DNA from: a bacterium
GTDB lineage: Bacteria > Patescibacteriota > Minisyncoccia > Phycocordibacterales > DATDWN01
Assembly (NCBI GenBank): GCA_037134875.1
Contig: JBAXLH010000005.1
Span: 1 to 58,523 of the forward strand
DNA: 58,523 nucleotides
Direction: 5' to 3'
In this document: in pieces, positions 1 to 58,523 of the stretch
How the letters are laid out: every line of letters begins with the position of its first letter
Position numbering within the stretch: the stretch's first letter is position 1
Made by a program: the position numbers and the translations under genes
Notes under the pieces: generated by a model
Told to the model about the DNA's origin: nothing
Database searches by the model: none
What the model saw: the letters and a program-made list of their open reading frames with translations, nothing else

Positions 1-40
1 GTGTACACATTAATTAACTCTACTAAAAAGTGACATATGT

Positions 41-847
41 GTGTGCACATTACCACATGTATTTGACAATATTAATTTGGAGGCAAAAGCTGCATATGTT
101 TTTGATATACAAAAAAATCAGGTTGTGTATGAAAACAATCAAAACACACAACTCCCACTCGCATCTCTTACAAAACTAATGACAGCACTCACCGCAATCA
201 AACTCATTCCTACAAATTCAAAAATAACAATAAAAAAGGAATTTATTGACTACAATGGAGATGAGAAGGGAATAACAGCTAATGAATCATGGACACTCAA
301 AGATCTTCTCGATTTTTCTCTTATTACATCCTCAAACGATGGAATGCGTTCTGTGGCTTCAGCTATTGGTTCACAAATTTTAAATAGTACCGACTACAGT
401 ATGGGACGAAAAGAGTTTGTGACAAAGATGAACGAAAATGCAAAATCTCTTGGACTCACTCAGACATATTATATTAACGAAAGCGGACTCGATGAAGGTA
501 AAGTAAATGGAGGATATGGTTCGGCGGAAAATATCGCACAGCTTATGGAATATATGCTCAAAAATTATCCACAGATTCTTGAGGCAACTAAATATCCGGT
601 GACAAAAATTAATTCTCTTTCAAAGACTCACACGGCAGTAAACACCGACACAGCAATAGAAAAAATCCCAAATCTTATCGCCTCAAAAACCGGATACACT
701 GATATTGCCGGCGGAAACTTGGCTGTAATTTTTGATGCTTCTATCGGCAGACCAATTGTTATTGTAGTACTCGGTTCTTCAGAAAATGGCCGATTTGAGG
801 ACGTAAAAACGCTCGTACAGGCAAGTTTGGCATATAGTAAAGAATAA
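41..847 (+). CDS. dacA: D-alanyl-D-alanine carboxypeptidase (peptidase S11); N-terminus uncertain
   Basis: SxxK (ASLTK), SxN (SSND) and KTG (SKTGYT) motifs. An in-frame stop at 11-13 means no N-terminal anchor is encoded in this frame. Confidence 0.85.
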   Translation: MCTLPHVFDNINLEAKAAYVFDIQKNQVVYENNQNTQLPLASLTKLMTALTAIKLIPTNSKITIKKEFIDYNGDEKGITANESWTLKDLLDFSLITSSNDGMRSVASAIGSQILNSTDYSMGRKEFVTKMNENAKSLGLTQTYYINESGLDEGKVNGGYGSAENIAQLMEYMLKNYPQILEATKYPVTKINSLSKTHTAVNTDTAIEKIPNLIASKTGYTDIAGGNLAVIFDASIGRPIVIVVLGSSENGRFEDVKTLVQASLAYSKE

Positions 848-861
848 AGTATACTGGAAAT

Positions 862-2823
862 ATGTGTGGAATTGCCGGGGTTATTGACCCAAATCTAAAC
901 GAAAAGGAAAAGGTAATAGGAGATATGGTCTCCAGTATTATTCATCGAGGACCTGACGATGACGGTTTTTTTGTTGATGGATATGTTGGTCTCGGAATGA
1001 GACGACTTTCTATTATTGACCTCTCCTCTGGTAGACAACCTATCACATCAGCAGACGACAGATTTCTAATATTTTTCAACGGAGAAATTTATAACTATCA
1101 GAGTCTTCGAAAAGAGCTTATTGAAAAAGGATACAAATTTAAAACACAAACTGATACCGAAGTTATTCTTCATATGTATAGTTTGTACGGAGAAAAAATG
1201 CTTCCGAAATTGCGTGGAATGTTTGTATTTTGTATTTATGATACACAAGAAAAAACTGTATTTTTGGCGCGAGATTTTTTTGGGATAAAACCTCTGTACT
1301 ATCTTGTCCAAAAAACCGTAAGTTCTCCGAGAGATGAGGCAAGTATTGTAGCCTTTTCATCAGAAATAAAAAGCTTTCTCACATATCCGGGGTTTATTCC
1401 ACAGGTAAATGATAGCGCAGTCTATAACTATCTTTCATTTCAATACAATCCACTCACAGAAACTTTTTTCAAATCTGTCTACAAACTCCCTCCGGCACAT
1501 TGGATGAAATTGGATCTCAAAAAGAGTACCGCAGAAATAAAACAATACTGGTCATTTGAGTTTGGTGAGAAAAAAATATTACCCAAAAAAGCTGAATTGA
1601 AAGAAAATAAAGGTGTTGATTATGATGTTGAAATTGATCCAATTGATCCAAACAAAAATAGACTCGTACTACCCAAAACAGAAGAAAAGGTTGCTGAGGT
1701 TGTATACGAAACCATAAAGGATTCTGTGAGTCACCATATGATTGCCGATGTTCCAGTAGGTTCATTTCTCTCCGGAGGAGTTGATAGCAGTATTATTGCT
1801 ACACTTATGCAGGAAATCCGAGGGGACAAAAAAATCAAAACATTCACTGTAGGCTTTGAAGGACTTACCGAAGGAAATGAATCAAAAGAAACATCTGATT
1901 TTCTTGGTACCGACCACACAGAGATCACAGTTGGAGCAGATGAATATTTTAATATATTACCTAAAGCCGTCTGGCATTTTGACGAGCCAGTTGCTGATCC
2001 ATCAGCTATTGGACTCTATTTTGTGGCTCGTGAGGCCAGAAAACATGTCAAAGTTGTCCTGTCTGGCGAGGGTGCGGATGAGTTTTTTGGTGGGTACAAT
2101 ATCTATCTCGAGCCATTTGCTCGCAAGAAAATACTCTGGATTCCAAAAGTTATTCTAGAGTTTGTCACAAAAATTCCTTTTGAATTCAGGGGTAAAAATT
2201 ATGCGCGCCGAGCAAGTCAGAGACTCAAAGACTGGTACATTGGAAATGCCTCAATTTTCAAAAAAGACGAAATTAAAAAAATATGGAAGGGAAGTCCGCA
2301 AAACTTGCAATCTCTCAACCTACTCTACGCACACACCGCGCACCTCAGCGAATCGACACAAATGCAATACATCGATATTCACACATGGCTTGTCGGTGAT
2401 ATTTTGGCAAAAGCCGACAAAATGACAATGGCAAATTCTCTCGAGCTCCGTGTTCCATTTTTGGATACCGAGATTGCTCGACTTGCCTCTGTTTTGCCAG
2501 ACACTCTCAAATGGAACGGGGGGATAACAAAATATATTTTAAGAAAAGCATTTGAAAAAAGAATTCCAGAGACAACACGTAATAGAAAAAAACTCGGCTT
2601 TCCAACACCTCTCCGTGACTGGCTCACTCCAGAGAGAAAAGATATATATGAGAAAATATTGTCCAACGAATATATTTCTTCACATATGGATGTGCAATAT
2701 ATACAAAAAACAATCTCCGATCATACTGAGAAAAAAGCTGATAATTCACGAAAAATCTATCTCCTCCTTATGCTCGCTTTGTGGTATAATGTGTATATTA
2801 AAGGCGAAAAAATATCCGTATGA
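862..2823 (+). CDS. asnB: Glutamine-hydrolysing amidotransferase, asparagine synthase B family
   Basis: N-terminal MCGIAG, HRGPD, RLSIID, FNGEIYN, SGGVDSS, SGEGADE and LRVPFLD motifs. Confidence 0.93.
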   Translation: MCGIAGVIDPNLNEKEKVIGDMVSSIIHRGPDDDGFFVDGYVGLGMRRLSIIDLSSGRQPITSADDRFLIFFNGEIYNYQSLRKELIEKGYKFKTQTDTEVILHMYSLYGEKMLPKLRGMFVFCIYDTQEKTVFLARDFFGIKPLYYLVQKTVSSPRDEASIVAFSSEIKSFLTYPGFIPQVNDSAVYNYLSFQYNPLTETFFKSVYKLPPAHWMKLDLKKSTAEIKQYWSFEFGEKKILPKKAELKENKGVDYDVEIDPIDPNKNRLVLPKTEEKVAEVVYETIKDSVSHHMIADVPVGSFLSGGVDSSIIATLMQEIRGDKKIKTFTVGFEGLTEGNESKETSDFLGTDHTEITVGADEYFNILPKAVWHFDEPVADPSAIGLYFVAREARKHVKVVLSGEGADEFFGGYNIYLEPFARKKILWIPKVILEFVTKIPFEFRGKNYARRASQRLKDWYIGNASIFKKDEIKKIWKGSPQNLQSLNLLYAHTAHLSESTQMQYIDIHTWLVGDILAKADKMTMANSLELRVPFLDTEIARLASVLPDTLKWNGGITKYILRKAFEKRIPETTRNRKKLGFPTPLRDWLTPERKDIYEKILSNEYISSHMDVQYIQKTISDHTEKKADNSRKIYLLLMLALWYNVYIKGEKISV

Positions 2824-3875
2824 TTAATGTTATCAAAATTGTAGTACCAGCAGTCGTGACTTTCTTTTTGGGTATTCTTATTACTCCGTTTTTTACTCAC
2901 TATTTCTACAAGTACAAAATGTGGAAAAAATCCGCTCGCACAGAAGCAGGGGATATTACCACAGATGATTTTGCAAAGGTACATAACACAAAGGGTGAGT
3001 TATCTACACCTCGTCCAGGAGGAATTATTGTTTGGTTTTCTGTAATTCTCACGGTTTTTATTATTTATTTGTTGTCACTACTTTTCCCCGGTGACTTGAC
3101 CCACAAATTAAACTTTTTCAGCCGAAGTCAGACTCTTCTGCCGATAGCAGTATTTATTTTAGGATCACTCATTGGTCTTGCTGATGATCTCCTCCAAGTC
3201 TTCAGCACTGGCTCATATGCAAGAGACAATATCGCAAACAGAAAGGTTAAAATTGGTTGCATTTTTATAATAGGAGTTATTGTGAGTTACTGGTTTTATT
3301 TCAAACTTGCAATGACCACTATTCATATTCCATTTTGGTATGACATTGATTTGGGTATTATGATAATTCCATTTTTCATTATGGTTATGTTTGCAGTATT
3401 TTCTACAAGTATTATTGATGGGATTGACGGACTATCGGGAGGCGTTATGGCATCAATATTTACTGCATATTCAGCCATTGCCTTTTTTCAAAACCAAATC
3501 GATATTGCAACACTTTGTGCAGTTATCGCAGGTGGAACACTCGCTTTTCTTTGGTTTAATATTCCTCCGGCACGATTTTATATGAGCGAGACTGGGATGA
3601 TTGGGCTTACTGTTGTTTTGTCTGTTATTGCTTTTTTGACCAACACAGTTCTCCTTTTACCGATCATTGCGTTGCCACTCGTAGCAACATCTCTGTCTGC
3701 TATTATTCAAATGATCTCTTATAAATACTTCAACAAACATCGCGTATTTCGTGTTGCTCCACTCCATCATCATTTCGAGGCAATCGGCTGGTCAAAAGAA
3801 AAGGTTGTTATGCGTTATTGGATTGTAAGTGTCGTATGCGCAATCATTGGAGTTATTCTTTCTATTGTCAGTTAA
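2820..3875 (+). CDS. mraY: Phospho-N-acetylmuramoyl-pentapeptide transferase
   Basis: TPRPGG, GLADD, DGIDGLSGG, FNIPPARFYM and APLHHHFE motifs; multi-TM; ATGA overlap with asnB. Confidence 0.95.
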   Translation: MINVIKIVVPAVVTFFLGILITPFFTHYFYKYKMWKKSARTEAGDITTDDFAKVHNTKGELSTPRPGGIIVWFSVILTVFIIYLLSLLFPGDLTHKLNFFSRSQTLLPIAVFILGSLIGLADDLLQVFSTGSYARDNIANRKVKIGCIFIIGVIVSYWFYFKLAMTTIHIPFWYDIDLGIMIIPFFIMVMFAVFSTSIIDGIDGLSGGVMASIFTAYSAIAFFQNQIDIATLCAVIAGGTLAFLWFNIPPARFYMSETGMIGLTVVLSVIAFLTNTVLLLPIIALPLVATSLSAIIQMISYKYFNKHRVFRVAPLHHHFEAIGWSKEKVVMRYWIVSVVCAIIGVILSIVS

Positions 3876-3898
3876 TGTGTCTGTGTGTATAAAATTCG

Positions 3899-5008
3899 AT
3901 GAAAACAATCAAAGTTGACATTCCATTTCTCATATCAATTTTTATTTTTGTCGTCGCTGGCTTTCTGATTTTTTCATCTGCATCCCTCGGCCTTTTATCA
4001 AATCCTAATGGGAAATATTCATCGGTGACATTCAGTCAAACATTTTTTGGTCTTGGACTAGGACTCATTTTTTGTTGGATAACGTCGAGAATTGATTATA
4101 GACTTTACAGAAATTACTCTTTCTGGCTTTTTATTCTCTCTATTCTAGCCACATTACTTGTTTTTGTACCTGGAATAGGAGTTCTCCACGGCGGAGCACA
4201 TAGATGGATCTATATTTTTGGTTACTCATTTCAACCATCCGAGCTTTTGAAAATTGGCTTTATATTTTATTTGTCAGCATGGTATGCGGGAGTTAAAGAA
4301 AAAGTAATTACATTCAAAGATGGTTTTCTACCTTTTCTTATTTTGTCAGCAATTGTCAGCGGAATTCTCTTGAAACAACCAGATACCGACACACTGATGA
4401 TTACAATTTTTTCTGGAATTGCAATTTTTCTCTCGGCTGGTGGAAAATGGAAACATCTTATTGCCTTCGGGGCTCTCGTTATTGTTGGATTTGTCGGGCT
4501 TGTTTTTGCCAGACCATACCTTATGAGTCGCGTGACAACATTTTTAAATCCAGCAGACAATGCGCTAGGTAGTGGTTATCAAATACAACAGTCTCTCATT
4601 GCAATTGGATCTGGAGGAATTTTTGGGAGAGGATTTGGTCAAAGTATCCAAAAGTTTGATAATCATTTGCCAGAACCAATAGGGGACTCAATTTTTGCTG
4701 TGGCCGGTGAAGAATTTGGCTTTCTAGGTACCACAGTAATACTCGCCCTTTTTGTTTTTTTTGCCTTTAGAGGCCTCAAAATAGCCAATCAAAGTCCCGA
4801 TATTTTCGGTAGACTAGTGACCGTTGGAATTGTTATAATGATTGTATCCCAGGCTTTTGTAAATATAAGCGCTATGGTGGGTGTTTTGCCTTTGTCTGGC
4901 ATAACACTACCATTTATTAGTCACGGTGGAACATCATTATTTATGACGCTTGCCGAGGTGGGAATTATTTTGAATATTTCAAAACACAGAAAATTGAAAA
5001 AAAACTAA
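3899..5008 (+). CDS. ftsW: SEDS peptidoglycan polymerase FtsW/RodA
   Basis: GAHRWI, FQPSELLK, KQPD, GYQIQQSLIAIGSGG, EEFGF and LPFISHGGTS; lies between mraY and murG. Confidence 0.93.
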   Translation: MKTIKVDIPFLISIFIFVVAGFLIFSSASLGLLSNPNGKYSSVTFSQTFFGLGLGLIFCWITSRIDYRLYRNYSFWLFILSILATLLVFVPGIGVLHGGAHRWIYIFGYSFQPSELLKIGFIFYLSAWYAGVKEKVITFKDGFLPFLILSAIVSGILLKQPDTDTLMITIFSGIAIFLSAGGKWKHLIAFGALVIVGFVGLVFARPYLMSRVTTFLNPADNALGSGYQIQQSLIAIGSGGIFGRGFGQSIQKFDNHLPEPIGDSIFAVAGEEFGFLGTTVILALFVFFAFRGLKIANQSPDIFGRLVTVGIVIMIVSQAFVNISAMVGVLPLSGITLPFISHGGTSLFMTLAEVGIILNISKHRKLKKN

Positions 5009-5009
5009 T

Positions 5010-6149
5010 ATGAAAATACTTTTAACTGGTGGAGGTAGTGGTGGACATTTTTATCCTATTATCGCCATTGCTGACGAAATAAACAACATCACAAAAGAAA
5101 ACCGTCTGGTCAGACCGGAAATTTTCTTTATGTCCAATGATCCATACAACGAAGGATTGCTCTACGAAAACAACATTACATTTGTCCAAGCGATGTCTGG
5201 AAAGGTTCGAGTCAAACCATCATTCACAAGTATTATTCTCAACTTTTTTGACTTCTTCAAAATTGTATTCGGCTCAATTGGCGCACTCTGGTCCGTGTTT
5301 AGTATCTATCCCGATGTTGTTTTTGGAAAAGGTGGATTTTCCAGTTTTCCAGCACTCCTCGCGGCACGGATTTTGAGAATCCCAGTTGTCATCCACGAAT
5401 CCGACAGTGCTCCCGGCAGAGTAAACCTCTGGGCCGGTAAATTTGCGAGGAAGATAGCACTATCCTATCCAGATGCAGCATCATATTTTCCAAAAGATAA
5501 AGTCGCGTACACCGGTAACCCAATCAGAAAAGAAGTTATGGAAGCTCTCTCGGTCGGTGCACACGAATACTTGAAACTCGATCCAAGCATTCCAACAATT
5601 CTCATTCTCGGTGGTTCTCAGGGTGCACAGATTATAAACGAAGTTATTATGGATGCACTTCCAAGACTTGTAGAACAGTATCAAGTTATTCATCAAACTG
5701 GAAAAAATAATATAAAAGTAATACAAGAAACAAGTGCTGTTATTCTCCAAGCAAATTCCCACAAAGACAGGTATCGACCATATGACTATCTGAATATTTT
5801 GACACAGAGAATGTCTGCTGGTGCATGTGACATCATTGTCTCTCGAGCAGGGTCAACTATTTTTGAAATTGCATCATGGGCAAAACCAAGTATTTTGATT
5901 CCCATAACAAATTCAAATGGAGATCATCAACGCAAAAATGCATACTCGTATGCTCGGTCAGGCGCCGCAATTGTCATTGAGGAAAAAAATCTAGTTGCAA
6001 ATGTTCTTGTGGCAGAAATTAACAGAATTATGGGAAATAAAGATGAGATTGAAAAAATGAAAGCATCCGCACAAGCGTTTGCAAAGAGAGATGCAGCTCG
6101 TCTGATCGCCGAAGAAATTGTAAAAATTGCTCTTGAGCACGAAAAATAA
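5010..6149 (+). CDS. murG: Lipid II GlcNAc transferase MurG
   Basis: GGGSGGHFYP, HESDSAPG, TGNPIR, GGSQGA, SRAG and HQRKNA motifs. Confidence 0.96.
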   Translation: MKILLTGGGSGGHFYPIIAIADEINNITKENRLVRPEIFFMSNDPYNEGLLYENNITFVQAMSGKVRVKPSFTSIILNFFDFFKIVFGSIGALWSVFSIYPDVVFGKGGFSSFPALLAARILRIPVVIHESDSAPGRVNLWAGKFARKIALSYPDAASYFPKDKVAYTGNPIRKEVMEALSVGAHEYLKLDPSIPTILILGGSQGAQIINEVIMDALPRLVEQYQVIHQTGKNNIKVIQETSAVILQANSHKDRYRPYDYLNILTQRMSAGACDIIVSRAGSTIFEIASWAKPSILIPITNSNGDHQRKNAYSYARSGAAIVIEEKNLVANVLVAEINRIMGNKDEIEKMKASAQAFAKRDAARLIAEEIVKIALEHEK

Positions 6150-6150
6150 A

Positions 6151-7635
6151 ATGGAACATACAAACAAAAAAGTTGTCACACGTTTTGCACCGTCTCCCAC
6201 AGGTTTTATGCATGTGGGAAATGTGCGTACTGCTCTCTATGCATGGCTTTTTGCGAGGAAAAGTAACGGTGTTTTCATTTTGCGAATCGAGGACACTGAT
6301 CAGAAAAGAGAAGTGGAAGGTTCTAGAGAACATATACTCAAAGCGCTGAAATGGTTGGGTTTAGATTGGGATCAAGGTCCAGATGTTGGAGGTCCTTTTA
6401 CCCCATATGTTCAATCAGAGAGACTAAAACAGCTTGATATTTATAAAAAATATGCAGAAAAACTTATAGAAAAGGGTTATGCATATGCAGATACAAAATC
6501 TGAAGAAGAACTTGATGCTTTGCGAAAAAAAGCTGAGAATGAAAAACGACCTTTCTTATATCGTGAACATAGACCTGAAAATACTCCAAAGTGGGAAGTT
6601 GGAATGCCTTTGCGATTTAAAATAAAAGAATTAAAACGAACAACTTGGAATGATATTGTGAGGGGTGAACTCTCTGCAGGACCGGAAGCTTTGGATGATT
6701 TTATTTTAATTAAAAGTGATAGTTTTCCTACGTATAATTTTGCTCATATTGTGGATGATATTGAAATGGGTGTAACTCATGTCGTTCGTGGACAAGAATT
6801 TATTTCTTCAACGCCAAATTATATTTCTGTGTATGAAGCATTAGGTGCCACAGAGCCTTCATATATAACAGTGCCTCCAATTATGGGAGCGGATGGCAAA
6901 AGAAAACTAGGCAAACGTGACGGTGCAAAAGACATTTTGGATTATGAAAAAGAAGGATATCTCCCTGACACGATGATAAATTTTCTTACGTTTCTCGGAT
7001 TTAATCCGGGTGGAGAAAAAGAAATATACACCAGAGAGGAACTTATTGATGTTTTTGACTTACAAAAAATTCACAAAGCTGGCGCACAATGGAGCGATGA
7101 CAAACTCGACTGGATGAACAAAGAACATATGAAGCTCTTGGATGAACATGAGAGAAACCAGAAAATATATGAGAGACTTTCTGAGAACAAAGAAATTTCA
7201 ACATATAAAAAATTGCAGGATATAAATTTTATGCAAAAAATATATCCGATAATTTTTGATAGAATTTCAAAATGGGGAGATATTGATTTGCTTGTTGGGG
7301 CAGGGGAGTTATCATACTTTTTTGAAGCACCTGAATATGATGAAAAACAGCTTGGCTGGAAAGGGGAGTCCCCTCGCGAAGAAACCAAAAAACATTTGGA
7401 GTGGGTTAAACAAACTCTCGAAAATGCCGACCCAGAATCATTTAGTGATAGTGAAAAGATAAAATCATTGATTTTTGATTATGCAACAGAAGTCGGTCGT
7501 GGTCAAGTATTATGGCCGTTGCGTGTTTCGTTATCTGGAAAAGAAAAAAGTCCTGATCCATTTACTCTTATATACATTCTCGGAAAAGAAGAAACTCTTT
7601 TACGTATAGAAACTGCAATTGCCAAAGTTTCATAA
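6151..7635 (+). CDS. gltX: Glutamate--tRNA ligase
   Basis: TRFAPSPTGFMHVGN, RIEDTD and KLGKRDG motifs; ATG at 6151 just after the murG stop. Confidence 0.96.
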   Translation: MEHTNKKVVTRFAPSPTGFMHVGNVRTALYAWLFARKSNGVFILRIEDTDQKREVEGSREHILKALKWLGLDWDQGPDVGGPFTPYVQSERLKQLDIYKKYAEKLIEKGYAYADTKSEEELDALRKKAENEKRPFLYREHRPENTPKWEVGMPLRFKIKELKRTTWNDIVRGELSAGPEALDDFILIKSDSFPTYNFAHIVDDIEMGVTHVVRGQEFISSTPNYISVYEALGATEPSYITVPPIMGADGKRKLGKRDGAKDILDYEKEGYLPDTMINFLTFLGFNPGGEKEIYTREELIDVFDLQKIHKAGAQWSDDKLDWMNKEHMKLLDEHERNQKIYERLSENKEISTYKKLQDINFMQKIYPIIFDRISKWGDIDLLVGAGELSYFFEAPEYDEKQLGWKGESPREETKKHLEWVKQTLENADPESFSDSEKIKSLIFDYATEVGRGQVLWPLRVSLSGKEKSPDPFTLIYILGKEETLLRIETAIAKVS

Positions 7636-7638
7636 ATA

Positions 7639-8943
7639 ATGAAAATAAACAAACCTGTAATCATAATTTGTATGTTTTTGATGCTAGGTACGACACCGGC
7701 ATCTTTTGTGTCTGCCGTAACCGCCACTAGTACAGCTACAAGTACCGCAGCAGATGAATTAAAGCTCAAAATTGAAGATAGAAACAACCAGATCAAACAA
7801 CTTGAATACGAAATCAGCCAGTATAACAATGAAGTCCAAAAAATAAGTGGCGAAGCAACAACTCTACAAAAAACACTTCAAACCTTGGACTTAACCCAGA
7901 AAAAAATCACCACAGACATCACGCTTACAGACAGAAAAATAAGCAAAACAACTCTGACAATAACTCAAACTCAAAATGAGATTGTGGACATTCAAAACAG
8001 TGTTGCCCAGAACAAAAAAGCAATATATTCTCTCATTCAAAATATCAGGATGATAGAGGATAATAATATCGTCGCTCAATTTTTGTTTAGCAAAAACCTT
8101 GGTGACATATGGACCGATGTTGATACAATGAACCAAGTCCAGAATCAAATAAAGATTAAATCCGACCAGCTTAGGCTCCTACAAGCTAGTTTGGAGAATA
8201 AAAAAAACCAACTAGGTACGCAGAAAAAGAATTTGAGTTCGCTTAAACAGGATCTAAGTGGCAAAAAACAGGCCGTAGAAGTCACAAAACAAGAGAAAGC
8301 AACCATCCTTGCCCAGACAAAAAACAAAGAACAGGTCTACAAAGAAATCGTAAAAACAAAAGAGGAACAGAAAGCTCAATTTGAAAAAGAGCTGTATGAT
8401 TTTGAATCACAACTCAACCTTGTAGTGGACAAGAGTAAATATCCATCAGCACGGATTGGACTCTTTGCATGGCCACTCGACAACGCATATATTACACAAC
8501 GATTTGGTGTGACAGTTGATTCCAAGAGACTATATTTGTCCGGCTCTCATAATGGAATTGATTTCAGAGCAACTGTAGGCACGCGAGTCAAAAGCATTGG
8601 GAGCGGAATTGTTGTGGGTACTGGCAACACTGATATATATCCAGGATGTTATTCGTTTGGAAAATGGGTTATGATTGATCATCAAAATGGACTCTCATCA
8701 ATATACGGTCATTTGTCGGTTATTAGCGTATCAAAAGGTCAAGAATTGCAAGCTGGAGACCTAATTGGATACAGTGGAAACACTGGATACACAACAGGCC
8801 CACATTTGCACCTCGGAATATATGCAACTCAAGGTGTGAGAATCGAACAATTTGTAAACAGTCGGGGATGCAAGCAAGCAATAATTCCACTCGCTGACAC
8901 AAAAGCATATTTGGATCCAATGGCATATATGCCAGCATATTAA
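7639..8943 (+). CDS. Secreted coiled-coil + M23 metallopeptidase (EnvC/CwlO-like murein hydrolase)
   Basis: Signal peptide, long Q/K/L coiled coil, HNGIDF and GPHLHL zinc motifs. Confidence 0.88.
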   Translation: MKINKPVIIICMFLMLGTTPASFVSAVTATSTATSTAADELKLKIEDRNNQIKQLEYEISQYNNEVQKISGEATTLQKTLQTLDLTQKKITTDITLTDRKISKTTLTITQTQNEIVDIQNSVAQNKKAIYSLIQNIRMIEDNNIVAQFLFSKNLGDIWTDVDTMNQVQNQIKIKSDQLRLLQASLENKKNQLGTQKKNLSSLKQDLSGKKQAVEVTKQEKATILAQTKNKEQVYKEIVKTKEEQKAQFEKELYDFESQLNLVVDKSKYPSARIGLFAWPLDNAYITQRFGVTVDSKRLYLSGSHNGIDFRATVGTRVKSIGSGIVVGTGNTDIYPGCYSFGKWVMIDHQNGLSSIYGHLSVISVSKGQELQAGDLIGYSGNTGYTTGPHLHLGIYATQGVRIEQFVNSRGCKQAIIPLADTKAYLDPMAYMPAY

Positions 8944-9005
8944 AAGGTAACTGGAGACGATAAAACAATACTGGGAAAAAGGGAACAAATATTTAGAAGA
9001 ACGAA

Positions 9006-9093
9006 GCCATTATTGTGCGATGAGAACAAAGTGAACATTGCACAATAATGGCAATCTTTTGGTAAGTCGCCCTACGGGCACTTACCAAAAGAT
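9006..9093. repeat. Twin long hairpins
   Basis: 13-bp stem gccattattgtgc/gcacaataatggc (9006-9052) and 14-bp stem atcttttggtaagt/acttaccaaaagat (9054-9093) with inner gccc-tacg-ggc. Confidence 0.75.
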
Positions 9094-9170
9094 ATATTGT
9101 GCGACGTGGTCTGTAGAGAGAGAAAACCACTTCCCTCAACCAAAAATAGACAAAAAAAACAAAACTCGCA

Positions 9171-9581
9171 TTACGCGAGATTTTTAAAATTTTTTATTTC
9201 TACAGAGAATACGTTCATCCTATCCTCCGATTTTTTTCTCTTGGTCATTTGAGATTGTATGATAAGTACATCATCTTCCGAGAACCGGATTTCCATTATG
9301 TACTCCCCTCTTTTGAGTTCATTTTTTGTGATGTGACATACAATGAGAAATGCATCCTGAAAAAGAAGTACGATAATATGTTTGACTCGTTCAAGCATAT
9401 TATTTCTATTTATTGTATGTGTAGGTTCACAACTCTCTTCACAAATGATTTTTATGATATCCAAAAAATGATTGACGACGATATATCCGTTTTTTGTCAT
9501 CCGGAGAATAGTCGGATCAATCATCAAACGAATTTCTTTTGGTGCGAGGGACATAAGACCACATCTTCCAGTACATAGCAT
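9171..9581 (-). CDS. Hypothetical protein (start uncertain, 9581 or 9554)
   Basis: Open frame with A-rich coding-strand bias and no recognisable motif; competes with the + ORF at 9249-9578. Confidence 0.35.
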   Translation of the reverse strand: MLCTGRCGLMSLAPKEIRLMIDPTILRMTKNGYIVVNHFLDIIKIICEESCEPTHTINRNNMLERVKHIIVLLFQDAFLIVCHITKNELKRGEYIMEIRFSEDDVLIIQSQMTKRKKSEDRMNVFSVEIKNFKNLA

Positions 9582-9604
9582 ACCCCCACCACACACCCTG
9601 TCAA

Positions 9605-9635
9605 ACACAACAAAAACCCCTTTCGGGGCTTTTGT
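9605..9635 (-). terminator. Intrinsic terminator of the lysozyme-like gene
   Basis: On the minus strand, aaaagcccc-gaaa-ggggttttt followed by a T-rich tail. Confidence 0.7.
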
Positions 9636-9642
9636 GTAGTTG

Positions 9643-10185
9643 TTACTTATTGAGAGCGATTGTCTGAGAAGCGTCTGTCTGTGCAGTTTGAGTCTGGTAT
9701 TTACCCCAACATGCTCTAGATGAGCTCCATGGCTGTGTGCCCTGTTTCTCATACAATTCGCGTGCGTAGGCAGTATTACCTTCGAGTGTATAGATGTTAT
9801 AATTTTTTTCCTGAGATGTTTCGAGATGATAATGCTCGTTTATCTGCATCACACCAACATCCTCATTATTTACAACTCCTCGATGGATACTTCCATCCTT
9901 ATCAAGCTGTCTAAAGTGAGATTCACATTTTGCAATCTGAATCATAATGGGTATGTCAGAGAAGTACTTTCGCACGTACTCTTCGGTACTCATGATGATT
10001 TCCACTTCTTTTCTCGATATTTCTCTTACAATGTTCTGGTCCTCCAGTTTTGGAGCGTCTGTGACTGTGACTGGACTTGCGAGTCCCCCAGCTGCAGACA
10101 TAACCATAAGCAAACTAATAGCAGTGAAATTTAAAATACGTGTGTGTTTAGATAATAATTCTGAATGTAATGCGGTAGTGGACAC
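9643..10185 (-). CDS. Secreted lysozyme-like / SLT (Rpf-like) transglycosylase
   Basis: Hydrophobic N-region, IAKCES catalytic-Glu motif, GVMQIN, and GTQPWSSSRACW; start uncertain. Confidence 0.75.
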   Translation of the reverse strand: MSTTALHSELLSKHTRILNFTAISLLMVMSAAGGLASPVTVTDAPKLEDQNIVREISRKEVEIIMSTEEYVRKYFSDIPIMIQIAKCESHFRQLDKDGSIHRGVVNNEDVGVMQINEHYHLETSQEKNYNIYTLEGNTAYARELYEKQGTQPWSSSRACWGKYQTQTAQTDASQTIALNK

Positions 10186-10302
10186 CCTAAAAGCGGGTTT
10201 CCAAAATAAAAACTCAGTACTTCTGAGTTCCTTATACTATATCATACTCGACCCCATCTTGTCAATACAACAACACAAAAACAACCTCTTGAAAAGGTGC
10301 AA

Positions 10303-10337
10303 AAAATGGCTCAAATAAAGGATATAAGAGCCATTTT
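10303..10337 (-). terminator. Hairpin downstream of the adhesin operon
   Basis: aaaatggctc / gagccatttt inverted repeat. Confidence 0.55.
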
Positions 10338-10375
10338 CAACACACATTATTTACCCCAAAAATCAAGTAGTTTTT

Positions 10376-12070
10376 CTAGAAATCTTGGTACTGGAGAGGT
10401 TGGAGTGAAAAGAGAGCAGAAACGTTCTTTGCAGCGGCAATGTTTGGCAAAACACAGTCATTTTTGCCTATACAATCACCCTGCCAACCCGAAAATCGCC
10501 ACTGAGCTGAGTCTGGATAGGCTCGGAGTGTCACTGTACTGCCCTGATCATATTTTTTTGTACACGTCGCACCACAATTTATAAGACCATCAGGACTTCC
10601 GCTCGTAATACTCTTTACTGACCCACCATAAGTCTTGGTCACATTCACATTGAGCTGACTGTAGACCGTCACACTGGCAGACTTTGAAGCACTACCCGAA
10701 GCATTTGAACAAGTAATCGTATAGGTTGAATTTGTATTGATTCCAGAGATAACCTTATTTCCTTCCGTCGTCGGAGTCACAGCACCTGTCCATCCACCGG
10801 AAATATTGCAGGATGTTGGTGTATTTGTAGTGAGCCAGTAAAGGTTGGTATTAAATCCAGACGTTCCCGACACTGGATTTGCAGTGAAAGTGGTGATGGT
10901 TGGAGGAGCTGCTGGACATGTGACTGAATCAATAGCAAAACCACCATTTGCAGCATTGGCAGAATTTTTTGTTGCCACCCAAATATAATAGGTTTGACCT
11001 GGAGTAGATGCAAATGACTGGCTTGTTCCGGCACTTGTATTTTGAAATGATGGGTTATATATATCAAAAGTTGGACTTACAGAGAAGTATGATTGCGTAT
11101 ACCCAGCTGGCAGAGTCCATGAAGCATTGACCTGAGTACCTGGAGCTGGACAAGAAAGGACAAGGTTGGTTGGAGTTGGTGGTATTGTAACTTTGACTGT
11201 ATCTGATGTTTTTTGTCCGTTAGCACCAGAACACGTAATAGTACTTGAATAATATGTATATGGATTTGGTATATATGGTGATGCACTTGATGTCCCTCCA
11301 TTTGGATTAATCGCAACACTTGGATTTCCTGTTAATAGGTAACCTGAAGATAGAGTACAGCCGCCAGAAGCATTTGCTATAGCACCCCATGACAAACCAT
11401 ACGTAGCTCCAATTGGCAAGTTATTATATGGCCCCCAAATCTGAGGGACTTCAACTGGTCCGTCTGTATTGGTGTAATAACCGGCAGTAAACCAACCATA
11501 ATTTCCACTACCACTTGGCCACGGAACACTTGTAATTTTGAGATCTGGTGTACCAAGTACAGGTATAGGGTTTTGAACTGTAATTGTAAATGTTGACGTA
11601 ACTGGAACCATTTTACCTACCCCATTGAGAGGATATTCATAAACTTGAAAAGTTACAATATATGTACCTGGTGTAATATTTCCACTAATCGTATAAAGAG
11701 CATCATATCCATAATTTGAATAAATTGTTGCATCGAGACCATTACTGCCGTTATTTGCATACTGAAATGTACATGTACCACCTGTTGGACAACCTGTTAC
11801 GCGCCAGCTAACATTTGTCCATCCTGTTTGACCCATATATTGACTACCCGCCCATGTGGTTATTGTTTTTAAATACAACCAATCACCTTGATTGATTGTA
11901 ATATTTCCAGCTGTACTATAATAATATGGCCACAAAGTTGAATTTGTGTAATACTGTTGAACAGCAAGATATCCGGTAGAAGCACGCACCGACACAGTCA
12001 AAAATAATGAAATAATTAGTACTAGCGCAAAGTATGTACTGTATGAAATAAGTGTAGTTAATTTTTTCAT
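10376..12070 (-). CDS. Secreted S/T/G-rich adhesin-like protein (Ig/PKD-like repeats, C-terminal divergent InlB B-repeat-like domain)
   Basis: Signal peptide from MKKLTT (ATG 12070), Cys-bridged beta-rich modules, CGATCTKKYDQGSTVTLRA...FSGWQGDC, ends PLQYQDF. Confidence 0.75.
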   Translation of the reverse strand: MKKLTTLISYSTYFALVLIISLFLTVSVRASTGYLAVQQYYTNSTLWPYYYSTAGNITINQGDWLYLKTITTWAGSQYMGQTGWTNVSWRVTGCPTGGTCTFQYANNGSNGLDATIYSNYGYDALYTISGNITPGTYIVTFQVYEYPLNGVGKMVPVTSTFTITVQNPIPVLGTPDLKITSVPWPSGSGNYGWFTAGYYTNTDGPVEVPQIWGPYNNLPIGATYGLSWGAIANASGGCTLSSGYLLTGNPSVAINPNGGTSSASPYIPNPYTYYSSTITCSGANGQKTSDTVKVTIPPTPTNLVLSCPAPGTQVNASWTLPAGYTQSYFSVSPTFDIYNPSFQNTSAGTSQSFASTPGQTYYIWVATKNSANAANGGFAIDSVTCPAAPPTITTFTANPVSGTSGFNTNLYWLTTNTPTSCNISGGWTGAVTPTTEGNKVISGINTNSTYTITCSNASGSASKSASVTVYSQLNVNVTKTYGGSVKSITSGSPDGLINCGATCTKKYDQGSTVTLRAYPDSAQWRFSGWQGDCIGKNDCVLPNIAAAKNVSALFSLQPLQYQDF

Positions 12071-12071
12071 A

Positions 12072-12524
12072 TTATTTTTGATATCGAATAGATACAAATG
12101 TTAAATCTGCTTGTTTTGTGAGATCCACAGAAATTCGTTGCTGACCTTTTGAAGCGACTATCTTGCCTGTACCGCCTGTATTGGAACTACTACTTGCCAC
12201 GAGCCACTGTTTATATTCGAGAAAAGCTTTGTACATCGAGAAAACAGAACCTATTTTATTGTTTGTTATATATTCCAAATAATCCCCTTTTTGATCTTCT
12301 GGTGTCTTGATTGAATATGATTTTGAGAGAAGGGTTCGCTCAAATATGAGGTCGTCTGGATAGTCCGATGGGTACTGAGGAATTTCAGGTGGTTTTATGA
12401 AAGTTACTGTTGTTGAGACTGTATTCTTACTTTTTATATTGGTGTACACCATATAAGAAACTCCTACAATAGCAACAACAAGAATGACTATGACGAGTAT
12501 TTTTATTACAGTAGCTCTATTCAT
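12072..12524 (-). CDS. Small membrane-anchored protein, paralog of 16288-16755
   Basis: N-terminal TM helix; YPSDYP, Y..L...QW and KGQQRISV motifs. Confidence 0.8.
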   Translation of the reverse strand: MNRATVIKILVIVILVVAIVGVSYMVYTNIKSKNTVSTTVTFIKPPEIPQYPSDYPDDLIFERTLLSKSYSIKTPEDQKGDYLEYITNNKIGSVFSMYKAFLEYKQWLVASSSSNTGGTGKIVASKGQQRISVDLTKQADLTFVSIRYQK

Positions 12525-12533
12525 TGTGTTTGA

Positions 12534-15500
12534 TTAAAACTCTTGATAATTAAGTGGATCGAGAGAAAAGAGTGCCTTTGCCGTTTTGGCCGCACCTGTC
12601 ACAGAAACAGCACATACATTTCCACTCGTTGGTCGAGTACAATCCCCTTCCCATCCAACAAATTTCCATGCACTCGAGCTTGGTACTGCACGGAGTGTAA
12701 CCGTCGTGCCATTACTATAACTTTTTACACACGATATACCACAAGAAATTCCCCCATCGTCACTCGCTACTGTTCCTCCATATGAAGGTTGGACTGTCAG
12801 GTTGTATGTTGTCAAAATAATTGGTGTGACTGTTACTTGTCTCGTTACACTACCTGCACTGTTTTGACATACGAGGGTAAATGTTGTTGGAGTCGAGAAT
12901 CCTGTGACTGTCTCACTGCCCCCGGCAATTGATTTTGCACCACTCCATCCTCCAGATGCAGTACAAGATGTTGGACTGCCTGTAGTTGTCCATGTGAGAG
13001 TTGTTGTACGTGGCAGAGCACTTGTTGGTGTCGTTGCAGAAAGATTGAGAGTTGGAGTCACAACTGCAGTAGATACTGCGACAGTCTTACTTGCTGTTGC
13101 AGGTGTTGGTATGGAACACAAGTTTGCAAAACCAGTATGGTTGGCTACTGTACATGTATATGTTTTGGTTTGGGCTGACGAGAGCGCTGCACACGAGAAA
13201 TTTGCTGTTGTATTACCTGTACCTGTCCAATTTACAAATGTACACTCAGAAGGATTTAGGGTGACATAAGCATTGTTGACCCCATAATTACAACTAACAG
13301 CAATTGGTGTACCGGTCTGAGCAGTAGTTGGTGCTGTTACTGTACCAGCTGTTGGGGTAATACATGATCCAGAAGCACTTGGATCTACACAAGTCGTATT
13401 TTGCAGAATATATGAACTGGAAGCACCATTTGCACCATATGCTGAATGAACCCACACGCTATATGTTTGTCCTGGTGTGGTTGAAAACGATTGACTTGTT
13501 CCAACACTAGTTGAAACACCAGCAACAGTTGGACTTTCGTAGAAATAGCTGGATGAATAACCTGCGGGAAGACTCCATGTTGCGGAGAGTGTTGTGCCAG
13601 GAGTAGGACAAGAAAGAACAAGGTTTGTTGGAGGAGGAGGTGTGTTTACTACAAGACTGTCAGAGCCAGACCCGCCTGCACCAGTACACGAGAGTGTATG
13701 TGTTTTTGTAAGAGCATTAGTTGTAAATATTGAACTGCCACCATTTACATTCACAGATGCTCCATCCAAAGTACAACTTGTTGCACCAGAAACAGCACCC
13801 CATGACAGAGTATAGTCATAGCCGTAGTGAAGCATTACTGGGCCATCAGTATTTACATATGGTGCCCACCACACAGTGGTATGAGCCTTGTCAGCCCATG
13901 CAGTGAGTTTCAAATCAGGCGCTGGAGGTGTTGGACCGACAACTGTATATGGTGTGGATGCTTGAGAATTAAAATCTACAGTATCCAAATTTACAAATGA
14001 GTTTGCATATGCTCTAGCTGTATATGTACCAGCAGTATTCACCGTCCAGTAATCCTGACTCCATAACGAATGATTACTTGTGAGAGAATACACGCGCGAC
14101 GCATGTGGAGCAAGCATACTTGAATCGGAAGTGTAGACATTTATATCACTCGAAGTATTTTTTGGTATATTGCCAGATTTATTTCCGTAAATACTGTTAT
14201 AGAAAACTGGACCACCGCCAGGCAAAAAAGCTGTGGTGTACGAGCTGTTATTTATAATCGCTAAATATGGGTAAATCTTTTCACCAATATTGAATGTACT
14301 TTTTATATTACCGTTTTGATCGGTCAAATAAAATTGTGTAATTGATAGTGTTGATTTTCCACCACTTCCGCCAGTTGTCGGCAAACAATAATAAATTGCA
14401 CAAGATGTATTACATTTTTGAACAGAAACAGATGATACTGGACAACTATTTGTGTTTTGTGCCCCATTATCACATTGTTCTGTGCTTTGTACTATTCCAT
14501 CTCCACAACTTGCTGGTGCACTACACGAGTTGAGTCGACAACTGATACTACATGTCGAAGGACATGCACCGTTTGCAGACCCACGATCACATTGTTCGCC
14601 TGTTTCTTGTATGCCATTACCACACACCGGTCCGGATGGAGCTGGTGCTTGGAGATTTACTGTGACTTGTGCGAGAGTTCCGGCAGATGTTGTGTCCCCT
14701 CTTTTTTGCAAATAAAATACTGTGCCATTATTTACCCATGCGCCTGATGTGTATGTTCCAGCACCTGGTCCACCCATCATAGCAAGAGTTCCGGATGGAC
14801 TACTGACACGCAAATCATATTCACACGTTGCATTGGTTGAAATAGTTGTCACTCCGACTGGCTGACTTGTGATAATAGGATTTGGATTTGCAGAAATGGT
14901 TCCGGTACATGCTGGAGGGTTTGAGGTTTTAACTGCACTACATGATGCATTTGCTCCACCGTTTGTCCCGGCACACTGCCAAGTCCACGGACCTGTACCA
15001 GAAAAACCGGTTACTACTCCAAGAGCACATAAACCTGCACTTGAGGAACTCAAAGTTGAAAATGATTGACCATTTGAAGATCCACACTGACCGGCCGTAG
15101 AAACAACTGGATCTGAGACTGTTATTGAGGGACACTGAGTTTGTCTTCCAATACCGTCAGTGAGTTTTATTCTATCGTATGTTCCTGAGGTTGAGAAAGA
15201 TGTTGTAAATGTATCACTCCCAACATTTAATGTAGACTTGGATGAAGGATTTCCTCCTTGAGCTGACCAATTAAAATTACCGTCCCCATTTATACCAGTA
15301 AAAGTTACACTTTGATTTGTGTATACAGATGTAGAACCAGAAGTAAGTGTACATTCTGGTGGAGTAGTCACCACTGGCGGTTGACTTATTGTCACCACCC
15401 TATCCTGAGATTCTGAGTTGACGGGAGACGTACATGTCAGACGATATGTCTGTGTTGGATTTGATGGACTGTATGTCAGATTTCCTGTAGATACTTGTCC

Positions 15501-16277
15501 CGATGAATCTGTACCAGATGTTACTGGAGCATATGTACCCCCAGACAATACACTAAGTGTCCATGGAAATGGACCTCCTGTGCCGAAAGCAAAACTGACA
15601 GATGCACTCGTACCAGACTGTACAGATGAAGGAGTTATGCTAAATGCCTGAATAGAACACTTTGGAGCTTGTCGTATTTTTATATAAAAATCCTCATCAA
15701 GAATATTACCTGTCTTTGATGATACGCCTATCCTCCAAGGACCAGCACCTCTTGTAGCATTTGGGTCAACCTGCAAAGTGAAGACTGCTTGATAAGTACC
15801 ATTTCCACCTTGGAATACTCTCTCACAAATTCTTGCGCCATATGCAGGATATGTATACGATGATGCTCCACCATTTATACCGCCAGTTGCAGTACAATTG
15901 CTAATCTGTACAGTCTGACTTGGGTTGGAAGAATTTTGGTAGAAATAACCAAGTGGTGTTCCATTAAATATAGAACCAATGCCCAAAGAAGGTGTATCTG
16001 TTAAAGCCGAAGTTACCTCAATTGTTCCTGTAACAGTAATCACAGCACCAGGATCAACTTCGTATGTATAAATGGGACTACCATCATCATTTTTTTCTCC
16101 AGAATCACTGAATGTCCCACTTGGTGAATACACGTTCATTGAAATACTTCTATTGAAAGTATCTGCACGTACAACTGAAATTATTCCAGAAAAATAATAT
16201 GCACACAGGAAGCTCAAAAATATCATACTACCTATTACCGCCTTTTTCCCAATTTTATTTTTTATTTTTTGTACCAT
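12534..16277 (-). CDS. Large secreted adhesin/S-layer-like protein with Myxococcus-type Cys-rich repeats and a C-terminal InlB B-repeat-like domain
   Basis: Signal peptide; CGNGIQETGEQCD and CGDGIVQSTEQCD repeats; module shared with 10376-12070; ends PLNYQEF. Confidence 0.8.
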   Translation of the reverse strand: MVQKIKNKIGKKAVIGSMIFLSFLCAYYFSGIISVVRADTFNRSISMNVYSPSGTFSDSGEKNDDGSPIYTYEVDPGAVITVTGTIEVTSALTDTPSLGIGSIFNGTPLGYFYQNSSNPSQTVQISNCTATGGINGGASSYTYPAYGARICERVFQGGNGTYQAVFTLQVDPNATRGAGPWRIGVSSKTGNILDEDFYIKIRQAPKCSIQAFSITPSSVQSGTSASVSFAFGTGGPFPWTLSVLSGGTYAPVTSGTDSSGQVSTGNLTYSPSNPTQTYRLTCTSPVNSESQDRVVTISQPPVVTTPPECTLTSGSTSVYTNQSVTFTGINGDGNFNWSAQGGNPSSKSTLNVGSDTFTTSFSTSGTYDRIKLTDGIGRQTQCPSITVSDPVVSTAGQCGSSNGQSFSTLSSSSAGLCALGVVTGFSGTGPWTWQCAGTNGGANASCSAVKTSNPPACTGTISANPNPIITSQPVGVTTISTNATCEYDLRVSSPSGTLAMMGGPGAGTYTSGAWVNNGTVFYLQKRGDTTSAGTLAQVTVNLQAPAPSGPVCGNGIQETGEQCDRGSANGACPSTCSISCRLNSCSAPASCGDGIVQSTEQCDNGAQNTNSCPVSSVSVQKCNTSCAIYYCLPTTGGSGGKSTLSITQFYLTDQNGNIKSTFNIGEKIYPYLAIINNSSYTTAFLPGGGPVFYNSIYGNKSGNIPKNTSSDINVYTSDSSMLAPHASRVYSLTSNHSLWSQDYWTVNTAGTYTARAYANSFVNLDTVDFNSQASTPYTVVGPTPPAPDLKLTAWADKAHTTVWWAPYVNTDGPVMLHYGYDYTLSWGAVSGATSCTLDGASVNVNGGSSIFTTNALTKTHTLSCTGAGGSGSDSLVVNTPPPPTNLVLSCPTPGTTLSATWSLPAGYSSSYFYESPTVAGVSTSVGTSQSFSTTPGQTYSVWVHSAYGANGASSSYILQNTTCVDPSASGSCITPTAGTVTAPTTAQTGTPIAVSCNYGVNNAYVTLNPSECTFVNWTGTGNTTANFSCAALSSAQTKTYTCTVANHTGFANLCSIPTPATASKTVAVSTAVVTPTLNLSATTPTSALPRTTTLTWTTTGSPTSCTASGGWSGAKSIAGGSETVTGFSTPTTFTLVCQNSAGSVTRQVTVTPIILTTYNLTVQPSYGGTVASDDGGISCGISCVKSYSNGTTVTLRAVPSSSAWKFVGWEGDCTRPTSGNVCAVSVTGAAKTAKALFSLDPLNYQEF

Positions 16278-16287
16278 AGTTTTTTAA

Positions 16288-16755
16288 TTATTTTTCTAGT
16301 TGAAATGTTATTTGAATATCATTGACCTTTACGGGTGCGATAATGACAGAAACCTGCTGACTCCCTTTTTTAACCTGTATGAGTGCTGTATTTTTGGCAA
16401 TTGAATTTGAAATAACAACCCAGCCTTTTTGTGGTAACTCCGTTGCGTATAGATTTATTGCATCAAGCATATTTTTGCCTGAAATATATGAAATATTGAT
16501 TTGTTTTCTACCATCAGGCATTTTTACCTCTCCGGAATAGTTAATTTTTTTGTCTTCCAGCATTATTTCTCTCGGAAAATCTGAAGGTAGACCATCATAC
16601 AGGGAAACTGTGGTACCTGTTGCGTAGCCTTCTGGAGTAAGAACTTTGTATGGTTTTTTCTTTGTAAGCTCAGGAATAAAAACGATACCGATAACAATTA
16701 TTAAAATTAAAATAACAACTACTATAAAATAGTTTGAATTAGATTTATTTTCCAT
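16288..16755 (-). CDS. Small membrane-anchored protein, paralog of 12072-12524
   Basis: N-terminal TM helix; LPSDFP, Y..L..KGW and KGSQQVSV motifs. Confidence 0.8.
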   Translation of the reverse strand: MENKSNSNYFIVVVILILIIVIGIVFIPELTKKKPYKVLTPEGYATGTTVSLYDGLPSDFPREIMLEDKKINYSGEVKMPDGRKQINISYISGKNMLDAINLYATELPQKGWVVISNSIAKNTALIQVKKGSQQVSVIIAPVKVNDIQITFQLEK

Positions 16756-16837
16756 ACCAAAATTATACTATATATAAAAAGTAAATGACAGAGAAAGACA
16801 CAAAAATGTGGATAAGATACAGGGTTTAAAGATAAAC

Positions 16838-16879
16838 AAAAAGTCCGCGATGGGTGCCAGAGGCAACCGATCACGGACT
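16838..16879 (-). terminator. Intrinsic terminator of the GC-rich gene
   Basis: Minus strand agtccgtgatcggttgcc-tct-ggcacccatcgcggact followed by tttt. Confidence 0.75.
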
Positions 16880-16886
16880 GTTATAT

Positions 16887-18623
16887 TTACGGGACGTCAT
16901 TCCCATCACCTCCGTCGTCAGATGACTTAGGAGTTTTGGGAGCAATCACCGTGAGATCAATAGCGTTACTCACTGCACTATTGAGCTCAATATAAAGTTT
17001 TGCCTGACCAATCGGCAGATCCGGAACACTCACTGTGATGAGCTCCGAAGCGCACGACTGGATCCCGGCATAGAACTTGTCTCCAAACTCGCTGACGAAC
17101 GCCACACGAGTTTTGCCACCCGAACCCACGCAACCTTCGGTGGGTAGAGGAGCAACATAAGTCGCCGGATCATTATGTGTCACACCCTTTGCGAGGATAG
17201 ACACAGTAGACCCAGACGAAATCGTGGAAACTTTATTGAGTGTAGTCGGGTCGACCGCACTCATTACAAATGTGTCGTCAAACTGCGTCCAAAAATCCAC
17301 TACAGACGAGTTCGACGAGCTGGTAAATACTCGAATCTTCGTGCCATCCGTGATCTCGACGTCGCCAACAGGGTTGTTGACAACAAAGAGCCCAGGATAA
17401 CGCTCGACTTTGTACTTACCAATAGAAGCACCTGACAGATCCAGACGAGTCTGGGTCGACAGGCTATTGTATTCGGGTCCGTTGGTAACAAGGATGAGCT
17501 TGTTACGCGTCCAATCTCCCTCTTTGTAGACCACCATATACTTGGTGTCATAGAGAGACGGGTCGCACGAACCATTATTAACTACGCAGGTCTCCCTCTT
17601 ATACCCGCCAGTCGGAAGAGGGTTAGTCTTCGGATAGAACGGGTATGCGACATCGCCAGAAGACCCATCATCAACCTTGTCCCAAATCACAGTCCTGTTG
17701 ACATCAGTCACCCGATACCAAACTGTGGAAATCTTTGGAAACGTAGTAGAGTTACTTTTTCTTTCTACCAGGTTGACCATAAATCCAGAAGAATTGACAA
17801 CAGCCCAATTTTCTCCGTCAGAACTCCCAGAATCAAAGGTTTGGAGTGACACTCCATCAGTGCTGAAGCCCAGTTTCTGCTTCATTTCTTCGCTTGGAGC
17901 GAAGGCGCACTTAGTCTCACGGAGATACGTCGACGGGAGAACCCCATTGACCTTTCCGGAAACAGTGTCAATCGCATTAATGATATCATCCCGGGTCGTG
18001 AGACCCGTGATAGCCGTATCGATAGCTCGAAAGTCGCCGTTGTTCACAGCACCGAGCAACTCGATCGGTCCAGCCGCGCAGGCGTAGCCAGGCGATGGAT
18101 TATGCCAAAAGTCCGAAGATCCGCCCACAGTCAGCCAGTCGGCCGACTTGAAGACGGGTGCCATCCAGACATTGACAAACGGTTTTATTGATGGATCATC
18201 CTTTGCCATCTCTTTGTAGAGCCAGGCAGCCTTCGCTTTCGCGAAACCTTCTGGCAAAGAGAAGTCATTGGACAAAACAGTGGAGCAAGGGGTAAACCTT
18301 GCCAAAATATATTCATGAATGAGAACCCGATTGCTCGGATCAGTCACGTCATATTTATTGACTGGGCCATATTTGTTTCCAAACATGGTATGACCCTCGC
18401 AGACATAGGTGCCCGCGAACGTGGTCGTATTGTCCCATTCAATAGTAATGGAAGACCTCTGCGGAACAGAGATCCGTTCCAAATACGGAGTGACCTTGTT
18501 GATCACCCAGTCGGCATCAAAATTCGACGCCGAGTTGTTACCTGCATAGTTTATTTTTACCTCCGCCCCGAGTTGGGACAGAAGTGCAAACGTGACAATG
18601 AACAATCTGTTCAGTTTGGACAT
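16887..18623 (-). CDS. GC-rich secreted protein, probably horizontally acquired; degenerate gluzincin-like N-domain and IPT-like C-domain
   Basis: ATG 18623 preceded by AGGAGG and an upstream TGGTATAAT; signal peptide; LIHEYIL...LPEGFA; spot counts of three 60-nt lines gave 38-55% GC. Confidence 0.75.
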   Translation of the reverse strand: MSKLNRLFIVTFALLSQLGAEVKINYAGNNSASNFDADWVINKVTPYLERISVPQRSSITIEWDNTTTFAGTYVCEGHTMFGNKYGPVNKYDVTDPSNRVLIHEYILARFTPCSTVLSNDFSLPEGFAKAKAAWLYKEMAKDDPSIKPFVNVWMAPVFKSADWLTVGGSSDFWHNPSPGYACAAGPIELLGAVNNGDFRAIDTAITGLTTRDDIINAIDTVSGKVNGVLPSTYLRETKCAFAPSEEMKQKLGFSTDGVSLQTFDSGSSDGENWAVVNSSGFMVNLVERKSNSTTFPKISTVWYRVTDVNRTVIWDKVDDGSSGDVAYPFYPKTNPLPTGGYKRETCVVNNGSCDPSLYDTKYMVVYKEGDWTRNKLILVTNGPEYNSLSTQTRLDLSGASIGKYKVERYPGLFVVNNPVGDVEITDGTKIRVFTSSSNSSVVDFWTQFDDTFVMSAVDPTTLNKVSTISSGSTVSILAKGVTHNDPATYVAPLPTEGCVGSGGKTRVAFVSEFGDKFYAGIQSCASELITVSVPDLPIGQAKLYIELNSAVSNAIDLTVIAPKTPKSSDDGGDGNDVP

Positions 18624-18866
18624 GATGTCCCTCCTGCCCGTATTATACCAAGCACATTTTATAAAGTAAAGCAAGTTTACAACTGTGGATAACCTATTTT
18701 TAATAAAATGTAGCCTACAATATAGCTATTTTACCAAAAAATCACATTATTTTATCAAAAATTTGACCCATTTTTAGGTTGATAATTTGCCAAAATATCG
18801 ATACTATGAATATGGAAGCGCCAAGCTTACTACGGCTCGTCACTGAGCTCAATCGGGAGGAAAAAA

Positions 18867-18938
18867 GTGAAAAAAATCAAGCCGATTCGTAAAGCAAACG
18901 GTTGCTCAAGATGTGCAACCCGAAGTTCTAGTCATTAA
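18867..18938 (+). CDS. Possible 23-aa basic CxxC peptide (MKKIKPIRKANGCSRCATRSSSH), GTG start
   Basis: GGGAGG 6 nt upstream of GTG; inside a unit with promoter (TTGATA-17-TACTAT) and terminator. Confidence 0.35.
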   Translation: MKKIKPIRKANGCSRCATRSSSH

Positions 18939-18960
18939 ATCTAGTAATTATTTTTTAATA

Positions 18961-18993
18961 CCGCCTCAGATGTTTCTATAGCATCTTTGGCGG
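18961..18993 (+). terminator. Hairpin terminator
   Basis: ccgcctcagatg ... catctttggcgg followed by atttaatttat. Confidence 0.6.
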
Positions 18994-19027
18994 ATTTAAT
19001 TTATGAAAAATATGATAATATATAATT

Positions 19028-19483
19028 ATGGATAACTCGCATCAAATTTTTATTGAGGTGATTAGTAATCTAAATAAAAACAGTATTGAACCAATTGTTT
19101 ATGGTTCTTTTGGTCTGTACCTACTACTTAAAATGAATAATGAGTCAAATGATCTTGATTTTATTATAGATAAACCCGAACAGTTTACTGTTTGTAAAAA
19201 AGTATTGAAAAAAATGGGATTTGAAATTGATCCGGATCACGATCGAGAACTTGAAAGAAATGGTTTCTACGTATCTTTTATTGACAGATCAGAAATTGAG
19301 ACATTAATTTCCGAACAACTCAAGATAAAAAAGTTTTCTGATAACTTGGGAAATTATTTTAATATTGACATCTCGCAATATAAAAAAATTTATAGTAAGG
19401 GATTAGAAAATAAATACAGAAAAGCAAAAAAAGAGAAAGAAGATCTGGAGAAAATAAGGATGATTGAAAAATCTCAAAATTAA
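19028..19483 (+). CDS. Small nucleotidyltransferase-like protein (Pol beta superfamily)
   Basis: VYGS...NDLDF signature; low GC (25-30% in spot counts). Confidence 0.6.
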   Translation: MDNSHQIFIEVISNLNKNSIEPIVYGSFGLYLLLKMNNESNDLDFIIDKPEQFTVCKKVLKKMGFEIDPDHDRELERNGFYVSFIDRSEIETLISEQLKIKKFSDNLGNYFNIDISQYKKIYSKGLENKYRKAKKEKEDLEKIRMIEKSQN

Positions 19484-19995
19484 TGAAACTATACATTATT
19501 CCAGGATATAAGGAGGATTTGAGAAATAAAGGCTACAAGTCCATCATCGCAAAAACAAAACACACATATGATGTCAGATTTTTGAAATTAAACTATGATC
19601 AGTTATTGTGTGATTTTCCTCATATAGAACCAAATTCAATTGTTATTGGTTTTTCTATTGGGGCTCTTATTGCTTACTATATTTCAACTAAAATCAAACT
19701 GGACAAAGCGGTGATTTGTTCTATGTCCCCTTTGTTAGAAAGTGATTTTAATACATTCGATAAAAAAGATCAGAGAGAAATAATCAAACTCCTAACTCTC
19801 AAAACATGGAATAAATTAAAACAAATGAAGTATACTAAATCATTATCACAATCAAAAAATATTTTTCTATTCGGAGAAAATGAAATTGCAACACTGAAAA
19901 ACAGATCAAAAAAACTGGGAAAATATGTTGAAATAAAAAATACTGGACACGAACTTACTGAGACCTATGTGAAGGAAATATTAAAATATATATAA
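19483..19995 (+). CDS. Small alpha/beta hydrolase
   Basis: GFSIG nucleophile elbow and C-terminal GHE; TAATG overlap with the upstream gene. Confidence 0.7.
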   Translation: MKLYIIPGYKEDLRNKGYKSIIAKTKHTYDVRFLKLNYDQLLCDFPHIEPNSIVIGFSIGALIAYYISTKIKLDKAVICSMSPLLESDFNTFDKKDQREIIKLLTLKTWNKLKQMKYTKSLSQSKNIFLFGENEIATLKNRSKKLGKYVEIKNTGHELTETYVKEILKYI

Positions 19996-20004
19996 TTTTT
20001 TATT

Positions 20005-20505
20005 CTATCCCAATTTTTCTTTAAGCTCAATTGCTCGCTGTATTATTCTCTCCCCTATCTCGCCCCAGTCAAAATATTGTTTGTAATCTTTTGGATCAAT
20101 AAGTTTTATTTCCGTAATACTCCCATCTGGATCAAAAATAAATTCACCATAGGGTTCGACAATACAGACATAACGTAATTGATTGAATACATCACCCTCA
20201 AAATGCACTTCTTGATATCCGATCGGTGCAAATGAAATAACTTTCATATTTGATTCTTCTTGAATCTCTCTTTTTAAACACTCCTCAAATGTTTCTCCTT
20301 TTTCAATACTTCCACCCGGAAGAATCCTATGATTTCCTTTGCCACTGTACACGACTACCATTTTGTCATTCAGAAAACAGACACCGTAACACTGCGTTAC
20401 TTTTTGTGACAGAAGATGGTCAAAAGAATCAGCATCTTCGTATGCAACTTTTGCTACCCGACCTTGTCCGTCGGTAAATTGTGATTGTATGTGTATCATA
20501 TTCAC
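20005..20505 (-). CDS. Nudix hydrolase, paralog of 49986-50477
   Basis: GGSIEKGETFEECLKREIQEESNM Nudix box. Confidence 0.88.
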   Translation of the reverse strand: MNMIHIQSQFTDGQGRVAKVAYEDADSFDHLLSQKVTQCYGVCFLNDKMVVVYSGKGNHRILPGGSIEKGETFEECLKREIQEESNMKVISFAPIGYQEVHFEGDVFNQLRYVCIVEPYGEFIFDPDGSITEIKLIDPKDYKQYFDWGEIGERIIQRAIELKEKLG

Positions 20506-20519
20506 ACTCTAACACACTT

Positions 20520-21017
20520 TTAGAGCAATAACAGAAGTGCCAGTGGGACTAATGTGGCCCAAAATTGTCTGTCTGTACCAACAAAGAAATTTGCCACAAC
20601 TGGAGAGAATTTGTAGATGGAATCAAGACTCACAATGCGATATGAAAAAATGAGGACAAGCACAACTCCGGCGAGCGCATAGCCTGCAATACGAAAATAA
20701 TGCTTTGATCCACCGGAAAACTCAGAGAAAATGTATCTGCCAACCATAATATTTATTGGAATCAAAAACAAAAGGAAAATTGCTGCTTTGTTTAAGATGA
20801 GAAGTGAATCCCCTTTCAGAAACAACAACTTGTCAAAGAAAGGAAAATTTTCGTAGAAAAAATATGCGGGATAAAATGAAATGAGCAAAGAAATTATTTT
20901 GCTTTTTCCAAAGTAGAGCGCGTAAAAGAAAAAGAGGAGAAAAATTGCGCCAAGTACGAAAAGGTCTGTTGTAAACGATCCACTACTTTTTAGAAATTGT
21001 AGGAACGGAGCGAACAT
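20520..21017 (-). CDS. Hypothetical multi-pass membrane protein
   Basis: Four to five hydrophobic segments. Confidence 0.7.
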   Translation of the reverse strand: MFAPFLQFLKSSGSFTTDLFVLGAIFLLFFFYALYFGKSKIISLLISFYPAYFFYENFPFFDKLLFLKGDSLLILNKAAIFLLFLIPINIMVGRYIFSEFSGGSKHYFRIAGYALAGVVLVLIFSYRIVSLDSIYKFSPVVANFFVGTDRQFWATLVPLALLLLL

Positions 21018-21054
21018 ACGATAATTATAAAGTATTCAAAAAATAAATACAAAT

Positions 21055-21197
21055 AAAAAAACCGCTCGCAACACCCTATACTCGAGTCATTGCGAGCGGT
21101 ATCCAACAAAAATGTCGTGGGCTGTTATCCCGCGCAATGCAGCATGTTGGTGGCCTCCTGAACACCCTCGCGGGGTACAACGTTCAGTCGTTACCGG
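21055..21197 (-). ncRNA. Candidate structured small RNA of unknown class
   Basis: TTGACA (21230-21225), 16-nt spacer, TAAACT (21208-21203); GC-rich stems ctgaac/gttcag with ccc-gcga-ggg and ccaaca/tgttgg; 11-bp terminator stem plus T-tract. Confidence 0.55.
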
Positions 21198-21235
21198 TAT
21201 TAAGTTTATCAATTGTTTTATTATTGTCAATATTT

Positions 21236-22342
21236 TTAAATCCCTTCTTTTTTGAGTTGCTCGATGAGTTTTTTTGCCTCTTTTGAGATTTTCTTTGGAA
21301 TGTTGATGTGGAGTTTGATGAGAATGTCGCCTCGTTTATTTTTGTCGTATGGCACACCTTTTCCTTTGACACGCAAAATTTCGCCGATCGCCACTCCCTC
21401 TGGAATTTTGACTGCGATAGTGCCGTCGAGTGTTTGCACAGAATATTCTGCCCCGACAAGTGCGTCAGAAAGTTTGATATTCAAATCCATCACGAGATCA
21501 TTTCCTTCTTTTCGAAACAGTGAATGTTTTTTGACATAAATTCTGATATACAAATCCCCAGCTGTGCCACCCTGGACCGCCTCGCCCATACCAGAAAGTC
21601 GCATCATCTCGCCGTTGTTTATACCGGCTGGAATTTTGACTTTGATTTCTGATTCTTTTTTGTACACACCAGTTCCTCGACACACAGTACATTTTATTTT
21701 TGGAATTTTGCCACTGCCACCACAAGTACCACATGTTACATTGACTTCATACTGACCCAAAATAGTTCGCTTGATTTCGCGAATCTGTCCATTACCGTTG
21801 CATGTCGTACACGTCATCATTTCACTTCCTTTTTCCGCACCTGTACCTGAACAGTTGTCACATTTTGAAACTTTATTCAAAAGCACAACACGCTCGGCAC
21901 CGAAAATTGAATCTTCGAATGAAAGTTCGAGGTCAATGGAAATATCACGACCACGTTTTGCCTGAGTTCGACGAGATCTGCCACCACCAAACACATCTCC
22001 AAAAATATCTCCGAGATCAAATTCAAAATTTGCTCCTTGACCGCCTTGAGTAAATTGTGAAAAGTCAAAGTCGCCAAATCCACCAAAGCCCTGTCCTCCG
22101 TTGAAGCCACTTTGACCGCCACCAAAGCCCGATGGTCCAGCCGAGCCAAATGTGTCGTACTGCTGTCGCTTTTGGTCGTCGGATAGCACCGAATATGCTT
22201 CGTTTATTTCTTTGAATTTGTCGCTATCGCCACCTTTTTTGTCAGGGTGGTATTTGTGGGCAAGTGTACGAAAAGCCTTCTTTATCTCGTCTTTTGAGGC
22301 CTTTTTGTCCACTCCCAGTGTTTGATAATAGTCTTTTGCCAT
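21236..22342 (-). CDS. dnaJ: Chaperone DnaJ
   Basis: J-domain HPD, G/F-rich linker, four CxxCxGxG repeats. Confidence 0.97.
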
Positions 22343-22437
22343 ATGTTTTGTTGGTTGTATTATATCCTATTTTGAACCATATTATACTTGACTTTAATGA
22401 ATTTTCAAGTAATGTTTTGGAGGGAGGAAAAGCTATA

Positions 22438-22617
22438 ATGATTACCAAGATCGTTGAGGTTCTTATCTACAGCATTATGGTAGGTATCATAATGTCGTTA
22501 CTTGATACTTTTGCACAAAAAAAGTTTAAGGTCATGGGACCATCTTTCAAGACTGGTTTGATTATGTACAGTGTGCTATTTCTAATATTTATTTCTTTTT
22601 CAGTAAAATGGAATTGA
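22438..22617 (+). CDS. Small membrane protein (59 aa), antisense to the dnaK-dnaJ operon
   Basis: GGAGGGAGG SD before ATG 22438; two hydrophobic helices; followed by a ctagg-gaaa-cctag hairpin and T-tract. Confidence 0.6.
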   Translation: MITKIVEVLIYSIMVGIIMSLLDTFAQKKFKVMGPSFKTGLIMYSVLFLIFISFSVKWN

Positions 22618-22664
22618 AATATACTAGATTGAGAGCCTAGGGAAACCTAGACTTTTTTATTTAC

Positions 22665-22695
22665 AAAAATTACAAGGTTCGACCTTGTAATTTTT
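22665..22695. terminator. Bidirectional terminator
   Basis: 13-bp stem aaaaattacaagg-ttcga-ccttgtaattttt. Confidence 0.75.
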
Positions 22696-22717
22696 GCTAT
22701 TATTGACTCCAAATATT

Positions 22718-24619
22718 TTACTTATCTTCCGGCTTCTTTTCTGTAAACTCTGCATCTTTTACTGGACCATCAGCTGGTGGAGTTTGCTGAGCTTGCTCCT
22801 GAGACGCTTTATTCATTATCTCACCAATCTTTGAAAGCTCGGTGGAAAGATCAGATGTGTTTTTCTTGATAGCTTCCATATCATCTCCGTCCTTGAGTTT
22901 TTTCAAATCAGTAATTTTGTTTTCAATTGATACTCGCAAATCTGCCGGCACTTTTTCTCCAGCATCGCGCAAAGATTTTTCGGATGTGTAGATGAGTTGC
23001 TCTGCGATATTTTTAACCTCCACCAAATCTTTCTTTTTCTGGTCTTCTGTTGCATGAGCTTCAGCATCCTTTTGCATTTTTTCAATATCTTCTTTTGAAA
23101 GACCCGAGCGTGCTTCAATACGGATAGACTGTTCTTTGCCAGTAGCTTTATCCTTTGCTTTGACGGCCAAGATTCCGTTTGCGTCCACGTCAAACGTCAC
23201 CTCCACCTGTGGCATACCGCGAGGTGCTGGTGGAATACCGTCGAGAATAAACCTACCCAAAGATTTGTTGTCCCCTGCCATAGCTCGCTCGCCCTGCACA
23301 ATGTGTATTTCCACACTAGTCTGGTTGTCCGCTGCGGTAGAGAAAACTTGTGACCTTGACGCTGGAATGGTCGTATTTCGCTCTATAAGCTTTGTAGCAA
23401 CGCCTCCCATGGTTTCTATGCCCAAGGACAGTGGTATTACGTCTAGGAGCAAAACATCCTTTACATCCCCTGCCAAAATACCTCCCTGAATAGCGGCTCC
23501 GAGAGCCACAACTTCGTCTGGATTGATTGACTTGTTTGGATCTTTGCCGAAAAATTCCTTGACCTTTTCTGCCATTTTTGGCATACGAGTTTGACCTCCA
23601 ACGAGAATGACTTCGTTGATTTGAGATGTTGAATAGCCGGATGCTTCCATTGCTCGTTTTGTAATAGCCATTGCGCGGTCGATAAACTCTGCTGTAAGCT
23701 CCTCGAGTTTTGCGCGAGAGAGTTTAATGAGCAAATGTTTTGGACCAGATGCATCACTTGTGATAAACGGAATGTTTATTTCTGATTCCATTGCTGACGA
23801 AAGTTCTATTTTTGCTTTTTCCGCAGCTTCGTCGAGTCTCTGAAGTGCCAGTGTGTCGGAGCGCAAATCAATTCCACTTTCTTTTTTGAATTCATCTGCT
23901 AGAAAGTTTATGATTTTCTGGTCAATATCTTTTCCGCCCAGATGTGAGTCTCCGTCTGTTGCTTTCACTTTGATATCTCCGCCAACTTCGTCCACATCCA
24001 CTTCCAAAATAGACACGTCAAATGTTCCACCACCAAAGTCAAAAACAACTATTTTTTCGTCCTTGCGGTTTTTATCAAAGCCATACGCTAGAGCCGCTGC
24101 TGTAGGCTCGTTTATGATGCGCAATACTTCAAGACCTGCAATCTGTCCGGCATCTTTTGTAGCCTGTCTCTGTGCATCGTTAAAATATGCAGGCACAGTG
24201 ATAATAGCCTGTGTGACTTTCTCGCCCAGTTTTGCTTCTGCATCGGCTTTCATTTTTGAAAGGAGCATTGCTGAAATTTCCTCTGGAGTATACTCTTTGT
24301 CTGCCATTTTTACTTTCACTCCGCCAGTTGCGGATTTCATGACTTCAAAAGGCACAATGGCTTTATCTTTCTGTACACCAGCATCGTCAAAGGTGTGACC
24401 GATAAATCTCTTGATTCCGAAAATAGTGTTTTTTGGATTTGTTACCGCTTGTCGCTTAGCTAGAAGTCCCACTATTCGCTCACCCGTTTTTGAGGTAGCA
24501 ATAATAGACGGCGTTGTGCGAGCACCCTCAGCATTTTCCAATATTTTTGGCTGACCAACTTCCATAACTGCCACAGCACTGTTTGTCGTACCGAGATCGA
24601 TTCCTATTATTTTAGACAT
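22718..24619 (-). CDS. dnaK: Chaperone DnaK
   Basis: [25 protein letters not shown] and NPDEVVA motifs. Confidence 0.98.
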
Positions 24620-24637
24620 ATGTTTTATATTTGTTAT

Positions 24638-24856
24638 TTAGTAATTTGGTGACCAATGATTACCTACTCCATCACAGACACTTTTATCTGGTATAGGCAT
24701 ACAGTCCAGTGCGATAAAATAAATGCACTTTCTTTGGTTTATTAATTCGCAATCAAATTGTGATAAATATTTGTTTTGCTTAATGTATTGGAAATAGTAT
24801 GTTCCAAATAACAAAGCGATTAATAATATAACAAATAAAACAATTTTTCTTATCAT
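24638..24856 (-). CDS. Small membrane-anchored protein with four Cys
   Basis: N-terminal TM helix, four Cys, AT-rich. Confidence 0.55.
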   Translation of the reverse strand: MIRKIVLFVILLIALLFGTYYFQYIKQNKYLSQFDCELINQRKCIYFIALDCMPIPDKSVCDGVGNHWSPNY

Positions 24857-24899
24857 AAATTTAATTTTAGATTTACAAATAAATAAACCAAAACTAAAT

Positions 24900-25250
24900 T
24901 TAAAAAGTTGGGGCCCGTGGAGTTGAACCTAAAATATAATATAAATATGAGGTTGAAAATGGAGAAACAATTTTTGAATTTCTGAAAAGTGTTGTGCTAT
25001 ATGTTTCTTTCGCTTTCAAATCCGCCAAAACTGGAGTCTGGCTTCCAAGAGATGATTCTTCAATGTACACGGCACTCAAAAGTCGAGCTTTGATATGTCC
25101 CCCATTTTCATACACACAAAAAGTAGCACGCAAGAGTCGTCCGTTTGCGTCGCGAATGATTTTTTCTATGAAATTTCCTCGTGGTTGAGCAATCTGTCGC
25201 ATATTTTGTATTGAAATTATATCATACTTTTTCTTTTGTAAAATTGACAA
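24900..25250 (-). CDS. Hypothetical protein
   Basis: Open frame with no motif; start may be downstream (MRQIAQ). Confidence 0.55.
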   Translation of the reverse strand: MSILQKKKYDIISIQNMRQIAQPRGNFIEKIIRDANGRLLRATFCVYENGGHIKARLLSAVYIEESSLGSQTPVLADLKAKETYSTTLFRNSKIVSPFSTSYLYYILGSTPRAPTF

Positions 25251-25270
25251 ACTGTATTTCCAGTGATATT

Positions 25271-25477
25271 ATGTTTTATGGAAAACCCATGCAGACAAAC
25301 ATTTTGTTATGGACATTTGTTTTAACAACATTTGTATTTGGAACCTTTCTTGGAGTTGTTTATATTTTTTCGGTGATAAGGCTGGGGTATGATTCAACTC
25401 CTGCCAAAGCTAGTCTCCGAATGAGCTTGCTACTCTTTGTTATGAGTGTCGTCGCAAAATACCTCTTTGGAGGATAA
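25271..25477 (+). CDS. Small membrane protein
   Basis: Two hydrophobic helices; downstream of a TTGACA-containing promoter; start 25271 or 25289. Confidence 0.5.
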   Translation: MFYGKPMQTNILLWTFVLTTFVFGTFLGVVYIFSVIRLGYDSTPAKASLRMSLLLFVMSVVAKYLFGG

Positions 25478-25478
25478 A

Positions 25479-25739
25479 ATGGCGAGGACAGTCAGAGAAC
25501 TGGTAGTCGAGATTGATGCTATCTTTTTTGGGACAGGTGACTCTCGTGTGTACCACCACACCGAAGTCCTGTGGAATCTCAAAAAGAAATTATTTGATAT
25601 CAGTTATAGATATCACAAGGAAAAATCTGCACTGGGGCAAGTTTGTGCAGACACCAATACTGACACTCCCCTTACCGAAGGGCAGTATCAATCTTTCCTA
25701 AAGGAAGCTCACTGGCTCAAAACCCGTACTTCCAACTAA
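25479..25739 (+). CDS. Small hypothetical protein
   Basis: GGAGGA SD before ATG 25479; terminator hairpin at about 25748-25785. Confidence 0.55.
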   Translation: MARTVRELVVEIDAIFFGTGDSRVYHHTEVLWNLKKKLFDISYRYHKEKSALGQVCADTNTDTPLTEGQYQSFLKEAHWLKTRTSN

Positions 25740-25830
25740 CTCATTATCCGTTTCAGTCACAGAGAAGACTGAGGCGGTTTTTTATTTTGTAAAATTGACA
25801 ATTTTTTAATATGATATACAATATTGCCAG

Positions 25831-26037
25831 ATGGATAGGGTAGCTTTTTATTTAATATCAGTTTCATTTTCGTCCGGAATGTATTACAGCTTGAAAGCCA
25901 TAAGAATATACATTAAAGAAGGAGAGGAGAGTTGGAAAAAAATCGTCGTCTGGGGGGCGATTGCGAACATGTCATTTATATTTGCGATTTTTATCCTGCT
26001 AATCTCAAGATTTTCAATCCCGACAACAAACCACTAA
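25831..26037 (+). CDS. Small membrane protein
   Basis: Two hydrophobic helices; TTGACA promoter upstream; hairpin and T-tract at about 26041-26078. Confidence 0.55.
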   Translation: MDRVAFYLISVSFSSGMYYSLKAIRIYIKEGEESWKKIVVWGAIANMSFIFAIFILLISRFSIPTTNH

Positions 26038-26096
26038 TAGGTCGCCAAATACCAAAAAGGTTATGGCGATTTTTTTTGGACAAATTTATTTTTTCT

Positions 26097-26702
26097 CTAA
26101 ATTTGTGACTTTTCTTTGTATTCTGCAACTTTCACTTTGGGAGCACGGATTAGCTTGTCGTGGAGTTTGTACCCCGATGTGACTACTTCCAAAATTTTCT
26201 GATCATCATTTTCATTTTCAACTGGCACAGTTTCTATTGCTTCATCACGATTATGATCAAATTTTTCACCAAGTGGATTTACGACTGAGAGGCCATGTTG
26301 AGACAGAGCACCAGCGAGCTGAGAGTGAATATATTCCACACCCTTTCGCCAATTTTCATCCACTTTTTCCCAACTTTCTTTATTTTTGAAAGCTGATTCA
26401 AATGAGTCCAGAGTTTGTAAAAGCTCAGTAATAATATCTTCTTTGGCAAATATAGCAAACTTTTTCTGATTTTCTGCGTCGCTTCTTCGTGCATTCAAAA
26501 AATCTGCTTTATCCCTCTGCCACGAGTCCAAAAGCTCCGCATTTTTCTTTTCCAACTCTTTTATTCTTTCCTTCAATTTTTTGACTTGAATCTGTGCATC
26601 CACGCCAGTCACTTCTGTGTTTTCCTCAAACACAACATCGTCCCCTGGATCGGTGTCCACTTCGTTTTCAATTACATCATTTTTAATATCATCATCTTTC
26701 AT
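26097..26702 (-). CDS. grpE: Nucleotide exchange factor GrpE
   Basis: RDKADFLNARR, GEKFDHNRDEA and GYKLHDKLIRAPKVKV. Confidence 0.93.
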   Translation of the reverse strand: MKDDDIKNDVIENEVDTDPGDDVVFEENTEVTGVDAQIQVKKLKERIKELEKKNAELLDSWQRDKADFLNARRSDAENQKKFAIFAKEDIITELLQTLDSFESAFKNKESWEKVDENWRKGVEYIHSQLAGALSQHGLSVVNPLGEKFDHNRDEAIETVPVENENDDQKILEVVTSGYKLHDKLIRAPKVKVAEYKEKSQI

Positions 26703-26775
26703 ATTGAGTACATATTATCACAAAATTATCAATTTTCAATAATGCTTATTATTTGAAGTAAAATCAATTTGAAGG

Positions 26776-26915
26776 ATTTTATTTTTGGAGCATCCGCAAG
26801 GAGCAAGCATGGTTTTGTCAACGACCCCGAGCTTTGCGAGGAGCTCATTGACAAATTGCGACTGAGGACAGAATAAACCCGGCGCTGGCCGGGTTTATGT
26901 CTCCAAAAATAAAAT
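26776..26915. repeat. Palindromic repeat element, copy A
   Basis: Perfect 15-bp outer inverted repeat attttatttttggag/ctccaaaaataaaat; core 26806-26871 aligns with 51892-51953. Confidence 0.85.
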
Positions 26916-26941
26916 AATGAGAATTGATTTTACGAAAACGA

Positions 26942-27346
26942 TTATCGTTTACTCCACTGTGGAGCTTTTCTCGCCTTTTTCAGACCGAATTTTCGTCGCT
27001 CTTTTGATCGTGGATCTCGTTTGAGGTAACCCTCCTTTTTGATATCTTTTCTAAGTTCTGGATTGTAATCTACGAGAGCTCTGGCAATACCGTGTCTGAG
27101 TGCCTCGGCTTGTGAGTGAATTCCACCACCAACTATTTTTGCAGTTACTTTGAATTTGTCAGTGATTTTTTTGTCTTTAAATGGTTCTACAACCAAGAGA
27201 TGCATTTCTTTTGTAGGAAAATAATCTGCAATATCTTTTTCGTTTATTGAAACTGTTGTTTTTGATGCCGGAGTAATACGTACTCGCGCAACTGATGTTT
27301 TGCGTCGTCCAACTGCCTCTATGTATTTTTCTTTTGTGTCAGTCAT
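26942..27346 (-). CDS. rpsI: 30S ribosomal protein S9
   Basis: GRRKTSVARV, GGGIHSQAEA and KKARKAPQWSKR. Confidence 0.98.
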   Translation of the reverse strand: MTDTKEKYIEAVGRRKTSVARVRITPASKTTVSINEKDIADYFPTKEMHLLVVEPFKDKKITDKFKVTAKIVGGGIHSQAEALRHGIARALVDYNPELRKDIKKEGYLKRDPRSKERRKFGLKKARKAPQWSKR

Positions 27347-27359
27347 ATGTCTATAATTA

Positions 27360-27707
27360 TTACTCAGTAATCTTTATATTATTCATCATTTTTGCTCGCA
27401 ATTTATTCTTTGGAAGCATTCCAGAAATTGCTATTCGGAAAATTTCACTGTAGCCTTTTTTTGCTACCACCTGCTTCATTGTTGGTTGCTTGAGTCCTCC
27501 TGGGTAACCAGAATATCGACTGTATGTTTCCTGATCCATTTTTGAATCAGCAATTGATGCTTTTGAAGCATTTTTTATTTCAACAGTGACCTCAGGATAT
27601 GCATTTCTTTTGAAATCAGTCGTGTTTTTGCCCATAAGCAAAACTGCGACTTCTGTAGCAACTCGTCCGACTTTTTTATTTTCTGCATCAATTACGTATG
27701 TTTTCAT
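27360..27707 (-). CDS. rplM: 50S ribosomal protein L13 (short form)
   Basis: IDAENKKVGRVA, YSGYPGG and GMLPKNKL; start at ATG 27707. Confidence 0.95.
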   Translation of the reverse strand: MKTYVIDAENKKVGRVATEVAVLLMGKNTTDFKRNAYPEVTVEIKNASKASIADSKMDQETYSRYSGYPGGLKQPTMKQVVAKKGYSEIFRIAISGMLPKNKLRAKMMNNIKITE

Positions 27708-27724
27708 ATTTTTTACATTATCAT

Positions 27725-27848
27725 AAACTTTCAAATTTGACTAAGGTCGCGTATGAAATTTACAAAAGAATTGGAGCCTGCCTGAGTGTACAGGTGACAA
27801 TTCTTTTGTAAATTTCAGACGATGAGATTAGTCATAATTTGGAAGTTT
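27725..27848. repeat. 124-bp long hairpin filling the rplQ-rplM spacer
   Basis: Perfect 20-bp inner stem 27754-27773/27798-27817 plus an imperfect ~20-bp outer stem. Confidence 0.85.
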
Positions 27849-28195
27849 TATACAAATTCTATTACAGCCATTAACCCTCCATCACTCTTTCGTGCTGGCA
27901 ATTTTGTAATGCGAGTATAGCCACCTTTTCGGTCAGCAAACTTTGGAGCAACTTTTGAAATTACCTGATCTGCACCCTCTACACCAATCTTTGCAATAAG
28001 TGCTCGTCGTGCTGAAAGTGTTGGGTTTTTGCCCTGAGTCACCATTTTTTCTGCATATGAACGAAGTTCTCGTGCTTTTGCTTCTGTTGTCTTTATCTTG
28101 CCGTGCATCATAAGAGACAACGCCAAAGACTTGAGCAATGCATTGCGTACTTTTCTAACTCGTCCAAATTTTCTGATTGACTTATGGTGATTCAT
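27848..28195 (-). CDS. rplQ: 50S ribosomal protein L17
   Basis: KFGRVRKVRNALLK, IKTTEAKA and GGYTRI. Confidence 0.98.
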   Translation of the reverse strand: MNHHKSIRKFGRVRKVRNALLKSLALSLMMHGKIKTTEAKARELRSYAEKMVTQGKNPTLSARRALIAKIGVEGADQVISKVAPKFADRKGGYTRITKLPARKSDGGLMAVIEFV

Positions 28196-28208
28196 ACGTG
28201 TTGTGTTA

Positions 28209-29162
28209 TTATTTCAGTGATATTCCGAATGACTGCAAAACTTCCTTGATCTCTGTGAGACCTTTTGCTCCGAGTCCTTCGATCTCTAATATATCTTTTT
28301 CTTTCTTTCGTGCAAGTCCACCGATTGTTCTAATGTTTGCGTTTGTCAGTGCGTTTTGTGTTCGTGCAGAGAGGTTGAGTGTTTCGATACGAGTCTTGAG
28401 ATAGTCCTCATCGATAGCAACATCTTTTTTTGATTCTTTTTTCTCTTCTGTTTCTGAGAAAATTTCCTCTTCTTTAAATCCAACAATAGATTTGAGCTGA
28501 TTTATCATTGTCTCGATTGATTTTTCGAGAGCTTCTTTTGGAGTGATTGTTCCATCTGTTTCAATGAAAATCTTGAGTCGATTGAAATCTGTTCTATCAC
28601 CAACTCGCATATTTTCTACTTCGTAGCTCACTCGTCGTACCGGAGTAAAGATAGCATCGAGAGTAATATGTCCGATATCAACTCGGTTTTTCTGTACAAC
28701 CTCCTTTGGCATAAAGCCAAGTCCTTTCTCAACAACAATTTCCATATCAAGTTCTGATGACTTGTCTGTGAGTGTTGCAATAACAAGCTCTGGATTAAGA
28801 ATCTCAACTCCACCAGGAAGTTTGATGTCTCCAGCAGTTACTTCTTTGACCCCTTTTACTTTGAGCGAAAGAGTCTGTGCTTCGTCAGAAACCATTCGGA
28901 TTCTAACTTTCTTGAGATTAAGCAAGATATTGACAGCATCCTCCTTAATACCAGGAATAACAGAGAATTCGTGACTCACGCCTTCTATTTTGATAGATGT
29001 TACTGCACATCCAACAAGAGAAGATAGGATGATTCTTCGCAGTGAATTACCGAGTGTATGTCCGTATCCGGGATACAAACCATCGATTTCATATGAACCG
29101 GAGAACTCAACCTCCGATACAATTCTTGGTTTTGATGGCAATACAATTGTATAGTCAGACAT
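28209..29162 (-). CDS. rpoA: RNA polymerase subunit alpha
   Basis: GYGHTLGNSLRRIILSS and FTPVRRVSYEVENMRVG; alpha-CTD present. Confidence 0.98.
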   Translation of the reverse strand: MSDYTIVLPSKPRIVSEVEFSGSYEIDGLYPGYGHTLGNSLRRIILSSLVGCAVTSIKIEGVSHEFSVIPGIKEDAVNILLNLKKVRIRMVSDEAQTLSLKVKGVKEVTAGDIKLPGGVEILNPELVIATLTDKSSELDMEIVVEKGLGFMPKEVVQKNRVDIGHITLDAIFTPVRRVSYEVENMRVGDRTDFNRLKIFIETDGTITPKEALEKSIETMINQLKSIVGFKEEEIFSETEEKKESKKDVAIDEDYLKTRIETLNLSARTQNALTNANIRTIGGLARKKEKDILEIEGLGAKGLTEIKEVLQSFGISLK

Positions 29163-29244
29163 AAAAATTTGTTAAAAATAATTAAATAATGCTTCTAAAA
29201 ATAAGTTAATATATTATACACCAATTCTCAATATATATCAAGTA

Positions 29245-29856
29245 TTATCGACTGTAGAACTCGACAACAGCATTAAGGTCGAATAATGAGTCTGTCTGAA
29301 CGAATTGTGGCACACCAACGATTTCTGCCTCTTTCTTTGCTCCATCGAGCTTTATCCATGCTGGAATTGTTGCATTTGAAATTTTTTCATCGAGAGTTGC
29401 AAAGAGTGGTTTTGATTTTGATGCCTCTCGGATTGAGATCTTGTCTCCAATGTACATTTTCATTGAAGGAATATTAACTCGCTTGCCATTTACCATAATA
29501 TGACCATGTGAGACCATTTGTTTGCTTGCAAGTCGTGTTGAAGCAAAACCCATTCGGTATACAACATTGTCGAGTCGTGACTCGAGACCTTCGAAAATAA
29601 GCTGGACTTTGTTTGGATTTTTCTTTGAGAGAGCATCCTTTATATAGTTTGAAAATTGTCTTTCAGACAAACAATATACAAAACGAGCCTTTTGCTTTTC
29701 ATTCATTTGGAATGCAAATTCAGATTTTGGTTTTGAAAAACCTTTCTTTACTTTGCTCTTTCGCTCCATTCTAAAGGCATACTTTTTTGTTTGTGTCTTT
29801 TCAAACACTGGTGCCCCGAGTCGTCGCGCTATTTTGTATTTTGGTCCGATAATCAT
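29245..29856 (-). CDS. rpsD: 30S ribosomal protein S4
   Basis: LESRLDNVVYRMGFA and VSHGHIMVNG. Confidence 0.98.
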   Translation of the reverse strand: MIIGPKYKIARRLGAPVFEKTQTKKYAFRMERKSKVKKGFSKPKSEFAFQMNEKQKARFVYCLSERQFSNYIKDALSKKNPNKVQLIFEGLESRLDNVVYRMGFASTRLASKQMVSHGHIMVNGKRVNIPSMKMYIGDKISIREASKSKPLFATLDEKISNATIPAWIKLDGAKKEAEIVGVPQFVQTDSLFDLNAVVEFYSR

Positions 29857-29876
29857 ATATGTAAAAATTTATTAAA

Positions 29877-30308
29877 TTATACTCGTCGTGGTTTCTTTGG
29901 CTTTGGTCCGTTGTGTGGGACAGGTGTGACGTCTTTGATCGAAGTAAGATTTACACCTTTTGATACAAATCCTCTAATACTTGACTCACGACCAGAACCA
30001 ACACCTTTTACAATGACAGCAACCTCTTTCATTCCCATTGCGCCTGCCTTGCCACCAATAATTTCGCCCACCTTTGCAGCTGCAAATGGAGTTCCCTTCT
30101 TTGCACCCTTGAATCCGATTGATCCACTTGATGAAGATGCGAGTACATTGCCTTTGCTGTCTGTCAAAACAACCTTTGTGTTGTTGTATGTTGACTGAAC
30201 GTATAATCTACCTGTATCAACTTTCTTTTTTGACACAGTTGAAACCTGAGACGCTTTGGCCTCAGATTCGCTAGCTCCTTCTGTTTTTACAATTCGTTTC
30301 TTTCCCAT
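29877..30308 (-). CDS. rpsK: 30S ribosomal protein S11
   Basis: STYNNT, GFKGAKKGTPFAA and DVTPVPHNG. Confidence 0.98.
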   Translation of the reverse strand: MGKKRIVKTEGASESEAKASQVSTVSKKKVDTGRLYVQSTYNNTKVVLTDSKGNVLASSSSGSIGFKGAKKGTPFAAAKVGEIIGGKAGAMGMKEVAVIVKGVGSGRESSIRGFVSKGVNLTSIKDVTPVPHNGPKPKKPRRV

Positions 30309-30312
30309 AATA

Positions 30313-30693
30313 TTATTTCTTATCTGCTATTTTCTTGCCTGTTGACATTGTTTTTCTGACATTACCTCGGCGTGTTCGGGAATTTGTTTTTGTTCTTTGA
30401 CCTCGTGATGGAAGTCCGCGCTGATGTCGCATACCTCTGTATGTTTTTATATCCTTGAGCTGTTTGATATTTCCAGCAACTTCACGTTTCAAATCTCCTT
30501 CTATTTTGTAACTCTCGATAATTTTTCTAATTGTATTTTCCTGATCAATCGAAATATCTTTTGGTTTTGAACCATATGGAACGTTTGCTTTGTCTAAAAT
30601 AGTGTGTGCGAGTGGTCGGCCAATACCATACAAAACGGTAAGTCCGATTTCAATTCTTTTTTCCTCTGGTATTGTGATTCCTAGTATTCTCAT
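30313..30693 (-). CDS. rpsM: 30S ribosomal protein S13
   Basis: MRILG, YGIG and YRGMRHQRGLPSRGQRTKTN. Confidence 0.98.
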   Translation of the reverse strand: MRILGITIPEEKRIEIGLTVLYGIGRPLAHTILDKANVPYGSKPKDISIDQENTIRKIIESYKIEGDLKREVAGNIKQLKDIKTYRGMRHQRGLPSRGQRTKTNSRTRRGNVRKTMSTGKKIADKK

Positions 30694-30717
30694 TACTTTG
30701 TATAAATATATTAAAAA

Positions 30718-30834
30718 TTAACCCTGTCTCTGCTTGTGTCGAGCATTTGCTTTGCAGGTAACATAAACATAGCCCTTTCTTCGGACTACTTGACATTGTG
30801 AACAGATTTTTTTAACAGAAGATTTTACTTTCAT
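30718..30834 (-). CDS. rpmJ: 50S ribosomal protein L36 (not in the ORF track)
   Basis: Hand translation [38 protein letters not shown]; ATGA overlap with the infA stop. Confidence 0.96.
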
Positions 30835-31052
30835 ACTCTCTTTACGATTCTGCCCTTACCGCCGTAAGGATCAATTTCGACAATAACCTTGTCGCCTACT
30901 AAAACTCTAATCCTGTGCAATCTCATTTTGCCAGAGAGAAATGTCAGAATCTCTTCTGCAGTGTCATCTCTTTTCACTTTAAAAAAAGTATTTGGCAAAG
31001 CCTCAATGACTACGCCAGATACACTCATATCCTTTTTATTTTGATCTTGCAT
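30831..31052 (-). CDS. infA: Translation initiation factor IF-1
   Basis: [20 protein letters not shown] and GDKVIVE. Confidence 0.97.
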
Positions 31053-31146
31053 TACGATTTAATCAACGGGTTATATACTAGCAAAATATAGGCCACTTAG
31101 TCAACCCCCTCGCTCTAGATCGTGGCCTTTTTGCAAAGTACTTGTT

Positions 31147-32637
31147 TTATGGCTTTTCTAATGTGTTAATAAAAGTTACTTTTTTGGAATCCATTGGAAT
31201 AGTAGTATTCCAAAATGGTTTTGTTTCAATCCATGCCTCCTTTATGGACGGATATGTCGAAATAAGGCTCAAAGCCGTGCTTTTTTTGAGTCCAAACAAA
31301 TCTGCCTGTAGTTTATTTTCATCAAAAGTCCATACAAAATTAGCATTTCCTTTGAGATTAAAACTAAGAGAAACTGATGAACCGGGGTTAAACGTAGAAC
31401 CATCCGGTAATGAAAACTGGAAACTGTCGAGATTTGTGATTTTGACAGGATCGTTTGTGGCATCAGGTAACACTTTATTTATGATGCTTCTCGAAAGAGA
31501 ACCCTTGTCAAAAATAATCGCTGTCGCTGTTCCCTTCTTTTGAACAATCGCATCATTTGTACTACTAGCTTCTGCGCCAACCTCTGCAGGAATAAAGCTG
31601 TATGAAATACTTTCCTTGTATAAGATAAAATCTGCGGGAATTTGAGACAAGATTTCGTTTGAAAGCGAAGTTCTGAGCTTGACCTCCAAATCCGTGTCAG
31701 CTTGACTGAGTGCGTCCTGAGAAACTGTTTTTTGCATACCCACAAAACCTCCTGACATTTCCGTTTTTGACCGTGCATAGACTTGAGTAAACTTTGCTGT
31801 GCCTTTGAAACCTGGAATGGTAAAATCTTTCATTCCTATGTTGTATGTGTCACCCGCCTCTTTGGCGACAACCACCACTTCCACACTACCAGCCACGCTT
31901 TTGCCTGATTTCATTTGACTACCCGGAACAGTAACAGCACTTGCGGAGAGAAATATCAGACCTTCTGGTGTTTGAAATCGAGTGTTTGCAACGAGTTTTT
32001 GAGCAGTAGTGTTTGTGTTATAGACAATTATTTTTCCCTGAGCCTTTTTTGAAACTTTTTGTTGTCCTGTTGCACTTACGTCTTCATTGACATCTTTTGA
32101 AACCGTCACAATCTGATATGACAAGCTGTTCCCTGCGCTATCTTTGTTGGCTATGAAAGTCTCATCAAACGGAACATCTTTTGATTGTGGAGTCACACGA
32201 ATTGTTGCACTTTTGAAAAATGCTGAAATTCCAAATGCAATAGCCAAAAGCAAAACACCTGTAGAAAAATATAAAATCTTTTTTGATGGTCGTTTTGGCT
32301 CGTCGTACTCATATTTGTACGTGAGGTGTTCTGGAATATCTGGCTTTTCTGACATATCAATCTCTGGTTTTTTTTCAACAACACGAGGAGTAATATCAAA
32401 AACAGGAGCACTTGTTTTTTTAGGAGCAATCTGTACATCAGGAGTTATTTTTTCTTGTTTTGTGATTTTTGGTTTTTCTACTGGAGGAACAATATCTCTT
32501 GGAGTCTTTCGCACATCAGCACTACCAAATCTACTTGTTCGAGCCGGAACATCGATATTGCGAATAGATCGTTTTCCTGGAACGATATCTTGCACTATTT
32601 TTTTATTTGTATTGGTGGAGTTTTTCATTGTATACAT
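31147..32637 (-). CDS. Single-pass membrane protein with a baseplate J-like extracytoplasmic domain
   Basis: Disordered N-terminus, one TM helix, then AQGKIIVYN...TRFQTPEGLIF...VVAKEAGDTYNIG, a pattern recognised as the CPR baseplate-J-like family. Confidence 0.6.
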   Translation of the reverse strand: MYTMKNSTNTNKKIVQDIVPGKRSIRNIDVPARTSRFGSADVRKTPRDIVPPVEKPKITKQEKITPDVQIAPKKTSAPVFDITPRVVEKKPEIDMSEKPDIPEHLTYKYEYDEPKRPSKKILYFSTGVLLLAIAFGISAFFKSATIRVTPQSKDVPFDETFIANKDSAGNSLSYQIVTVSKDVNEDVSATGQQKVSKKAQGKIIVYNTNTTAQKLVANTRFQTPEGLIFLSASAVTVPGSQMKSGKSVAGSVEVVVVAKEAGDTYNIGMKDFTIPGFKGTAKFTQVYARSKTEMSGGFVGMQKTVSQDALSQADTDLEVKLRTSLSNEILSQIPADFILYKESISYSFIPAEVGAEASSTNDAIVQKKGTATAIIFDKGSLSRSIINKVLPDATNDPVKITNLDSFQFSLPDGSTFNPGSSVSLSFNLKGNANFVWTFDENKLQADLFGLKKSTALSLISTYPSIKEAWIETKPFWNTTIPMDSKKVTFINTLEKP

Positions 32638-32696
32638 TCTGTATATTCATTTTATATGAGTTCTCGCGCTTTGCAAACAAAAAAGTGTTGAAAACC

Positions 32697-33902
32697 CTAC
32701 TTATTTAGAAACTTGCTGAAAAATAATGCGAGTATATCAATAAACTCATCTTGTGGTGCAAGAGGATTTTTTTCTGTAACATGAGTCATAAGCTCACTAT
32801 TCATATGAACAACCTGAATATTTTTTCTAAACAAAGATGTTCGATCACTTTTTGGAAGTTTGAGACTATCTATGAAAAATTTTGATACATCTGTGTCCAC
32901 GGTCAAATACACGTTTGGCGGCAAAATCATCTGCGGAGAAAGAGTTGCGAGTGTGTCTTCTATATATATTGCCCATTCAGTTTCTATATTTGCCAGAACT
33001 TCTTCGATAGATTTTGAAACTGGCTCATCAGCTTCTCCAGAATTAAACATATGGAGCATCGACTCGGCGATTTGTGGTGAACAATCAAATTTTTTGGTTA
33101 TTTGTCGGATGATAAAATTCCTTCCCAGAGGAAATGACATTGTTTTCTTGAGTGTTCCATCAGAAATAAGTGTAATGTCTGTTGTCTCTCCGGCAACATC
33201 CATAATAAGAAAATTATCCTCGTAGTGAAATATGTCTTTGATTACCAAAAATGATACAAGAGGAAAGGCGTGAATACTAATCTTTTCTTCATCTGTATTT
33301 GTATATCGATGCACAGTTGAAATGATTTTATTCAAAGTAATTTCCGGTATTGCAGAGAGACAGAGAAATGCATCGAATGCTTTTGTTTTTTTGCCAATAT
33401 TTATTCGCAGAGTATATCCGTTGAGTTTGCAATGGACTATATTTTTATCGACAATAACATATTTTTCATTTAACCCATTCTTCTTGCTTTGTTCTAATAA
33501 TTCTTTTTTGAACATCATTTCCTCTTTTGTAAGCACATCATCTACAAAAGATTGAGTGATAATAAATGTTTTGTCCTGTTCCAAGTGAATATCCTTTGAC
33601 TGCAAAATAAACCACGGTGAAGAAAAAGATATGAGAATACCATTGAATGTTTTTTTGAGATGATCGGCTTTGAAATTGTATTTCATCAAGTCTTTCAAAG
33701 ACTCGTCCAATGTTTTTAGCATTTCCTCTACGATGCGATTTTCGAAACTTTCACCTGATATAGAAAATGATTTCCGAACGCTGTGCAAGACGACTGGCTT
33801 TGAATTTTCTTTACACAAGACAAGTGCACTTCCAATACTGCCGTTTCCAATATCGATTAAGAGAGACGCTTCATCTTTTTTTTCAAACAGAGAGAAAGAC
33901 AT
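32697..33902 (-). CDS. FtsA/PilM-like actin-fold protein
   Basis: LIDIGNGS phosphate-1 motif, IMDVAGETT phosphate-2 motif, and FPLGRNFI. Confidence 0.7.
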   Translation of the reverse strand: MSFSLFEKKDEASLLIDIGNGSIGSALVLCKENSKPVVLHSVRKSFSISGESFENRIVEEMLKTLDESLKDLMKYNFKADHLKKTFNGILISFSSPWFILQSKDIHLEQDKTFIITQSFVDDVLTKEEMMFKKELLEQSKKNGLNEKYVIVDKNIVHCKLNGYTLRINIGKKTKAFDAFLCLSAIPEITLNKIISTVHRYTNTDEEKISIHAFPLVSFLVIKDIFHYEDNFLIMDVAGETTDITLISDGTLKKTMSFPLGRNFIIRQITKKFDCSPQIAESMLHMFNSGEADEPVSKSIEEVLANIETEWAIYIEDTLATLSPQMILPPNVYLTVDTDVSKFFIDSLKLPKSDRTSLFRKNIQVVHMNSELMTHVTEKNPLAPQDEFIDILALFFSKFLNK

Positions 33903-33967
33903 ACATACATTTTATCACAAAAAAGAAAATAAAAACCACCGGCAAACTTCTGCCAATGGCAATATTT

Positions 33968-35839
33968 TTACTCCAAAATAGCTTTTATGCGTCTCACTCC
34001 TACAGACACCGCTTCTTCTTTGAGAATTTTGAAAACCCCAAGTTCGCCAGTATGCGACATATGAGGTCCGCCACAGAATTCTTTTGACCACGCTGTTTCG
34101 AGAGAGTCGCCGACAAAATACACACTGACCTCATCACCATACTTGTCACCAAACGCATGCATTGCGCCAGTTTTTTCTGCCTCCTCTTTTTTCATAATTA
34201 TTTTTTGCACAGGAAGATTTGCCTGAATTTTTTCATTTACAATATTCTCAACTTTTTTCTTTTCTTCATCTGTCATTTTTGCACCGTGAGTAAAGTCAAA
34301 ACGAAGTCGCTCGGGAGTAATGTTGCTTCCCTTTTGAATCACATTCTCTCCTAGGACTTCCTGCAGTGCCTTGTGGAGCAAATGTGTTGCGGTATGATAT
34401 TTTGTTTCCATTTCGCCTGTACTAGCGAGACCTCCTTTGAATTTTTGCTCACTCCCAGAGCGAGAAAGTTTTTGGTGTTCTTCTAGATCAGCACGGAATT
34501 TATTCTCATCAACTACAATCCCTTTCTCTTTTGCTAATTCTTGCGTAAGTTCAAATGGAAAACCATACGTAGTAAAGAGAATGAATGGATCCACTCCTTT
34601 TTCAAATTGTTTCAAACCATCTTTGAGTGTCTTCCTAAACTTCTCTTCCTCTTTTTCTATTTCCTGTATTATTGTCTCTTTTTTTGAATATGTTTCCGGA
34701 TATGTATCTTTGTAATATTCCAACATCGGCGAAACTAGCACGGAAATCCCTGTTTCTGTTATTCCGAGCTTGTCCCAATATCTCACTGCGCGTCGTAAAA
34801 GCCTTCTTACAAAATATCCTTGGTCTGTGTTTGATGGAACGATTCCGTCACCAATAAGAAAAACTGATGCTCGAATATGATCTGCAACTACTCTGTATGA
34901 AGCTGTAACACTTTCATCTAAATACGCTGTGCCAGAAAGTTTTTCAATTTGTTTTATGAGATGTGAAAAAATATCAATGTTGAAAATATCATTTGTGTTT
35001 TGCACAGCCATTGCGAGTCGTTCAAGTCCTCCACCAAAATCAACATTACTCTGTGGAAGTTTTGAAAATGTGCCATCTGAATTTTTCTTGTATTCCATAA
35101 AAACATTATTTCCAATTTCTAGAAATCTCCCACAATCACAATTTGGGTGACACTCTTTTCCAAACTTTGGATCGTGTGGTGTGCCAAAATCATAAAACAT
35201 TTCAGAATCCGGTCCGCCAGGCTCGCCAGCAGGCATATGTTCTGGTACTCCAGCACGACTCCACCAATTTTTCTTGGCATTATAATAGAAAATCCGACCA
35301 CCCTGCATACCGACATTGTAACCATTTTCTTCACTACCGATCTCTACATCTTTTACGATAATCCCCTTTTCGGCAAAAAGTTGTTTCCAGAGTTCAACGG
35401 ATTCGGTGTCCTTTGGAATATTATTTTTTTCATCACCAATAAAAACACTGACATACAGTTTGTTTGGATCAATACCAATTTCATTTACCAAAAAATCAAA
35501 CATCCATGGTATCTGCTCTTTTTTGAAATAATCTCCGAGTGACCAATTTCCAAGCATTTCAAAAAATGTCGTGTGACGGTTATCGCCAACTTCCTCAATA
35601 TCTACTGCACGAAAAGATTTTTGTGAGTCAGCTATTCGTCTGCCGAGTGGATGTGTCTCGCCGAGGAGATATGGCACCATTGGTTGCATACCCGAGCCAG
35701 TAAAAAGGGTCGTCGGATCATTTTCCGGCACAAGAGAAGCCGAAGGAACAATAGCATGTCCTTTTTCCTTGAAAAATTCAAGATATTTTTGCCTAATTTG
35801 GTCTGCGGTTATCATTGTCATATAATTGCATAAAACCAA
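33968..35839 (-). CDS. alaS: Alanine--tRNA ligase, short form (start may be 35815-35821)
   Basis: FTGSGMQP, RHTTFFEMLGN, DFGGGLER, HTATH and EFCGGPH; ends directly after the editing domain. Confidence 0.96.
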   Translation of the reverse strand: MVLCNYMTMITADQIRQKYLEFFKEKGHAIVPSASLVPENDPTTLFTGSGMQPMVPYLLGETHPLGRRIADSQKSFRAVDIEEVGDNRHTTFFEMLGNWSLGDYFKKEQIPWMFDFLVNEIGIDPNKLYVSVFIGDEKNNIPKDTESVELWKQLFAEKGIIVKDVEIGSEENGYNVGMQGGRIFYYNAKKNWWSRAGVPEHMPAGEPGGPDSEMFYDFGTPHDPKFGKECHPNCDCGRFLEIGNNVFMEYKKNSDGTFSKLPQSNVDFGGGLERLAMAVQNTNDIFNIDIFSHLIKQIEKLSGTAYLDESVTASYRVVADHIRASVFLIGDGIVPSNTDQGYFVRRLLRRAVRYWDKLGITETGISVLVSPMLEYYKDTYPETYSKKETIIQEIEKEEEKFRKTLKDGLKQFEKGVDPFILFTTYGFPFELTQELAKEKGIVVDENKFRADLEEHQKLSRSGSEQKFKGGLASTGEMETKYHTATHLLHKALQEVLGENVIQKGSNITPERLRFDFTHGAKMTDEEKKKVENIVNEKIQANLPVQKIIMKKEEAEKTGAMHAFGDKYGDEVSVYFVGDSLETAWSKEFCGGPHMSHTGELGVFKILKEEAVSVGVRRIKAILE

Positions 35840-35856
35840 ACAAAATTAAAGAGTGA

Positions 35857-36279
35857 TTATTTCCAGATAGTCAAAAATGCACCTACCGCAATGAGTAGGA
35901 CCCCAGCGATTTTGTATATAGTAAATCCTTCTCCCAAAAATAATCCAGCAAGAATTGCCACAAAAACAATGCTGAGACGATCAATAGCAGAGACCACTGT
36001 TGCACTGCCGTATTTGAGAGCAAAAAAATAACAGAGCCACGACAGGGCACCTGCAATACCAGAGAGTGCCACAAAAATCCATTCTCGAGAACCAAATGTT
36101 GAGATGGAAACACCATTAAATTTTTTGAGAGAAACCGAAACAAGAAACAGAAAAACCGCCATAATAATAGCTCGAATTGTCGTAGCAAATGTTGAATCAA
36201 TATTTTTGAGTCCAATTTTTCCAAGTACAGCGACGAGTGATGCAAAGAAAGCCGAACCTAATGCGTATAGTATCCACAT
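35857..36279 (-). CDS. EamA/DMT family small transporter
   Basis: SAFFASLVAVLGKIGL, SWLCYFFAL and LFLGE; about five TM helices. Confidence 0.85.
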   Translation of the reverse strand: MWILYALGSAFFASLVAVLGKIGLKNIDSTFATTIRAIIMAVFLFLVSVSLKKFNGVSISTFGSREWIFVALSGIAGALSWLCYFFALKYGSATVVSAIDRLSIVFVAILAGLFLGEGFTIYKIAGVLLIAVGAFLTIWK

Positions 36280-36283
36280 AAAA

Positions 36284-36895
36284 TTATGTTATATATTTTT
36301 TTAATATTTGAAAATCTTTTAATAATGTTGCTTTGTTAGAACCATTATACAGTGCAACTGCCGGATGGTAGAGGGGTACAATTGTAACCTCTCCATAACT
36401 TGTCTGTGTTTTAAATTCTCCTCCATGCATTTTACTGATTGATCCGAGGACATCCCACAAATCGAATTTGTTGAAAATATAATCCATAGAAAATCGTCCA
36501 AGGGTTGCAATGACTTTTGGCTCTATAATATCAATCTGTCTATCCAAAAATGGTGCATACAATTTTATTTCTTCGGGGGAAGGATCACGATTGTCTTGTG
36601 GACGATCTTTGACTATGTTTGTAATGTACACATCTGTACGCTCGAGACCGATTGACCGTATCATCTCGTCCAAAAGTTTTCCCGACCTACCACAAAAAGG
36701 TCGTGCTTGCTCGGCCTCATTTTTTCCCGGAGCTTCGCCGATAAACATAATATGCGCACTATGACTCCCCTCACCTACCACAGGAAAATATTTGTTTGCT
36801 GTACGATATTCATACAAAGGCGACTCTGTAAAATGCAAAAGTTCATCACGAATCTCTTTCATCTTTTCAAATCGTTCTGCCTTTGTGAGTGACAT
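36284..36895 (-). CDS. udg: Uracil-DNA glycosylase family 4, lacking Fe-S cysteines
   Basis: FIGEAPG, TNIVKDRP and LYHPA motifs. Confidence 0.9.
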   Translation of the reverse strand: MSLTKAERFEKMKEIRDELLHFTESPLYEYRTANKYFPVVGEGSHSAHIMFIGEAPGKNEAEQARPFCGRSGKLLDEMIRSIGLERTDVYITNIVKDRPQDNRDPSPEEIKLYAPFLDRQIDIIEPKVIATLGRFSMDYIFNKFDLWDVLGSISKMHGGEFKTQTSYGEVTIVPLYHPAVALYNGSNKATLLKDFQILKKYIT

Positions 36896-36897
36896 AG

Positions 36898-37347
36898 TTA
36901 TGATCTGTTAATATAAAATTTTCCTTGAAGATAATTTTCTATAACTTCAAAACTTGGAAAATATCTTGGAGATGGCAGATTATCCAAATCAAACCATTCC
37001 CATTGTATAATCTCGTCAGGTTCAGTCACTTTTGCTTCTCCTTTCCATTCTGTAGCAACAAGACCCACAGTCATAAAATGTGCATGTTCATTTTTGCAAT
37101 TATGTACCGATATTACTTTTGGATTTTTTATAGTTATACTCGTTTCTTCTTTGACTTCTCTTATAGCACCCTCTTCAAATGACTCACCCCACTCAAGTTT
37201 TCCTCCAGGCAAACACCACTCCCCACTACTACGAAATGCAGAATCAGCTTTATCTGGATCAGGATGTCTCATTCCCATGAGAATTTTTCCATTATTTTCA
37301 AGTATAACCCCAAATCCTGCCCCTACTTTTTTCTTTTCAGTATTCAT
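36898..37347 (-). CDS. Nudix hydrolase (NUDT15/MutT-like)
   Basis: GGKLEWGESFEEGAIREVKEETSI and EPDEIIQWEWF. Confidence 0.9.
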   Translation of the reverse strand: MNTEKKKVGAGFGVILENNGKILMGMRHPDPDKADSAFRSSGEWCLPGGKLEWGESFEEGAIREVKEETSITIKNPKVISVHNCKNEHAHFMTVGLVATEWKGEAKVTEPDEIIQWEWFDLDNLPSPRYFPSFEVIENYLQGKFYINRS

Positions 37348-37384
37348 AAATAAAATTTATTTTATTAATTTTAAATTGCTATTT

Positions 37385-37822
37385 TCATATATTTCCATCA
37401 ATAAAATTAATGTTGTTTATAAAAGCCGGGATCAATTCTTGGTGTCCTACAAATATATTTTCTGGCAAATTGTTCATATCAAACCATTTCCATTCTGCAA
37501 ATTTATCTGGCTCCGTCACAGTGGGAACACCGTGCCATTTTTTCGCGATAAAATCTATGTGTACATAATGAACATCATCCCTTGGATCATTTACCATATG
37601 TAGATATTCAAATTTTTCTCCAACAATACCTGTCTCTTCCTCCAGTTCGCGTTTGGCACAACCTTCGAGTTTCTCTCCCCATTCAAAATGACCTCCGGGC
37701 AAACACCATGTTCCATATCCTGTTTTTCCAATTCTTTTACCCATAAGCAGTTCTCCTTTTTCATTAAACACAAAAACATTTACACCGATTTTTGGATATT
37801 TTTTATTTAATGTTTCAGTCAT
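37385..37822 (-). CDS. Nudix hydrolase (NUDT15/MutT-like), tandem paralog
   Basis: GGHFEWGEKLEGCAKRELEEETGI and EPDKFAEWKWF. Confidence 0.9.
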   Translation of the reverse strand: MTETLNKKYPKIGVNVFVFNEKGELLMGKRIGKTGYGTWCLPGGHFEWGEKLEGCAKRELEEETGIVGEKFEYLHMVNDPRDDVHYVHIDFIAKKWHGVPTVTEPDKFAEWKWFDMNNLPENIFVGHQELIPAFINNINFIDGNI

Positions 37823-37826
37823 ATAT

Positions 37827-38375
37827 TTATATTATTTTACTAAATTTATTCAAATCTTCCCTTGCTTCTTCATTTGACGTTGGCCTGTGAGCGGCATTTC
37901 TAAAATATTTTAATCCTTGTTCTAATTCCTCTGGAACAAGATCACCATAAATATACCGGATTGTCTCAGGATCACACAGAGCTGGATTTGTTTTAAGTCC
38001 AACTGTATCCAATAATTTCCTTACGACATTATCTCCTTTTACAATAATTATTTCGGATTCACCACTCAAAAAATGTCTGATATGTGCATCTTCTAATGGT
38101 TTGGGCAATGCATCTTTTCCATACATTTCATGTACGACAAAATTTTCTCCGAGCTGTTTGGGAGTTCTCTGTACAATATAGAGACCAGAACTTTCAAGCC
38201 TTCTCACAATATCATCTCTGTGTAAAAAAGCGTCTGGTTTGATAACACAGATTGCAATCGTGTCATCCAGTGTAGGAGAAATCTCTATTGAATTTCCAAT
38301 TGTCTCAATGGCAGTTTCTATATCTCCTGTCGGTCTTTCATTTTTCTCCTTATGTAGCTGTTCTATTTTTTCCAT
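37827..38375 (-). CDS. ndk: Nucleoside-diphosphate kinase-like protein
   Basis: IKPDA, TIRYIYG and RNAAH (catalytic His position; canonical form NxxHxSD). Confidence 0.75.
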   Translation of the reverse strand: MEKIEQLHKEKNERPTGDIETAIETIGNSIEISPTLDDTIAICVIKPDAFLHRDDIVRRLESSGLYIVQRTPKQLGENFVVHEMYGKDALPKPLEDAHIRHFLSGESEIIIVKGDNVVRKLLDTVGLKTNPALCDPETIRYIYGDLVPEELEQGLKYFRNAAHRPTSNEEAREDLNKFSKII

Positions 38376-38380
38376 AGTAA

Positions 38381-39007
38381 TTATTTTTTATTTCTATTGA
38401 CCCACCATGGACTATTTTTGTCGGCAAACCACCAGTCGTTTGAGTCTGTATCCATTATCGCGGACGCAATCGCCTGTGCTGGTTCTGTCTTGAGTCTCTT
38501 TATTGCCGGCTTTATCCATTCCAGAGCGCGTGTGTTACCAGTATCAACCTCTTCTTTGAGAGCCAAAATCCACTCGAGATTGTCGGCATCTTTTGCAAGT
38601 ATTGATTCTTTTGATTGTCTTTCCTCATATTCACTCAATGTATCAAACATATCTTTTCCGAATGGAACTGAGTCTGTGATATCCTTCACAGCACTGTCCT
38701 CCATTCGTGTTACATATTTCTGATGCACATAATTCAAATCAGAAATTCTTGTCTCCGAAATGTCGTGGAGCATACACATTTTGAGTACCTTCAAAACATC
38801 CACCGTTCCATCCAAAAGAGCAAGTGCGTATCCGATAAATGTTGCTCGATTTAAATGTTCAGCAACAGATTGATCTCCGGTACCCAGAAAATTAAATCCA
38901 CTACGTGGTGTTTTTGCCAAAATACCTACTTCAAAAAGAAAGTTCGCTGTCTGTTTGTATCTGATTTCCATTTTTTTCTTGTCACCAGTTGTTTTTGTTT
39001 TTTTCAT
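38381..39007 (-). CDS. HD-domain phosphohydrolase (YfbR-like)
   Basis: SVAEH, LHDISE, SD and DADNLE. Confidence 0.85.
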   Translation of the reverse strand: MKKTKTTGDKKKMEIRYKQTANFLFEVGILAKTPRSGFNFLGTGDQSVAEHLNRATFIGYALALLDGTVDVLKVLKMCMLHDISETRISDLNYVHQKYVTRMEDSAVKDITDSVPFGKDMFDTLSEYEERQSKESILAKDADNLEWILALKEEVDTGNTRALEWIKPAIKRLKTEPAQAIASAIMDTDSNDWWFADKNSPWWVNRNKK

Positions 39008-39017
39008 ATTGTTTAAA

Positions 39018-39857
39018 TTAAAGTAATTCTATTTCCTCTCTGACCTTTTGTGCTTCTTCACCTCTCACCCCGACAGTTTCAAGTATGTCAGGATTTTCCA
39101 AAATCGTTTTACACAGAACAATACCAGCATTCAAAAGCTCCTTTTTGGCGTGACCATCGAGAGTTGTGAGACATGTGAGTGGATGAAGTTTTGTCTCCAA
39201 AATCATATCGTGCAAGTTGCCGTGTGTCGGATAATTCCAACCAATCATCACGAGACGATTGCCTTGATGTGATCCATATTCTATCGCTGTACTCGTAAAT
39301 TTTGTATTTGTCACAAGCCATCCCTCATCGAGCTGTCTACCTTTTTTGCCGTAATCAAATGTTTGAGTACTGAGATCATCAAATCTTTCTTTGACATACA
39401 GTGCAATTTTCAAATCGGATTTAACACCGAGTTGATTGTGAAATTTTGCCTCTACCATAATAAGTTTCTCTGGATTCCATGCCACTACATCTATTTCGTG
39501 TTCAACATACTGACCCTTCACAATCTGACCCGTAAGAGTTTCAAAACCTTTTGTTTTTAAAATTTCAGCAACATAGTCCTCGAATGGAAAACCCGACGGA
39601 CCGAGCTCCATAATCGCTCGCTTGAGAGAATATCGTATTGCAACTGGTCGATCATCTGAATGGAGAAGTTCGAATGCTTTATTATAAATATCCCGAGTAG
39701 TCATTCCATCAGTCAGCGTATCTGTGATAGTACTCAAAATTGACTCTATTATTTTTGAGTTTGCACCAGCGTGCCTGAGTGAGTGTTCGAGCTTTGCTAC
39801 ATCAAACTGCTCTTTTGTCCCATCAAACTTTATAATATAAATTGGTTCCGTATTCAT
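39018..39857 (-). CDS. ATP-cone + Mrr-like PD-(D/E)xK nuclease fusion
   Basis: IIKFDGTKEQFDVAKL ATP-cone; GFPFEDYV...HEIDVVA...VEAK nuclease motifs. Confidence 0.8.
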   Translation of the reverse strand: MNTEPIYIIKFDGTKEQFDVAKLEHSLRHAGANSKIIESILSTITDTLTDGMTTRDIYNKAFELLHSDDRPVAIRYSLKRAIMELGPSGFPFEDYVAEILKTKGFETLTGQIVKGQYVEHEIDVVAWNPEKLIMVEAKFHNQLGVKSDLKIALYVKERFDDLSTQTFDYGKKGRQLDEGWLVTNTKFTSTAIEYGSHQGNRLVMIGWNYPTHGNLHDMILETKLHPLTCLTTLDGHAKKELLNAGIVLCKTILENPDILETVGVRGEEAQKVREEIELL

Positions 39858-39901
39858 ACGGTTATTATCGCATATATACAGTTTGGAGCAAACAGTATAG
39901 T

Positions 39902-41107
39902 TTAGGCTACTTTTTCAATAATTCCCCCACCGAGACAAACCTCTCCGGTATACAAAACAGCAGATTGACCGACAGCTACACCATTTTGAGGCACTTCAAA
40001 ATCAATACAATATTCATTATCTTGTTTTGTAACAGTACACCGTTGTTTTTCTTGTCTGTATCTAATTCGCACAGAACAGACAAAAGGAAAAGCTGGTTCT
40101 TGTCCGGAAATGAAATGCAAATTTTTGACAGTGATTTTTTTGGTTGAAAAAACAGTTTCTTTTTCTGTCTCTTTGTCTGCAACAGTAATCGTATTTTTTT
40201 CCAAATCTTTTGACACCACAAAAAGTTTTGGACTGTTTGCGGTTTTTTTGATTATTTCAAATCCATGACGCTCACCGATGGTAGAAAATATTGCACCGTT
40301 GTGTTTGCCGATGACTTCACCTTTTGTATTTAGAACATCGCCAGGTTTTTCTGAAATATAATGAGCCAAAAATTCCTTCATATCGAGTTTACCCAGAAAA
40401 CAAACTCCTTGACTATCTTTTTTGGTAGCTGTCGGCAAGCCAAACTTCTCAGCGAGCGTTCTGACTTCCGGCTTAGTCATTCCACCAATAGGAAAAAGAA
40501 TATGTGAGAGCTGGTCTTGACTTAGTGTGTACAGAAAATATGACTGATCTTTGTTTTTGTCGACAGATTCGTGGAGCTCAAAAAACTCAAAATCTTTTGA
40601 ATGGGAATGTTCTGACGGAACATTGCGCAGGCCGACGGGCTGAGCACGAAGAAATTTGCCAGCAGGCAAATATTCTGTTTCCGGCAGAATATTCCCTGAA
40701 AAATATTTTGAGTTTTTATGCACCACGGCATAGTGTCCCGTCGCAACATAATCAGCTCCCATTTCAAGAGCTTTTTTGAGAAAAACACCGAACTTTACAT
40801 ACTTGTTACAAAACACGTCCGGGTTTGGTGTGCGACCGACGCGATATTCGTTTATCATATAATCTGCAACCTCTTTTTTATATTCTTCCTGACAGTCCAG
40901 TGTTATAAACGGTACACCGAGCGTCGCACAAACTCGCATTGCATCCCGTCGTTCTTCTCGCCAATTACACTCAAGAAAATCAGGATTCCAAACACGCAAA
41001 AAAACTCCAGTCACATCGTAGCCCTGTCTTTTGAGCAAAGCCAAAGCAACAGAGCTATCCACTCCACCAGAAACTCCCACAAAAACTTTTTTTCCTTTTG
41101 AGACCAT
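39902..41107 (-). CDS. mnmA: tRNA 2-thiouridylase MnmA with a ~40-aa insertion
   Basis: SGGVDS, TPNPDVFCN, ATGHY, KDQSYFL and SQGVCF. Confidence 0.96.
   Translation of the reverse strand: MVSKGKKVFVGVSGGVDSSVALALLKRQGYDVTGVFLRVWNPDFLECNWREERRDAMRVCATLGVPFITLDCQEEYKKEVADYMINEYRVGRTPNPDVFCNKYVKFGVFLKKALEMGADYVATGHYAVVHKNSKYFSGNILPETEYLPAGKFLRAQPVGLRNVPSEHSHSKDFEFFELHESVDKNKDQSYFLYTLSQDQLSHILFPIGGMTKPEVRTLAEKFGLPTATKKDSQGVCFLGKLDMKEFLAHYISEKPGDVLNTKGEVIGKHNGAIFSTIGERHGFEIIKKTANSPKLFVVSKDLEKNTITVADKETEKETVFSTKKITVKNLHFISGQEPAFPFVCSVRIRYRQEKQRCTVTKQDNEYCIDFEVPQNGVAVGQSAVLYTGEVCLGGGIIEKVA
40581..40717. repeat. Palindromic element inserted in-frame in mnmA
   Basis: Perfect 13-bp outer inverted repeat aaaaactcaaaat/attttgagttttt enclosing at least three hairpins. 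Confidence 0.8.
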
Positions 41108-41133
41108 TGAGGAATTTATACCACAAATTTAGA

Positions 41134-42126
41134 TTATTTCAAATACTTTGCTTTGTTTCTTTTATGTTCCTCAAATGTTTTGGCGTAATGTATCGTTCCG
41201 TTTTTTTCTGTCAGATAGTACAAATAATCCGACGTGACTGGAGTTGCAGCCGCAATAATAGCATTGACTCCCGGATTGCCGATCGGTCCCGGCGGTAAAC
41301 CTTTGTGTGTGTATGTGTTATACGGAGAATCAATTTTCAAATCTGCCAGTGTCAGATTGTATGTATTTTTTCCATTTATATACAGAAATGATGAGTCGAC
41401 TTGGAGAGGCATTCCGATAGATATTCTCTTCCATAGTATTCCGGAGACAGTCTGTCGATCTGCAGGCAACACTTCATCTTCCAAAATAGATGCCATTGTA
41501 ATAATGTCTGACAAACTTTTTCCAGATTTTTTTACTTCCGCCAACTGACTCACTTTTTGTTCAAAATTTTGATTCATCATTTGTATAATCTCTTTTGCTC
41601 CATATGATGGAGGAAGAAAATATGTATCAGGAAACAAATATCCCTCACGTGGTTTTGCAAGACTCAAAAATTCCGCTTTATTGAAATTTGTTAAGTTTTT
41701 CTCGAGATAATCCCCGATTTGCGACACAGTCCAACCCTCAGGAATCGTCACTTTGACTGCATTGATTCTAAACTGTCCAGCAACCAGTCGCTCAGCAAGG
41801 ACAAGAACATTTTCTTTTTGATCTAAGAGATAATCACCGGCAATTACCTTTTTTTCTCCTCCAAACAGAATAACGAGCGAACGGAAAAGAAATGTTGATT
41901 TAACAATATGACTATCTTTTAAATTTATACTTATTGACTGCAATGATTCACCAGAATGTATTGTGAGTGTACTACCTATCGGAAAATCAGAAGGAGCAGA
42001 AAAAATAAAAACCACGACAATTGACAGGACAAACGCAAAAGAAAAAGCAATCATTGCTTTTTTCTTTTCAGATGTAAACTCAGAAAAATAATGTCTCAGT
42101 TTTTCGATCCAGATTTTGTAATCCAT
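41134..42126 (-). CDS. mltG: Endolytic transglycosylase MltG
   Basis: TM anchor, IPEG, EGYLFPDTY, ASILEDE, LQVD, SPYNTY and GLPPGPIGNPG. Confidence 0.93.
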   Translation of the reverse strand: MDYKIWIEKLRHYFSEFTSEKKKAMIAFSFAFVLSIVVVFIFSAPSDFPIGSTLTIHSGESLQSISINLKDSHIVKSTFLFRSLVILFGGEKKVIAGDYLLDQKENVLVLAERLVAGQFRINAVKVTIPEGWTVSQIGDYLEKNLTNFNKAEFLSLAKPREGYLFPDTYFLPPSYGAKEIIQMMNQNFEQKVSQLAEVKKSGKSLSDIITMASILEDEVLPADRQTVSGILWKRISIGMPLQVDSSFLYINGKNTYNLTLADLKIDSPYNTYTHKGLPPGPIGNPGVNAIIAAATPVTSDYLYYLTEKNGTIHYAKTFEEHKRNKAKYLK

Positions 42127-42137
42127 TGTTGATACTT

Positions 42138-43373
42138 TTATATAGGCAAATTTTGAGGAGCCTCGGCTTTTCGAGAACCGATTCTCTCAAATGTAGGCGT
42201 TGCTGATACACCACCTGGGAAATGATAGACTGTCGCCAATTCTTCACTATTCAAAACAAAAACTCCCCTTTTGTATGGTTTATAGAAAAACTGTCTGCGT
42301 TTATATGCATCGAACATTACCCCTTTTTCAAAATTGGCAACTTTATCTTTTCTATCTATCCATGGATACTTTTTTGATCCAGCAATTGTTGGTTTGAATG
42401 CATTCAAATTATTTGAATTAAAATGTGTAATACCACCAATCACTCCGCCAATATTACTTCTATCAAATATATCTTTTGGAGCCATATAAATAGCCCTCAT
42501 TCCCACATCAAATCCGGGCTTTGAAATACTTCTCTCGAGTGCTTTTACTGTTTCCATTTCACCGTCTGTCAAAAGTCTACCTTTATCCTCTTTGCCTGTT
42601 GCATCATCTTTTTTACCTTTCGTTCCTTCATAAATTTTATCTATTTCCACCTTGGCTGCTTTCGCCCATGCAAGATCAACAAGTTTACCTGTTACTGGGT
42701 CTTTGTCTGTCGCTTTGTGTGCACGAACGACAATCTGAAACCATGCTTGATGACCTTTTTTGAGAGTACCGAAAAATTCAATGAGAGGAGTGAGTGGATC
42801 AATCTTATATTCTTCTTTTGGATCTTTGTCCATTCCGTAGTCAACATATGTTTTGATAGGAAACACATCAGCTTTAGTCAAACCAAATTCGCATGTCATC
42901 ATTCCTACCGTCGCAGGATCAAAACTCATAGGTAGTGTGTAGTCTGGGACTTCGTATATTTCTATACCTGGATATTGTGAATACAAGTTTGCTTCAATCG
43001 CATTTCTGTAAGATTTTCGTGTCCAGATAAAGAAATGAACCTCGCCACCAATCGATACAATCTCCAGAGAAAACCATGGTCGAGTCGAGCCTTTCCACCA
43101 ATCCAAAAACCAGTTTCCATCTCCAAACGGCTGATTGAGTCCTGCAATCATAAACTCCATTGCTCGTGGAGATTTAAAAATTTCTTTTGGGAGTTTAATC
43201 TCGAGCAAAATATATGTCTGCTTTGCAAAAAACATAGCTCGCCTCCAGTCTACCCACAGCTCAAAAGCAAGAATAAAAAGTAACACAGGCAACCATACAA
43301 AAGATGTGTAATAAAGAATTTTGAATACCTCCACTACATTATGATTGGCAAATATATTAAAAATAGAATTCAT
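42138..43373 (-). CDS. Conserved hypothetical membrane protein (CPR-type)
   Basis: N-terminal TM helix, WFSLEI, YSQYP, YPIKTY-like FPIKTY and EELATVYHFP; resembles N-terminal regions of CPR VirD4-like proteins (by eye only). Confidence 0.65.
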   Translation of the reverse strand: MNSIFNIFANHNVVEVFKILYYTSFVWLPVLLFILAFELWVDWRRAMFFAKQTYILLEIKLPKEIFKSPRAMEFMIAGLNQPFGDGNWFLDWWKGSTRPWFSLEIVSIGGEVHFFIWTRKSYRNAIEANLYSQYPGIEIYEVPDYTLPMSFDPATVGMMTCEFGLTKADVFPIKTYVDYGMDKDPKEEYKIDPLTPLIEFFGTLKKGHQAWFQIVVRAHKATDKDPVTGKLVDLAWAKAAKVEIDKIYEGTKGKKDDATGKEDKGRLLTDGEMETVKALERSISKPGFDVGMRAIYMAPKDIFDRSNIGGVIGGITHFNSNNLNAFKPTIAGSKKYPWIDRKDKVANFEKGVMFDAYKRRQFFYKPYKRGVFVLNSEELATVYHFPGGVSATPTFERIGSRKAEAPQNLPI

Positions 43374-43392
43374 ATAAAAATAATTATATCAC

Positions 43393-43428
43393 AATCAAAA
43401 AACTTCCCAAATGGGAAGTTTTTTGATT
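43393..43428. terminator. 17-bp perfect inverted repeat, probable terminator
   Basis: aatcaaaaaacttccca-aa-tgggaagttttttgatt. Confidence 0.75.
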
Positions 43429-44465
43429 TACGCAATACTGTATTTACCGTCTTTTGATTTCTTGAAATATTTTGTGTTCTGAAGGTTTACCATAATCGTG
43501 TTTTCCTTTACATATCTTTCCTTCAAAACCTTTTCAACAACTTCTTCTTTTGTCAGTGGGCCGTTCTTTTCGATAACACCTTTGATAACATCCTTTACAA
43601 CGCCAGACATATATCCCCATTCTGCGAGTGCATAGAGTCCTCTGCCGACGAGCACAAATCGAGGATCTTTGATAAGTTCATTGTGTGTTGTTGCTACGTG
43701 AGCTTTCTTTTTGAAAACCTCTGTAATGAGTTTTGCAACTTCTCGGAAGTGAATTGGAGAACCGTGTCGTCTGATGACGAGGAATGCATAGTCTCGCATA
43801 CCTTTTGCTTTGATATTTGGAGAATCTGCCTTACCCCATTCGCCGAGTGGGTTTTTGTCGATGAGTTTTGAGAGCGCGAGCCATCGTTTTGCAATTTCCT
43901 CTTTTTTATATTTGTCTGCAACATCTTTGAGATTTTCCAAAAACTTCTCAATCATATCTGCTTCGAGCAAAATCTCATCATCTGACAAGTTTGAATACAA
44001 ATCACGAAGTGACTCATGAATTCTCTTTGAGAGATCCTTGTCAACATGCCATCTGTGTTTGAATTCGTCGTCTTCTTTTTCTTTTATGAAATCTTCACCA
44101 ACAATGAGCAAAAAGTGGAGGTGGTTTTGGATTGATTTGTCTTTTGAGAGATGATTCAAAAGATCTTCTTCGGAAATGACAGCTCCGAGACCCTCAACAA
44201 TAGCTTTGAGCTCATCAAACACAGGTTTTTCTTTTGTGTATTCTTTTGATTTGCGAATACTTGCAATAGAATAGTTTTCTATCTGTCTCACTCGCTCTCG
44301 TGTGATTTTGTATTTCTTTCCGATTGCTTCGAGAGTCATCTTTCGAGTTTCGTTTCCGAGACCGAGACGATTGATCAAAACGTCCTGGGCTCTCTGTGAG
44401 AGAACTGAAAGAAGTTTCTTTGTAACCTGCTTTGGCTTAAATGTTATTGGTGATTTTTCGCTCAT
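43428..44465 (-). CDS. Sigma70 region-4-like HTH fused to C-terminal winged HTH (HARE-HTH-like)
   Basis: TLEAIGKKYKITRERVRQIE; PIHFREVAKLI...HNELIKDPRFVLVGRGLYALAEWG; no sigma region 2 seen. Confidence 0.8.
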   Translation of the reverse strand: MSEKSPITFKPKQVTKKLLSVLSQRAQDVLINRLGLGNETRKMTLEAIGKKYKITRERVRQIENYSIASIRKSKEYTKEKPVFDELKAIVEGLGAVISEEDLLNHLSKDKSIQNHLHFLLIVGEDFIKEKEDDEFKHRWHVDKDLSKRIHESLRDLYSNLSDDEILLEADMIEKFLENLKDVADKYKKEEIAKRWLALSKLIDKNPLGEWGKADSPNIKAKGMRDYAFLVIRRHGSPIHFREVAKLITEVFKKKAHVATTHNELIKDPRFVLVGRGLYALAEWGYMSGVVKDVIKGVIEKNGPLTKEEVVEKVLKERYVKENTIMVNLQNTKYFKKSKDGKYSIA

Positions 44466-44563
44466 AAATAATGTAATAATGTTTTAATAATTTTTATAAC
44501 CTAAATCGTATAGTCTATTTCTATCACTATTAGTCATTTTCGTCAAGTGCCTGTCAAGATTTT

Positions 44564-47464
44564 CTACACCACGACAAAATTAACAAGTCTATTCGCTACA
44601 TAAATGGTTTTTTTGATTTCTTTACCCAAAAGCCACTTGTCTACCTCTGGAAGTTTTTTGGCAATATCTACTATTTCATCCTGTGCAGTTCCTCCAGGAA
44701 CAGAGCATTCTGCCCGTACTTTTCCATTGATTTGAATCATAATTTTGATCTCTGTTTCAACAATTTTTTTCGGATCCGCTTTTGGCCATTTTTCGATGGA
44801 AATCAAGGTTTTGTTTCCTATAGCGTGCCAAATTTCTTCTGTAATATGTGGCGCAAACGGAGAGAGAATTTTGAGAAACATTTCAAAATCCTCTTTGTTT
44901 ATTTTCTCCAATTTTTCAGCCTCATTTAGGAAAATCATCATTCCAGAAATGGCTGTGTTGAATCCCATTTTTTCAATATCATCAGAAACTTTTTTGAGTG
45001 TCTTATGGAGAAGTGTTTCAAATTTTTGATCAGGTGTTGTATTTTTTACAACACGAAACTGAAGTCGCCAGACGCGGTCAAGAAATCTTCGGGCACCAAT
45101 AATATTTTGCTCATCCCAACCAATCGCCTGATCAAATGGGCCCATAAACATTTCGTACATTCGGAGCGTATCGGCACCATATGCTTTTACAATATCATCG
45201 GGATTTACCACATTTCCGCGAGACTTGCTCATTTTTTCCCCACCCTTTGCAAGAATCATTCCATGAGATGTACGTTTTTTGTACGGTTCTGAAAATGGCA
45301 CAAGTCCAATATCAAACAAAAACTTGTTCCAAAATCGTGAGTAGAGCAAATGGAGTGTTGTATGTTCCATTCCACCGTTGTACCAGTCCACTTGCATCCA
45401 CTTTTTCATTTTTTTCATATCCGCAAACTTCTTTGAATTTTTTGGATCTGTGTATCGCAAGAAATACCACGAACTTCCCGCCCAGTTTGGCATTGTGTCT
45501 GTCTCGCGTTTTGCCTTCCCACCACATGTTGGACATTTTATATTGACCCACTTTGAAATACTGGCGAGTGGTGACTCCCCTGTATCTGTCGGCTCATATT
45601 TTGTAACTTTTGGAAGAGTTAGTGGTAAGTCCTTTTCTTTGAGGGGCACAATTCCACAGTCCGGACAATGTACAACCGGAATCGGTTCACCCCAATATCT
45701 CTGACGAGAAAACACCCAATCTCGCAATTTGAATTTTGTTACTGATTTTCCGTGAACAAATTTTGTGATTTCTTTTTTAGCCTTTTCACTATCTGTTCCA
45801 TTAAATCTTCCAGAGTTAATCATCAATCCGTTTCCTAAATAAGATGAACTAACAAAAATATTTTTATCACTCGTTTTGTCAAACCCTAATTCAATAATCC
45901 TGGCTATTGAATTCGTAATAAACCACACCCAATGATCATTATCATGACCACCATTATGTGCAAGTATGTTATCCAACAATTCTTTGCCCGAAACCCAAGT
46001 TAAATCAAAATCTTCATGTTCTTCATGATGTACCTTTTTTTCCTCTGTGCTATTCAAAATAACGAGAAAACAGGTTGCCCAAGCAGAGCGATTAACTTTT
46101 CGTAAACTATTATAATAGTGAGTATATGCTGTGCCAACAAATTCAACTTTTTTAAAATCATACAGACCACTTTCCTCCTCAACTTCACGAAGAATGCCAG
46201 TTTTAATATCTTCGCCACTATCTACTCCACCAGAAAACAGTCTAAAAGCACCGTTTTTTTGGAGGCCGACTGCGTATTTTTGTGTTTTTGGATCAAAAAC
46301 AATTCCACATCCACCATTTCTCTCTTCTTCATTTTCTCTCTTGAGACCAAATTCAGGAGCTATGACTTGTTTTATTGGTAGTTCATACTTCTTTGCAAAC
46401 GCAAAATCACGTTCGTCGTGAGCGGGCACAGCCATTACGCTACCTGTACCATATGTTGCAAGTACATAGTCAGCAATAAAGACCGGAATTTCTTCGTTGG
46501 TTGCAGGATTTATTGCCTGTACACCACGGAGTAGGACTCCTGTCTTTTCTTTTTCATCGGCAGTACGCTCTATCTCAGCTTTCTTTTTTGAATCAGAAAT
46601 ATATGTTTCTACCTCACTCCAGTTTGTAATTTGATTTTTGAGTTTCTGTACAAACTCGTGTTCCGGCGCAAGTACAACATATGTCGCTCCGAAAATTGTG
46701 TCTGGTCGAGTTGTAAAAACTTTTATTTTTTCGGAAATTTTTTTGAGTGCAAATTCAATTTCTGCGCCCTCGCTCCGTCCAATCCAATTTCTCTGCTGAA
46801 GTTTTATTTTTTCCAAATAGTCGACAGTATCCAAATCTCTATCTAATTTGTCTGCATACTTTGTAATCCGAAGCATCCACTGTTCCTTCTCACGTTTTTC
46901 TACCGGAGTACCACATCGCTCACAACAACCGTTTACAACCTCCTCGTTTGCAAGACCGATTTTATCCTTTGGACACCAATTTATATTTATTTTTGCTTTG
47001 TATGCCAGATCATGTTTCAAAAATTGCAAGAAAATCCACTGCGTCCATCTGTAATATTTTGGATCAGTTGTGTTTATTTCTCGTGACCAATCAAAAGACA
47101 TCCCGAGACCTTTAAATTGTTTTCTGAAATTGTCTGTATTTTTCTGTGTGACTTTTGCCGGCTGGATTCCGGTTTTGATAGCATAATTCTCTGTGGGAAG
47201 TCCGAATGCATCCCAACCTATTGGAAATAGAACATTTGCCCCGTTCATTCGTTTCTTGCGCGAAATAATATCCATCGCAGTATATCCGCGAACATGGCCG
47301 GTATGAAGTCCATCTCCTGATGGATATGGAAATTCCATAAGTCCATAAAATTTTTGTTTTTTTGAAGTATCAGAAGCACGAAAAACTTTTTTCTTTTCCC
47401 ATTCTTTCTGCCATTTTGGCTCTATATTACTTGGCTCGTATTCCTTGGATATAGTTTTTTTCAT
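44564..47464 (-). CDS. leuS: Leucine--tRNA ligase with an inserted Nudix domain
   Basis: FPYPSGDGLHTGH, FTTRPDT, RDWVFSRQRYWG and KMSKS; start at ATG 47464. Confidence 0.97.
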   Translation of the reverse strand: MKKTISKEYEPSNIEPKWQKEWEKKKVFRASDTSKKQKFYGLMEFPYPSGDGLHTGHVRGYTAMDIISRKKRMNGANVLFPIGWDAFGLPTENYAIKTGIQPAKVTQKNTDNFRKQFKGLGMSFDWSREINTTDPKYYRWTQWIFLQFLKHDLAYKAKININWCPKDKIGLANEEVVNGCCERCGTPVEKREKEQWMLRITKYADKLDRDLDTVDYLEKIKLQQRNWIGRSEGAEIEFALKKISEKIKVFTTRPDTIFGATYVVLAPEHEFVQKLKNQITNWSEVETYISDSKKKAEIERTADEKEKTGVLLRGVQAINPATNEEIPVFIADYVLATYGTGSVMAVPAHDERDFAFAKKYELPIKQVIAPEFGLKRENEEERNGGCGIVFDPKTQKYAVGLQKNGAFRLFSGGVDSGEDIKTGILREVEEESGLYDFKKVEFVGTAYTHYYNSLRKVNRSAWATCFLVILNSTEEKKVHHEEHEDFDLTWVSGKELLDNILAHNGGHDNDHWVWFITNSIARIIELGFDKTSDKNIFVSSSYLGNGLMINSGRFNGTDSEKAKKEITKFVHGKSVTKFKLRDWVFSRQRYWGEPIPVVHCPDCGIVPLKEKDLPLTLPKVTKYEPTDTGESPLASISKWVNIKCPTCGGKAKRETDTMPNWAGSSWYFLRYTDPKNSKKFADMKKMKKWMQVDWYNGGMEHTTLHLLYSRFWNKFLFDIGLVPFSEPYKKRTSHGMILAKGGEKMSKSRGNVVNPDDIVKAYGADTLRMYEMFMGPFDQAIGWDEQNIIGARRFLDRVWRLQFRVVKNTTPDQKFETLLHKTLKKVSDDIEKMGFNTAISGMMIFLNEAEKLEKINKEDFEMFLKILSPFAPHITEEIWHAIGNKTLISIEKWPKADPKKIVETEIKIMIQINGKVRAECSVPGGTAQDEIVDIAKKLPEVDKWLLGKEIKKTIYVANRLVNFVVV

Positions 47465-47553
47465 AATACTCAGTATGCCAAAAAACCCGCATAAAATCAA
47501 AGTGTCAAGGACTTGCCCTGACACTTTTGATTATTTTAATTTTGTTTTACTTT

Positions 47554-48528
47554 CTACTGTTTTACAGGCATTGCTGGAATGGCTTTTGGCTGAATATATT
47601 GATTTGCTGGAATTGTTTTATCAAAACAATATCGTCCTGCTGGATGTGACCAATCCGTAGCAGTTGTATCATAGTAAAGTGGCACAGCATATTGATTTTT
47701 TTGAGATGCTTTGTTGAATTCTGCACAGAGCTGATATGCCTTTGCACTCTGCCCTATCAAAATATACTCATACATTCTGTTTGTTTGTTTATCAGAACAC
47801 ATACCACTATTGGAGCTCTGAACACAACCGAGATCATTTATAGAGCTAGGTAAACTTGCATGAAGTGAATAATAATTTGTTACAAGATAATCCATATTTT
47901 GAAGATCATTTACTTTTTGTTCATCATATTTGAGAAGTTGTTGTGTGCGAGGTGAACCAAGAACAGAAAATCCCCAAATGATTGAACCGAGTACAATCAC
48001 GAATGCGACAATCATCCAAACTTTTTTTGACATAGATGTAAGCTTTCCTCTGATATCTGAAATGTAGTAGAGAAATACGGCAAGAGCAATCACAAACACA
48101 ACAAGCACTTTGAGCAAAAAGCTCGCAGTGAGTTCCTGACCATCAATAAAGTAATACAAGACAGTCACGAGGTCGCCAGCGAGAGTGAGCCCGGCAATGA
48201 AAAGTGTAATATATGTCAGCCACTTTCGAATACCTATATTCTTGCGTTCTGGCTCGGTAGCATATTCTCTTTCCAAAATCCACATAAGTAAGATATATAT
48301 TGGAAAGAAAATAATAAGAGTTGCTACAGGAAAACTGATTGATGGTGTGTAATATGAATAATATGTATTTACTATTTGTGGAAACGCTGTGTTAATTACA
48401 ATAAACAGGATATTGATAAGATTTCCTATCACAGTAAACAGTGCGACTATCGCGCCAAGATTGAGAAAAAAATCTTTGGGAGATGATTTTGACTTTACGC
48501 TTACATTTTGCATTTGATTTGGTTCCAT
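47554..48528 (-). CDS. DUF5671-like membrane protein with a pilin-like C-terminal region
   Basis: SSPKDFFL, five TM helices, IRKWLTYITLF, GSPR...DEQKVNDLQ and YQLCAEF. Confidence 0.65.
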   Translation of the reverse strand: MEPNQMQNVSVKSKSSPKDFFLNLGAIVALFTVIGNLINILFIVINTAFPQIVNTYYSYYTPSISFPVATLIIFFPIYILLMWILEREYATEPERKNIGIRKWLTYITLFIAGLTLAGDLVTVLYYFIDGQELTASFLLKVLVVFVIALAVFLYYISDIRGKLTSMSKKVWMIVAFVIVLGSIIWGFSVLGSPRTQQLLKYDEQKVNDLQNMDYLVTNYYSLHASLPSSINDLGCVQSSNSGMCSDKQTNRMYEYILIGQSAKAYQLCAEFNKASQKNQYAVPLYYDTTATDWSHPAGRYCFDKTIPANQYIQPKAIPAMPVKQ

Positions 48529-48601
48529 AATAAAAAGTTAATTATTAATTATTAGTATTATACCATTTATTTAAAGAAAAACCCTAGACAGTGTCCGGGG
48601 A

Positions 48602-48838
48602 TTAATTTTTGGATAGTTTAGATTCGATCTGTTTGAATAGTTCCAATTTACGCCAGAAAAGGTACACATCCCATGCGTTGAAACAAAACAAAAGAAACAT
48701 CAAAAAACTTATAAAATATTCTTTCTTAAAAAAAAGAATAGAAGAATAAAAAATAGAACCCACAGAAAGAAGAAGTCTAATATAAAAAAGAATGGTTGCC
48801 TTTCTTTTACTCATATTGGTCTGATAAAAGAATAGCAC
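48602..48838 (-). CDS. Small membrane protein
   Basis: Two hydrophobic helices. Confidence 0.5.
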   Translation of the reverse strand: MLFFYQTNMSKRKATILFYIRLLLSVGSIFYSSILFFKKEYFISFLMFLLFCFNAWDVYLFWRKLELFKQIESKLSKN

Positions 48839-48852
48839 TTTTTAGGGAAAAA

Positions 48853-49950
48853 TCAAATTCTAAACTCAATCACATCCCCATCTTTGACTATGTACTCTTT
48901 ACCTTCCGTACGTACCAAACCTTTCTCACGAGCCTGACCATATGAGCCAGCATTGAGAAGATCAGACCAAAAGACCACCTCTGCTCGAATAAATTTTTCT
49001 TTGAAATCAGTGTGAATTGCCATGCCAGCAACCGGCGCAGTAGATCCTCGCAAAATAGTCCATGCCCGCGACTCATCCTCACCCGTAGTAAAATATGTAA
49101 TCAAATTGAGCAGTGTGTATCCGGAAGTGATGAGACTATTTATTCCATCATCTTTTCCTCCGAGCTCTGTTCGAAACATTTCCTTTTCCTCCCCTTCCAA
49201 ATCTTTTAGCTCCTCCTCGATTTTGGCGTCGACAATCACATACTGAAAATTATTTTGTTTCAAAAACTCCAAAAGTTTTGTAAATCTTTCATCTCCCATT
49301 TCATCCAAATTTCTCCCGCCAGCTTTTTTGTTGAGCGCATACATTATCGGTTTTGCTGTGAGCAGGTGTAAATTTCTAACAATGAGAATTTCTTTTTCAT
49401 CAAAATCGAGTGTGTGTATGAGTTTTCCGCCCTGCAAATGCGATTCTATTTTTTTCAAAACATCATTTTCAAAAATTGCCTCTTTTTTATTTGCTTTGAC
49501 ATCCTTTTGAACACCGCCAAGTCTTTTTGAAACTGTTTCTTGGTCCGCTAGTACAAGCTCGAGGTTGATAACTTCAATATCGGAAACAGGATCAACTTTG
49601 TTGTGTACGTGAATAATATTGTCGTCTTCGAAAATTCTGACAACCTCTACAATCGCATCTACCTCGCGAATATTTTGTAAAAATTTATTTCCGAGACCTT
49701 CACCCTCCGATGCACCTTTGACAAGACCCGCAATATCGACAAATTCCACTACTGCGGGAATGGTTTTTTTGCTTTTTGAAAATTCCGAAAGCTTCCAGAG
49801 TCTTTCGTCTGGAACAGGCACAATTCCCACTGACGGATCAATAGTACAAAATGGGTAATTCTCCGCCGACACTGACTTTTTTGTAAGTGCGTTAAAGAGA
49901 GTCGATTTTCCGACGTTTGGCAGACCTACGATTCCGATGGATAGTGACAT
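48853..49950 (-). CDS. ychF: Ribosome-binding ATPase YchF
   Basis: GIVGLPNVGKST, NYPFCTIDP, DIAGLVKGAS and TGS domain. Confidence 0.97.
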   Translation of the reverse strand: MSLSIGIVGLPNVGKSTLFNALTKKSVSAENYPFCTIDPSVGIVPVPDERLWKLSEFSKSKKTIPAVVEFVDIAGLVKGASEGEGLGNKFLQNIREVDAIVEVVRIFEDDNIIHVHNKVDPVSDIEVINLELVLADQETVSKRLGGVQKDVKANKKEAIFENDVLKKIESHLQGGKLIHTLDFDEKEILIVRNLHLLTAKPIMYALNKKAGGRNLDEMGDERFTKLLEFLKQNNFQYVIVDAKIEEELKDLEGEEKEMFRTELGGKDDGINSLITSGYTLLNLITYFTTGEDESRAWTILRGSTAPVAGMAIHTDFKEKFIRAEVVFWSDLLNAGSYGQAREKGLVRTEGKEYIVKDGDVIEFRI

Positions 49951-49985
49951 AGCTTAAAGATAGCGAAAAAAGTGATGAAAGTAAA

Positions 49986-50477
49986 TCACATCTTGTTTTT
50001 CATTTCGATAGCTCGCTTCACAATATGATCCCCGATTTCTCCCCATTTCACATACTGGTCATACTCTTTGGGATCAATCAGTTTAATTTCTGAAATGTCA
50101 CCGTCCGGATCTGACACAAAATCTCCGTAGGGTTCAACAATACAAAATGACCGAGTTTGTCGTATCGTGCGATCTTTCTCGTATACATCTATATAACCAA
50201 TCAATTCCTGATGGAGAACTTTCATATTTGATTCTTCTTTTACTTCGCGCACTACAGCCTCCTCATACGTTTCTCCTTTTTCTATACCACCGCCCGGAAA
50301 TGTCCAATATCCTTTATCTTGCGCATACACCACAACCAGTTTATCTCCACAAAAACAAAAACCATGTACGGCTTGTAGAATTTTTCCATCTAGCCCTTCT
50401 AGCGGATCAAATCCTTCTCTGTACACATATTCATACATCTGCCCGTCACGACCCTTGAATTGTGATTTGATTTCCAT
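49986..50477 (-). CDS. Nudix hydrolase, paralog of 20005-20505
   Basis: GGGIEKGETYEEAVVREVKEESNM; start at ATG 50477. Confidence 0.88.
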   Translation of the reverse strand: MEIKSQFKGRDGQMYEYVYREGFDPLEGLDGKILQAVHGFCFCGDKLVVVYAQDKGYWTFPGGGIEKGETYEEAVVREVKEESNMKVLHQELIGYIDVYEKDRTIRQTRSFCIVEPYGDFVSDPDGDISEIKLIDPKEYDQYVKWGEIGDHIVKRAIEMKNKM

Positions 50478-50484
50478 ATTAATT

Positions 50485-50616
50485 TTATTGTACCAGAGAT
50501 TTTGGATTTGCTTCTTTTTGATATACAAATGGTTTGATGTTCCCCCACTTTTCCACTATTGGTGTGATGTAGTGCCACTCTGCCAAGATTTCATCTGTGC
50601 TTGTAAAAACAGTATC
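50485..50616 (-). pseudogene. zwf: 3' remnant of glucose-6-phosphate dehydrogenase
   Basis: Hand translation DTVFTSTDEILAEWHYITPIVEKWGNIKPFVYQKEANPKSLVQ* matches the G6PD C-terminal pattern D-x-T-L-F-x-x-x-D-E-V-x-x-x-W-x-x-I-x-P-I-x-x-x-W; no start codon. Confidence 0.65.
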
Positions 50617-50618
50617 AC

Positions 50619-51836
50619 TTACTTTAATACGTTCCAAATGGCCGGATCGGCACCTCCATCAATTTTGAAAATTGAAATTCCTCGAACGCCGAGCTTTTTT
50701 GCCAGAGCAATTTTATCCTTCACTGCCTGTGCGTCACTCCACACGAGCAGTCGAAATGGTGCGGATACCTGTGGAGAAGTCGTCGCTCCACCACTCGAGC
50801 TCGTCACAGCTGACTGACCAAAAAGAGATGTGTCGAGTGAAGGTGTTGTTGTGGCGAGTGTGGTTGATGTTGTCACAAGAGGAGTCGATGTTGGTGTATA
50901 AATAAGATTGAGCTCGCCCGCAACACTTCGTGATGATGCAACACCAAAAGCTGATGCAATACTGAGCGCGTAGTTTGGATTGAATGATGTTTCTCTATCA
51001 TACACATATCCACCCTGGACTGGTGTGACAGTGTATTCGTAGCCGTATGTCGCAACACCGATCGTAATTTTCTTTTTTGATATTGTTTTGGATGCAAGTG
51101 TAATAACCTTTTCCACCCATTTTGGATCAGAGACTGGCACGTACGGACCACTTGAAAGAGCATTGAGTTTCAAATCAACCGTACCTTGATCATATGTCAT
51201 AATACGAACACGATCACAATATTTATTTATCTCAACATAATCATTTGCATATTGAATATCTTTTGGAATCATCACAAAACGTGAGTCAAGCGGAGTGCGC
51301 GCCTCGATTGTACACGAAACAATTTTATTGCCGATTGAATTCCACAACTCTTTCAGAAAAAGTGAAAAATATTTTTTTGTTTCTGCTGATTTTCCCTCGT
51401 AGTCAATATCGACTCCATCAAAATTGTTGCTTTTTACCATTGTCACAATAGCCTGTATATGAGCTTTGCGTTTTGTTGGACTCTTGAGCGTTGCGTATAT
51501 ATTGTCTGCATTGCTCCACATTACTGTTGGAATTATTTTGACTTTGTTTGCCTTTGCAGTCTGAATAAGTGTTGTCCATGGTTCCTGTCCAATATTCATC
51601 GGATCATACAACGTCCCATCGAGCTTGACCGTGTAGCCAAACGGACTAAGTTCTTTAAAAACAGAAATATGATTTATTGCTTCGGCTGTTCCCGTAGCAG
51701 TACGCCAATATGGTATCCAGCCAGAAATTTCTAGCGGAATCACCGCGACTTTTTTTGTTGTCACAGCAGAAACAGTACTCGACATACATACGAGACAGAG
51801 GAGTAAGAAAATTTTTAGGAGAGATGTTGATTTCAT
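50619..51836 (-). CDS. Secreted glycoside hydrolase family 18
   Basis: Signal peptide; intact FDGVDIDYE (DxxDxDxE); IMTYD; S/T-rich insert; start at ATG 51836. Confidence 0.9.
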   Translation of the reverse strand: MKSTSLLKIFLLLCLVCMSSTVSAVTTKKVAVIPLEISGWIPYWRTATGTAEAINHISVFKELSPFGYTVKLDGTLYDPMNIGQEPWTTLIQTAKANKVKIIPTVMWSNADNIYATLKSPTKRKAHIQAIVTMVKSNNFDGVDIDYEGKSAETKKYFSLFLKELWNSIGNKIVSCTIEARTPLDSRFVMIPKDIQYANDYVEINKYCDRVRIMTYDQGTVDLKLNALSSGPYVPVSDPKWVEKVITLASKTISKKKITIGVATYGYEYTVTPVQGGYVYDRETSFNPNYALSIASAFGVASSRSVAGELNLIYTPTSTPLVTTSTTLATTTPSLDTSLFGQSAVTSSSGGATTSPQVSAPFRLLVWSDAQAVKDKIALAKKLGVRGISIFKIDGGADPAIWNVLK

Positions 51837-51845
51837 ATGATTTGA

Positions 51846-52015
51846 ATAAAAGGACAACCTAAAATAATTTTTGGAGACTCCGCAGGCCGTGAGCATGGTC
51901 TTGTCAACGACCGAGCGAAGCGAGGCTCATTGACAAGTTACGGTCGAGGACAGCCGAGAATGCTCGCAGGAGCATTCGAGGTTGCTCCAGAAATTATTTT
52001 AGATTGTCCTTTTAT
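51846..52015. repeat. Palindromic repeat element, copy B
   Basis: 31-bp outer inverted repeat with 2 mismatches (51846-51876 / 51985-52015); core aligns with 26806-26871. Confidence 0.85.
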
Positions 52016-52027
52016 CTATTTAATTTC

Positions 52028-52252
52028 TCACACCAACTTCTTCAAATCCACCTCATACCTTTTCACAACTTCCATAGTAGCAGACATTTGGTCCTTGCCT
52101 TTTTTCATCTCTTCCTGTACTTCAAGACCAATTTTTTGAAATAGTTCTGGATCTTTTTCGAGCATAGCAAACACTTTGTCCTGTTCGGCTTGTGGTACAC
52201 CCTTCATCTGGTTTGATAACATTTTTCGCATTAAGAAATTTTTTATGGACAT
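52028..52252 (-). CDS. Small helical hypothetical protein
   Basis: Clean ORF with a K/E/M-rich helical pattern. Confidence 0.7.
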   Translation of the reverse strand: MSIKNFLMRKMLSNQMKGVPQAEQDKVFAMLEKDPELFQKIGLEVQEEMKKGKDQMSATMEVVKRYEVDLKKLV

Positions 52253-52296
52253 ATATTTATTTACAACTTTTTATTTTTCTATGGTATCATAAATTT

Positions 52297-53097
52297 ATGA
52301 AATGGAGAATCATATTATCACTTTTTGCAGTCCTCGGAATTGTAGGCTGTGGCCTTGTTGGAACTGTCCTATACTATCATTTTGACTGGAGTGACTTGGC
52401 AGATATTTCTTTCTACGAAAATCTTGCAAACCCTTCTATGCGCATAGTCCGTGTACAGGAAGGACTTCGAAAAGAACAGGTTGCAGATGTGCTTGGTAGT
52501 AAGCTCGGATGGGATGATGCAGAAAAAAATCAATTTGTGAATGCACACCTCGCCCTCAATACAACAAACTCAGAAGGATACTACTTCCCAAAGAGCTATA
52601 TCATTCAAAAAGACGAGGGACCAATAACTATTAGTAATTTGATGTTTGATGAATTTCAAAAGCAAACAAGTAAAATCATAAAACCAAAGAAAACAAAAAT
52701 TGTAAACGAAGACACCGCACTCAAGATTGCCTCTATTATACAACGAGAAGCGGCTGGTAAAAATGACATGCGACTTATTTCAGGTATTATTTGGAATCGT
52801 ATTTTCAAAGGTATGAAGCTCCAAATGGATGCCACTTTGCAATATGCCAAAGGAACCGAGAATGATTGGTGGCCACAGGTTGATCCAAAAGACAAACAGA
52901 TTGATTCTCCATACAACACATATATGTATCCATCACTTCCTCCATCTCCTATTGCTAATCCTGGCCTTGCAGCTATCGAGGCAGCATATAATCCCCAACC
53001 AACAAATTGCCTCTTTTATTTACACGATAAAAAAGGACAGATCCATTGCTCGGCAACGTACGAAGGTCACAAAGCAAATATCGCAAGGTATTATTAA
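52297..53097 (+). CDS. mltG: Second MltG-like endolytic transglycosylase
   Basis: TM anchor, EGYYFPKSY, ASIIQRE, LQMDAT, SPYNTY and LPPSPIANPG; start at ATG 52297. Confidence 0.88.
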   Translation: MKWRIILSLFAVLGIVGCGLVGTVLYYHFDWSDLADISFYENLANPSMRIVRVQEGLRKEQVADVLGSKLGWDDAEKNQFVNAHLALNTTNSEGYYFPKSYIIQKDEGPITISNLMFDEFQKQTSKIIKPKKTKIVNEDTALKIASIIQREAAGKNDMRLISGIIWNRIFKGMKLQMDATLQYAKGTENDWWPQVDPKDKQIDSPYNTYMYPSLPPSPIANPGLAAIEAAYNPQPTNCLFYLHDKKGQIHCSATYEGHKANIARYY

Positions 53098-53100
53098 AAT

Positions 53101-53496
53101 CTAGTTAAATGTAATTTCAAATGGGTACATTCCCATTCCACAGGTTCCTCTGAATACTCCGACAGGTTGCGAACCGATATCAATATCTGTTGAGCTTGAT
53201 GATTGAAGAATTTTTGATAGATTCATACTTGGAATTCGAATAGAAGCGGAACAATCAAATGTTCCGTTTGTTGTTACCCGCAAAATAGTTGGAACACCTG
53301 CCTTGGCTACACTTTTTCTCGGAGAATATCCTCCGCGGGCAGTCAGCTCCACAATCTGTGTACCATTCTGGATTGTCACATTGTTTTGTTGCTCGAGATT
53401 TGTATTATTTCCAGTTCCACCAGAGTTTCGCGACAAGAAAACAGCACCAAAAATGAGTAAGAGAGAAATAATAATGGAAATAATGGTGGCTTTCAT
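53101..53496 (-). CDS. Membrane-anchored cupredoxin-domain protein
   Basis: GGYSP, FDCSA and GTCGMGMY. Confidence 0.85.
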   Translation of the reverse strand: MKATIISIIISLLLIFGAVFLSRNSGGTGNNTNLEQQNNVTIQNGTQIVELTARGGYSPRKSVAKAGVPTILRVTTNGTFDCSASIRIPSMNLSKILQSSSSTDIDIGSQPVGVFRGTCGMGMYPFEITFN

Positions 53497-53505
53497 TGAA
53501 GTTTA

Positions 53506-54534
53506 TTAGAAATTAAAAATAGGTGGCAATACATTGATCACAACCAAACTGTTTATTATTGTGAACACCGCAAAAAATATAACAATGAGTCCGGCACTTT
53601 TGAAAAAGATGCCTGCTTTTGAATTGTTTTTGAAACTAAAAGAGCTGAAACTGACGAGAGCAAGAATAGGCAGTGTACCGAGAGCAAACGTAAGCATAGT
53701 TAGTCCCCCATTCCAGAAATTTCCGACCGAGAGTGTATAAATCTGCATTGATTGAGTAAATCCACACGGTAAGAAAAATGTAACCGCACCAACAAGAAAC
53801 GGAGTGAGACTATGATTGAGTTTGGAAATTCCGAGAGCATGCCGAGAAATAAATTTTGGCATACTTGGCTGAATTTTTTTGGTTATATGAAAAACATCAA
53901 GGAGGTTGAGTCCCATAATGAGCATCACAATGCCTACGATAAATCCCAGAATAAATGTCATCGTTCCATTTAGCTGAAATGCAGAGCCAATAACACCGAT
54001 CACTCCACCGAAAATAAAAAAAGAAATGAGTCGTCCGATATGGAACAAGGACTGCGGTTTAAACTTTTCGCCTTCCTTTGCAAATGTTGCAGACATTGAA
54101 AGCAAGAGTCCACCGACGACAGCCATACAGCTCGAAAGAGACGCGACAACACCAATAAGAAAAATAGAACCAAATGACATATGTTTGCCACTCACAATAT
54201 TCACGAGTCCCAGTTTTTGGAGCAATATAAAAATAACAATAAACGCTAGTGCCACAGGAACGGCAATTTTAAAATCTGAAAAATCTTTTTGCGCCACATC
54301 GAATGGATGAGCAGAAAAAGAATATTTTTGTTCATACAACAAAATAGAAAAATCTTCGGCAATCTTTTCGGCAGGAATTCCTTCAAAATCTCCTGTCACA
54401 GTTACAATCTTTGTATCAAAATTAATCTGAACACCCTCGACATACGAAAGATCAGATAATTCCTTTTCTATAAGTAGAGCACAGGATTTGCAATTCATTC
54501 CCTGCACATAAAATTTATATGTAACACTTTTCAT
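53506..54534 (-). CDS. HMA domain + DsbD_2/TauE-like membrane protein
   Basis: GMNCKSC metal-binding motif; SLSSCMAVVGG; FFLPCGFTQ; LGTLP. Confidence 0.85.
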   Translation of the reverse strand: MKSVTYKFYVQGMNCKSCALLIEKELSDLSYVEGVQINFDTKIVTVTGDFEGIPAEKIAEDFSILLYEQKYSFSAHPFDVAQKDFSDFKIAVPVALAFIVIFILLQKLGLVNIVSGKHMSFGSIFLIGVVASLSSCMAVVGGLLLSMSATFAKEGEKFKPQSLFHIGRLISFFIFGGVIGVIGSAFQLNGTMTFILGFIVGIVMLIMGLNLLDVFHITKKIQPSMPKFISRHALGISKLNHSLTPFLVGAVTFFLPCGFTQSMQIYTLSVGNFWNGGLTMLTFALGTLPILALVSFSSFSFKNNSKAGIFFKSAGLIVIFFAVFTIINSLVVINVLPPIFNF

Positions 54535-54795
54535 TTATTTTCTTTTTAATTTATATACCTTGAGAATTTCATCTTTTGTTGTTTTTTCTTTGCCTTTTTT
54601 TATCTGATCAATAACACACGTATCTAAATGTGACTCCATCAAGGAATCCTCTATACTCGAAAGTGCATTTCTTATTGCTGATGTTTGGGTAATCACATCA
54701 ATACAATATTTTTTCTTTTCTATCATTTCTCTTACTCCTCTCACCTGACCTTCTATAATATGTAATCTTTTTAATAATTTTTCCTGTGTTGTCAT
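54535..54795 (-). CDS. csoR: Copper-sensing repressor, CsoR family
   Basis: RLHIIEGQVRG, YCIDV and SHLDTC (Cys-His-Cys ligands intact). Confidence 0.92.
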   Translation of the reverse strand: MTTQEKLLKRLHIIEGQVRGVREMIEKKKYCIDVITQTSAIRNALSSIEDSLMESHLDTCVIDQIKKGKEKTTKDEILKVYKLKRK

Positions 54796-54834
54796 AATAT
54801 GTAATTATAATATAAAACCCTATATAAAAATAAT

Positions 54835-54868
54835 GGCGCTAGGGACGATCTCTTTTGTCCCTAGCGCC
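54835..54868 (-). terminator. 12-bp perfect hairpin in the csoR leader
   Basis: ggcgctagggac / gtccctagcgcc followed on the minus strand by attattttt. Confidence 0.7.
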
Positions 54869-54872
54869 CGGC

Positions 54873-54932
54873 CTAACAGCCGTTCTGACAGTGAGCAACC
54901 GCTCGCAACATCCAGCGACGTCGAATGTACAT
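54873..54932 (-). CDS. 19-aa CxxxC leader peptide MYIRRRWMLRAVAHCQNGC (not in the ORF track)
   Basis: AAAGGAG SD 9 nt upstream of ATG; directly downstream of the CsoR-operator promoter. Confidence 0.6.
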   Translation of the reverse strand: MYIRRRWMLRAVAHCQNGC

Positions 54933-54956
54933 ATGCTTGCTCTCCTTTCTGTAATT

Positions 54957-54985
54957 ACTATATACCCCTAGGGGGTATATGTCAA
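54957..54985 (-). promoter_or_regulatory. Sigma70 promoter with a CsoR-type operator in the spacer
   Basis: TTGACA-17 nt-TATAGT; palindrome ATATACCCC-TAG-GGGGTATAT at 54960-54980. Confidence 0.9.
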
Positions 54986-55377
54986 AACAACTTATCCACA
55001 ATTTTTTCTAGCTTGAGAGAAAGATACCCAAGAAGTCCGAGCTGGATTGTGGGAGTAAGTCCAGTGCCGAGAAATGGAAGAATCGGCATATACGAGTTAT
55101 ACACCCACATCCCCGTAGCAAGTGCAAACCATTCAATGAAAATTGATATGAGTATACCAACAAAAATAATTATCCAGCTGTGTTTTTGAAAAAAAGATTG
55201 TTTTAAAAACAACACTGACAGTATTGTAATAATGAGAGCATCAATCAGACTTGCTTCAAATAGGACCAGAAAGGTGATATCACCTCCCATATAGTGCGCA
55301 TATAAAAACGAGTGAAAATATTCCCAGACAAGATTGAGAATAAAAGAAATTACAAAAATAGATAAAAATTTTTTCAT
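54982..55377 (-). CDS. Small multi-pass membrane protein
   Basis: Four hydrophobic helices, NLVWEY and IEWFAL...WVY; start at ATG 55377. Confidence 0.7.
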   Translation of the reverse strand: MKKFLSIFVISFILNLVWEYFHSFLYAHYMGGDITFLVLFEASLIDALIITILSVLFLKQSFFQKHSWIIIFVGILISIFIEWFALATGMWVYNSYMPILPFLGTGLTPTIQLGLLGYLSLKLEKIVDKLF

Positions 55378-55445
55378 ACAATAATAGTAGCATATTAAAA
55401 TCGCCTTTCGTTTCCTACTCAGCGATTTATTAGAAATATGCCACC

Positions 55446-55718
55446 TCAATTAATATGAATAGGAACTCTGGCCGTGACAAACTCAGCCACGATCACAGTT
55501 TCTTTTCCGTCACCACTTTTTCCACCTACCAACAAGCCTTCCACGTGTCCGTAGACGACGACTTCCGACTGTCCGTCCGAGAGACGCACAGTACCGAAAT
55601 GAACGACGTCCGGCACATGTCCAGTAAGCCAAAACTTGATGCGGGTGATTGCTCCATCCCACAAAATTTCCTCTCCGACGGGAGTGAAAGTTTGGTTATC
55701 CGCAATGATTAGGTGCAT
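55446..55718 (-). CDS. Small hypothetical protein, visibly GC-rich
   Basis: GAGAGG SD before ATG 55718. Confidence 0.5.
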   Translation of the reverse strand: MHLIIADNQTFTPVGEEILWDGAITRIKFWLTGHVPDVVHFGTVRLSDGQSEVVVYGHVEGLLVGGKSGDGKETVIVAEFVTARVPIHIN

Positions 55719-55780
55719 GGTAACCTCTCTCGACTCATTATACATTAAACACTACAATCAACTAACTTTCTGTGGATATC

Positions 55781-57742
55781 TTATTTCACAGAATCATATG
55801 TGTGTTTATTTATTTTTAAATTATATATTTTGAACACGTTGAATATTGGGAGAAAATCTGTGAGAAAGTTAAAGACTGATGCGCCCACTGGACCAACAAA
55901 CCCTCCAAAGGCCAGAAAGAGGCCTACTCCATTTGTAATTGCCCAAATAACAAAATTTTGTCGAACAATAGAGAGAACTTCTTTACTCAAATAAATTGAC
56001 TCCGGTACTCTGCGCAAATCATCGTGAATGAGTGTAATATCAGACGCTTCAATAGACGCATCAGCGCCTGTTCCTCCCATCGAGAAACTCACATCAGCGA
56101 GAGCAAGTGATGCCGCATCGTTGACACCATCTCCCATCATCGCAATAGCGCCGTGTTTTCTTTTTAATTTTTTGATGTGCTCAAGTTTCTCGGCCGGTTT
56201 CAAGTTTGCATAAAATTCATTGATACCAGTTTCTCTCGCAACACGAGACGCAACCTGCTCATTGTCTCCGGTCAGCATTATCCAATCTTTAACCCCAAGT
56301 GTTTTTGTCTCAGCAATGGCATCGTGTGCATATTTTTTTACTTCGTCCGCAAGTACAAAAAATCCTGCGAGTTTTCCGTCAATTGCAACAGCCGTAATAC
56401 TCGCACCATTTTGTTTTTCCTCCGAAATTTGTTTTGTAACTTCGTGAGAAATCATAACTCCCTTTTGTTCCAAAAACGAAACTCGGCCGTGTAGATATTC
56501 GTGTCCTCCGTGTTTTGCATAGACACCGTCACCTGGATATTCCATTACTTCATCAGGTGAATGGACTTTGACTCCATTTTTTTCGGCATATTGCACAACC
56601 GCTTTTGACATTGGATGTTTTGAATCTATCGAACATATCGCACCGGCGATTACAAATTCGTTTTCAGGTCTTCCGTCCACTGAAACCGCTTTTGAAACTG
56701 CAAACACACCTTTTGTCAGTGTACCCGTTTTGTCCGTAACAAAAATTCGGATATCTTTGAGTCGTTCCATCACCGCCGCACCTTTGACAATAATGCCGTG
56801 TTTGGCAGCTTTTGATATGGCTACCGTAAACCCGAGAGGAATTGCCACCGCAAGATCATCTGCGCAGGTCACAAGCAAAATGCTGAGCACAAGATTTAGA
56901 TTCCTCGTGACAATATAAATAACAAAAACTCCCACAAGTGAGATGAGAATGTACCATGCACTAAATTTGTTTGCCAACGTTTCTGTTTTTGTTTTTGCGC
57001 GACTTGCCTCGTCCACGAGTGCAATCATTTTTGAAAGTGTTGTGTCTTCGCCAACTTTTTCTGCACGAACAAAGAGTGAGCCAGACAAACAGAGTGTAGA
57101 ACTAAGCACCTGACTACCCGGAGTCTTGCTCAGTGGTTTACTTTCGCCAGTGAGAGATGATTCGTCCACCATTGCCTGACCCTTTACAACACTGCCATCA
57201 ATAGGTATCCTGTCGCCCGATTCCACCACAACAACATCACCGACAACAACTTCCTCTAATGTTTTTTCTTTTGTATATTCACCATCCTGAACTCTCACAG
57301 AAACTGGCCGTAGTTTGAGTAGGCTGGAAATAATATGCTCTGTGCGTCTCTCTGTAAATGCTTCAAAAAGTCTCGCCGAGGAAAGCATAAGATTTATAAA
57401 CACAGCTGATACCCATTCGCCCTGAATAATGGTGAACGCAAGTGCAATACTCGCGAGAAGATCTATTGTAATACTCTTTTTTACGAGAGCCCTCACAGCG
57501 CTCCAGACAACAGGAGCAATACCGAGAATAGACACGACGACAATAGATATATTTGAAATCTGCCCCGCAAGTGATGAAAATGAAAACAAATGTAAAACAC
57601 CGAGCCCGTGATAGACGAGTGTAATAAAGAGCAACGCAATGAGACCTTCATTAAAATAAATCTGACGTGTAATCGCTTTGTCATTTTCCTCGGCTTTGAT
57701 CACGACACTTTTTGCCTTTCCTACTGTTTTAATTTTTTCCAT
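55781..57742 (-). CDS. Heavy-metal P1B-type ATPase with a non-canonical CAD transmembrane motif
   Basis: TGES, DKTGT, HP, TGDN and GDGVND motifs; CADDL where CPC is expected; no N-terminal HMA domain. Confidence 0.93.
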   Translation of the reverse strand: MEKIKTVGKAKSVVIKAEENDKAITRQIYFNEGLIALLFITLVYHGLGVLHLFSFSSLAGQISNISIVVVSILGIAPVVWSAVRALVKKSITIDLLASIALAFTIIQGEWVSAVFINLMLSSARLFEAFTERRTEHIISSLLKLRPVSVRVQDGEYTKEKTLEEVVVGDVVVVESGDRIPIDGSVVKGQAMVDESSLTGESKPLSKTPGSQVLSSTLCLSGSLFVRAEKVGEDTTLSKMIALVDEASRAKTKTETLANKFSAWYILISLVGVFVIYIVTRNLNLVLSILLVTCADDLAVAIPLGFTVAISKAAKHGIIVKGAAVMERLKDIRIFVTDKTGTLTKGVFAVSKAVSVDGRPENEFVIAGAICSIDSKHPMSKAVVQYAEKNGVKVHSPDEVMEYPGDGVYAKHGGHEYLHGRVSFLEQKGVMISHEVTKQISEEKQNGASITAVAIDGKLAGFFVLADEVKKYAHDAIAETKTLGVKDWIMLTGDNEQVASRVARETGINEFYANLKPAEKLEHIKKLKRKHGAIAMMGDGVNDAASLALADVSFSMGGTGADASIEASDITLIHDDLRRVPESIYLSKEVLSIVRQNFVIWAITNGVGLFLAFGGFVGPVGASVFNFLTDFLPIFNVFKIYNLKINKHTYDSVK

Positions 57743-57796
57743 ACATATATTTTACACTATTTGTTTTTTAAAATCTTTTAAACAATTTTATACGAA

Positions 57797-57820
57797 AAAC
57801 CGGACACCGAAGTGCCCGAT
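57797..57820 (-). terminator. UUCG-loop intrinsic terminator
   Basis: cgggcac-ttcg-gtgtccg followed by gttttt. Confidence 0.75.
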
Positions 57821-57827
57821 TAGACAT

Positions 57828-57998
57828 TTACCGCGGAAGAAATCCTGCAGTCATAGACGTCTTGGCTGAGCCAAGTATCGTCTGCAATGCGTCAAAGAAC
57901 ACGAGAAGCGTTCTCTGTAGTCCCGCAAATATTTCCGGGACCAGGAACTTAAGCAGGACGATTAGCAAACCGAAACCTAAAACTCGAAAAATATTCAT
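57828..57998 (-). CDS. 56-aa membrane protein (not in the ORF track)
   Basis: Hand translation MNIFRVLGFGLLIVLLKFLVPEIFAGLQRTLLVFFDALQTILGSAKTSMTAGFLPR; followed by a terminator. Confidence 0.7.
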   Translation of the reverse strand: MNIFRVLGFGLLIVLLKFLVPEIFAGLQRTLLVFFDALQTILGSAKTSMTAGFLPR

Positions 57999-58259
57999 AT
58001 CTTTTTTATTTTAAGAGAAGCGGAGACTGTGTGTGGACGAGACACACAGCGCCGGCTAATCGCCAGACTGCCCCTCTCTTCCCTTTTTACCTGCTGTGAC
58101 AAAAAGAGAAGAAGTGAGGTTCCAGCGCATTTTCAATGATCTTTCCTTACTTATATTATATCACTTTTTTATTAAAAAAACAGCCCTGATTTATATACCA
58201 AACTTGCATAGAATAAAAAATAATGTAAAATAGAATTTGTCATTTTGAGTAGTAAATAA

Positions 58260-58487
58260 GGGCCCTTAGCTTCCGGTAGAGGCCCGAATGAGTTTTGAAA
58301 ATTTAATATGGGCCCTTAGCTTAGTTGGTGGAGTGAGATTGGGGTGGGACCCAATCGCAAGACCGGAGCGCGACGGCGCGAGGTGGGGTCGAGAGATTTT
58401 TCAGCAGAAAAATACTCGTGACACTCATTTGCCAAATGAGGCTAGTGGGTTCTAAAATAAGTTCAGTGAAGTTTGAAAATTTAATAT
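58260..58487 (+). pseudogene. Two decayed tandem copies of the tRNA-Ala 5' region, the second carrying an ~88-bp structured insertion
   Basis: gggcccttagctt starts at 58260 and 58310; tttgaaaatttaatatgggcccttagcttagttggt is repeated before 58310 and 58488. Confidence 0.75.
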
Positions 58488-58523
58488 GGGCCCTTAGCTT
58501 AGTTGGTAGAGCGCCTCATTTGC
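58488..58523 (+). tRNA. tRNA-Ala(TGC), 5' part; truncated by the window end
   Basis: GGGCCCT-TA-GCTT-AGTTGGT-AGAGC-G-CCTCA-TT-TGC; G3 fits Ala identity. Confidence 0.85.

Follow-up and report, generated by a model that had tools for sequence, protein, structure and literature searches.

Within a stretch of 58,523 nt of bacterial DNA (hereafter, the window), the gene encoding the tRNA 2-thiouridine synthase MnmA is interrupted by a palindrome that leaves the reading frame open. What is this structure, and how did it come to lie inside a housekeeping gene? CPR/Patescibacteria have tiny genomes that are thought to be poor in repetitive DNA, and a conserved structured repeat inside essential genes of such genomes is unexpected. 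The first-pass annotation had interpreted the palindrome as a DNA element translated in frame, reminiscent of the palindromic elements of Rickettsia, and the core of this interpretation is supported by the analyses reported here.

The insert in MnmA

The host gene mnmA is encoded on the minus strand at positions 39902–41107, as an ORF of 401 aa. Its product matches the crystal structure 2DER in sequence (E 8e-88), contains the Pfam domains PF03054, PF20259 and PF20258, and has a predicted model that matches the fold of 2DET (TM 0.90). When the protein was aligned with its E. coli counterpart, query residues 128–178 were skipped. The spacing between the motifs ATGHY and KDQSYFL is 59 aa in the window protein, compared with 15–19 aa in the shortest of 120 homologues; MnmA thus carries about 40 extra residues, in agreement with the earlier estimate. 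The DNA responsible is a palindromic element, a rod of approximately 137 nt at 40581–40717, delineated by inverted repeats and fold z-scores, which corresponds roughly to residues 132–175 (SKYFSG...SKDFEF; an example of a peptide spanning the insert is YFSGNILPETEYLPAGK). The ORF is intact across the element, and the fold z-scores of the element range from -5.8 to -8.9. In the AlphaFold model of MnmA the mean pLDDT is 86.9 and that of the insert only 43–63. The insert is flanked there by strands 127–132 and 175–180, which places it at the tip of a β-hairpin; in the model the insertion site is a surface loop, as had been expected.

Most mnmA orthologues, among the 120 homologues compared, do not have the element, and the insertion is kept in a clade of MnmA orthologues at 65–75% identity. 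A scan of genome contigs with the MnmA protein recovered 20 loci at 41–64% identity, with no close relatives among them, and these distant loci include empty sites as well as unrelated hairpins at the same position of mnmA. The site harbors insertions of 25, 30, 35, 50 and 60 aa, and unrelated GC-rich hairpins were found there in distant lineages (L008, L024).

Fold of the palindrome

The outer arms of the element, at 40581–40598 and 40700–40717, are 18 nt long and 94% complementary, and they contain the 13-bp perfect outer stem that had been noted before. A second tier of 18-nt arms (40603–40620 and 40679–40696, 89% complementary) also pairs at minimum energy, whether the element is folded as DNA or either strand as RNA. 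The rod ends in a three-way junction at 40619–40683 on the plus strand, which is the conserved core of the repeat family described below and matches our model R1 over its full length (1–65). Two hairpins on this strand belong to the core: hairpin 1 (40650–40676), AGAAATTTGCC-AGCA-GGCAAATATTCT, with a CAGCAG loop, was recognized by its inverted repeat and by covariation in the family, and hairpin 2 (40630–40641), GGCC-GACG-GGCT, was located by the R1 alignment and the sequence. The family consensus of hairpin 2 is GCGC-GACG-GCGC, and in the mnmA copy its pairs are preserved by double changes, with one G·U on the plus strand.

The mRNA strand of the element folds with -54.4 kcal/mol (z -5.8) and the plus strand, as RNA, with -61.3 kcal/mol (z -7.2), while the z-score of the element as DNA is -8.9; in each of the three cases none of 200 shuffles was as good. 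The better-folding strand, which we denote the CAGCAG strand, is in the mnmA copy the plus strand, antisense to mnmA. Compared with the rest of the window, the element is the second strongest 140-nt fold and the sole strong one within a coding sequence.

The palindrome had been described as multi-branched, with three hairpins. All three are present (7 bp, 7 bp and 9 bp in the inverted-repeat scan), but when the window copy and all its orthologues are folded to minimum energy, the arms of the gaatgttc... and atattctg... hairpins pair with each other in every case. These two hairpins are alternative local pairings of the two arms, and the fold kept in orthologues is a rod with a three-way junction at its end. 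Within the outer arm of the element there are native-looking A/T runs beside FEL. An internal terminator of mnmA was considered and rejected, as hairpin 1 alone was flagged by the terminator scan, with a weak signal on each strand. A K-turn came to mind for the G-A/G-A sequences on either side of hairpin 2, but we do not claim one because the bulge length is inconsistent between the subclasses of the family.

Relatives of the insert

Blastn of the whole mnmA element against the window and the 10-kb flanks of the orthologues revealed no second full-length copy. As kinship between copies is confined to the core, a structure-aware model was needed. Scanning metagenomes with a core pattern yielded at least 120 stretches, and at least 93 of the pattern matches, mostly in low-GC contigs, contain a complete hairpin 1. 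We treated as chance the matches without hairpin 1 (at least 31, most of them in high-GC contigs), and likewise four pattern matches in viral contigs of 59–62% GC, none with hairpin 1. The conserved core is found at more than 80 low-GC metagenome loci, in rods of 137–190 nt. Because an exact-match pattern was used to gather the copies, their numbers are minimum estimates, and an invariant hairpin 2 and loop are built into the collected set.

The covariance model R1 was built from 83 metagenome copies only, and the window sequence was left out of it. In the window it matched 40619–40683 (45.2 bits, E 3.6e-13) and 58357–58425 (74.7 bits, E 6.3e-23), with no third match below E 0.4; these E-values are rough, because the calibration was shortened. 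Applied to 409 kb of related loci, R1 also detected the element in mnmA of seven orthologues, together with five other copies. The resemblance of atttgcc-agca-ggcaaat to an insertion near tRNA-Ala, to which the first-pass annotation had drawn attention, reflects real homology by the covariance model and is highly significant (E about 4e-13 for mnmA and 6e-23 for the tRNA-Ala copy). Its other suggestion, a likeness to element copy B (51846–52015), failed: the model E-value there exceeds 10, and blastn gives no link. Copy B and the stretch at 26758–26933 constitute a separate family.

In the layout of the family, a core of about 65 nt forms a three-way junction, in which hairpin 1 (a covarying stem with the CAGCAG loop) and hairpin 2 are closed by a covarying 3-bp helix. 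Long arms extend the core; they differ by locus yet are still paired. The terminal inverted repeats vary between copies and the center is conserved. Across the family, paired cells amount to 93.3% (71.5% in shuffles) and cells changed on both sides number 302 (86 in shuffles). The covariation score is 0.549, compared with 0.152 for shuffled alignments (0 of 500 shuffles reached 0.549) and at most 0.143 when the partners were slid. The copies reside in Patescibacteria MAGs, where they lie between genes (often directly after a stop codon), beside tRNA genes and inside ORFs.

At gathering thresholds, Rfam gave no match in the whole window, and at E up to 10 the two family copies and copy B gave only chance-level matches, for example to miRNA and snoRNA models. 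We found no description of the family in full-text literature searches or in Rfam 15, and this repeat family of CPR/Patescibacteria is apparently undescribed. The best explanation overall, which we consider probable, is that the mnmA insert is one copy of a dispersed, structured palindromic repeat family specific to CPR/Patescibacteria.

The tRNA-linked copy and strand asymmetry

The second family member in the window, GGAGTGAG...CGTGAC, is located at 58331–58427 on the plus strand, after a 5′ fragment of tRNA-Ala. It represents a tRNA-linked subclass, class 2, whose layout was seen also at other loci. A 45-nt sequence comprising the upstream leader and the first 24 nt of tRNA-Ala (58289–58333, plus strand) is directly repeated at 58467–58511 (93%), so that the class 2 element is bracketed. 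The 5′ half of an intact-looking tRNA-Ala(UGC) follows at 58488–58523 on the plus strand, where the Rfam tRNA model scores 19.3 bits with the 3′ end cut by the window end. ARAGORN reported no tRNA in the window; the intact tRNA-Ala runs past its end. Since class 2 copies are on the same strand as the adjacent tRNA genes, co-transcription with these genes is probable.

Folding favors the CAGCAG strand over its complement in 51 of the 58 copies of rod type (class 1; p 2e-9) and likewise in 21 of the 23 tRNA-linked copies, and G·U pairs in the strand comparison number 204 vs 127. This bias across the family hints at a single-stranded RNA or DNA form. Replication-strand composition was examined as a source of the G·U bias and does not fit, as the CAGCAG strand is the C-rich plus strand in the window, with two copies only.

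Copies within other proteins

In addition to MnmA, the Pfam-confirmed hosts of in-frame copies are TsaD (two copies), UvrD (two), DnaE, HrcA, PGM/PMM, PheT and TGT, making eight protein families in all, with copies in both orientations and in at least four reading frames. This diversity of hosts rests on DNA loci and not on the peptide search, in which a 42-aa profile of the 'SATARARGIFQQKNIR' frame, used in a word-index protein search ill-suited to this query, returned four tiny hypothetical ORFs only. Five of the six reading frames of the core contain no stop codons, and therefore read-through is possible for copies that lie in a permissive surface loop and have a length divisible by three. 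There are no stops in the host frame in any of the nine in-frame copies in other genes or in the mnmA copies examined, in a sample whose members were recognized in the first place by their open frame. The search for copies that break a gene covered only about 80 loci and found none: three same-frame candidates and five flanking ORF pairs that resembled split genes turned out to be complete neighboring genes in every case.

Evolution of the element within mnmA

Comparison of the window gene with its orthologue P0002 gave a nucleotide divergence of 19% in the insert, 28% in the rest of the gene and 52% at the third positions of the latter. By codon position, the differences are distributed 9/9/6 in the insert vs 68/45/184 in the rest (chi-square p 0.001). 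Orthologues share the palindromy of the DNA and not the peptide, and the insert is free of constraint at the peptide level, the nucleic-acid hairpin being conserved instead. The outer arms of the window copy differ in sequence from those of P0002 and P0003 and have retained their pairing, and orthologues at 65–70% protein identity show the same architecture with different arms.

P0002 and P0003 have mnmA genes that diverge at 12.9% of sites, with 110-nt cores that match to 99% but are inverted. The opposite core orientations come from separate assemblies (L002 vs L003) and lead to unrelated peptides at one MnmA site (NILPETEYLPAGKFLRAQ vs NVLAEHRAGRRSEREEIRQQ). A further orthologue, P0016, is missing exactly 90 nt relative to P0008, to which it is 89% identical, and the element is present in the outgroup P0011. 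The sequence CTCAA occurs as microhomology at both junctions of this indel (P0011/P0008 vs P0016); it might be a target-site duplication, but a deletion via microhomology would account for it just as well. An inversion between close relatives and a clean 90-nt loss in mnmA are shown by these comparisons.

Comparison with known systems

Rickettsia palindromic elements (RPEs) are, according to the part of PMC10969869 that relates the work of Ogata et al. (2000), dispersed palindromic repeats located in frame in Rickettsia housekeeping genes. As far as that account goes, the two families have in common a palindromic repeat of ~100–150 bp dispersed in a reduced genome, in-frame positions in many unrelated housekeeping genes, an added peptide tolerated by the fold, and the fact that a transposase is known for neither. 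The parallel drawn in the first-pass annotation holds by analogy, because of the lack of codon-position bias, the inverted 99% core and the exact 90-nt loss; it concerns behavior and not sequence, and the host belongs to the CPR, not to the Alphaproteobacteria. Unlike RPEs, the CPR family has a conserved center with locus-specific arms, a tRNA-linked subclass, a strand-specific fold bias and strong covariation in old orthologous copies. With several frames and both orientations in use, the CPR family lacks any counterpart to a single 'RPE peptide'.

MITEs in genes (ERIC/RU, Correia, BOX) are similarly small, non-autonomous hairpin repeats, mostly intergenic and occasionally in frame (PMC2759123, PMC10969869). 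They are defined by terminal inverted repeats common to the copies and by target-site duplications (PMC2759123, PMC10969869), whereas the CPR family has variable termini and shows, at a single indel, no more than a possible microhomology of 5 nt. Recognition of a single-stranded hairpin with one active strand, as thought for REP/BIME (RAYT), for the hairpin ends of IS200/IS605 and for integron attC, would fit the strand bias. REPs, however, are extragenic and 20–40 nt long, with a GTAG or CGTC head (PMC3733652), whereas the CPR element is far larger, can lie in genes, and shows CGTC at one place alone, the hairpin 2 loop as read on the CTGCTG strand. In attC the ends are conserved (R''/L''...L'/R' boxes) and the center is variable, while in the CPR family the center is conserved and the ends are variable. 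No Y1 transposase or integrase was found among the window genes.

Intragenic invertons, reportedly described by Chanin et al. in 2024, are DNA inversions within coding genes. As in these, inverted repeats flank a segment of coding sequence here, and both orientations are open and specify different peptides. The CPR family differs in that each orientation comes from a separate genome, the genomes being close relatives, that a dispersed repeat makes up the segment that is flipped, and that no invertase is known. Mitochondrial genes of Nematomorpha carry coding palindromes (PMC6649704), which resemble the CPR copies in being long inverted repeats that are read through in essential protein-coding genes. 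In Nematomorpha, however, the arms lie in conserved coding sequence of organelle genes, and there is no dispersed family with a non-coding-like core.

Possible mechanism and alternative explanations

We propose that a copy whose length is a multiple of three would be read through if it landed in a surface loop that accepts it. Most likely the mnmA insert is translated and forms a disordered loop of ~40 residues, tolerated by the enzyme. Either flipping in situ or re-copying can reverse the orientation of the element, which can also disappear as an in-frame block. We infer that a single-stranded hairpin of the CAGCAG strand is the form in which the family spreads or is kept, and that the family is selfish, with no benefit to the cell. 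The window genes include no recognizable transposase, recombinase or reverse transcriptase, and no transposase domain was found among the called genes of the mnmA loci. The long-term pairing, the nucleotide constraint and the strand bias fit a useful RNA/DNA motif at least as well as a purely selfish repeat.

A more specific and tentative proposal, which we put forward with some doubt, is that the three-way-junction core is the active part of a new single-strand (CAGCAG) element, either an RNA co-transcribed with tRNAs or a hairpin of single-stranded DNA. tRNA genes would be its landing or expression sites, with the 5′ part of the tRNA duplicated; it would copy into hairpin loops, including those of other copies (L056), and would live in essential genes with nearly all frames open. 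If this is true, its flipping recodes surface loops of housekeeping enzymes across the CPR radiation.

If confirmed, the repeat family would allow the tolerance of proteins to such segments, and their recruitment, to be tested. It would account for puzzling insertions and low-confidence loops in CPR proteins and for spurious small ORFs over intergenic copies, and would provide a covariance model for masking or annotating the family in metagenome-assembled genomes. A new copying mechanism or a new small RNA would then be suggested by the orientation flips, the tRNA-linked subclass and the structure specific to one strand, and both could be tested with existing metatranscriptomes.

An alternative that we consider possible, though we lean against it, is that the core is a functional single-stranded module from which the cell benefits, such as a hairpin bound by a protein in RNA processing, replication or defense, or a small structured RNA transcribed from the CAGCAG strand. 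Copies within genes would then be kept as a working motif, e.g., an antisense or cis-acting regulator of mnmA. Such a module would agree with the strong sequence conservation and covariation across distant lineages, with nucleotides that are constrained where the peptide is free, with the better folding of one strand regardless of the direction of the host gene, with the strand that class 2 copies share with adjacent tRNA genes, and with arms that remain paired in orthologous copies despite sequence drift. It is harder to reconcile with the mixed contexts of the copies (3′ ends, 5′ leaders, eight unrelated proteins, both orientations to transcription) and with the dispensability of the element in mnmA, where most orthologues do without it and P0016 has lost it cleanly. 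In addition, no Rfam family matches it, and no partner protein was identified.

The remaining explanations are far less probable. That the insert is an adaptive segment of MnmA, e.g., a new interaction loop whose DNA palindromy is incidental, we regard as the least credible of them: the persistence of the insertion in the orthologue clade at 65–75% identity speaks for it, but there is no third-position excess of changes, orientation flips generate unrelated peptides at the same site, pLDDT is low, and the same DNA core occurs in unrelated proteins and in non-coding DNA. It is only slightly more plausible, and still very improbable, that the element behaves as an intervening sequence, excised from the mRNA or skipped by the ribosome, yielding MnmA without the extra 40 residues. 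In CPR bacteria the mature rRNA lacks insertions carried by the rRNA genes, a precedent that joins the compact conserved structure and the presence of a family member within tRNA-like sequence in favor of this idea; however, the frame is open in 9/9 copies elsewhere and in all mnmA copies examined, the P0016 loss is of exactly 90 nt, both orientations occur in the same gene, no ribozyme family of Rfam matches, and the ~80 loci contained no gene-breaking copy. Unlikely as well, though less so, is the idea that no pre-existing element was inserted and that template switching, or errors of fold-back replication, made the palindrome grow on the spot from the hairpin-tip codons of mnmA. The many lengths of insertion and the unrelated GC-rich hairpins at this site (L008, L024), the arms that change on both sides together, and the A/T runs of native appearance beside FEL all suit such growth, and interior inversion is a known outcome of template switching. 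But dozens of copies at unrelated loci are homologous to the 65-nt core, which hence did not arise anew in mnmA; for the core, this explanation is thereby refuted. Growth in place may still account for the paired arms and for the flipping of the interior.

A structured palindrome in frame within mnmA

The mnmA gene (39902-41107, - strand) encodes a tRNA 2-thiouridine synthase of 401 aa, which matched the MnmA crystal structure 2DER by sequence (E = 8e-88). The alignment was interrupted between query residues 127 and 179, where the E. coli chain contributes just some 11 residues. We compared 120 MnmA homologues, every one from Patescibacteria-type assemblies; the interval between ATGHY and KDQSYFL spans 59 aa in the window MnmA and 15-19 aa in the shortest homologues. 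A nested palindrome (40581-40717) underlies these extra residues, and in it an inverted-repeat search identified outer arms of 18 nt (94%) containing a 13-bp perfect stem, a second tier of 18 nt (89%), and inner hairpins. Relative to dinucleotide shuffles it folded strongly as the mRNA strand (-54.4 kcal/mol, z = -5.8), as + strand RNA (-61.3 kcal/mol, z = -7.2) and as DNA (z = -8.9). In a sliding fold scan it ranked second in the entire window and was the sole strong fold within a coding region. Inverted repeats, fold z-scores and homologue lengths thus agree on the palindrome, 13-bp stem and extra residues described in the first-pass annotation. The strongest fold of the window (regression z = -6.7) is a hairpin at 27750-27821, between rplM (L13) and rplQ (L17), with 31-nt arms, 87% complementary, and a 10-nt loop.

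An AlphaFold model of MnmA was built on 100 homologues (mean pLDDT 86.9; target-length-normalised TM 0.90-0.91 to MnmA-tRNA co-crystal structures). Residues 133-174 (pLDDT 43-63) were flanked by strands 127-132 and 175-180, and the insert is accordingly placed by the model at a beta-hairpin turn that it would lengthen, where a surface loop had been expected. Other CPR lineages have insertions of widely differing length at this turn, and unrelated GC-rich hairpins occupy it in frame in a Vogelbacteria MAG (L008:9768-9930) and a distant MAG (L024:5745-5883), with fold z of -3.5 and -2.2 and peptides that include ...VIPAQAGIQ... and ...CHSEGVATTEES.... The turn is therefore permissive and accepts several kinds of palindromic insert.

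Inversion, divergence and loss among mnmA orthologues

The nearest relatives are syntenic (YceG -> mnmA -> ATP-cone/Mrr gene) and carry a palindrome at the identical codon position. In the homologue P0002 it has the same orientation as in the window, with 84% identity across 126 nt. The homologue P0003 is 87% identical to the P0002 gene when the insert is left out, and its 110-nt core is the P0002 core inverted, at 99% identity: one difference was seen where about 14 were expected at the gene's rate (P ~1e-5). The outer arms of the three are unlike in sequence and have kept their pairing. In five more distant orthologues with 65-70% protein identity (L025, L026, L027, L028 and L154) the palindrome is built in the same way, in either orientation, from a stem that is long and variable, an ATTTTTC-TGCT-GAAAAAT-type hairpin and a CGCGCC-GTCG-CGC-type GC hairpin. 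Aligning orthologues, as the first-pass annotation had proposed, revealed a palindrome that these relatives share at the DNA level, with peptides wholly unlike between the two orientations (e.g., NILPETEYLPAGKFLRAQ vs NVLAEHRAGRRSEREEIRQQ).

Between the window and P0002, substitutions by codon position were 9/9/6 in the insert vs 68/45/184 elsewhere in the gene (chi-square p = 0.001), and nucleotide divergence was 19% in the insert vs 28% in the gene overall and 52% at third positions. The even spread and the lower divergence indicate that the insert is constrained as nucleic acid and not as peptide. Two further homologues, P0016 and P0008, are 89% identical in DNA, and P0016 is without exactly 90 nt, corresponding to the proximal stem and core, with CTCAA present at both junctions of the gap. 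As the outgroup P0011 carries the element, this gap represents an in-frame loss.

A dispersed family with a covarying core

Read as its reverse complement, the tRNA-Ala-linked insertion that lies at the window end aligns with the mnmA cores. We searched public metagenome contigs with the pattern CTGCTG N(8-30) TCGCGCCGTCGCGCT and found at least 120 stretches with the core pattern. Among 124 matches, comprising the listed metagenome stretches and viral hits, 93 had the whole core and came mostly from low-GC contigs; the 31 without hairpin 1, most from high-GC contigs, were taken as chance. In class 1 rods the core stands between inverted repeats that are long and particular to each locus. Hairpin 1 is extended in class 2 copies (GGTCGCG...CGTGACC), which usually lie about 100-200 nt or less from a tRNA gene, on its strand.

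A covariance model of the core, R1, was trained on 83 metagenome copies with the window and mnmA sequences left out. It matched exactly two places in the window, 58357-58425 (+; 74.7 bits, E = 6e-23) and the mnmA core at 40619-40683 (+; 45.2 bits, E = 4e-13), the third-best E being 0.47. The kinship noticed earlier between the mnmA hairpin and the tRNA-Ala insertion is thereby borne out by an independent model. Over 409 kb of related loci R1 matched the seven mnmA copies and five others, which suggests that a copy occurs about once in every few tens of kilobases. In the family alignment, paired cells amounted to 93.3% (71.5% in shuffles), cells with both sides changed numbered 302 (86 in shuffles), and the covariation score was 0.549 vs 0.152 shuffled, a value reached in 0/500 shuffles, with slid partners at or below 0.143. 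Hairpin 1 showed double changes in nine of its ten pairs, and so did all three of the pairs that close hairpin 2. That hairpin 2 and the loop are invariant in the collected set is a product of the search pattern; outside that set hairpin 2 reads GGCC/GGCT in the window and GCTC/GAGC in P0008, so it covaries as well.

At the window end (58243-58523) there are three tandem units, each with a leader and a tRNA-Ala 5' end (TTTGAAAATTTAATAT-GGGCCCTTAGCTT...). The second passes, after GGT-GGAG, into a class 2 element, behind which stands a hairpin (ACTCATTTGCCAAATGAG) that resembles an anticodon arm and has a GCC loop; the third is an intact-looking tRNA-Ala(UGC) that the window end truncates. This arrangement of 5' tRNA fragment, element and complete tRNA of matching identity recurs at two other loci, L098 (tRNA-Phe) and L038 (tRNA-Ile), which suggests that the element inserts into tRNA genes and that their 5' part is duplicated in the process. 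In the metagenome contig Ga0209541_10042874 (L056:1-170) the hairpin 2 loop of a class 1 element contains a nested class 2 element (…GCTCGCCCCGTCG/GCCACAGG…CACTCC/GCAATG…, slashes marking junctions); the family can therefore insert into its own copies, here possibly at the CCGTCG loop. Four hypothetical database proteins of 45-68 aa (P0121-P0124) match the SATARARGIFQQKNIR reading of the core and probably represent false gene predictions at intergenic copies.

Copies within other genes

Nine metagenome copies lie within long ORFs whose products Pfam named as TsaD (two), UvrD/PcrA (two), DnaE, HrcA, phosphogluco/mannomutase, PheT and TGT, and in all nine the domain alignment spans the insert. 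The sense strand is the CAGCAG strand in six and the opposite strand in three, and at least four reading frames are used; the consensus core, read directly, is stop-free in five of six frames. Many other copies start within about 30 nt after a stop codon or lie in 5' leaders. A search for gene-breaking copies gave three same-frame candidates and five flanking-ORF pairs, all of which were complete neighbouring genes (e.g., DnaB and RecR, LemA and M48 peptidase, MreB and HolB). Reading frames that stay open, a loss of exactly 90 nt and the absence of broken genes from this search argue that the element is probably translated through rather than excised.

Strand asymmetry and possible explanations

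When the two strands were folded as RNA, the one reading AGCGCGACGGCGCGAG...CAGCAG was the more stable in 51 of 58 copies of class 1 (Wilcoxon p = 2e-9) and 21 of 23 of class 2, and it had more G.U pairs (204 vs 127 and 93 vs 49, respectively). For the mnmA insert that strand is the + strand of the window, which runs antisense to the gene (-61.3 vs -54.4 kcal/mol), and the bias is independent of host gene direction. It suggests a single-stranded form of one polarity, RNA or single-stranded DNA, in which the element is either selected or generated. The bias may instead reflect replication-strand composition; against this, both window copies are on the C-rich strand.

The best-supported account is a dispersed structured repeat that occupies loops at the protein surface, tolerates translation and is maintained at the level of nucleic acid, resembling in its behaviour the Rickettsia palindromic elements (RPE; Ogata et al., 2000, as summarised in PMC10969869). 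The parallel with RPE drawn in the first-pass annotation thus appears apt, by analogy, for a repeat found in frame in several genes. RPE are the closest analogue, and the family differs from them in its conserved centre with variable arms, its use of several frames and both orientations, its tRNA-linked subclass and its strand bias. Growth of the palindrome in place may account for the upkeep of the arms and the flipping of the interior but not for a core common to copies at unrelated loci. The frame data speak against intron-like removal, and the orientation flips and codon pattern against an adaptive MnmA loop. In view of the strand bias and of the covariation seen in old orthologous copies, an RNA or DNA motif useful to the cell is a serious, though less likely, alternative or complement to the dispersed repeat. 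The repeat is not a MITE in the strict sense, as termini differ between copies and no transposase was seen among the window genes. A full-text literature search found no account of such elements in CPR/Patescibacteria, and Rfam 15 held no matching family.

Other features of the window

The first-pass annotation had also likened one hairpin of the mnmA insert to an element at 51846-52015. This likeness did not hold: the element has no R1 match and forms a separate family with 26758-26933. Both are intergenic, about 170 nt each, one between grpE and rpsI and the other between a GH18 gene and the second yceG, and neither had an R1 match or a convincing Rfam match. Their termini are inverted repeats of 31-33 nt (…TTTTTGGAG / CTCCAAAAA…) and they have a common interior (…GCATGGT.TTGTCAACGACC…GCTCATTGACAA…GAGGACAG). 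The two YceG-family (MltG-like) genes (41134-42126 and 52192-53097) are on opposite strands, separated by 10 kb. At 9171-20000 a series of ORFs had no Pfam match at all; among their products are - strand proteins of 1247, 595 and 573 aa. A pair of neighbouring, near-perfect hairpins at 9006-9093 (17 nt, 94%; 14 nt, 100%), between convergent genes, has the look of a bidirectional terminator.

What the first reader, a model, noticed from the sequence alone, without database searches (positions are those of the whole stretch)
45840..46345. Complete Nudix hydrolase domain inserted into LeuRS
Between LPIKQVIAP and YLGNGLMINSG, at the end of the CP1 editing domain, lie about 165 extra residues with a perfect Nudix box, GGVDSGEDIKTGILREVEEESGL (GX5EX7REUXEEXGU). 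aaRSs are established sources of Ap4A and PPi, so a built-in Nudix could hydrolyse dinucleoside polyphosphates or mis-activated adenylates at the source.
Basis: partly seen in the sequence, partly recalled or inferred. Interest (0 to 1): 0.7.

Follow-up and report, generated by a model that had tools for sequence, protein, structure and literature searches.

The report
Nudix hydrolase nested inside LeuRS editing domain
The leucyl-tRNA synthetase of this lake-water Patescibacteria (CPR) bacterium really does carry a complete, apparently active Nudix hydrolase folded inside its proofreading domain; the same arrangement occurs in over a hundred related sequence clusters, has not been described in the papers searched, and its substrate is unknown.

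Summary
Confirmed. The gene at 44564..47464 (-) is a canonical bacterial-type LeuRS. A surface loop of its CP1 editing domain holds a complete ~165-170 aa Nudix module (45842..46357) with a perfect Nudix box, a confident predicted fold (pLDDT 91) and a Pfam score above threshold.

It is not a misassembly. The identical protein is on three independent assemblies, and contigs from four lake metagenomes span both junctions.

It is not sporadic. 107 of the 150 best 50%-identity cluster representatives carry a Nudix at this same site, and 90 of those have a strict box.

Two sequence classes share the site. The window's rarer class B is 57-66% identical to a widespread free-standing 165-180 aa Patescibacterial Nudix.

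Close relatives, including a syntenic ortholog (76% identity), have no insert. The module's similarities do not follow those of the LeuRS backbone.

Other lineages carry alpha/beta-hydrolase, GNAT or DUF559 domains at this site or at a second CP1 site.

Best reading: an autonomous pyrophosphohydrolase riding in a permissive CP1 loop. Its substrate is unassigned; an ApnA/RppH-like activity is the weak best guess. I found no paper on this architecture.

The parts
44564..47464 (-). leuS coding sequence, 966 aa from ATG (the ORF extends to a GTG at 47524, 986 aa). Bacterial-type leucyl-tRNA synthetase.
   Evidence: ORF list. NCBIfam TIGR00396 leuS_bact scores 1024.7 bits against a cut-off of 548.4. 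AF2 model has pLDDT 90.1 and pTM 0.81. Foldseek TM about 0.8 to T. thermophilus and E. coli LeuRS. The identical 966-aa product is called on 3 assemblies.
47294..47305 (-). HIGH signature (HTGH) of the class I catalytic site
   Evidence: Motif position. H54, G56 and H57 are invariant in the 101-sequence alignment.
46358..46792 (-). CP1 editing domain, N-terminal part (PF13603 profile 1-162)
   Evidence: Pfam tRNA-synt_1_2, 223.6 bits, residues 245-409 of the 986-aa ORF.
46697..46714 (-). Thr-rich editing motif TTRPDT
   Evidence: T251, T252, R253, T256 invariant in relatives with or without the insert.
46406..46423 (-). Editing-site motif AHDERD (conserved Asp)
   Evidence: D350, R352, D353 invariant.
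45866..46357 (-). Nested Nudix hydrolase module, PEFGLKRE...ELGFDKTSD (class B). Collinear with whole free-standing 165-180 aa Nudix proteins.
   Evidence: Pfam NUDIX above its gathering score. Alignments A1 and A2 with free-standing homologs at 57-66% identity. AF2 pLDDT 91.3, pTM 0.87. Foldseek probability 1.0 to many Nudix structures.
46163..46231 (-). Nudix box GGVDSGEDIKTGILREVEEESGL (catalytic and metal-binding REx2EE glutamates)
   Evidence: Key positions are conserved in 86 insert-bearing LeuRS: E1 and E3 100%, E2 97%, strict box 74/86.
46103..46120 (-). X-loop region HYYNSL, 15-20 residues after the box. Aromatic pair at +16/+17, with a basic residue at +21 just beyond this stretch; probable substrate-specificity loop.
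   Evidence: In all 86 insert-bearing LeuRS: Tyr/Phe 100% at +16, Tyr/Phe 92% at +17, Lys/Arg 100% at +21. His and Tyr are near invariant in the free-standing family. The X-loop concept comes from PMC5389931.
45920..46024 (-). Family-specific motifs EEHEDF and DHWVWF, and the start of the C-terminal helical extension that class A inserts lack
   Evidence: Invariant columns in A2. Class A versus class B alignment. Helices H493-503 and H507-525 in the full-length model.
45842..45865 (-). Linker KNIFVSSS returning to CP1
   Evidence: Alignment with the insert-free ortholog. Low pLDDT in the isolated module but above 90 in the full-length model.
45758..45841 (-). CP1 editing domain, C-terminal part (YLGNGLMINSGRFNG... 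; PF13603 profile about 163-183)
   Evidence: In-silico deletion of the insert restores a contiguous PF13603 match 1-183/185 at 227.1 bits.
45221..45235 (-). KMSKS catalytic loop
   Evidence: K744 and K747 are invariant; M745, S746 and S748 are nearly invariant.
44687..45031 (-). Anticodon-binding domain (PF08264)
   Evidence: Pfam Anticodon_1, 81.4 bits, residues 832-946.

Best explanation
SHOWN:
- The gene is the ordinary bacterial-type LeuRS of a lake-water Paceibacteria (Patescibacteria/CPR) bacterium.
- A variable surface loop of its CP1 editing domain lies between the strand LPIKQVI and the strand GLMINSG. That loop contains a complete Nudix hydrolase module with all catalytic residues.
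- The LeuRS synthetic and editing motifs are untouched.
- Related modules sit at exactly this site in more than 100 sequence clusters of Patescibacterial LeuRS. They fall into two sequence classes.
- Modules of both classes also exist as free-standing 160-190 aa proteins.
- Close orthologs lack the insert.
- The module's similarities are discordant with those of the LeuRS backbone.

INFERRED:
- The module folds independently and protrudes from CP1.
- It acts as an autonomous Mg2+-dependent pyrophosphohydrolase on a nucleotide-derived substrate. The weak best guess is a dinucleoside or nucleoside polyphosphate (ApnA/RppH-like), judged from the aromatic X-loop.
- Nesting it in LeuRS gives co-expression and co-localisation with the translation apparatus. 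It does not take part in aminoacylation or editing chemistry.
- The CP1 loop is a permissive landing site. Modules are gained, lost, swapped and occasionally released from it as separate genes.
For: Real and intact:
- Single ORF, perfect box and Pfam hit above threshold.
- Identical protein on 3 assemblies, and contigs from 4 runs spanning both junctions.
- AF2 pLDDT 91 for the module, and 93-97 for the same residues in the full-length model.
- Nudix fold matches in the PDB and LeuRS fold matches with TM about 0.8.
- Editing and synthetic motifs are invariant across relatives with and without the insert.

Widespread and under selection:
- 107 of the 150 best 50%-cluster representatives have a Nudix at this site, and 90 have a strict box.
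- Of the 119 closest LeuRS, 91 carry an insert (about 78 class A, 13 class B) and 28 carry none.
- The REx2EE glutamates are 97-100% conserved.

Autonomy:
- Free-standing proteins at 57-66% identity are collinear with the whole insert.
- In GTDB species representatives, 70 of the best 80 loci are free-standing and 10 are nested in LeuRS, all from different assemblies.
- Neighbours of the free genes vary. They recurrently include other Nudix genes, CYTH, NDK, an HD phosphohydrolase, NADAR and an ABC-F-type double ABC ATPase, which suggests nucleotide housekeeping.

Dispensable and modular:
- The syntenic ortholog P0275 (76% identity) has 8 residues in place of the insert.
- The window's backbone is closest to insert-free and class A relatives on both sides of the junction, while the insert is closest to class B and free forms.
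- Insert GC3 is 0.227, against 0.273-0.413 in the rest of leuS.
- The same loop or a second CP1 site holds alpha/beta-hydrolase, GNAT, DUF559 or other Nudix domains in other lineages.
- P0390 is a free-standing gene made of CP1 flanks plus a Nudix, lying beside an IS200/IS605 transposase. This shows release from leuS has happened.
Against: - No activity was measured, and no characterised family could be assigned. NCBIfam RppH models score 17-24 bits against cut-offs of 116-139. PDB sequence hits are no better than E 4e-4. Foldseek TM is only 0.5-0.6 to Nudix enzymes of several different specificities.
- The tools returned no model coordinates. I could not determine how the Nudix active site is oriented relative to the editing pocket, the synthetic site or the tRNA path.
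- Persistence at one fixed site in over 100 clusters, and apparent re-acquisition at that same site, could instead reflect a LeuRS-specific functional coupling.
- The trees are neighbour-joining without support values. Directions of gain, loss and swap are therefore suggestive only.
- Mutual exclusivity of free and nested copies within a genome could not be tested properly.
Confidence: 0.7

Rival explanations
1. Coupled by-product clearance. The nested Nudix hydrolyses Ap4A and related dinucleoside polyphosphates made by LeuRS itself, so the synthetase removes its own signalling by-product where it is made.
For: - Tyr/Phe at +16/+17 after the box, where ApnA hydrolases carry a marker Tyr (PMC5389931).
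- The best, though sub-threshold, NCBIfam hits are RppH, which also cleaves Ap4A and Np4A caps.
- RppH with bound Ap4A (7sp3) and the Aquifex Ap4A hydrolase (3i7u) are among the fold matches.
- The module stays at one site of one synthetase across over 100 clusters.
Against: - The same module is free-standing in most related genomes, and close orthologs lack it.
- The insert sits in CP1, which in solved LeuRS structures is a separate domain from the synthetic site where Ap4A would form (established knowledge). The distance was not measured here.
- GNAT, alpha/beta-hydrolase and DUF559 domains occupy the same loops elsewhere. This argues for a permissive site rather than Ap4A-specific logic.
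- Fold matches to ADP-ribose, NADH and oxidised-NTP enzymes are equally good.
Confidence: 0.2
2. Regulatory or RNA-directed role. The Nudix acts on an RNA 5' end (triphosphate, or an NAD or Np4A cap) or binds a nucleotide signal, and so modulates LeuRS or tRNA-Leu handling.
For: - E. coli RppH is among the top structural matches, and RppH gives the best NCBIfam hits.
- LeuRS brings RNA close to the module (inference).
- An ABC-F-type ATPase (translation-factor family) lies within three genes of the free-standing homolog in 11 of 70 loci.
Against: - All scores to RppH are far below the family cut-offs.
- No RNA-binding extension was detected.
- The insert is dispensable in close relatives.
- Mature tRNA has a 5' monophosphate (established knowledge).
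Confidence: 0.08
3. Neutral or selfish passenger. The insert is tolerated in a permissive loop of an essential gene, confers nothing, and is on its way to decay.
For: - Presence/absence differences among close relatives, and a module history discordant with the backbone.
- A REase-like DUF559 domain is inserted in a related LeuRS.
- About 14% of inserts have a variant box, mostly GX5E to Q and R to M/A.
Against: - Catalytic glutamates are 97-100% conserved over deep divergence, and family-specific motifs outside the box are conserved too.
- No intein, Hint or homing-endonuclease domain is detected in the window's protein.
- A 22/30 inverted repeat flanks the insert in the window, but it is absent from nine other class B genes.
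Confidence: 0.05
4. Assembly chimera or frameshift artefact joining a Nudix gene to leuS.
For: None beyond the prior that metagenome assemblies can be chimeric.
Against: - The insert is in frame at both junctions within one domain.
- The identical protein occurs on three independent assemblies.
- Contigs from four runs cross both junctions with no alternative joints.
- Over 100 homologous LeuRS have the same architecture.
Confidence: 0.01

Closest known systems
Free-standing Patescibacterial Nudix family (e.g. P0001, P0005, P0008; database names 'NUDIX domain-containing protein' or 'MutT family'; uncharacterised)
   Same: 57-66% identical to the insert and collinear with it from PEFG to ELGYDxTS. 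Same box type (REVxEESGL), the same HYYNSLRKVNR, EEHExF and DHWIYF motifs, and the same phylum.
   Different: These are separate 165-180 aa genes in variable neighbourhoods, not next to leuS. No member has a known substrate.
Class A Nudix insert of most Paceibacterial LeuRS (e.g. Candidatus Nomurabacteria LeuRS P0356 and P0359, annotated only as leucine--tRNA ligase)
   Same: Same insertion point. Intact box in most members. Shared extra-box features: PExG...NEE..R at the start, an aromatic pair at +16/+17, Lys at +21.
   Different: Only 23-30% identical to the window's module. Box ends in EETGY. About 10-20 residues shorter and lacks the C-terminal helical extension.
Canonical bacterial LeuRS (T. 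thermophilus 2bte, E. coli 4aq7)
   Same: Same overall fold (TM about 0.8, 33-36% identity). HIGH, KMSKS and CP1 editing motifs are present.
   Different: No matched solved LeuRS chain is long enough to hold an extra domain (621-876 residues). From memory, not tested here: E. coli and Thermus have about 20 variable residues in this loop.
Class I synthetases with an extra enzyme domain, e.g. NCBIfam NF040702 'isoleucine--tRNA ligase, N-acetyltransferase domain-containing'
   Same: A class Ia aaRS polypeptide carrying an unrelated catalytic domain (the model is listed).
   Different: A different synthetase and a different domain. I did not check where the GNAT sits in that IleRS. Here the extra domain is nested inside the editing domain.
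RppH/NudH and Nudix Ap4A hydrolases (E. coli RppH 4s2x and 7sp3; Aquifex 3i7u)
   Same: Nudix fold, similar size, and an aromatic residue in the X-loop position associated with ApnA activity.
   Different: 13-16% identity, TM 0.5-0.6. NCBIfam RppH scores of 17-24 bits against cut-offs of 116-139. Membership not met.

Membership tests
Nudix hydrolase superfamily (PF00293) | Nudix box GX5EX7REUXEEXGU with the REx2EE glutamates | tested here: met
   GGVDSGEDIKTGILREVEEESGL matches at every position.
Nudix hydrolase superfamily (PF00293) | Profile score above Pfam's gathering score | tested here: met
   37.8 bits in the whole protein and 41.8 bits for the insert alone, against 21.1.
Nudix hydrolase superfamily (PF00293) | Nudix alpha/beta/alpha fold | tested here: met
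   AF2 pLDDT 91.3. 571 PDB matches at E<=0.001; every one of the 50 listed is a Nudix enzyme at probability 1.0.
Nudix hydrolase superfamily (PF00293) | Mg2+-dependent hydrolysis of a nucleoside diphosphate linked to X | not testable with these tools
   Needs an enzyme assay.
Bacterial-type leucyl-tRNA synthetase (TIGR00396) | Equivalog profile score above the curated cut-off | tested here: met
   1024.7 bits against 548.4.
Bacterial-type leucyl-tRNA synthetase (TIGR00396) | HIGH and KMSKS signatures, and a CP1 editing domain with the Thr-rich and conserved-Asp motifs | tested here: met
   HTGH, KMSKS, TTRPDT and AHDERD are all present, and the motif positions are conserved across 101 relatives. 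PF13603 scores 223.6 bits.
RppH / Nudix ApnA hydrolases | Score above the NCBIfam RppH equivalog cut-offs | tested here: not met
   23.7, 19.4 and 17.5 bits against cut-offs of 118, 116 and 139.
RppH / Nudix ApnA hydrolases | Marker Tyr in the loop about 17 residues after the box (Dunn et al. 1999, as summarised in PMC5389931) | tested here: inconclusive
   Tyr at +16 and +17 in the window. Tyr is over 90% at +16 in the free family, but Phe dominates there in class A inserts. This is a correlate, not proof.
ADP-ribose diphosphatases / NADH diphosphatases (Nudix subfamilies) | Marker Pro, or the SQPWPFPQS motif, downstream of the box (PMC5389931) | tested here: not met
   The sequence after the box is YDFKKVEFVGTAYTHYYNSLRKVNRS. 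It has no Pro and no SQPWPFPQS. NCBIfam NudC scores 17.7 bits against a cut-off of 158.
Intein or homing-endonuclease insertion | Hint/intein splicing domain or endonuclease domain, and Cys/Ser/Thr nucleophiles at the junctions | tested here: not met
   Pfam finds only aaRS and NUDIX domains. The junctions read VIA|PEFG and FVSS|SYLG. The insert is fully accounted for by the Nudix homologs.

The most novel reading that the evidence does not exclude
The CP1 editing domain of Patescibacterial LeuRS may be a modular docking platform for small enzymes: Nudix, sometimes two copies, alpha/beta-hydrolase, GNAT. On this reading the modules are functionally coupled to the synthetase's chemistry. The Nudix would clear Ap4A/Np4N or decap RNA at the enzyme. 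The modules would also move between nested and free-living states, and the widespread free-standing Nudix family would itself descend from a LeuRS insert.
Probability: 0.2. Interest if true: 0.8.

Novelty: new variant of a known kind. Interest (0 to 1): 0.62.

Why it matters
Synthetases with added domains are well known, mostly from eukaryotes. A second, catalytically intact enzyme folded inside the proofreading domain of a bacterial LeuRS has not been described in the literature searched. The large review of the Nudix clan does not mention tRNA synthetases at all.

Four reasons it could matter:
- If the Nudix is coupled to LeuRS, it would give a direct physical link between aminoacylation and dinucleotide or alarmone turnover, in organisms with minimal genomes.
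- If it is not coupled, the locus is still a clean natural example of domain-in-domain insertion with repeated gain, loss, swapping and release. That is useful for understanding how new architectures arise in reduced genomes.
- The CP1 loop would be a candidate permissive site for protein engineering.
- The architecture matters for annotation. These proteins are labelled only 'leucine--tRNA ligase' or 'class I tRNA ligase family protein', which hides a second enzyme.

Tried and rejected
1. Misassembly: rejected.

2. Intein or mobile element:
- No such domains were found.
- Direct-repeat families in the region are short and none brackets the insert.
- A 22/30 imperfect inverted repeat brackets the insert (45829-45858 and 46372-46401). 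It is rarer than in 299 of 300 random window pairs.
- It is absent from nine other class B leuS genes, so I treat it as chance or lineage-specific.

3. Substrate assignment by sequence or fold: led nowhere. PDB sequence search, NCBIfam and Foldseek gave only generic or sub-threshold Nudix matches of mixed specificity.

4. Gene neighbourhood of the free-standing homologs: no single conserved partner and no link to leuS. Only a loose nucleotide-housekeeping theme appeared.

5. DNA-level definition of the insertion boundaries against the syntenic insert-free ortholog: at about 72% nucleotide identity the pair is too diverged to show a breakpoint.

6. Geometry of the Nudix relative to the editing site: structure prediction returns no coordinates or PAE, so this could not be measured.

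All 80 kept loci come from different assemblies, which is consistent with one copy per genome but not a real test.

8. The third protein search, with a class A insert, returned only 7 hits because of the word prefilter. It was still enough to show free-standing class A relatives and the CP1-fragment gene P0390.

9. Rfam and tRNA scans of the window: nothing found.
Full report
**1. What is in the sequence**

The minus strand carries one uninterrupted ORF, 44564..47524 (986 aa). The likely start is the ATG at 47464, giving 966 aa. That is the product called on three public assemblies.

Pfam finds the class I catalytic domain, the LeuRS editing domain PF13603 (223.6 bits, profile positions 1-162 of 185), a NUDIX domain (37.8 bits, gathering score 21.1) and the anticodon-binding domain. 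NCBIfam's bacterial leuS equivalog scores 1024.7 bits against a cut-off of 548.4.

The box GGVDSGEDIKTGILREVEEESGL (46163..46231) fits GX5EX7REUXEEXGU at every position.

The insert lies inside the editing domain, not at its end. Replacing it in silico with a four-residue loop restores a contiguous PF13603 match 1-183/185 (227 bits). A natural insert-free ortholog gives the same match.

**2. Not an artefact**

- The identical 966-aa protein is encoded on contigs from two Logan assemblies and one JGI metagenome.
- Contigs from four lake-water metagenome runs are identical over 45500..46700. Between them they cross both junctions, with no alternative joints.

**3. Integrity of both enzymes**

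In a 101-sequence alignment of the closest LeuRS, several motifs are conserved whether or not an insert is present: the HIGH signature, KMSKS, the Thr-rich editing motif (TTRPDT) and the editing Asp motif (AHDERD).

AlphaFold2 models the full protein at pLDDT 90.1 and pTM 0.81. The nested module scores 93-97 in that model, and 91.3 (pTM 0.87) when modelled alone.

The full model matches T. thermophilus and E. coli LeuRS at TM about 0.8. None of the matched solved chains (621-876 residues) is long enough to hold an extra domain. The module matches many Nudix structures at probability 1.0, but only at TM 0.5-0.6 and 13-22% identity.

**4. Distribution**

An exhaustive profile search used 280 residues spanning the insert and both flanks. 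It returned 154 cluster representatives at E<=1e-30. Among the best 150:
- 107 are LeuRS sequences or fragments with a Nudix at this same site, and 90 of those have a strict box.
- 11 have a Nudix at a second, upstream CP1 site.
- 23 have no insert.

Among the 119 closest LeuRS (57-77% identity; named sources include Candidatus Nomurabacteria, Paceibacterota, Minisyncoccia and Parcubacteria):
- about 78 carry a 'class A' insert of 150-165 residues (box ending EETGY);
- 13 carry a 'class B' insert of about 172 residues like the window's (box ending EESGL, with an extra C-terminal helical extension);
- 28 have 0-19 residues in the loop.

In the 86 insert-bearing sequences of the alignment, the REx2EE glutamates are 97-100% conserved and 74 have the strict box. 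The two classes also share features outside the box: a PExG...NEE..R start, Tyr/Phe at +16 and +17 after the box, and Lys/Arg at +21. This suggests common ancestry and a related substrate type.

**5. Relation to free-standing genes**

The best 120 matches of the insert alone are all separate 160-206 aa (mostly 165-185 aa) Nudix proteins from Patescibacteria. They are 57-66% identical and collinear with the whole insert from PEFG to ELGYDxTS.

In GTDB species representatives, 131 loci encode a relative. Of the best 80, 70 are free-standing and 10 are nested in LeuRS. All 80 come from different assemblies.

The free genes are not next to leuS. Their neighbours vary but recurrently include other Nudix genes, CYTH, nucleoside diphosphate kinase, an HD phosphohydrolase, NADAR and an ABC-F-type ATPase.

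Class A modules also have free-standing relatives. One of them, P0390, is a 278-aa gene beside an IS200/IS605 transposase. It aligns with LeuRS residues 317-561, that is, CP1 flanks on both sides of the Nudix, and its editing Asp motif has decayed. This is direct evidence that a leuS fragment carrying the module can become a separate gene.

**6. Modular history**

P0275 is an 808-aa LeuRS in the same gene order as the window: DUF5671 protein, leuS, Sigma70_r4/HARE-HTH protein, DUF8128 protein. It is 76% identical to the window's LeuRS and has 8 residues where the window has the module.

- In 40-residue windows along the alignment, the window's backbone is closest to insert-free and class A relatives on both sides of the junction. 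The insert itself is closest to class B and free forms, and only 14-46% identical to the class A inserts of those backbone relatives.
- In a neighbour-joining backbone tree, class B and insert-free sequences are scattered.
- In a neighbour-joining tree of the module, class B inserts form a basal grade and nearly all the free-standing proteins form one nested clade (one, P0244, falls at the base of the grade). These trees have no support values and are suggestive only.
- The insert's GC3 (0.227) is lower than in any equal-sized window of the rest of leuS (0.273-0.413).

Together these point to gain, loss and replacement of the module independently of the backbone.

**7. A wider pattern**

In other Patescibacterial LeuRS, the same loop or a second site near the start of the editing domain holds other domains:
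- Nudix domains that my scan with this family's module did not recognise;
- an alpha/beta-hydrolase (PF06821);
- GNAT acetyltransferases;
- a DUF559 restriction-endonuclease-like domain.

Some proteins combine several, for example two Nudix domains plus a hydrolase. This favours the view that CP1 loops are permissive landing sites. A common theme of small-molecule or aminoacyl-ester chemistry cannot be excluded.

**8. How it most likely works**

*Shown:* a complete, well-folded Nudix domain with catalytic residues, nested in a variable loop of an otherwise canonical and intact LeuRS. It is widespread, conserved, dispensable in close relatives, and interchangeable with a free-standing form.

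*Inferred:* it is an autonomous Mg2+-dependent pyrophosphohydrolase whose nesting provides co-expression and co-localisation with translation.

*Substrate:* unassigned.
- Best NCBIfam hits are RppH models, far below cut-off.
- PDB sequence hits are marginal.
- Fold matches span RppH, AtNUDT7, NUDT15, ADP-ribose diphosphatases and an Ap4A hydrolase.
- The loop about 17 residues after the box is known to carry specificity markers: Tyr for ApnA hydrolases, Pro for ADP-ribose diphosphatases, SQPWPFPQS for NADH diphosphatases (PMC5389931). The window has Tyr-Tyr there and neither of the other markers.

I therefore rank an ApnA/RppH-like activity first, with low confidence.

Hydrolysis of aminoacyl-adenylates is unlikely because they lack a pyrophosphate bond (established knowledge).

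**9. Comparison and novelty**

The protein is a member of the Nudix superfamily and of bacterial LeuRS; all testable defining features are met. It is not a member of the RppH, NudC or ADP-ribose diphosphatase families by their curated thresholds or markers.

The architecture is visible in public databases only as unremarked Pfam hits on proteins named 'leucine--tRNA ligase'. Six literature searches found no description of it.

I rate it a new variant of a known kind: a synthetase with an accessory domain, here a second enzyme nested in the editing domain. It is real, widespread and uncharacterised. Interest is moderately high. The mechanism remains open.

Noticed in passing
Related proteins P0284, P0340, P0300, P0303, P0341, P0245, P0262, P0240, P0260, P0265, P0239 (no window coordinates): Patescibacterial LeuRS CP1 is an insertion hot spot with two sites. 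Besides Nudix, the domains found there are alpha/beta-hydrolase (PF06821), GNAT acetyltransferases (one at each site in P0245), DUF559/MTES_1575 REase-like, and second Nudix domains. Some proteins reach 1300 aa or more.
   Followed up: partly
L090:1769-2605 and L091:1744-2580 (protein P0390): A free-standing 278-aa gene beside an IS200/IS605 Y1 transposase. It consists of the C-terminal part of a LeuRS editing domain with a nested class A Nudix, and the editing Asp motif has decayed. It is evidently a leuS fragment turned into a separate gene.
   Followed up: partly
window 49986..50528 (-) and 37388..37831 (-): Two further stand-alone Nudix genes of other families (Pfam NUDIX 54.6 and 94.8 bits). 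The second has the box GHFEWGEKLEGCAKRELEEETGI. There is no free-standing copy of the insert's own family in the 58.5 kb window.
   Followed up: partly
window 45829-45858 and 46372-46401: An imperfect 30-nt inverted repeat (22/30 complementary) brackets the Nudix insert. It is rarer than in 299 of 300 random window pairs of the same spacing, but absent from nine other class B leuS genes. It is probably chance or lineage-specific.
   Followed up: yes
window 45842..46357: The insert has markedly lower third-position GC (0.227) than any equal-sized stretch of the rest of leuS (0.273-0.413). This is consistent with a separate origin.
   Followed up: partly
window 42138..48528 versus L088 and L089: Gene order is conserved with a relative whose leuS has no insert: DUF5671 membrane protein, leuS, 345-aa Sigma70_r4/HARE-HTH protein, DUF8128 protein.
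   Followed up: partly
window 47465..47524: The ORF extends 20 codons upstream to a GTG, but all three public gene calls start at the ATG at 47464 (MKKTISKEY). The upstream stretch is probably not translated.
   Followed up: no
window 1..58523: No tRNA, tmRNA or Rfam family reaches threshold anywhere in the 58.5 kb.
   Followed up: no
L008-L087 record titles: Many GTDB representative contigs carrying this Paceibacteria-type Nudix are titled 'uncultured Candidatus Saccharibacteria', 'Gammaproteobacteria', 'Burkholderiales' or 'Bacteroidales'. These record names look unreliable for taxonomy.
   Followed up: no
Free-standing homolog loci L008-L087: An ABC-F-type double ABC ATPase lies within three genes of the free-standing Nudix in 11 of 70 loci. 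NDK lies immediately downstream in 5 loci, and CYTH domains occur in 9.
   Followed up: partly

What the first reader, a model, noticed from the sequence alone, without database searches (positions are those of the whole stretch)
54796..54985. CsoR-controlled promoter drives a hidden 19-aa CxxxC peptide and hairpin: candidate copper-sensing leader
Seen: TTGACA-17-TATAGT with a CsoR-type ATATACCCC-N3-GGGGTATAT palindrome in the spacer; a strong SD; the uORF MYIRRRWMLRAVAHCQNGC*; a 12-bp hairpin 4 nt after its stop; then csoR, HMA-DsbD_2 and cupredoxin. Established: copper-responsive leader peptides with CxxC/CxxxC motifs control downstream expression by ribosome stalling (CruR in Bordetella, CutF in Rhodobacter). 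Inference: two-layer control (repressor plus attenuating peptide) in a minimal genome. Alternatively, the peptide is a stand-alone copper-binding micro-metallothionein, since a TATAAT just before csoR could be a separate promoter.
Basis: partly seen in the sequence, partly recalled or inferred. Interest (0 to 1): 0.8.

Follow-up and report, generated by a model that had tools for sequence, protein, structure and literature searches.

The report
Conserved HCxxGC leader peptide before csoR
The 19-codon reading frame between a copper-repressor-controlled promoter and the csoR operon is real and belongs to a widespread, unannotated family of tiny conserved leader peptides that always sit 7-8 bases before an RNA terminator or pseudoknot, upstream of metal- and redox-stress genes, which suggests a new ribosome-based stress sensor.

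Summary
These are TTGACA-17-TATAGT with a textbook type-2 CsoR operator in the spacer, a Shine-Dalgarno site (SD), the ORF MYIRRRWMLRAVAHCQNGC*, a 12-bp GC hairpin plus U-tract 4 nt after the stop, then csoR, HMA-DsbD_2 and cupredoxin.

The ORF is not a chance ORF. A syntenic relative (L091) keeps it with synonymous codon changes and a compensatory change in the hairpin. About 100 of these are SD+ATG micro-ORFs of 14-27 codons up to the last Cys, with core [W/Y]xLR[A/P][V/I]AHCxxGC, on contigs of 25-66% GC.

The last Cys codon always lies 5-8 nt before a strong terminator (window type), or exactly 8 nt before a covarying H-type pseudoknot. The stop codon position varies.

The downstream genes are Rrf2, CsoR, ECF sigma/anti-sigma and MerR regulators, rubrerythrin, ferritin, Tpx, flavoproteins and a Cu-ATPase.

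Pfam, NCBIfam, Rfam and the literature searches return nothing for the family. It is not homologous to CruR/CutF.

Best reading: a cis-acting nascent-peptide leader/attenuator layered on CsoR repression. The ligand and the direction of control are not determined.

The parts
54980..54985 (-). -35 hexamer TTGACA of promoter P1. It overlaps the TGA stop of the upstream 155-aa membrane-protein ORF.
54960..54980 (-). Type-2 CsoR operator ATATACCCCCTAGGGGTATAT (TAC-N9-GTA with G-tracts), lying in the promoter spacer and overlapping the -10.
   Evidence: It matches 20 of 21 positions of the streptomycete consensus ATATACCCCTNAGGGGTATAT, and its core is identical to S. lividans copZA2 TATACCCCCTAGGGGTA (PMC3902906). 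The same operator lies upstream of csoR in about 45 CPR loci.
54957..54962 (-). -10 hexamer TATAGT of P1.
54940..54948 (-). Shine-Dalgarno AAAGGAGAG of the leader ORF.
   Evidence: A strong SD at the same distance is present in nearly all 85 distinct family peptides.
54873..54932 (-). Leader micro-ORF MYIRRRWMLRAVAHCQNGC plus TAG. The conserved core L9-C19 is 54876-54908, W7 is 54912-54914, and the last Cys codon is 54876-54878.
   Evidence: (L091 ortholog MRRHWILRAVAHCKEGC)
54869..54875 (-). 7-nt spacer (TAG stop plus GCCG) between the last Cys codon and the base of the terminator stem.
   Evidence: The spacer is 5-8 nt in about 22 terminator-type members. It is exactly 8 nt before the pseudoknot in 57 of 57 aligned members.
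54824..54868 (-). Intrinsic terminator: a 12-bp stem GGCGCTAGGGAC/GTCCCTAGCGCC with a 10-nt loop (54835-54868), then the U-tract ATTATTTTTAT (54824-54834).
   Evidence: L091 keeps it with a compensatory A:T to G:C change and a TTTTTT tract.
54796..54834 (-). Decayed duplicate of the right half of P1 (TAGGG..TATA..TAATTACA). It includes TATAAT (54804-54809) 8 nt before the csoR ATG. This may be a weak, operator-less, leaderless promoter P2, or a relic.
   Evidence: local alignment score 31 against shuffles 16.9 +/- 2.6, 0 of 500. No -35 was found by the scan.
54535..54795 (-). csoR, an 86-aa Cu(I)-type repressor with the C31/H56/C60 ligand set.
   Evidence: aligned to the solved CsoR structures 4m1p and 4adz.
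53506..54534 (-). HMA-DsbD_2 membrane protein.
53101..53496 (-). Cupredoxin-like protein.

Best explanation
**What it is.** Promoter P1 is repressed by CsoR through a canonical type-2 operator. When derepressed, it transcribes a short leader whose first cistron is a 19-codon ORF. This ORF belongs to a widespread, so far unannotated family of leader peptides. The family core is [R/K][R/K][W/Y]xLR[A/P][V/I]AHCxxGC.

**Proposed mechanism (inferred).**
1. The peptide acts in cis, while still inside the ribosomal exit tunnel. At 14-22 residues up to the last Cys, it is too short to emerge.
2. With the last Cys at the peptidyl-transferase centre, the H-C-x-x-x-C triad sits in the upper tunnel. The invariant aromatic residue, 12 positions back, sits at the constriction.
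3. The state of the triad is proposed to decide whether the ribosome dwells at that codon. The triad has an S2N donor set, like the Cu(I) site of CsoR itself. It might be bound by a thiophilic metal, or oxidised.
4. The terminator stem begins only 7 nt after that codon. A ribosome held there covers the first few stem nucleotides, so the terminator cannot close. Transcription then reads through into csoR, HMA-DsbD_2 and cupredoxin.
5. A ribosome that releases promptly, or is absent, lets the terminator form.

**Net effect.** Two-layer control: operator derepression plus leader-peptide-dependent antitermination.

**Shown.** The elements themselves, peptide-level selection, family membership, the fixed spacing, structure covariation, and the gene-context theme.

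**Inferred.** Translation arrest, the ligand, and the direction (arrest = ON).
For: **Operator and promoter.**. The same operator sits in front of csoR across CPR relatives.

**Orthologous leader in L091** (CsoR 74% identical; the same CsoR on L090 shares the csoR-HMA_DsbD2-cupredoxin-YceG synteny).
- It has 5 synonymous third-position changes in conserved residues.
- The terminator stem shows a compensatory A:T to G:C change.

**Metagenome scan**.
- These give 85 distinct peptides.
- Features that the pattern did not impose are nonetheless present: SD+ATG, basic residues, and W/Y two residues before the Leu (T at the first codon position in 96 of 98).

**Codon usage**.
- Third-position entropy is 1.6-1.95 bits.
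- Arg is split between CGN (51) and AGR (47).
- Leu is split between CTN (67) and TTR (31).

**Terminator class**. Hairpins of dG -17 to -26 kcal/mol start 5-8 nt after the last Cys. The stop codon lies anywhere from 0 to more than 54 nt away.

**Pseudoknot class**.
- The 57-sequence alignment is gap-free.
- 88.8% of cells are paired, against 25-41% for slid controls.
- 8 of 10 pairs show compensatory changes.
- The covariation score is 0.262 against 0.156 for shuffles, with 0 of 500 shuffles reaching it.

**Downstream genes** are on the same strand and nearby: Rrf2 14, rubrerythrin 6, ECF sigma 5, ferritin 4, AKR 4, FMN reductase 3, CsoR 2 plus the window, MerR 2, zf-HC2 2, plus Tpx and a Cu-ATPase.

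**Recurrence with csoR.** The CsoR operator + leader + csoR arrangement recurs in a third lineage (L096/L124).

**Aromatic residue spacing.** It equals TnaC W12-P24 (my own knowledge of TnaC and SecM).
Against: - There is no experimental evidence of translation or arrest for any family member.
- No antiterminator alternative structure was found.
- A TATAAT lies 8 nt before the csoR ATG here, in L091 and in L086. csoR could therefore be transcribed independently, which would make the terminator a true end of a small gene.
- In many terminator-type members the ORF runs on through the hairpin. An unarrested, tightly coupled ribosome would then also block termination, so the ON/OFF direction could be the reverse.
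- Most family contexts are not copper-related, so Cu(I) as the ligand is only one option.
- The invariance of L-R-A-x-A-H-C-x-x-G-C in the main set is partly imposed by the search pattern. The profile search does show A-to-P and other variants.
Confidence: 0.6

Rival explanations
1. Stand-alone copper-induced micro-peptide. P1 makes a monocistronic RNA of about 125 nt that ends at the terminator. The released HCxxxC peptide binds Cu(I) or another thiophilic metal, or acts in trans. csoR is transcribed from the TATAAT promoter P2.
For: - There is a strong terminator with a U-tract directly after the ORF.
- A TATAAT lies 6-8 nt before the csoR ATG in the window, L091 and L086.
- L086 carries a different 61-aa Cys-containing ORF plus terminator in the same slot. 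That looks like a small-gene cassette position.
Against: - C-terminal tails after GC range from 0 to more than 35 unconserved residues and are dictated by the RNA structure. Meanwhile the spacing from the Cys codon to the structure is fixed.
- The element sits immediately 5' of diverse same-strand genes, like a cis-regulator.
- P2 has no -35 and no extended -10, and is a decayed copy of P1.
- An operator-less P2 would uncouple the copper genes from CsoR.
Confidence: 0.13
2. Cysteine-supply attenuator. The two Cys codons make the ribosome pause when Cys-tRNA is scarce, and this controls the terminator. This would resemble the mycobacterial poly-Cys uORFs.
For: - The last Cys codon is the fixed reference point for the downstream structure.
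- Cysteine-responsive uORF attenuators exist (bioRxiv 10.1101/834739, listed).
- Some Rrf2 regulators control cysteine metabolism (my own knowledge: CymR).
Against: - There are only two Cys codons, and they are not consecutive.
- Nine other residues are equally invariant, which codon-level sensing does not require.
- The downstream genes are not cysteine biosynthesis or transport genes.
Confidence: 0.07
3. An RNA-only element (small RNA or riboswitch) whose conserved sequence merely happens to be an open frame.
For: - The leader is a GC-rich island in an AT-rich genome and folds far better than shuffles.
- The downstream pseudoknot in other members is a conserved RNA structure with invariant unpaired C and AAA.
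Against: - Third codon positions are nearly random, and six-fold-degenerate Arg and Leu codons switch families.
- SD+ATG is always in frame.
- There is no Rfam match, even at permissive E-values.
- There is no covarying structure within the coding part.
Confidence: 0.04
4. Non-functional relic of an insertion or duplication that split an ancestral leaderless csoR promoter. On this reading the ORF and hairpin have no role in this genome.
For: - 80 GTDB CPR loci and L089 lack the leader. Their operator ends 10-13 nt before csoR.
- The cassette is flanked by a duplicated promoter segment.
Against: - The cassette is intact and identical in five independent assemblies.
- It is conserved, with purifying selection, in L091.
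- It matches all invariant positions of a large family.
Confidence: 0.03

Closest known systems
CruR (Bp2923, Bordetella pertussis) and CutF (Rhodobacter capsulatus), DUF2946 copper-sensing regulatory uORF proteins
   Same: - Upstream ORF on the same strand as metal-homeostasis genes.
- A Cys pair (CxxC or CxxxC) needed for the metal response.
- Regulation through ribosome behaviour at the end of the ORF, affecting a downstream RNA event: Rho termination for CruR, and an SD-masking stem-loop for CutF (PMC9426467, PMC9973294).
   Different: - Those are about 90-145-aa Sec-exported proteins.
- Their Cys motif is sensed in the periplasm or SecY vestibule, about 45 residues before a RAPP or Pro-rich arrest motif.
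- Here the whole peptide is 19 aa, has no signal peptide and no Pro motif, and gives no DUF2946 match.
- The Cys pair is at the very C-terminus, and the RNA partner is an intrinsic terminator or pseudoknot.
- The two are analogous, not homologous.
TnaC and SpeFL (ligand-sensing arrest peptides acting at or near the stop codon)
   Same: - Very short leader ORF, wholly inside the tunnel.
- Sequence conserved at the amino-acid level.
- A conserved aromatic or basic sensor region about 12 residues from the arrest site.
- Arrest at the last sense codon or stop controls transcription termination downstream (my own knowledge).
   Different: - TnaC and SpeFL work through Rho-dependent termination and sense an amino acid.
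- Here the partner is an intrinsic terminator or an H-type pseudoknot at a fixed 7-8 nt.
- The conserved residues include His and two Cys.
- The ligand is unknown, and arrest has not been shown.
Classical ribosome-mediated attenuators (trp, his and pyrBI leaders) and mycobacterial poly-Cys uORFs
   Same: - Leader ORF followed by an intrinsic terminator.
- The position of the ribosome relative to the terminator stem decides read-through. In pyrBI the ribosome itself blocks the hairpin.
   Different: - There is no run of regulatory codons and no antiterminator/anti-antiterminator set.
- The peptide sequence itself, not the codon identity, is conserved.
Type-2 CsoR operator/promoters (B. subtilis copZA, S. 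lividans csoR/copZA)
   Same: - TAC-N9-GTA dyad with G-tracts overlapping the promoter.
- Autoregulated csoR with C-H-C Cu(I) ligands (PMC3902906).
   Different: - Known examples drive csoR or copZA directly.
- Here a leader ORF and terminator lie between the operator-promoter and csoR.
Frameshift-type or preQ1-I-like H-type pseudoknots
   Same: - In the non-CPR members, a compact two-stem pseudoknot with an A-rich third loop sits 8 nt after the critical codon. This is the geometry of ribosome-pausing pseudoknots.
   Different: - There is no slippery heptamer.
- There is no Rfam match to preQ1 or any other family.
- The window itself has a terminator hairpin instead of a pseudoknot.

Membership tests
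DUF2946 CruR/CutF-type copper-sensing uORF proteins | Match to the Pfam DUF2946 profile. | tested here: not met
   Pfam scan of the window peptide (padded to 20 aa) and six family members at E up to 10 gave no DUF2946 hit.
DUF2946 CruR/CutF-type copper-sensing uORF proteins | N-terminal Sec signal peptide; protein of about 90-150 aa, exported co-translationally. | tested here: not met
   The ORF is 19 codons, and family members are 14-27 codons to the last Cys or stop. The N-terminus is basic, not hydrophobic. Definition taken from PMC9426467 and PMC9973294.
DUF2946 CruR/CutF-type copper-sensing uORF proteins | C-terminal RAPP or proline-rich arrest motif about 45 residues after the Cys motif. 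| tested here: not met
   The peptide contains no Pro. The Cys pair is itself C-terminal.
DUF2946 CruR/CutF-type copper-sensing uORF proteins | CxxC/CxxxC motif and position upstream of metal-homeostasis genes on the same strand. | tested here: met
   C15-x3-C19, directly upstream of csoR, HMA-DsbD_2 and cupredoxin.
Type-2 CsoR operator-promoter | [quoted passage not shown] | tested here: met
   The window has ATATACCCCCTAGGGGTATAT, 20 of 21. The core equals S. lividans copZA2.
Type-2 CsoR operator-promoter | A cognate CsoR with the Cu(I) ligand set Cys-His-Cys is encoded nearby. | tested here: met
   PF02583 at 7e-25. C31/H56/C60 align with the ligands of 4m1p and 4adz.
Type-2 CsoR operator-promoter | CsoR binds the site and Cu(I) releases it. 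| not testable with these tools
   Needs EMSA or ITC.
HCxxGC leader-peptide family (defined in this report) | SD+ATG micro-ORF with core [W/Y]-x-L-R-[A/P]-[V/I]-A-H-C-x-x-G-C. | tested here: met
   The window has W7-M-L-R-A-V-A-H-C-Q-N-G-C19. It matches all invariant columns of alignment A2.
HCxxGC leader-peptide family (defined in this report) | A stable RNA structure (terminator or pseudoknot) begins 5-8 nt after the last Cys codon. | tested here: met
   7 nt in the window.
HCxxGC leader-peptide family (defined in this report) | Same-strand downstream gene for a metal or redox regulator, or a stress protein. | tested here: met
   csoR in the window; the family-wide Pfam census is.
Nascent-peptide arrest sequences (functional class: TnaC, SecM, SpeFL) | Amino-acid sequence, not RNA sequence, is conserved. 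| tested here: met
   Near-random third positions and Arg/Leu codon-family switching. Synonymous changes between the window and L091.
Nascent-peptide arrest sequences (functional class: TnaC, SecM, SpeFL) | Ribosome demonstrably stalls at a defined codon, shown by toeprint, Ribo-seq or peptidyl-tRNA accumulation. | not testable with these tools
   There are no expression or profiling data for these uncultured organisms.
Classical ribosome-mediated transcription attenuator | Leader ORF followed by an intrinsic terminator before the structural genes. | tested here: met
Classical ribosome-mediated transcription attenuator | Mutually exclusive antiterminator hairpin, and a run of codons for the sensed amino acid. 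| tested here: not met
   The MFE and centroid folds show no alternative pairing with the terminator 5' arm. There are only two, non-adjacent Cys codons.
Any Rfam RNA family | Covariance-model match. | tested here: not met
   No hits at gathering scores in the window or in 20 family loci. There is no relevant hit at E up to 10 (window region) or up to 5 (ten family loci). Gathering-score scans are.

The most novel reading that the evidence does not exclude
The HCxxGC micro-ORF is the sensor of a previously unrecognised, phylogenetically broad class of ribosome-based switches, found in CPR/Patescibacteria, Omnitrophota and many other lineages. In this reading, a His-Cys-x3-Cys triad on the nascent chain, still inside the exit tunnel, detects a thiophilic metal such as Cu(I), or thiol-oxidising stress. 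It converts that into ribosome arrest exactly one ribosome half-footprint upstream of a terminator or H-type pseudoknot. This switches on metal- and redox-defence regulons.
Probability: 0.35. Interest if true: 0.95.

Novelty: new variant of a known kind. Interest (0 to 1): 0.86.

Why it matters
- **A new class of ligand.** Regulatory leader and arrest peptides are known for amino acids, antibiotics, secretion status and (through exported DUF2946 proteins) periplasmic copper. None is known that would sense metal or redox state with Cys and His residues inside the ribosomal tunnel.
- **A large hidden family.** Its 11-residue core is almost invariant on contigs from 25% to 66% GC, and it is tied at fixed spacing to two kinds of RNA structure. 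It has no Pfam, NCBIfam or Rfam entry. The only gene calls found are 70 "hypothetical" proteins.
- **Consequences if it works as proposed.**
  - It adds a post-initiation layer to CsoR, Rrf2, MerR and ECF-sigma regulons.
  - It gives a compact, testable model for small-ligand or redox sensing by nascent chains.
  - It shows that reduced CPR genomes keep sophisticated cis-regulation.
- **Value even if the mechanism differs.** The family is a useful annotation target and a marker of stress regulons in uncultured bacteria.

Tried and rejected
- **Rfam.** Scans of the window and of 20 family loci at gathering thresholds, plus E-value scans of the window region and ten loci, found nothing relevant.
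- **tRNA/tmRNA scan.** None found.
- **Repeat or mobile-element idea.** The leader has no other copy in the window.
- **80 GTDB CPR loci found with HMA-DsbD_2.** The operator is conserved, but no leader is present. This first suggested a lineage-specific oddity. The one apparent motif hit, in L032, lies out of frame inside a 401-aa ORF and was discarded.
- **Five assemblies with the identical CsoR.** The leader is identical, so they carry no information.
- **Pfam and NCBIfam on the peptides.** No family. Only sub-threshold chance hits appeared (HaaN GNAT at 0.013, INSC_LBD at 0.18).
- **Literature.** String searches for RAVAHC, AHCKEGC and similar gave no relevant paper. Concept searches returned only CruR/CutF, poly-Cys uORFs and Sec/YidC arrest peptides. 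A 2024 metallostasis review has no mention of uORFs or leader peptides in the 300,000 characters held.
- **tblastn of a consensus peptide.** Nothing credible against plasmids or phages.
- **Selenocysteine/SECIS idea** (UGA right after GC in some members). Rejected because the codon after Cys is often sense, or TAG/TAA.
- **-1 frameshift idea.** Rejected because there is no slippery heptamer.
- **Duplicated promoter segment in L086.** Not significant (320 of 500 shuffles reached the score).
Full report
**1. The observation**

The genes in this part of the window lie on the minus strand. Read that way, the interval contains the following elements.
- TTGACA (54985-54980), a 17-nt spacer, and TATAGT (54962-54957).
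- The palindrome ATATACCCCCTAGGGGTATAT (54980-54960), spanning the spacer and overlapping both hexamers.
- AAAGGAGAG (54948-54940).
- An ATG at 54932 opening MYIRRRWMLRAVAHCQNGC, then TAG (to 54873).
- Four bases later, a perfect 12-bp stem GGCGCTAGGGAC/GTCCCTAGCGCC with a 10-nt loop (54868-54835), followed by ATTATTTTTAT.
- TATAAT (54809-54804), 8 nt before the csoR ATG (54795).

Each element is more than chance would give.
- The promoter is the best consensus match in 6.5 kb, at 11 of 12 positions.
- The operator core occurs once, against 0.04 expected.
- The leader folds at -57.2 kcal/mol against -38.1 +/- 3.7 for shuffles, z = -5.1. The hairpin alone is -24.2 kcal/mol.
- The leader is a 55% GC island in 25-38% GC surroundings.

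Pfam confirms csoR (PF02583), HMA+DsbD_2 and Cupredoxin_1 downstream. Upstream lie a P-type ATPase and two unassigned ORFs.

**2. The promoter and operator are canonical**

- The 21-mer differs at one position from the published type-2 CsoR consensus ATATACCCCTNAGGGGTATAT.
- Its core TATACCCCCTAGGGGTA is identical to the S. lividans copZA2 operator.
- It has the TAC-N9-GTA dyad shown to be essential for binding (PMC3902906).
- The encoded CsoR aligns to the solved Cu(I)-CsoR structures 4m1p and 4adz, with the Cys-His-Cys ligands conserved (C31, H56, C60).

Eighty loci from CPR/Patescibacteria genomes were fetched using the HMA-DsbD_2 protein (best hits 55-69% identical, Paceibacterota/Zambryskibacteria). 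They show that the usual order is csoR, HMA-CopA, HMA-DsbD_2, cupredoxin. The same operator precedes csoR in about 45 of them.

In those relatives the operator ends only 10-13 nt before the csoR ATG. The -10 box is therefore followed almost at once by the start codon, so csoR appears to be leaderless there. None of the 80 loci has the roughly 125-nt GC-rich leader. Relative to its kin, the window carries an insertion between the operator-promoter and csoR.

**3. The small ORF is conserved as a peptide**

- No CsoR between 78% and 100% identity exists in the 5.8-billion-protein collection. The five assemblies with the identical CsoR have an identical leader.
- The CsoR at 74% identity (P0005) is informative. 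On L090 it shares the window's downstream synteny: csoR, HMA-DsbD_2, cupredoxin, YceG on the opposite strand, then a 74-aa ORF.
- On L091 the same CsoR is preceded by TTGACA-operator-TATAAT, GAAAGGAG, and an ORF MRRHWILRAVAHCKEGC*. Then come a 13-bp GC hairpin 6 nt after the last Cys codon, TTTTTT, and TATAAT-N7-ATG(csoR).
- Across the 16 alignable codons, five differences are synonymous third-position changes in conserved residues (R, R, A, V, C).
- The terminator stem carries a compensatory A:T to G:C change.

**4. It belongs to a large hidden family**

A degenerate DNA pattern encoding L-R-A-[V/I/M]-A-H-C-x-x-G-C was scanned against the metagenome collection. About 100 are clearly the same element.

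*Features the pattern did not impose*
- There is an ATG 2-9 codons upstream of the motif, preceded at the right distance by a strong SD (typically AAGGAGGTG).
- Two basic residues come before the motif.
- W or Y sits exactly two residues before the Leu (T at the first codon position in 96 of 98).
- K/S/E and E/K occupy the positions between the Cys residues.
- Eighty-five distinct peptides were recovered, 14-22 residues from Met to the last Cys.

*Evidence for selection on the peptide*
- Within the pattern, third codon positions are close to random (entropy 1.6-1.95 bits).
- Arg is encoded by CGN in 51 and AGR in 47 sequences. Leu is CTN in 67 and TTR in 31.
- This is what selection on the peptide predicts, and not selection on RNA.

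*Breadth and annotation status*
- A profile search of called proteins found only 70 hits. All are "hypothetical" without Pfam domains, and one is from a Candidatus Omnitrophota MAG. It also revealed common LRPVAHC variants.
- Contigs carrying the element range from 25% to 66% GC.
- The Rrf2 genes downstream of one subgroup have named homologues only in Candidatus Omnitrophica.
- Pfam and NCBIfam have no model for the peptide. Rfam has none for the region.
- No paper in the searchable library contains the peptide strings.
- Plasmid and phage collections have no copy.
- The window has a single copy.

**5. The peptide is tied to an RNA structure at a fixed distance from the last Cys codon**

Two classes are seen.

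*Window-type class (about 22 loci, including L091, L096/L124, L100, L111, L113, L114, L128, L130, L147, L185 and L198)*
- A strong hairpin (dG -17 to -26 kcal/mol) begins 5-8 nt after the last Cys codon.
- It is usually followed by 5-7 T in the next 8 nt, which makes it an intrinsic terminator.
- The stop codon lies anywhere from 0 to more than 54 nt after that Cys. In many members the frame runs through the hairpin.

*Larger class*
- 57 sequences align without a single gap from GGNTGY through 8 variable nucleotides into GUC-C-YGGGCA-N-GAC-NUUAAAC-UGCCC.
- Tested as an H-type pseudoknot, 88.8% of cells pair, against 25-41% when partners are slid by 1-3 columns.
- Eight of ten pairs show changes on both sides.
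- The covariation score is 0.262 against 0.156 +/- 0.010 for shuffles, with 0 of 500 reaching it. The core pairs vary only by compensatory changes.
- An invariant C and an invariant AAA remain unpaired.
- Depending on one or two bases, the frame stops right after Cys, at a UGA overlapping stem 1, or at the UAA in the A-rich loop.

The tails (for example SRLSWVRR or QRASRARH) are therefore by-products of the RNA. What is conserved is the peptide up to GC, and the distance from that codon to the structure.

**6. Genomic context**

The first same-strand ORF downstream was collected for 74 distinct loci and scanned against Pfam.

| Downstream gene family | Loci |
|---|---|
| Rrf2 regulators | 14 |
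| Rubrerythrin-like | 6 |
| ECF sigma factors | 5 |
| Ferritin | 4 |
| Fe-S aldo/keto reductases | 4 |
| FMN reductases | 3 |
| CsoR | 2, plus the window |
| MerR | 2 |
| zf-HC2 anti-sigma factors | 2 |

There is also a thiol peroxidase, an isochorismatase and an HMA Cu-ATPase.

Many leaders sit just downstream of an extended -10-like TGGTATCAT, which makes them the first cistron of the transcript. The CsoR operator + leader + hairpins + csoR arrangement recurs in a third, higher-GC lineage from Hainich groundwater (L096/L124).

The theme is metal and thiol/oxidative stress, with a strong bias to regulators. A conserved element immediately 5' of diverse but thematically related genes is the signature of a cis-regulator.

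**7. How it most likely works**

*Shown*
- A CsoR-type operator-promoter.
- A translatable, peptide-constrained micro-ORF.
- A terminator whose base is 7 nt from the last Cys codon.
- Family-wide constancy of that spacing.

*Inferred*
- The peptide is too short to leave the exit tunnel before the ribosome reaches the last Cys, so any function tied to that position must be exerted from inside the ribosome.
- With Cys19 in the P site (stop in the A site in the window), H14-C15-x3-C19 occupy the upper tunnel. The invariant W7, 12 residues back, lies at the constriction. The spacing equals W12-P24 of TnaC (my own knowledge).
- The mRNA channel would then cover roughly 10-12 nt beyond the Cys codon. 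That is the 7-nt spacer plus the first 3-5 nt of the terminator stem, enough to prevent the stem from closing next to the U-tract.
- I therefore propose that a ribosome held at this codon acts as the antiterminator. Dwell time would be set by the chemical state of the His/Cys triad: coordination of a thiophilic metal (the S2N donor set is that of CsoR's own Cu(I) site), or thiol oxidation.
- In the window this would add a second, post-initiation checkpoint to CsoR derepression.

*Confidence*
- About 0.75 that this is a genuine translated cis-regulatory leader.
- About 0.6 for the leader-attenuator package as stated.
- About 0.35-0.4 for the direction (arrest = ON), and for a metal or thiol ligand.

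*Main uncertainties*
- No antiterminator hairpin exists.
- In members whose frame runs through the terminator, an unarrested coupled ribosome would also suppress termination. The logic could then be inverted by one codon of ribosome position: Gly in the P site leaves the stem free, while Cys in the P site covers it.
- Most contexts are not copper-specific.

**8. Rivals**

1. *Stand-alone Cu-induced metal-binding micro-peptide, with csoR read from the TATAAT at 54804-54809.*
   - It is favoured by the strong terminator and by TATAAT-N6-8-ATG in the window, L091 and L086.
   - L086 also carries an unrelated 61-aa Cys-containing ORF plus terminator in the same slot.
   - It does not explain the free-running C-terminal tails, the fixed codon-to-structure spacing or the cis-regulator-like contexts.
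   - The second "promoter" is a decayed copy of P1 that lacks the -35 and the left half-operator.
2. *Cysteine-supply attenuator.* Two non-adjacent Cys codons, nine other invariant residues and no cysteine-biosynthesis genes downstream argue against it.
3. *RNA-only element.* Contradicted by the codon statistics.
4. *Inert relic.* Contradicted by conservation.

**9. Comparison with what is known**

- CruR and CutF are real precedents for copper control through an upstream ORF. However, they are Sec-exported DUF2946 proteins of about 90-145 aa. Their Cys motif acts outside the cytoplasm, about 45 residues before a RAPP or Pro-rich arrest motif. Four of the five defining features tested are not met here, so this is an analogue, not a member.
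- Functionally, the nearest models are TnaC and SpeFL: short in-tunnel ligand sensors acting at the end of the ORF to control termination.
- pyrBI-type attenuation is also close, because there the ribosome itself blocks the terminator.
- The operator-promoter is an ordinary type-2 CsoR site.

What is new:
- the peptide family itself;
- its His/Cys chemistry;
- its rigid coupling to either a terminator or an H-type pseudoknot;
- its breadth across poorly studied phyla.

I class it as a new variant of a known kind (regulatory leader peptides), with a substantial chance of being a new sensing principle.

**10. Verdict**

The two-layer leader-peptide idea stands and is greatly strengthened by comparative data. 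Kinship with CruR/CutF, copper specificity and the "minimal genome" framing are not supported. Interest is high (0.86).

Noticed in passing
L001-L080 and L089 (for example L089:760-812, L023:2383-2420): In most CPR relatives the CsoR operator ends 10-13 nt before the csoR ATG. The -10 box is followed by the start codon about 7-8 nt later, so csoR mRNAs appear to be leaderless in these genomes.
   Followed up: partly
window 54796-54834 versus 54950-54990 (minus strand); L091:905-965 versus 770-836: The stretch just before csoR is a decayed duplicate of the right half of P1 (TAGGG..TATA..TAATTACA). The alignment score is 31 against shuffles 16.9 +/- 2.6, with 0 of 500 reaching it. L091 shows the same pattern (1 of 500). 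The two copies within each genome resemble each other more than they resemble the corresponding copies in the other genome. This hints at insertion with target duplication, or at concerted evolution of the leader cassette.
   Followed up: partly
L086:932-1260: The closest CsoR homologue (78% identical) has, in the same slot between the CsoR operator-promoter and csoR, an unrelated 61-aa ORF. Its sequence is MLSLKKGQTEVIMCGNGGSACCPTINLSEDGKMVKVTDDYNGSVQIPRDQWEKLQQVKLEQ. It has its own SD and a GC-rich terminator, followed by TATAAT and csoR.
   Followed up: no
L094, L171, L173, L204 (for example L171 leader-Rrf2 junction): In Omnitrophota-type loci the Rrf2 start codon lies 10-25 nt after the pseudoknot with no recognisable Shine-Dalgarno. 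The leader ORF's stop (UAA in the pseudoknot loop) lies about 20 nt upstream. This suggests termination-reinitiation coupling.
   Followed up: no
window 55781-57742 (minus strand): The P-type ATPase next to the copper cluster lacks an N-terminal HMA domain. It reads ..LLVTCADDLAV.. where Cu-ATPases carry CPC. It is only 30-35% identical to the HMA-CopA found between csoR and HMA-DsbD_2 in relatives. Its metal specificity is unclear.
   Followed up: no
window 54982-55449 and 55446-55745 (minus strand): Two ORFs lie between the ATPase and the leader: a 155-aa (probably 131-aa) polytopic membrane protein and a 99-aa protein. Neither has a Pfam match. The stop codon of the first is embedded in the -35 hexamer of P1.
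   Followed up: no
Class-A loci such as L093, L099, L136, L138, L143, L159: Many pseudoknot-type leaders carry an additional GC-rich terminator-like hairpin with a U-tract 10-40 nt downstream of the pseudoknot. The pseudoknot may therefore work together with a separate terminator.
   Followed up: no
L100, L107, L113, L130, L176, L189 (terminator-type members): A subgroup shares the nucleotide string TGTACCAAGGG right after the last Cys codon (peptide ..GC-C-T-K-G..), leading into the terminator stem. Its downstream genes are small membrane proteins without annotation.
   Followed up: no

What the first reader, a model, noticed from the sequence alone, without database searches (positions are those of the whole stretch)
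55781..57742. P1B-ATPase with an unrecognised CAD(D) metal-site motif
The helix before DKTGT reads LLVTCADDLAVAIP. Established P1B subclasses have CPC, CPH, SPC, PCP, SCA or CSC here, and even the proline is missing. The last helix has NFLTDF and there is no N-terminal metal-binding domain. Acidic ligands suggest a harder cation (Mn, Fe, Mg or Ca) or a new subclass. All catalytic motifs are intact.
Basis: partly seen in the sequence, partly recalled or inferred. Interest (0 to 1): 0.62.

Follow-up and report, generated by a model that had tools for sequence, protein, structure and literature searches.

The report
CADD-motif P1B ion pump clade
This is an intact ATP-driven ion pump of the heavy-metal (P1B) type from an ultra-small CPR bacterium; in it and about 150 relatives the usual Cys-Pro-Cys sulfur site is replaced by an oxygen-rich site laid out like that of calcium pumps, which marks an undescribed pump subclass with an untested cargo.

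Summary
ORF 55781-57742 (-) encodes a 653-aa P-type ATPase with all catalytic motifs, eight TM helices and no metal-binding domain. M4 reads C293-A-D-D and M6 reads N625-F-L-T-D.

The motif is not an error. Of 148 full-length homologs (33-70% identity; every source-named one is a Patescibacteria/CPR or unclassified-bacterium MAG), 144 have CADD and the other four have near variants. D295, N604, N625 and D629 are invariant.

Trees make the family one clade (100/99 support) outside P1B-1, -2, -3, -4 and -6. Its nearest relatives are the CSC/'GAC' groups, but P1B-5 cannot be rejected as sister.

Profile alignment puts D295, N604, N625, T628, D629 and P632 on the Glu, Asn, Asn, Thr, Asp and Pro that form Ca2+ site II in P2 Ca-ATPases. 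The most likely function is export of a hard or borderline divalent cation (Ca2+/Mn2+ first, then Fe2+/Zn2+). The substrate is untested.

Gene context is not conserved, and the nearby CsoR operator does not serve this gene. The pump co-occurs with CopA at background rate and is weakly complementary to P2-type pumps.

No paper describing the motif was found. This scan has reported the same family before on other genomes (three follow-ups, a dozen notes).

The parts
55781..57742 (-). Complete gene for the 653-aa CADD-motif P1B-type ATPase (stop codon included)
   Evidence: TIGR01525 scores 491.7 bits against a cut-off of 346. The AF2 model has pLDDT 88.3 and pTM 0.84. The best Foldseek hits are CopA, ATP7B, sCoaT, ZntA and HMA4.
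57482..57706 (-). N-terminal pair of extra helices (MA/MB, residues 13-87) typical of P1B pumps; no soluble metal-binding domain precedes them
   Evidence: Hydropathy, AF2 helices 13-49 and 58-87, and no HMA hit in Pfam.
57140..57151 (-). TGES dephosphorylation motif of the actuator domain
   Evidence: T198 is at least 90% conserved, and G199 and E200 are invariant in A1.
56834..56878 (-). M4 ion-site helix LLVTCADDLAVAIPL. C293-A294-D295-D296 replaces C-P-C-A. D295 and P302 are invariant.
   Evidence: AF2 predicts the helix broken at residues 292-294 despite the missing proline.
56720..56734 (-). DKTGT phosphorylation motif (D337)
   Evidence: Invariant in A1.
56612..56617 (-). His-Pro motif of the P1B-type nucleotide-binding domain
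   Evidence: H376 is invariant and P377 is at least 90% conserved.
56261..56272 (-). TGDN motif of the P domain
56117..56134 (-). GDGVND hinge motif
55907..55969 (-). M5 helix with invariant W600, N604 and G607. N604 sits at the position of CopA N(YN), ZntA K693 and the P2 'SSN(I/V)GE' Asn.
55820..55891 (-). M6 helix with N625-F-L-T628-D629-F-L-P632. N625, F626 and D629 are invariant.
   Evidence: hhalign places it on 'N-L-x-T-D-G-L-P' of P2A Ca-ATPases. AF2 predicts a helix kink at D629.
57798..57821 (-). Terminator-like hairpin of the preceding small gene. The ATPase therefore has its own A/T-rich upstream region, and that region has no CsoR operator.

Best explanation
The gene encodes a working P-type ATPase on the P1B (heavy-metal pump) scaffold. 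It belongs to a distinct, so far unnamed clade found in Patescibacteria/CPR genomes. In this clade the thiophilic Cys-Pro-Cys site has been rebuilt into a single oxygen-rich site. The site comprises Cys293/Asp295/Asp296 on the unwound part of M4, Asn604 on M5, and Asn625/Thr628/Asp629 on M6. Position for position, these residues copy Ca2+ site II of P2-type pumps (Glu of PEGL, Asn of M5, Asn-x-x-Thr-Asp-x-x-Pro of M6). The second P2 site is absent, because Gly stands where Glu771 would be and there is no M8. Shown here: the intact catalytic machinery, the P1B fold, the invariance of the site and the separate clade. Inferred: the pump exports one hard or borderline divalent cation per cycle from the cytoplasm. 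The leading candidates are Ca2+ and/or Mn2+, followed by Fe2+ or Zn2+. The three carboxylates are probably re-protonated on the return half-cycle, since there is no built-in Lys/Arg counter-charge. It is a stand-alone gene with its own upstream region, not a member of the neighbouring CsoR copper regulon.
For: - **Family membership and fold.** TIGR01525 passes its cut-off and all catalytic motifs are intact. The AF2 model has pLDDT 88 and its best structural matches are CopA, ATP7B, sCoaT, ZntA and HMA4.
- **Motif conservation.** CADD and NFxTD are fixed in 144-148 of 148 relatives down to 33% identity. D295, N604, N625 and D629 are invariant.
- **Phylogeny.** The clade is monophyletic with 100* support in FastTree, 99* in quick IQ-TREE and 100/99 in careful IQ-TREE, on a stem of 0.23-0.38.
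- **Unique signature.** The site-position table shows a combination found in no other P1B group.
- **Match to P2 pumps.** hhalign against nine CPR P2A pumps aligns D295 with the Glu of PEGL, N604 with the M5 Asn, and N625/T628/D629/P632 with N/T/D/P of NLxTDGLP. Those P2A pumps themselves match SPCA1, LMCA1 and SERCA at E 1e-171 to 1e-145. Palmgren 2023 (PMC10654040) states that the TM6 Asp is omnipresent in Ca2+ efflux pumps.
- **Co-occurrence.** CopA-type pumps co-occur at background rate, 8/13 against 99/188. P2-type pumps are under-represented in CADD genomes, 6/15 against 128/186 with p=0.04. Among ATP-synthase-less genomes the split is 6:1 against 29:68, p=0.006.
- **Regulation.** No CsoR operator precedes the gene.
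Against: - **No direct data.** No biochemical, regulatory or riboswitch evidence for any substrate was found: Rfam finds nothing near 12 family loci, and the neighbours differ in all five other loci examined.
- **The retained Cys.** The near-invariant Cys293 argues for a metal with some thiol affinity (Zn2+, Fe2+, Co2+) rather than pure Ca2+/Mg2+.
- **Relatives.** The nearest relatives (CSC, 'GAC' and PCP groups) are transition-metal-type pumps, and they already share the M6 acidic residue.
- **Weak co-occurrence signal.** The P2 complementarity is post hoc and uncorrected for relatedness. It is absent outside the order, where 5 of 6 CADD genomes also have P2-type pumps.
- **Existing Ca2+ route.** The window's own genome already has a CaCA-family Ca2+/cation antiporter.
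- **Limits of the model.** Side-chain geometry of the AF2 model could not be inspected.
Confidence: 0.6

Rival explanations
1. It is still an ordinary thiophilic heavy-metal exporter (Zn2+/Cd2+ as databases annotate it, or Cu+). The CADD change only tunes affinity. In this genome it would be the copper exporter that the adjacent CsoR/HMA locus lacks.
For: TIGR01512 (Cd family) passes its cut-off at 395 against 313 bits, and sources name relatives 'Cd2+/Zn2+-exporting ATPase'. One Cys is retained. ZntA also mixes Cys and Asp ligands. The gene lies about 800 bp upstream of a CsoR operator and a csoR/HMA-DsbD_2 operon, and the genome has no CopA.
Against: Only one thiol remains, and the M5 Lys and M6 Asp-x-Gly of P1B-2 and the YN/MxxSS of P1B-1 are all absent. 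TIGR01511 scores below its cut-off. No CsoR operator precedes the gene, and a terminator separates it from upstream genes. CsoR/HMA neighbours are absent in five other loci. CopA-type pumps co-occur with CADD pumps at background frequency, which argues for a different job.
Confidence: 0.15
2. It pumps H+ or a monovalent cation and helps energise the membrane, using D629 as P3-type H+-ATPases use their TM6 Asp. In this genome it would be the only primary ion pump.
For: The genome has no F/V-type ATPase alpha/beta subunit and no other P-type ATPase. The TM6 Asp is the H+ acceptor in P3A pumps (PMC10654040). The site carries three carboxylates.
Against: CADD presence shows no association with loss of the ATP synthase: 8/15 CADD genomes keep it, against 48% overall. 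There is no M5 Arg/Lys to control the pKa. The scaffold and all relatives are metal pumps.
Confidence: 0.1
3. It is not a transporter of a free ion at all. It could be a regulatory or sensor ATPase, or a pump for an organic cation such as a polyamine attracted by the acidic site.
For: No substrate evidence of any kind exists. One order-level relative (G352) has lost the catalytic Asp while staying an open frame, which shows the scaffold can be kept without pumping.
Against: All catalytic and site residues are under strong conservation in the other roughly 150 members. The predicted M4 unwinding and the M5/M6 geometry are those of ion pumps.
Confidence: 0.05

Closest known systems
CSC-motif P1B ATPases (the motif that defines P1B-7 in Smith et al. 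2014, as summarised in PMC13460109), with their CAC and CPC relatives and the 'GAC' group
   Same: This is the best-supported neighbouring clade: 93 in FastTree, 96* in quick IQ-TREE and 98/96 in careful IQ-TREE. Most members lack the central M4 proline and share the M5 Asn. The CSC/CAC/CPC branch has Asp at the M6 -6 position and the 'GAC' pair has Glu there. The group is uncharacterised.
   Different: M4 reads C-S-C-(S/A) rather than C-A-D-D. M6 reads Q-S-P-D rather than N-F-T-D. These groups keep two thiols. The CADD proteins form their own clade on a long stem.
P1B-5 ATPases (PCP/TPCP motif; Sinorhizobium Nia, Ni2+/Fe2+)
   Same: They share an M6 Asp at the same position (Q-E-x-D). A constrained tree that joins them to the CADD clade is not rejected (AU p=0.80). 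They occur in the same CPR genomes (L101, L102, L104).
   Different: M4 reads T-P-C-P with the proline kept and no acidic residue. M5 has Ser rather than Asn. They were not sister to the CADD clade in any of the three free tree searches.
P2-type Ca2+(/Mn2+) ATPases (SERCA, SPCA1, Listeria LMCA1, and the CPR P2A pumps L108-L117)
   Same: The ion-site residues coincide column for column: Glu of PEGL with D295, the M5 Asn with N604, and N-x-x-T-D-x-x-P of M6. This is a works-like resemblance.
   Different: The topology differs (10 TM, no MA/MB) and the N-domain lacks the HP motif. The M4 proline is present. A second site (Glu771, Glu908) has no counterpart here. Full-length similarity is far lower than to P1B pumps. 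The CADD family is not a member.
P1B-2 Zn2+/Cd2+/Pb2+ ATPases (E. coli ZntA)
   Same: The scaffold is the same and the site mixes Cys and Asp. The TIGR01512 model passes its cut-off.
   Different: ZntA has CPC, an M5 Lys and an M6 Asp four residues earlier. It falls in a separate clade beyond a 99* branch.
P1B-6 ATPases (FezB of ferrosomes; D[Y/F]SCA and HNxxT motifs; bioRxiv 10.1101/2020.01.10.902569)
   Same: They lack an N-terminal metal-binding domain, have a non-CPC M4 and are suspected to carry a harder metal (Fe2+).
   Different: The motifs differ. The P1B-6-like rows (P0212, P0264) cluster with CtpC-like pumps in a separate 100* clade.

Membership tests
P-type ATPase superfamily | DKTGT phosphorylation site, TGES, TGDN and GDGxND motifs; E1-E2_ATPase plus HAD domains | tested here: met
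P1B (heavy-metal) ATPases | Curated family model TIGR01525 above its cut-off | tested here: met
   491.7 bits against 346.25.
P1B (heavy-metal) ATPases | Eight TM helices with two extra N-terminal helices (MA/MB), and an HP motif in the N-domain | tested here: met
   Hydropathy, AF2 helices, best Foldseek hits all P1B, and H376 invariant with P377 at least 90% conserved.
P1B (heavy-metal) ATPases | Cys-containing CPx/xPC-type tripeptide in M4 | tested here: not met
   C-A-D stands at the aligned position. One Cys is kept and there is no Pro.
P1B-1 (Cu+/Ag+; includes former P1B-3) | CPC (or CPH) in M4, Y-N in M5, M-x-x-S-S in M6; TIGR01511 above its cut-off | tested here: not met
   Site table. 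TIGR01511 scores 346 against a cut-off of 397. Separate clade.
P1B-2 (Zn2+/Cd2+/Pb2+) | CPC in M4, Lys in M5, Asp-x-Gly in M6 | tested here: not met
   N604 stands at the Lys position and N625 at the Asp position. Separate clade. TIGR01512 nevertheless passes at 395 against 313 bits.
P1B-4 (Co2+/Ni2+/Fe2+/Zn2+) | SPC in M4, H-E-G-x-T in M6 | tested here: not met
   Separate clade.
P1B-5 (Ni2+/Fe2+) | PCP (TPCP) in M4; Q-E-x-x-D in M6 | tested here: inconclusive
   The motifs are not met except for the shared M6 Asp. Free trees place the family elsewhere, but a sister relation is not rejected (AU p=0.80).
P1B-6 (FezB-type) | D[Y/F]SCA in M4 and HNxxT in M6 (bioRxiv 10.1101/2020.01.10.902569) | tested here: not met
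   The P1B-6-like rows fall in another 100* clade.
P1B-7 | CSC in M4 (PMC13460109) | tested here: not met
   The motif is CAD. The CSC clade is the neighbour, not the parent, of the CADD clade.
P2A/P2B Ca2+-ATPases | PEGL in M4, 10 TM helices, N-x-x-(T/M)-D in M6; TIGR01116/01517/01522 above their cut-offs | tested here: not met
   These models score only 96-117 bits against cut-offs of 507-798, and the protein has 8 TM helices. The M6 pattern and an acidic residue at the PEGL Glu position are met, so the resemblance is functional, not membership.

The most novel reading that the evidence does not exclude
The CADD clade is a calcium (or Ca2+/Mn2+) pump built on the heavy-metal P1B scaffold. 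It would be an independent re-invention of the P2-type site II, and the first P1B ATPase whose physiological substrate is an alkaline-earth or hard cation. In ATP-synthase-less CPR genomes it would stand in for the missing P2-type pump.
Probability: 0.25. Interest if true: 0.8.

Novelty: new variant of a known kind. Interest (0 to 1): 0.6.

Why it matters
P1B pumps are sorted into seven subclasses by their M4/M5/M6 signatures, and those signatures are used to predict metal specificity in genome annotation. This clade has an invariant signature (C-A-D-D / N / N-x-x-T-D) that fits none of the seven. Databases nevertheless label its members 'Cd2+/Zn2+-exporting' or 'cation-translocating'.

If the site really selects a hard cation, the heavy-metal scaffold has converged on the ion-site chemistry of Ca2+ pumps. 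That would give a natural experiment on how P-type ATPases set selectivity. It would also show how M4 can unwind without its proline.

The finding also bears on ion homeostasis in CPR bacteria with minimal genomes. Here the pump is the only P-type ATPase, and no CDF, Nramp, ZIP, ZnuA, MgtE, TerC or ATP synthase was found.

The case is directly testable by expression in standard laboratory strains.

Tried and rejected
- **Genome-collection scan.** The scan with the family profile was swamped by the generic GDGVNDA pattern and returned only two CADD loci. The other loci were reused as reference P1B pumps.
- **PDB search with M5-M6 alone.** It gave only a spurious LRR hit.
- **Synteny.** Five other loci have unrelated housekeeping neighbours, so there is no guilt by association.
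- **Copper regulation.** The CsoR operator TACCCCCTAGGGGTA occurs once, downstream of the gene and before csoR. The copper-regulon reading was rejected.
- **Riboswitches.** Rfam at gathering thresholds found only one tRNA across 12 family loci.
- **Replacement of CopA.** Rejected, because the two co-occur at background rate.
- **Replacement of the ATP synthase (H+ pump).** No association was found.
- **Replacement of CDF exporters.** CDFs are rare everywhere in the order.
- **Replication of the P2 complementarity.** The attempt failed because the smaller draw was a subset of the first sample.
- **Cluster look-up of divergent members.** It gave no taxon names.
- **Literature.** Smith et al. 2014 (PMC4119550) is not held, so its motif definitions were taken from later papers.
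- **Quick tree search.** It missed a slightly better topology. The careful search and the AU test therefore leave the exact sister group open.
Full report
**Observation**

The window carries an uninterrupted 653-codon frame at 55781-57742 on the minus strand. Pfam finds E1-E2_ATPase and the HAD hydrolase domain and nothing else. NCBIfam places the protein in TIGR01525, heavy-metal P-type ATPase, at 491.7 bits against a cut-off of 346. TIGR01512 (Cd family) also passes, while the copper model TIGR01511 fails at 346 against 397 bits.

TGES (198), DKTGT (337), HP (376), TGDN (491) and GDGVND (537) are all present. A294 lies 43 residues before the phosphorylated Asp, the register of the conserved M4 proline (my knowledge of SERCA P308/D351 and LpCopA P383/D426). 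The phmmer alignment to A. fulgidus CopA puts C-A-D directly under C-P-C.

Hydropathy and the AlphaFold2 model give eight membrane helices. Two of them are the extra N-terminal pair, and there is no soluble N-terminal domain.

**Is it real?**

All 120 best homologs in the 5.8-billion-protein collection (46-70% identity) keep the motif. In the exhaustive search of 50%-identity representatives, the motif persists down to about 33-36% identity and about 350 bits. Canonical CPC proteins first appear at about 375 bits and are interleaved with the most divergent CADD members.

Of 148 full-length members, 144 read CADD, 2 CADE, 1 AADD and 1 CIDE, and all carry N-F-x-(T/S/M)-D in M6. In a 55-sequence alignment (A1) the invariant membrane residues are M119, L290, D295, P302, W600, N604, G607, N625, F626 and D629. 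C293, A294, D296, T628 and P632 are at least 90% conserved. A sequencing error is excluded.

**Fold**

AlphaFold2 with A1 gives pLDDT 88.3 and pTM 0.84. M4 is predicted to be broken at residues 292-294 although no proline is there, and M6 is kinked at D629. Foldseek against the PDB returns copper pumps (4bbj, 7r0g, ATP7B, and HMA4 at TM 0.84), the P1B-4 pump 7qbz and ZntA first. KdpB and the P2/P3 pumps come well behind.

**Where it sits among P1B pumps**

I built trees from three sources: CADD members, the non-CADD representatives, and reference pumps from named genomes. E. coli CopA, ZntA and KdpB were included, and E. coli MgtA was in the 236-row FastTree set only.

- The CADD proteins are one clade in FastTree (236 rows, 100*), quick IQ-TREE (95 rows, 99*) and careful IQ-TREE with LG+C20 PMSF (100/99), on a stem of 0.23-0.38 substitutions per site.
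- They are not nested in the P1B-1/CPH/CPD, P1B-2, P1B-4, CPG or P1B-6/CtpC clades.
- The free searches group them with the CSC/CAC/'(Q/H)xPD' pumps and a small 'GAC' group (support 93, 96* and 98/96).
- A tree constrained to join them with the PCP (P1B-5) pumps is not worse (AU p=0.80), so the exact sister is unresolved.
- All these candidate relatives share an acidic residue at the M6 position of D629, and several also lack the M4 proline.

The site table from the big alignment shows that the CADD combination is unique. At positions 293-296 / 603-604 / 625, 626, 628, 629, the CADD family reads C-A-D-D / t-N / N-F-T-D. The other groups read:

| Group | M4 (293-296) | M5 (603-604) | M6 (625, 626, 628, 629) |
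|---|---|---|---|
| CopA | C-P-C-A | Y-N | M-A-S-S |
| ZntA | C-P-C-A | L-K | D-T-A-T |
| P1B-4 | S-P-C-A | v-I | H-E-S-T |
| P1B-5 | T-P-C-P | L-S | Q-E-x-D |
| CSC group | C-S-C-s | Y-N | Q-S-P-D |

**The site looks like a calcium-pump site**

SERCA-model searches of the phylum gave P2-type pumps of about 900 aa. Nine full-length examples (A2) have IPEGLP/VPEALP in M4, SSN(I/L)GE in M5 and (W/Y)(I/V)NLxTDGLPA in M6. Their best solved relatives are SPCA1 (E 1.6e-171), Listeria LMCA1 and SERCA.

Profile-profile alignment of A1 against A2 (probability 100%, 535 columns) aligns the site residues as follows:

- D295 with the Glu of PEGL
- N604 with the M5 Asn
- G607 with the M5 Glu
- N625, T628, D629 and P632 with the N, T, D and P of N-L-x-T-D-G-L-P

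By established knowledge of SERCA, these are E309, N768, E771, N796, T799 and D800. Site II is made from E309, N796, D800 and M4 backbone carbonyls, and it is the only site used by SPCA, PMCA and LMCA1. Palmgren (PMC10654040) notes that the TM6 Asp is omnipresent in Ca2+ efflux pumps and that TM4 is normally broken by proline.

The CADD family therefore carries a site-II-like, oxygen-rich single site on a P1B scaffold, with two additions: Cys293 and a second carboxylate, D296. This is a resemblance in how the site would work, not membership. The P2 family models score only 96-117 bits.

**Context and regulation**

On the same strand, downstream of the ATPase, lie:

- a 99-aa ORF and a 155-aa membrane ORF, both without a family;
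- a perfect CsoR operator TACCCCCTAGGGGTA at 54963-54977;
- csoR, with the C31/H56/C60 Cu(I) fingerprint;
- an HMA-DsbD_2 fusion.

The operator occurs only there. The ATPase is preceded by the terminator of the upstream small gene and an A/T-rich region with no operator. In five other family loci the neighbours are unrelated housekeeping genes. Rfam finds no riboswitch near 12 family loci. The copper context is therefore local coincidence, or at most a loose metal island.

**Genome-level evidence**

The window's genome (771 kb, 18 contigs, 100% marker completeness) has this one P-type ATPase only. It has a CaCA antiporter and CorA. No CDF, Nramp, MgtE, TerC, ZnuA, ZIP or F/V-ATPase catalytic subunit was found.

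The family is patchy. About 5 of 301 sampled genomes of the phylum carry it. In the window's own order, 15 of 201 sampled genomes do, in at least 13 different families, plus one catalytically dead relative.

| Feature in the order sample | CADD genomes | Other genomes | Fisher p |
|---|---|---|---|
| CopA-type pump | 8/13 | 99/188 | 0.58 |
| CDF | 2/13 | 18/188 | 0.62 |
| ATP synthase | 8/15 | 89/186 | not tested |
| P2-type pump | 6/15 | 128/186 | 0.04 |

(The CopA and CDF rows use the 13 hits above 380 bits, counted before G328 and G353 were confirmed as CADD-type.)

CopA, CDF and ATP synthase are all at background. P2-type pumps are less frequent in CADD genomes. Among the 104 genomes without ATP synthase, CADD pumps sit almost only in those that also lack a P2-type pump: 6 of 35 against 1 of 69, p=0.006, and the six genomes come from six families.

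This pattern was found post hoc and is not corrected for relatedness. It could not be replicated because the smaller draw was a subset of the first sample. Outside the order, 5 of 6 CADD genomes also have P2-type pumps. I treat it as a weak hint that the CADD pump overlaps in function with the P2-type pump, and as fair evidence that it does not duplicate CopA.

**Interpretation**

Shown here: an intact pump, the P1B fold, an invariant non-canonical site, a separate clade, and no link to the CsoR regulon.

Inferred: export of a hard or borderline divalent cation. My rough split is:

- Ca2+ and/or Mn2+: about 35%
- Fe2+, Zn2+ or Co2+: about 30%. These are favoured by the retained Cys and by the transition-metal relatives.
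- Soft metals: about 10-15%
- H+ or a monovalent cation: about 10%
- Something else: the remainder

The lack of an M5 Lys/Arg suggests proton counter-transport, as in SERCA (inference).

**Literature**

Reviews up to 2026 list seven subclasses with the motifs CPC, CPH, SPC, PCP, SCA and CSC (PMC13460109; PMC7558416). P1B-6 is defined by D[Y/F]SCA and HNxxT (bioRxiv 10.1101/2020.01.10.902569). No paper combining 'CADD motif' or 'CAD motif' with P-type ATPase was found, and nothing specific turned up for Patescibacteria. Smith et al. 2014 itself could not be read.

**Earlier notes of this scan**

The same family has been flagged on at least a dozen other genomes. It has been followed up three times (e1-805477, e1-5097367, e1-722821) with the same core conclusion. 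My work adds five things:

- the explicit profile alignment to P2 pumps;
- the AU test, which shows that neither P1B-5 nor the CSC group can yet be called the sister;
- the regulon check;
- the co-occurrence tables;
- the dead relative.

**Verdict**

This is a real, conserved, literature-undescribed variant of the P1B pump family with a Ca-pump-like ion site. The substrate is unknown. Interest is moderate to high because the question is directly testable.

Noticed in passing
window 53506-54977 (-): A perfect CsoR operator (TACCCCCTAGGGGTA, 54963-54977) precedes csoR (54535-54795, with the C31/H56/C60 Cu(I) fingerprint) and a 342-aa HMA-DsbD_2 membrane fusion (53506-54534). The genome nevertheless has no CopA-type pump, so this is a copper-sensing regulon without a canonical copper exporter.
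   Followed up: partly
window 54982-55745 (-): Two small ORFs lie between the ATPase and the csoR promoter: 99 aa at 55446-55745 and a 155-aa multi-TM protein at 54982-55449. The 155-aa protein has no Pfam or NCBIfam hit. Neither ORF is seen next to CADD pumps elsewhere.
   Followed up: partly
L131 (G352:C44:14500-16500), same order: This is a catalytically dead relative of the CADD pump kept as a 625-aa open frame. It reads NKTGT for DKTGT, TGRL for TGES, GNGIND for GDGVND, CVDD for CADD and NFTTN for NFxTD.
   Followed up: partly
own genome G000 (all 18 contigs): No F/V-type ATPase catalytic subunit (PF00006) was found in a genome scored 100% complete. The same holds for 104 of 201 sampled genomes of the order, and 35 of those also lack any P2-type pump. 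How these cells energise their membrane is unclear.
   Followed up: partly
P0202, P0268 (representative proteins): A small, long-branched pair of P1B-like pumps has S-P-(I/L)-E in M4 (no Cys at the third position, Glu at the fourth), His in M5 and H-A-(P/S)-D in M6. It is another unclassified acidic-site variant. It was sister to the CADD clade in FastTree only.
   Followed up: partly
P0256, L037 (Hyphomicrobiales MAG): A 'GAC' group reads A-G-A-C-G in M4 and H-V-x-S-E in M6. It has no proline and only one Cys, and it groups weakly (84/41) with the CADD clade.
   Followed up: no
L015_b, L060_b, L065, L082 (Chloroflexia, Propioniciclava, Haliangiales, Mycolicibacterium): A C-P-D motif group sits inside the CopB/CPH branch of the copper pumps. 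This is an Asp at the third motif position with the proline kept and a methionine/serine M6.
   Followed up: no
G143:C1:153769-155544 (same order): The CADD homolog in this genome shows two in-frame TGA codons inside the match. It could be a pseudogene, an assembly error or recoding. This was not examined.
   Followed up: no
L087 3277-4929 and L090 4439-5997: In two of the five other loci examined, an ABC_tran plus ABC2_membrane transporter pair lies upstream of the CADD pump gene on the same strand: directly adjacent in L090, and about 1 kb upstream with two small genes between in L087. This may be coincidence.
   Followed up: no
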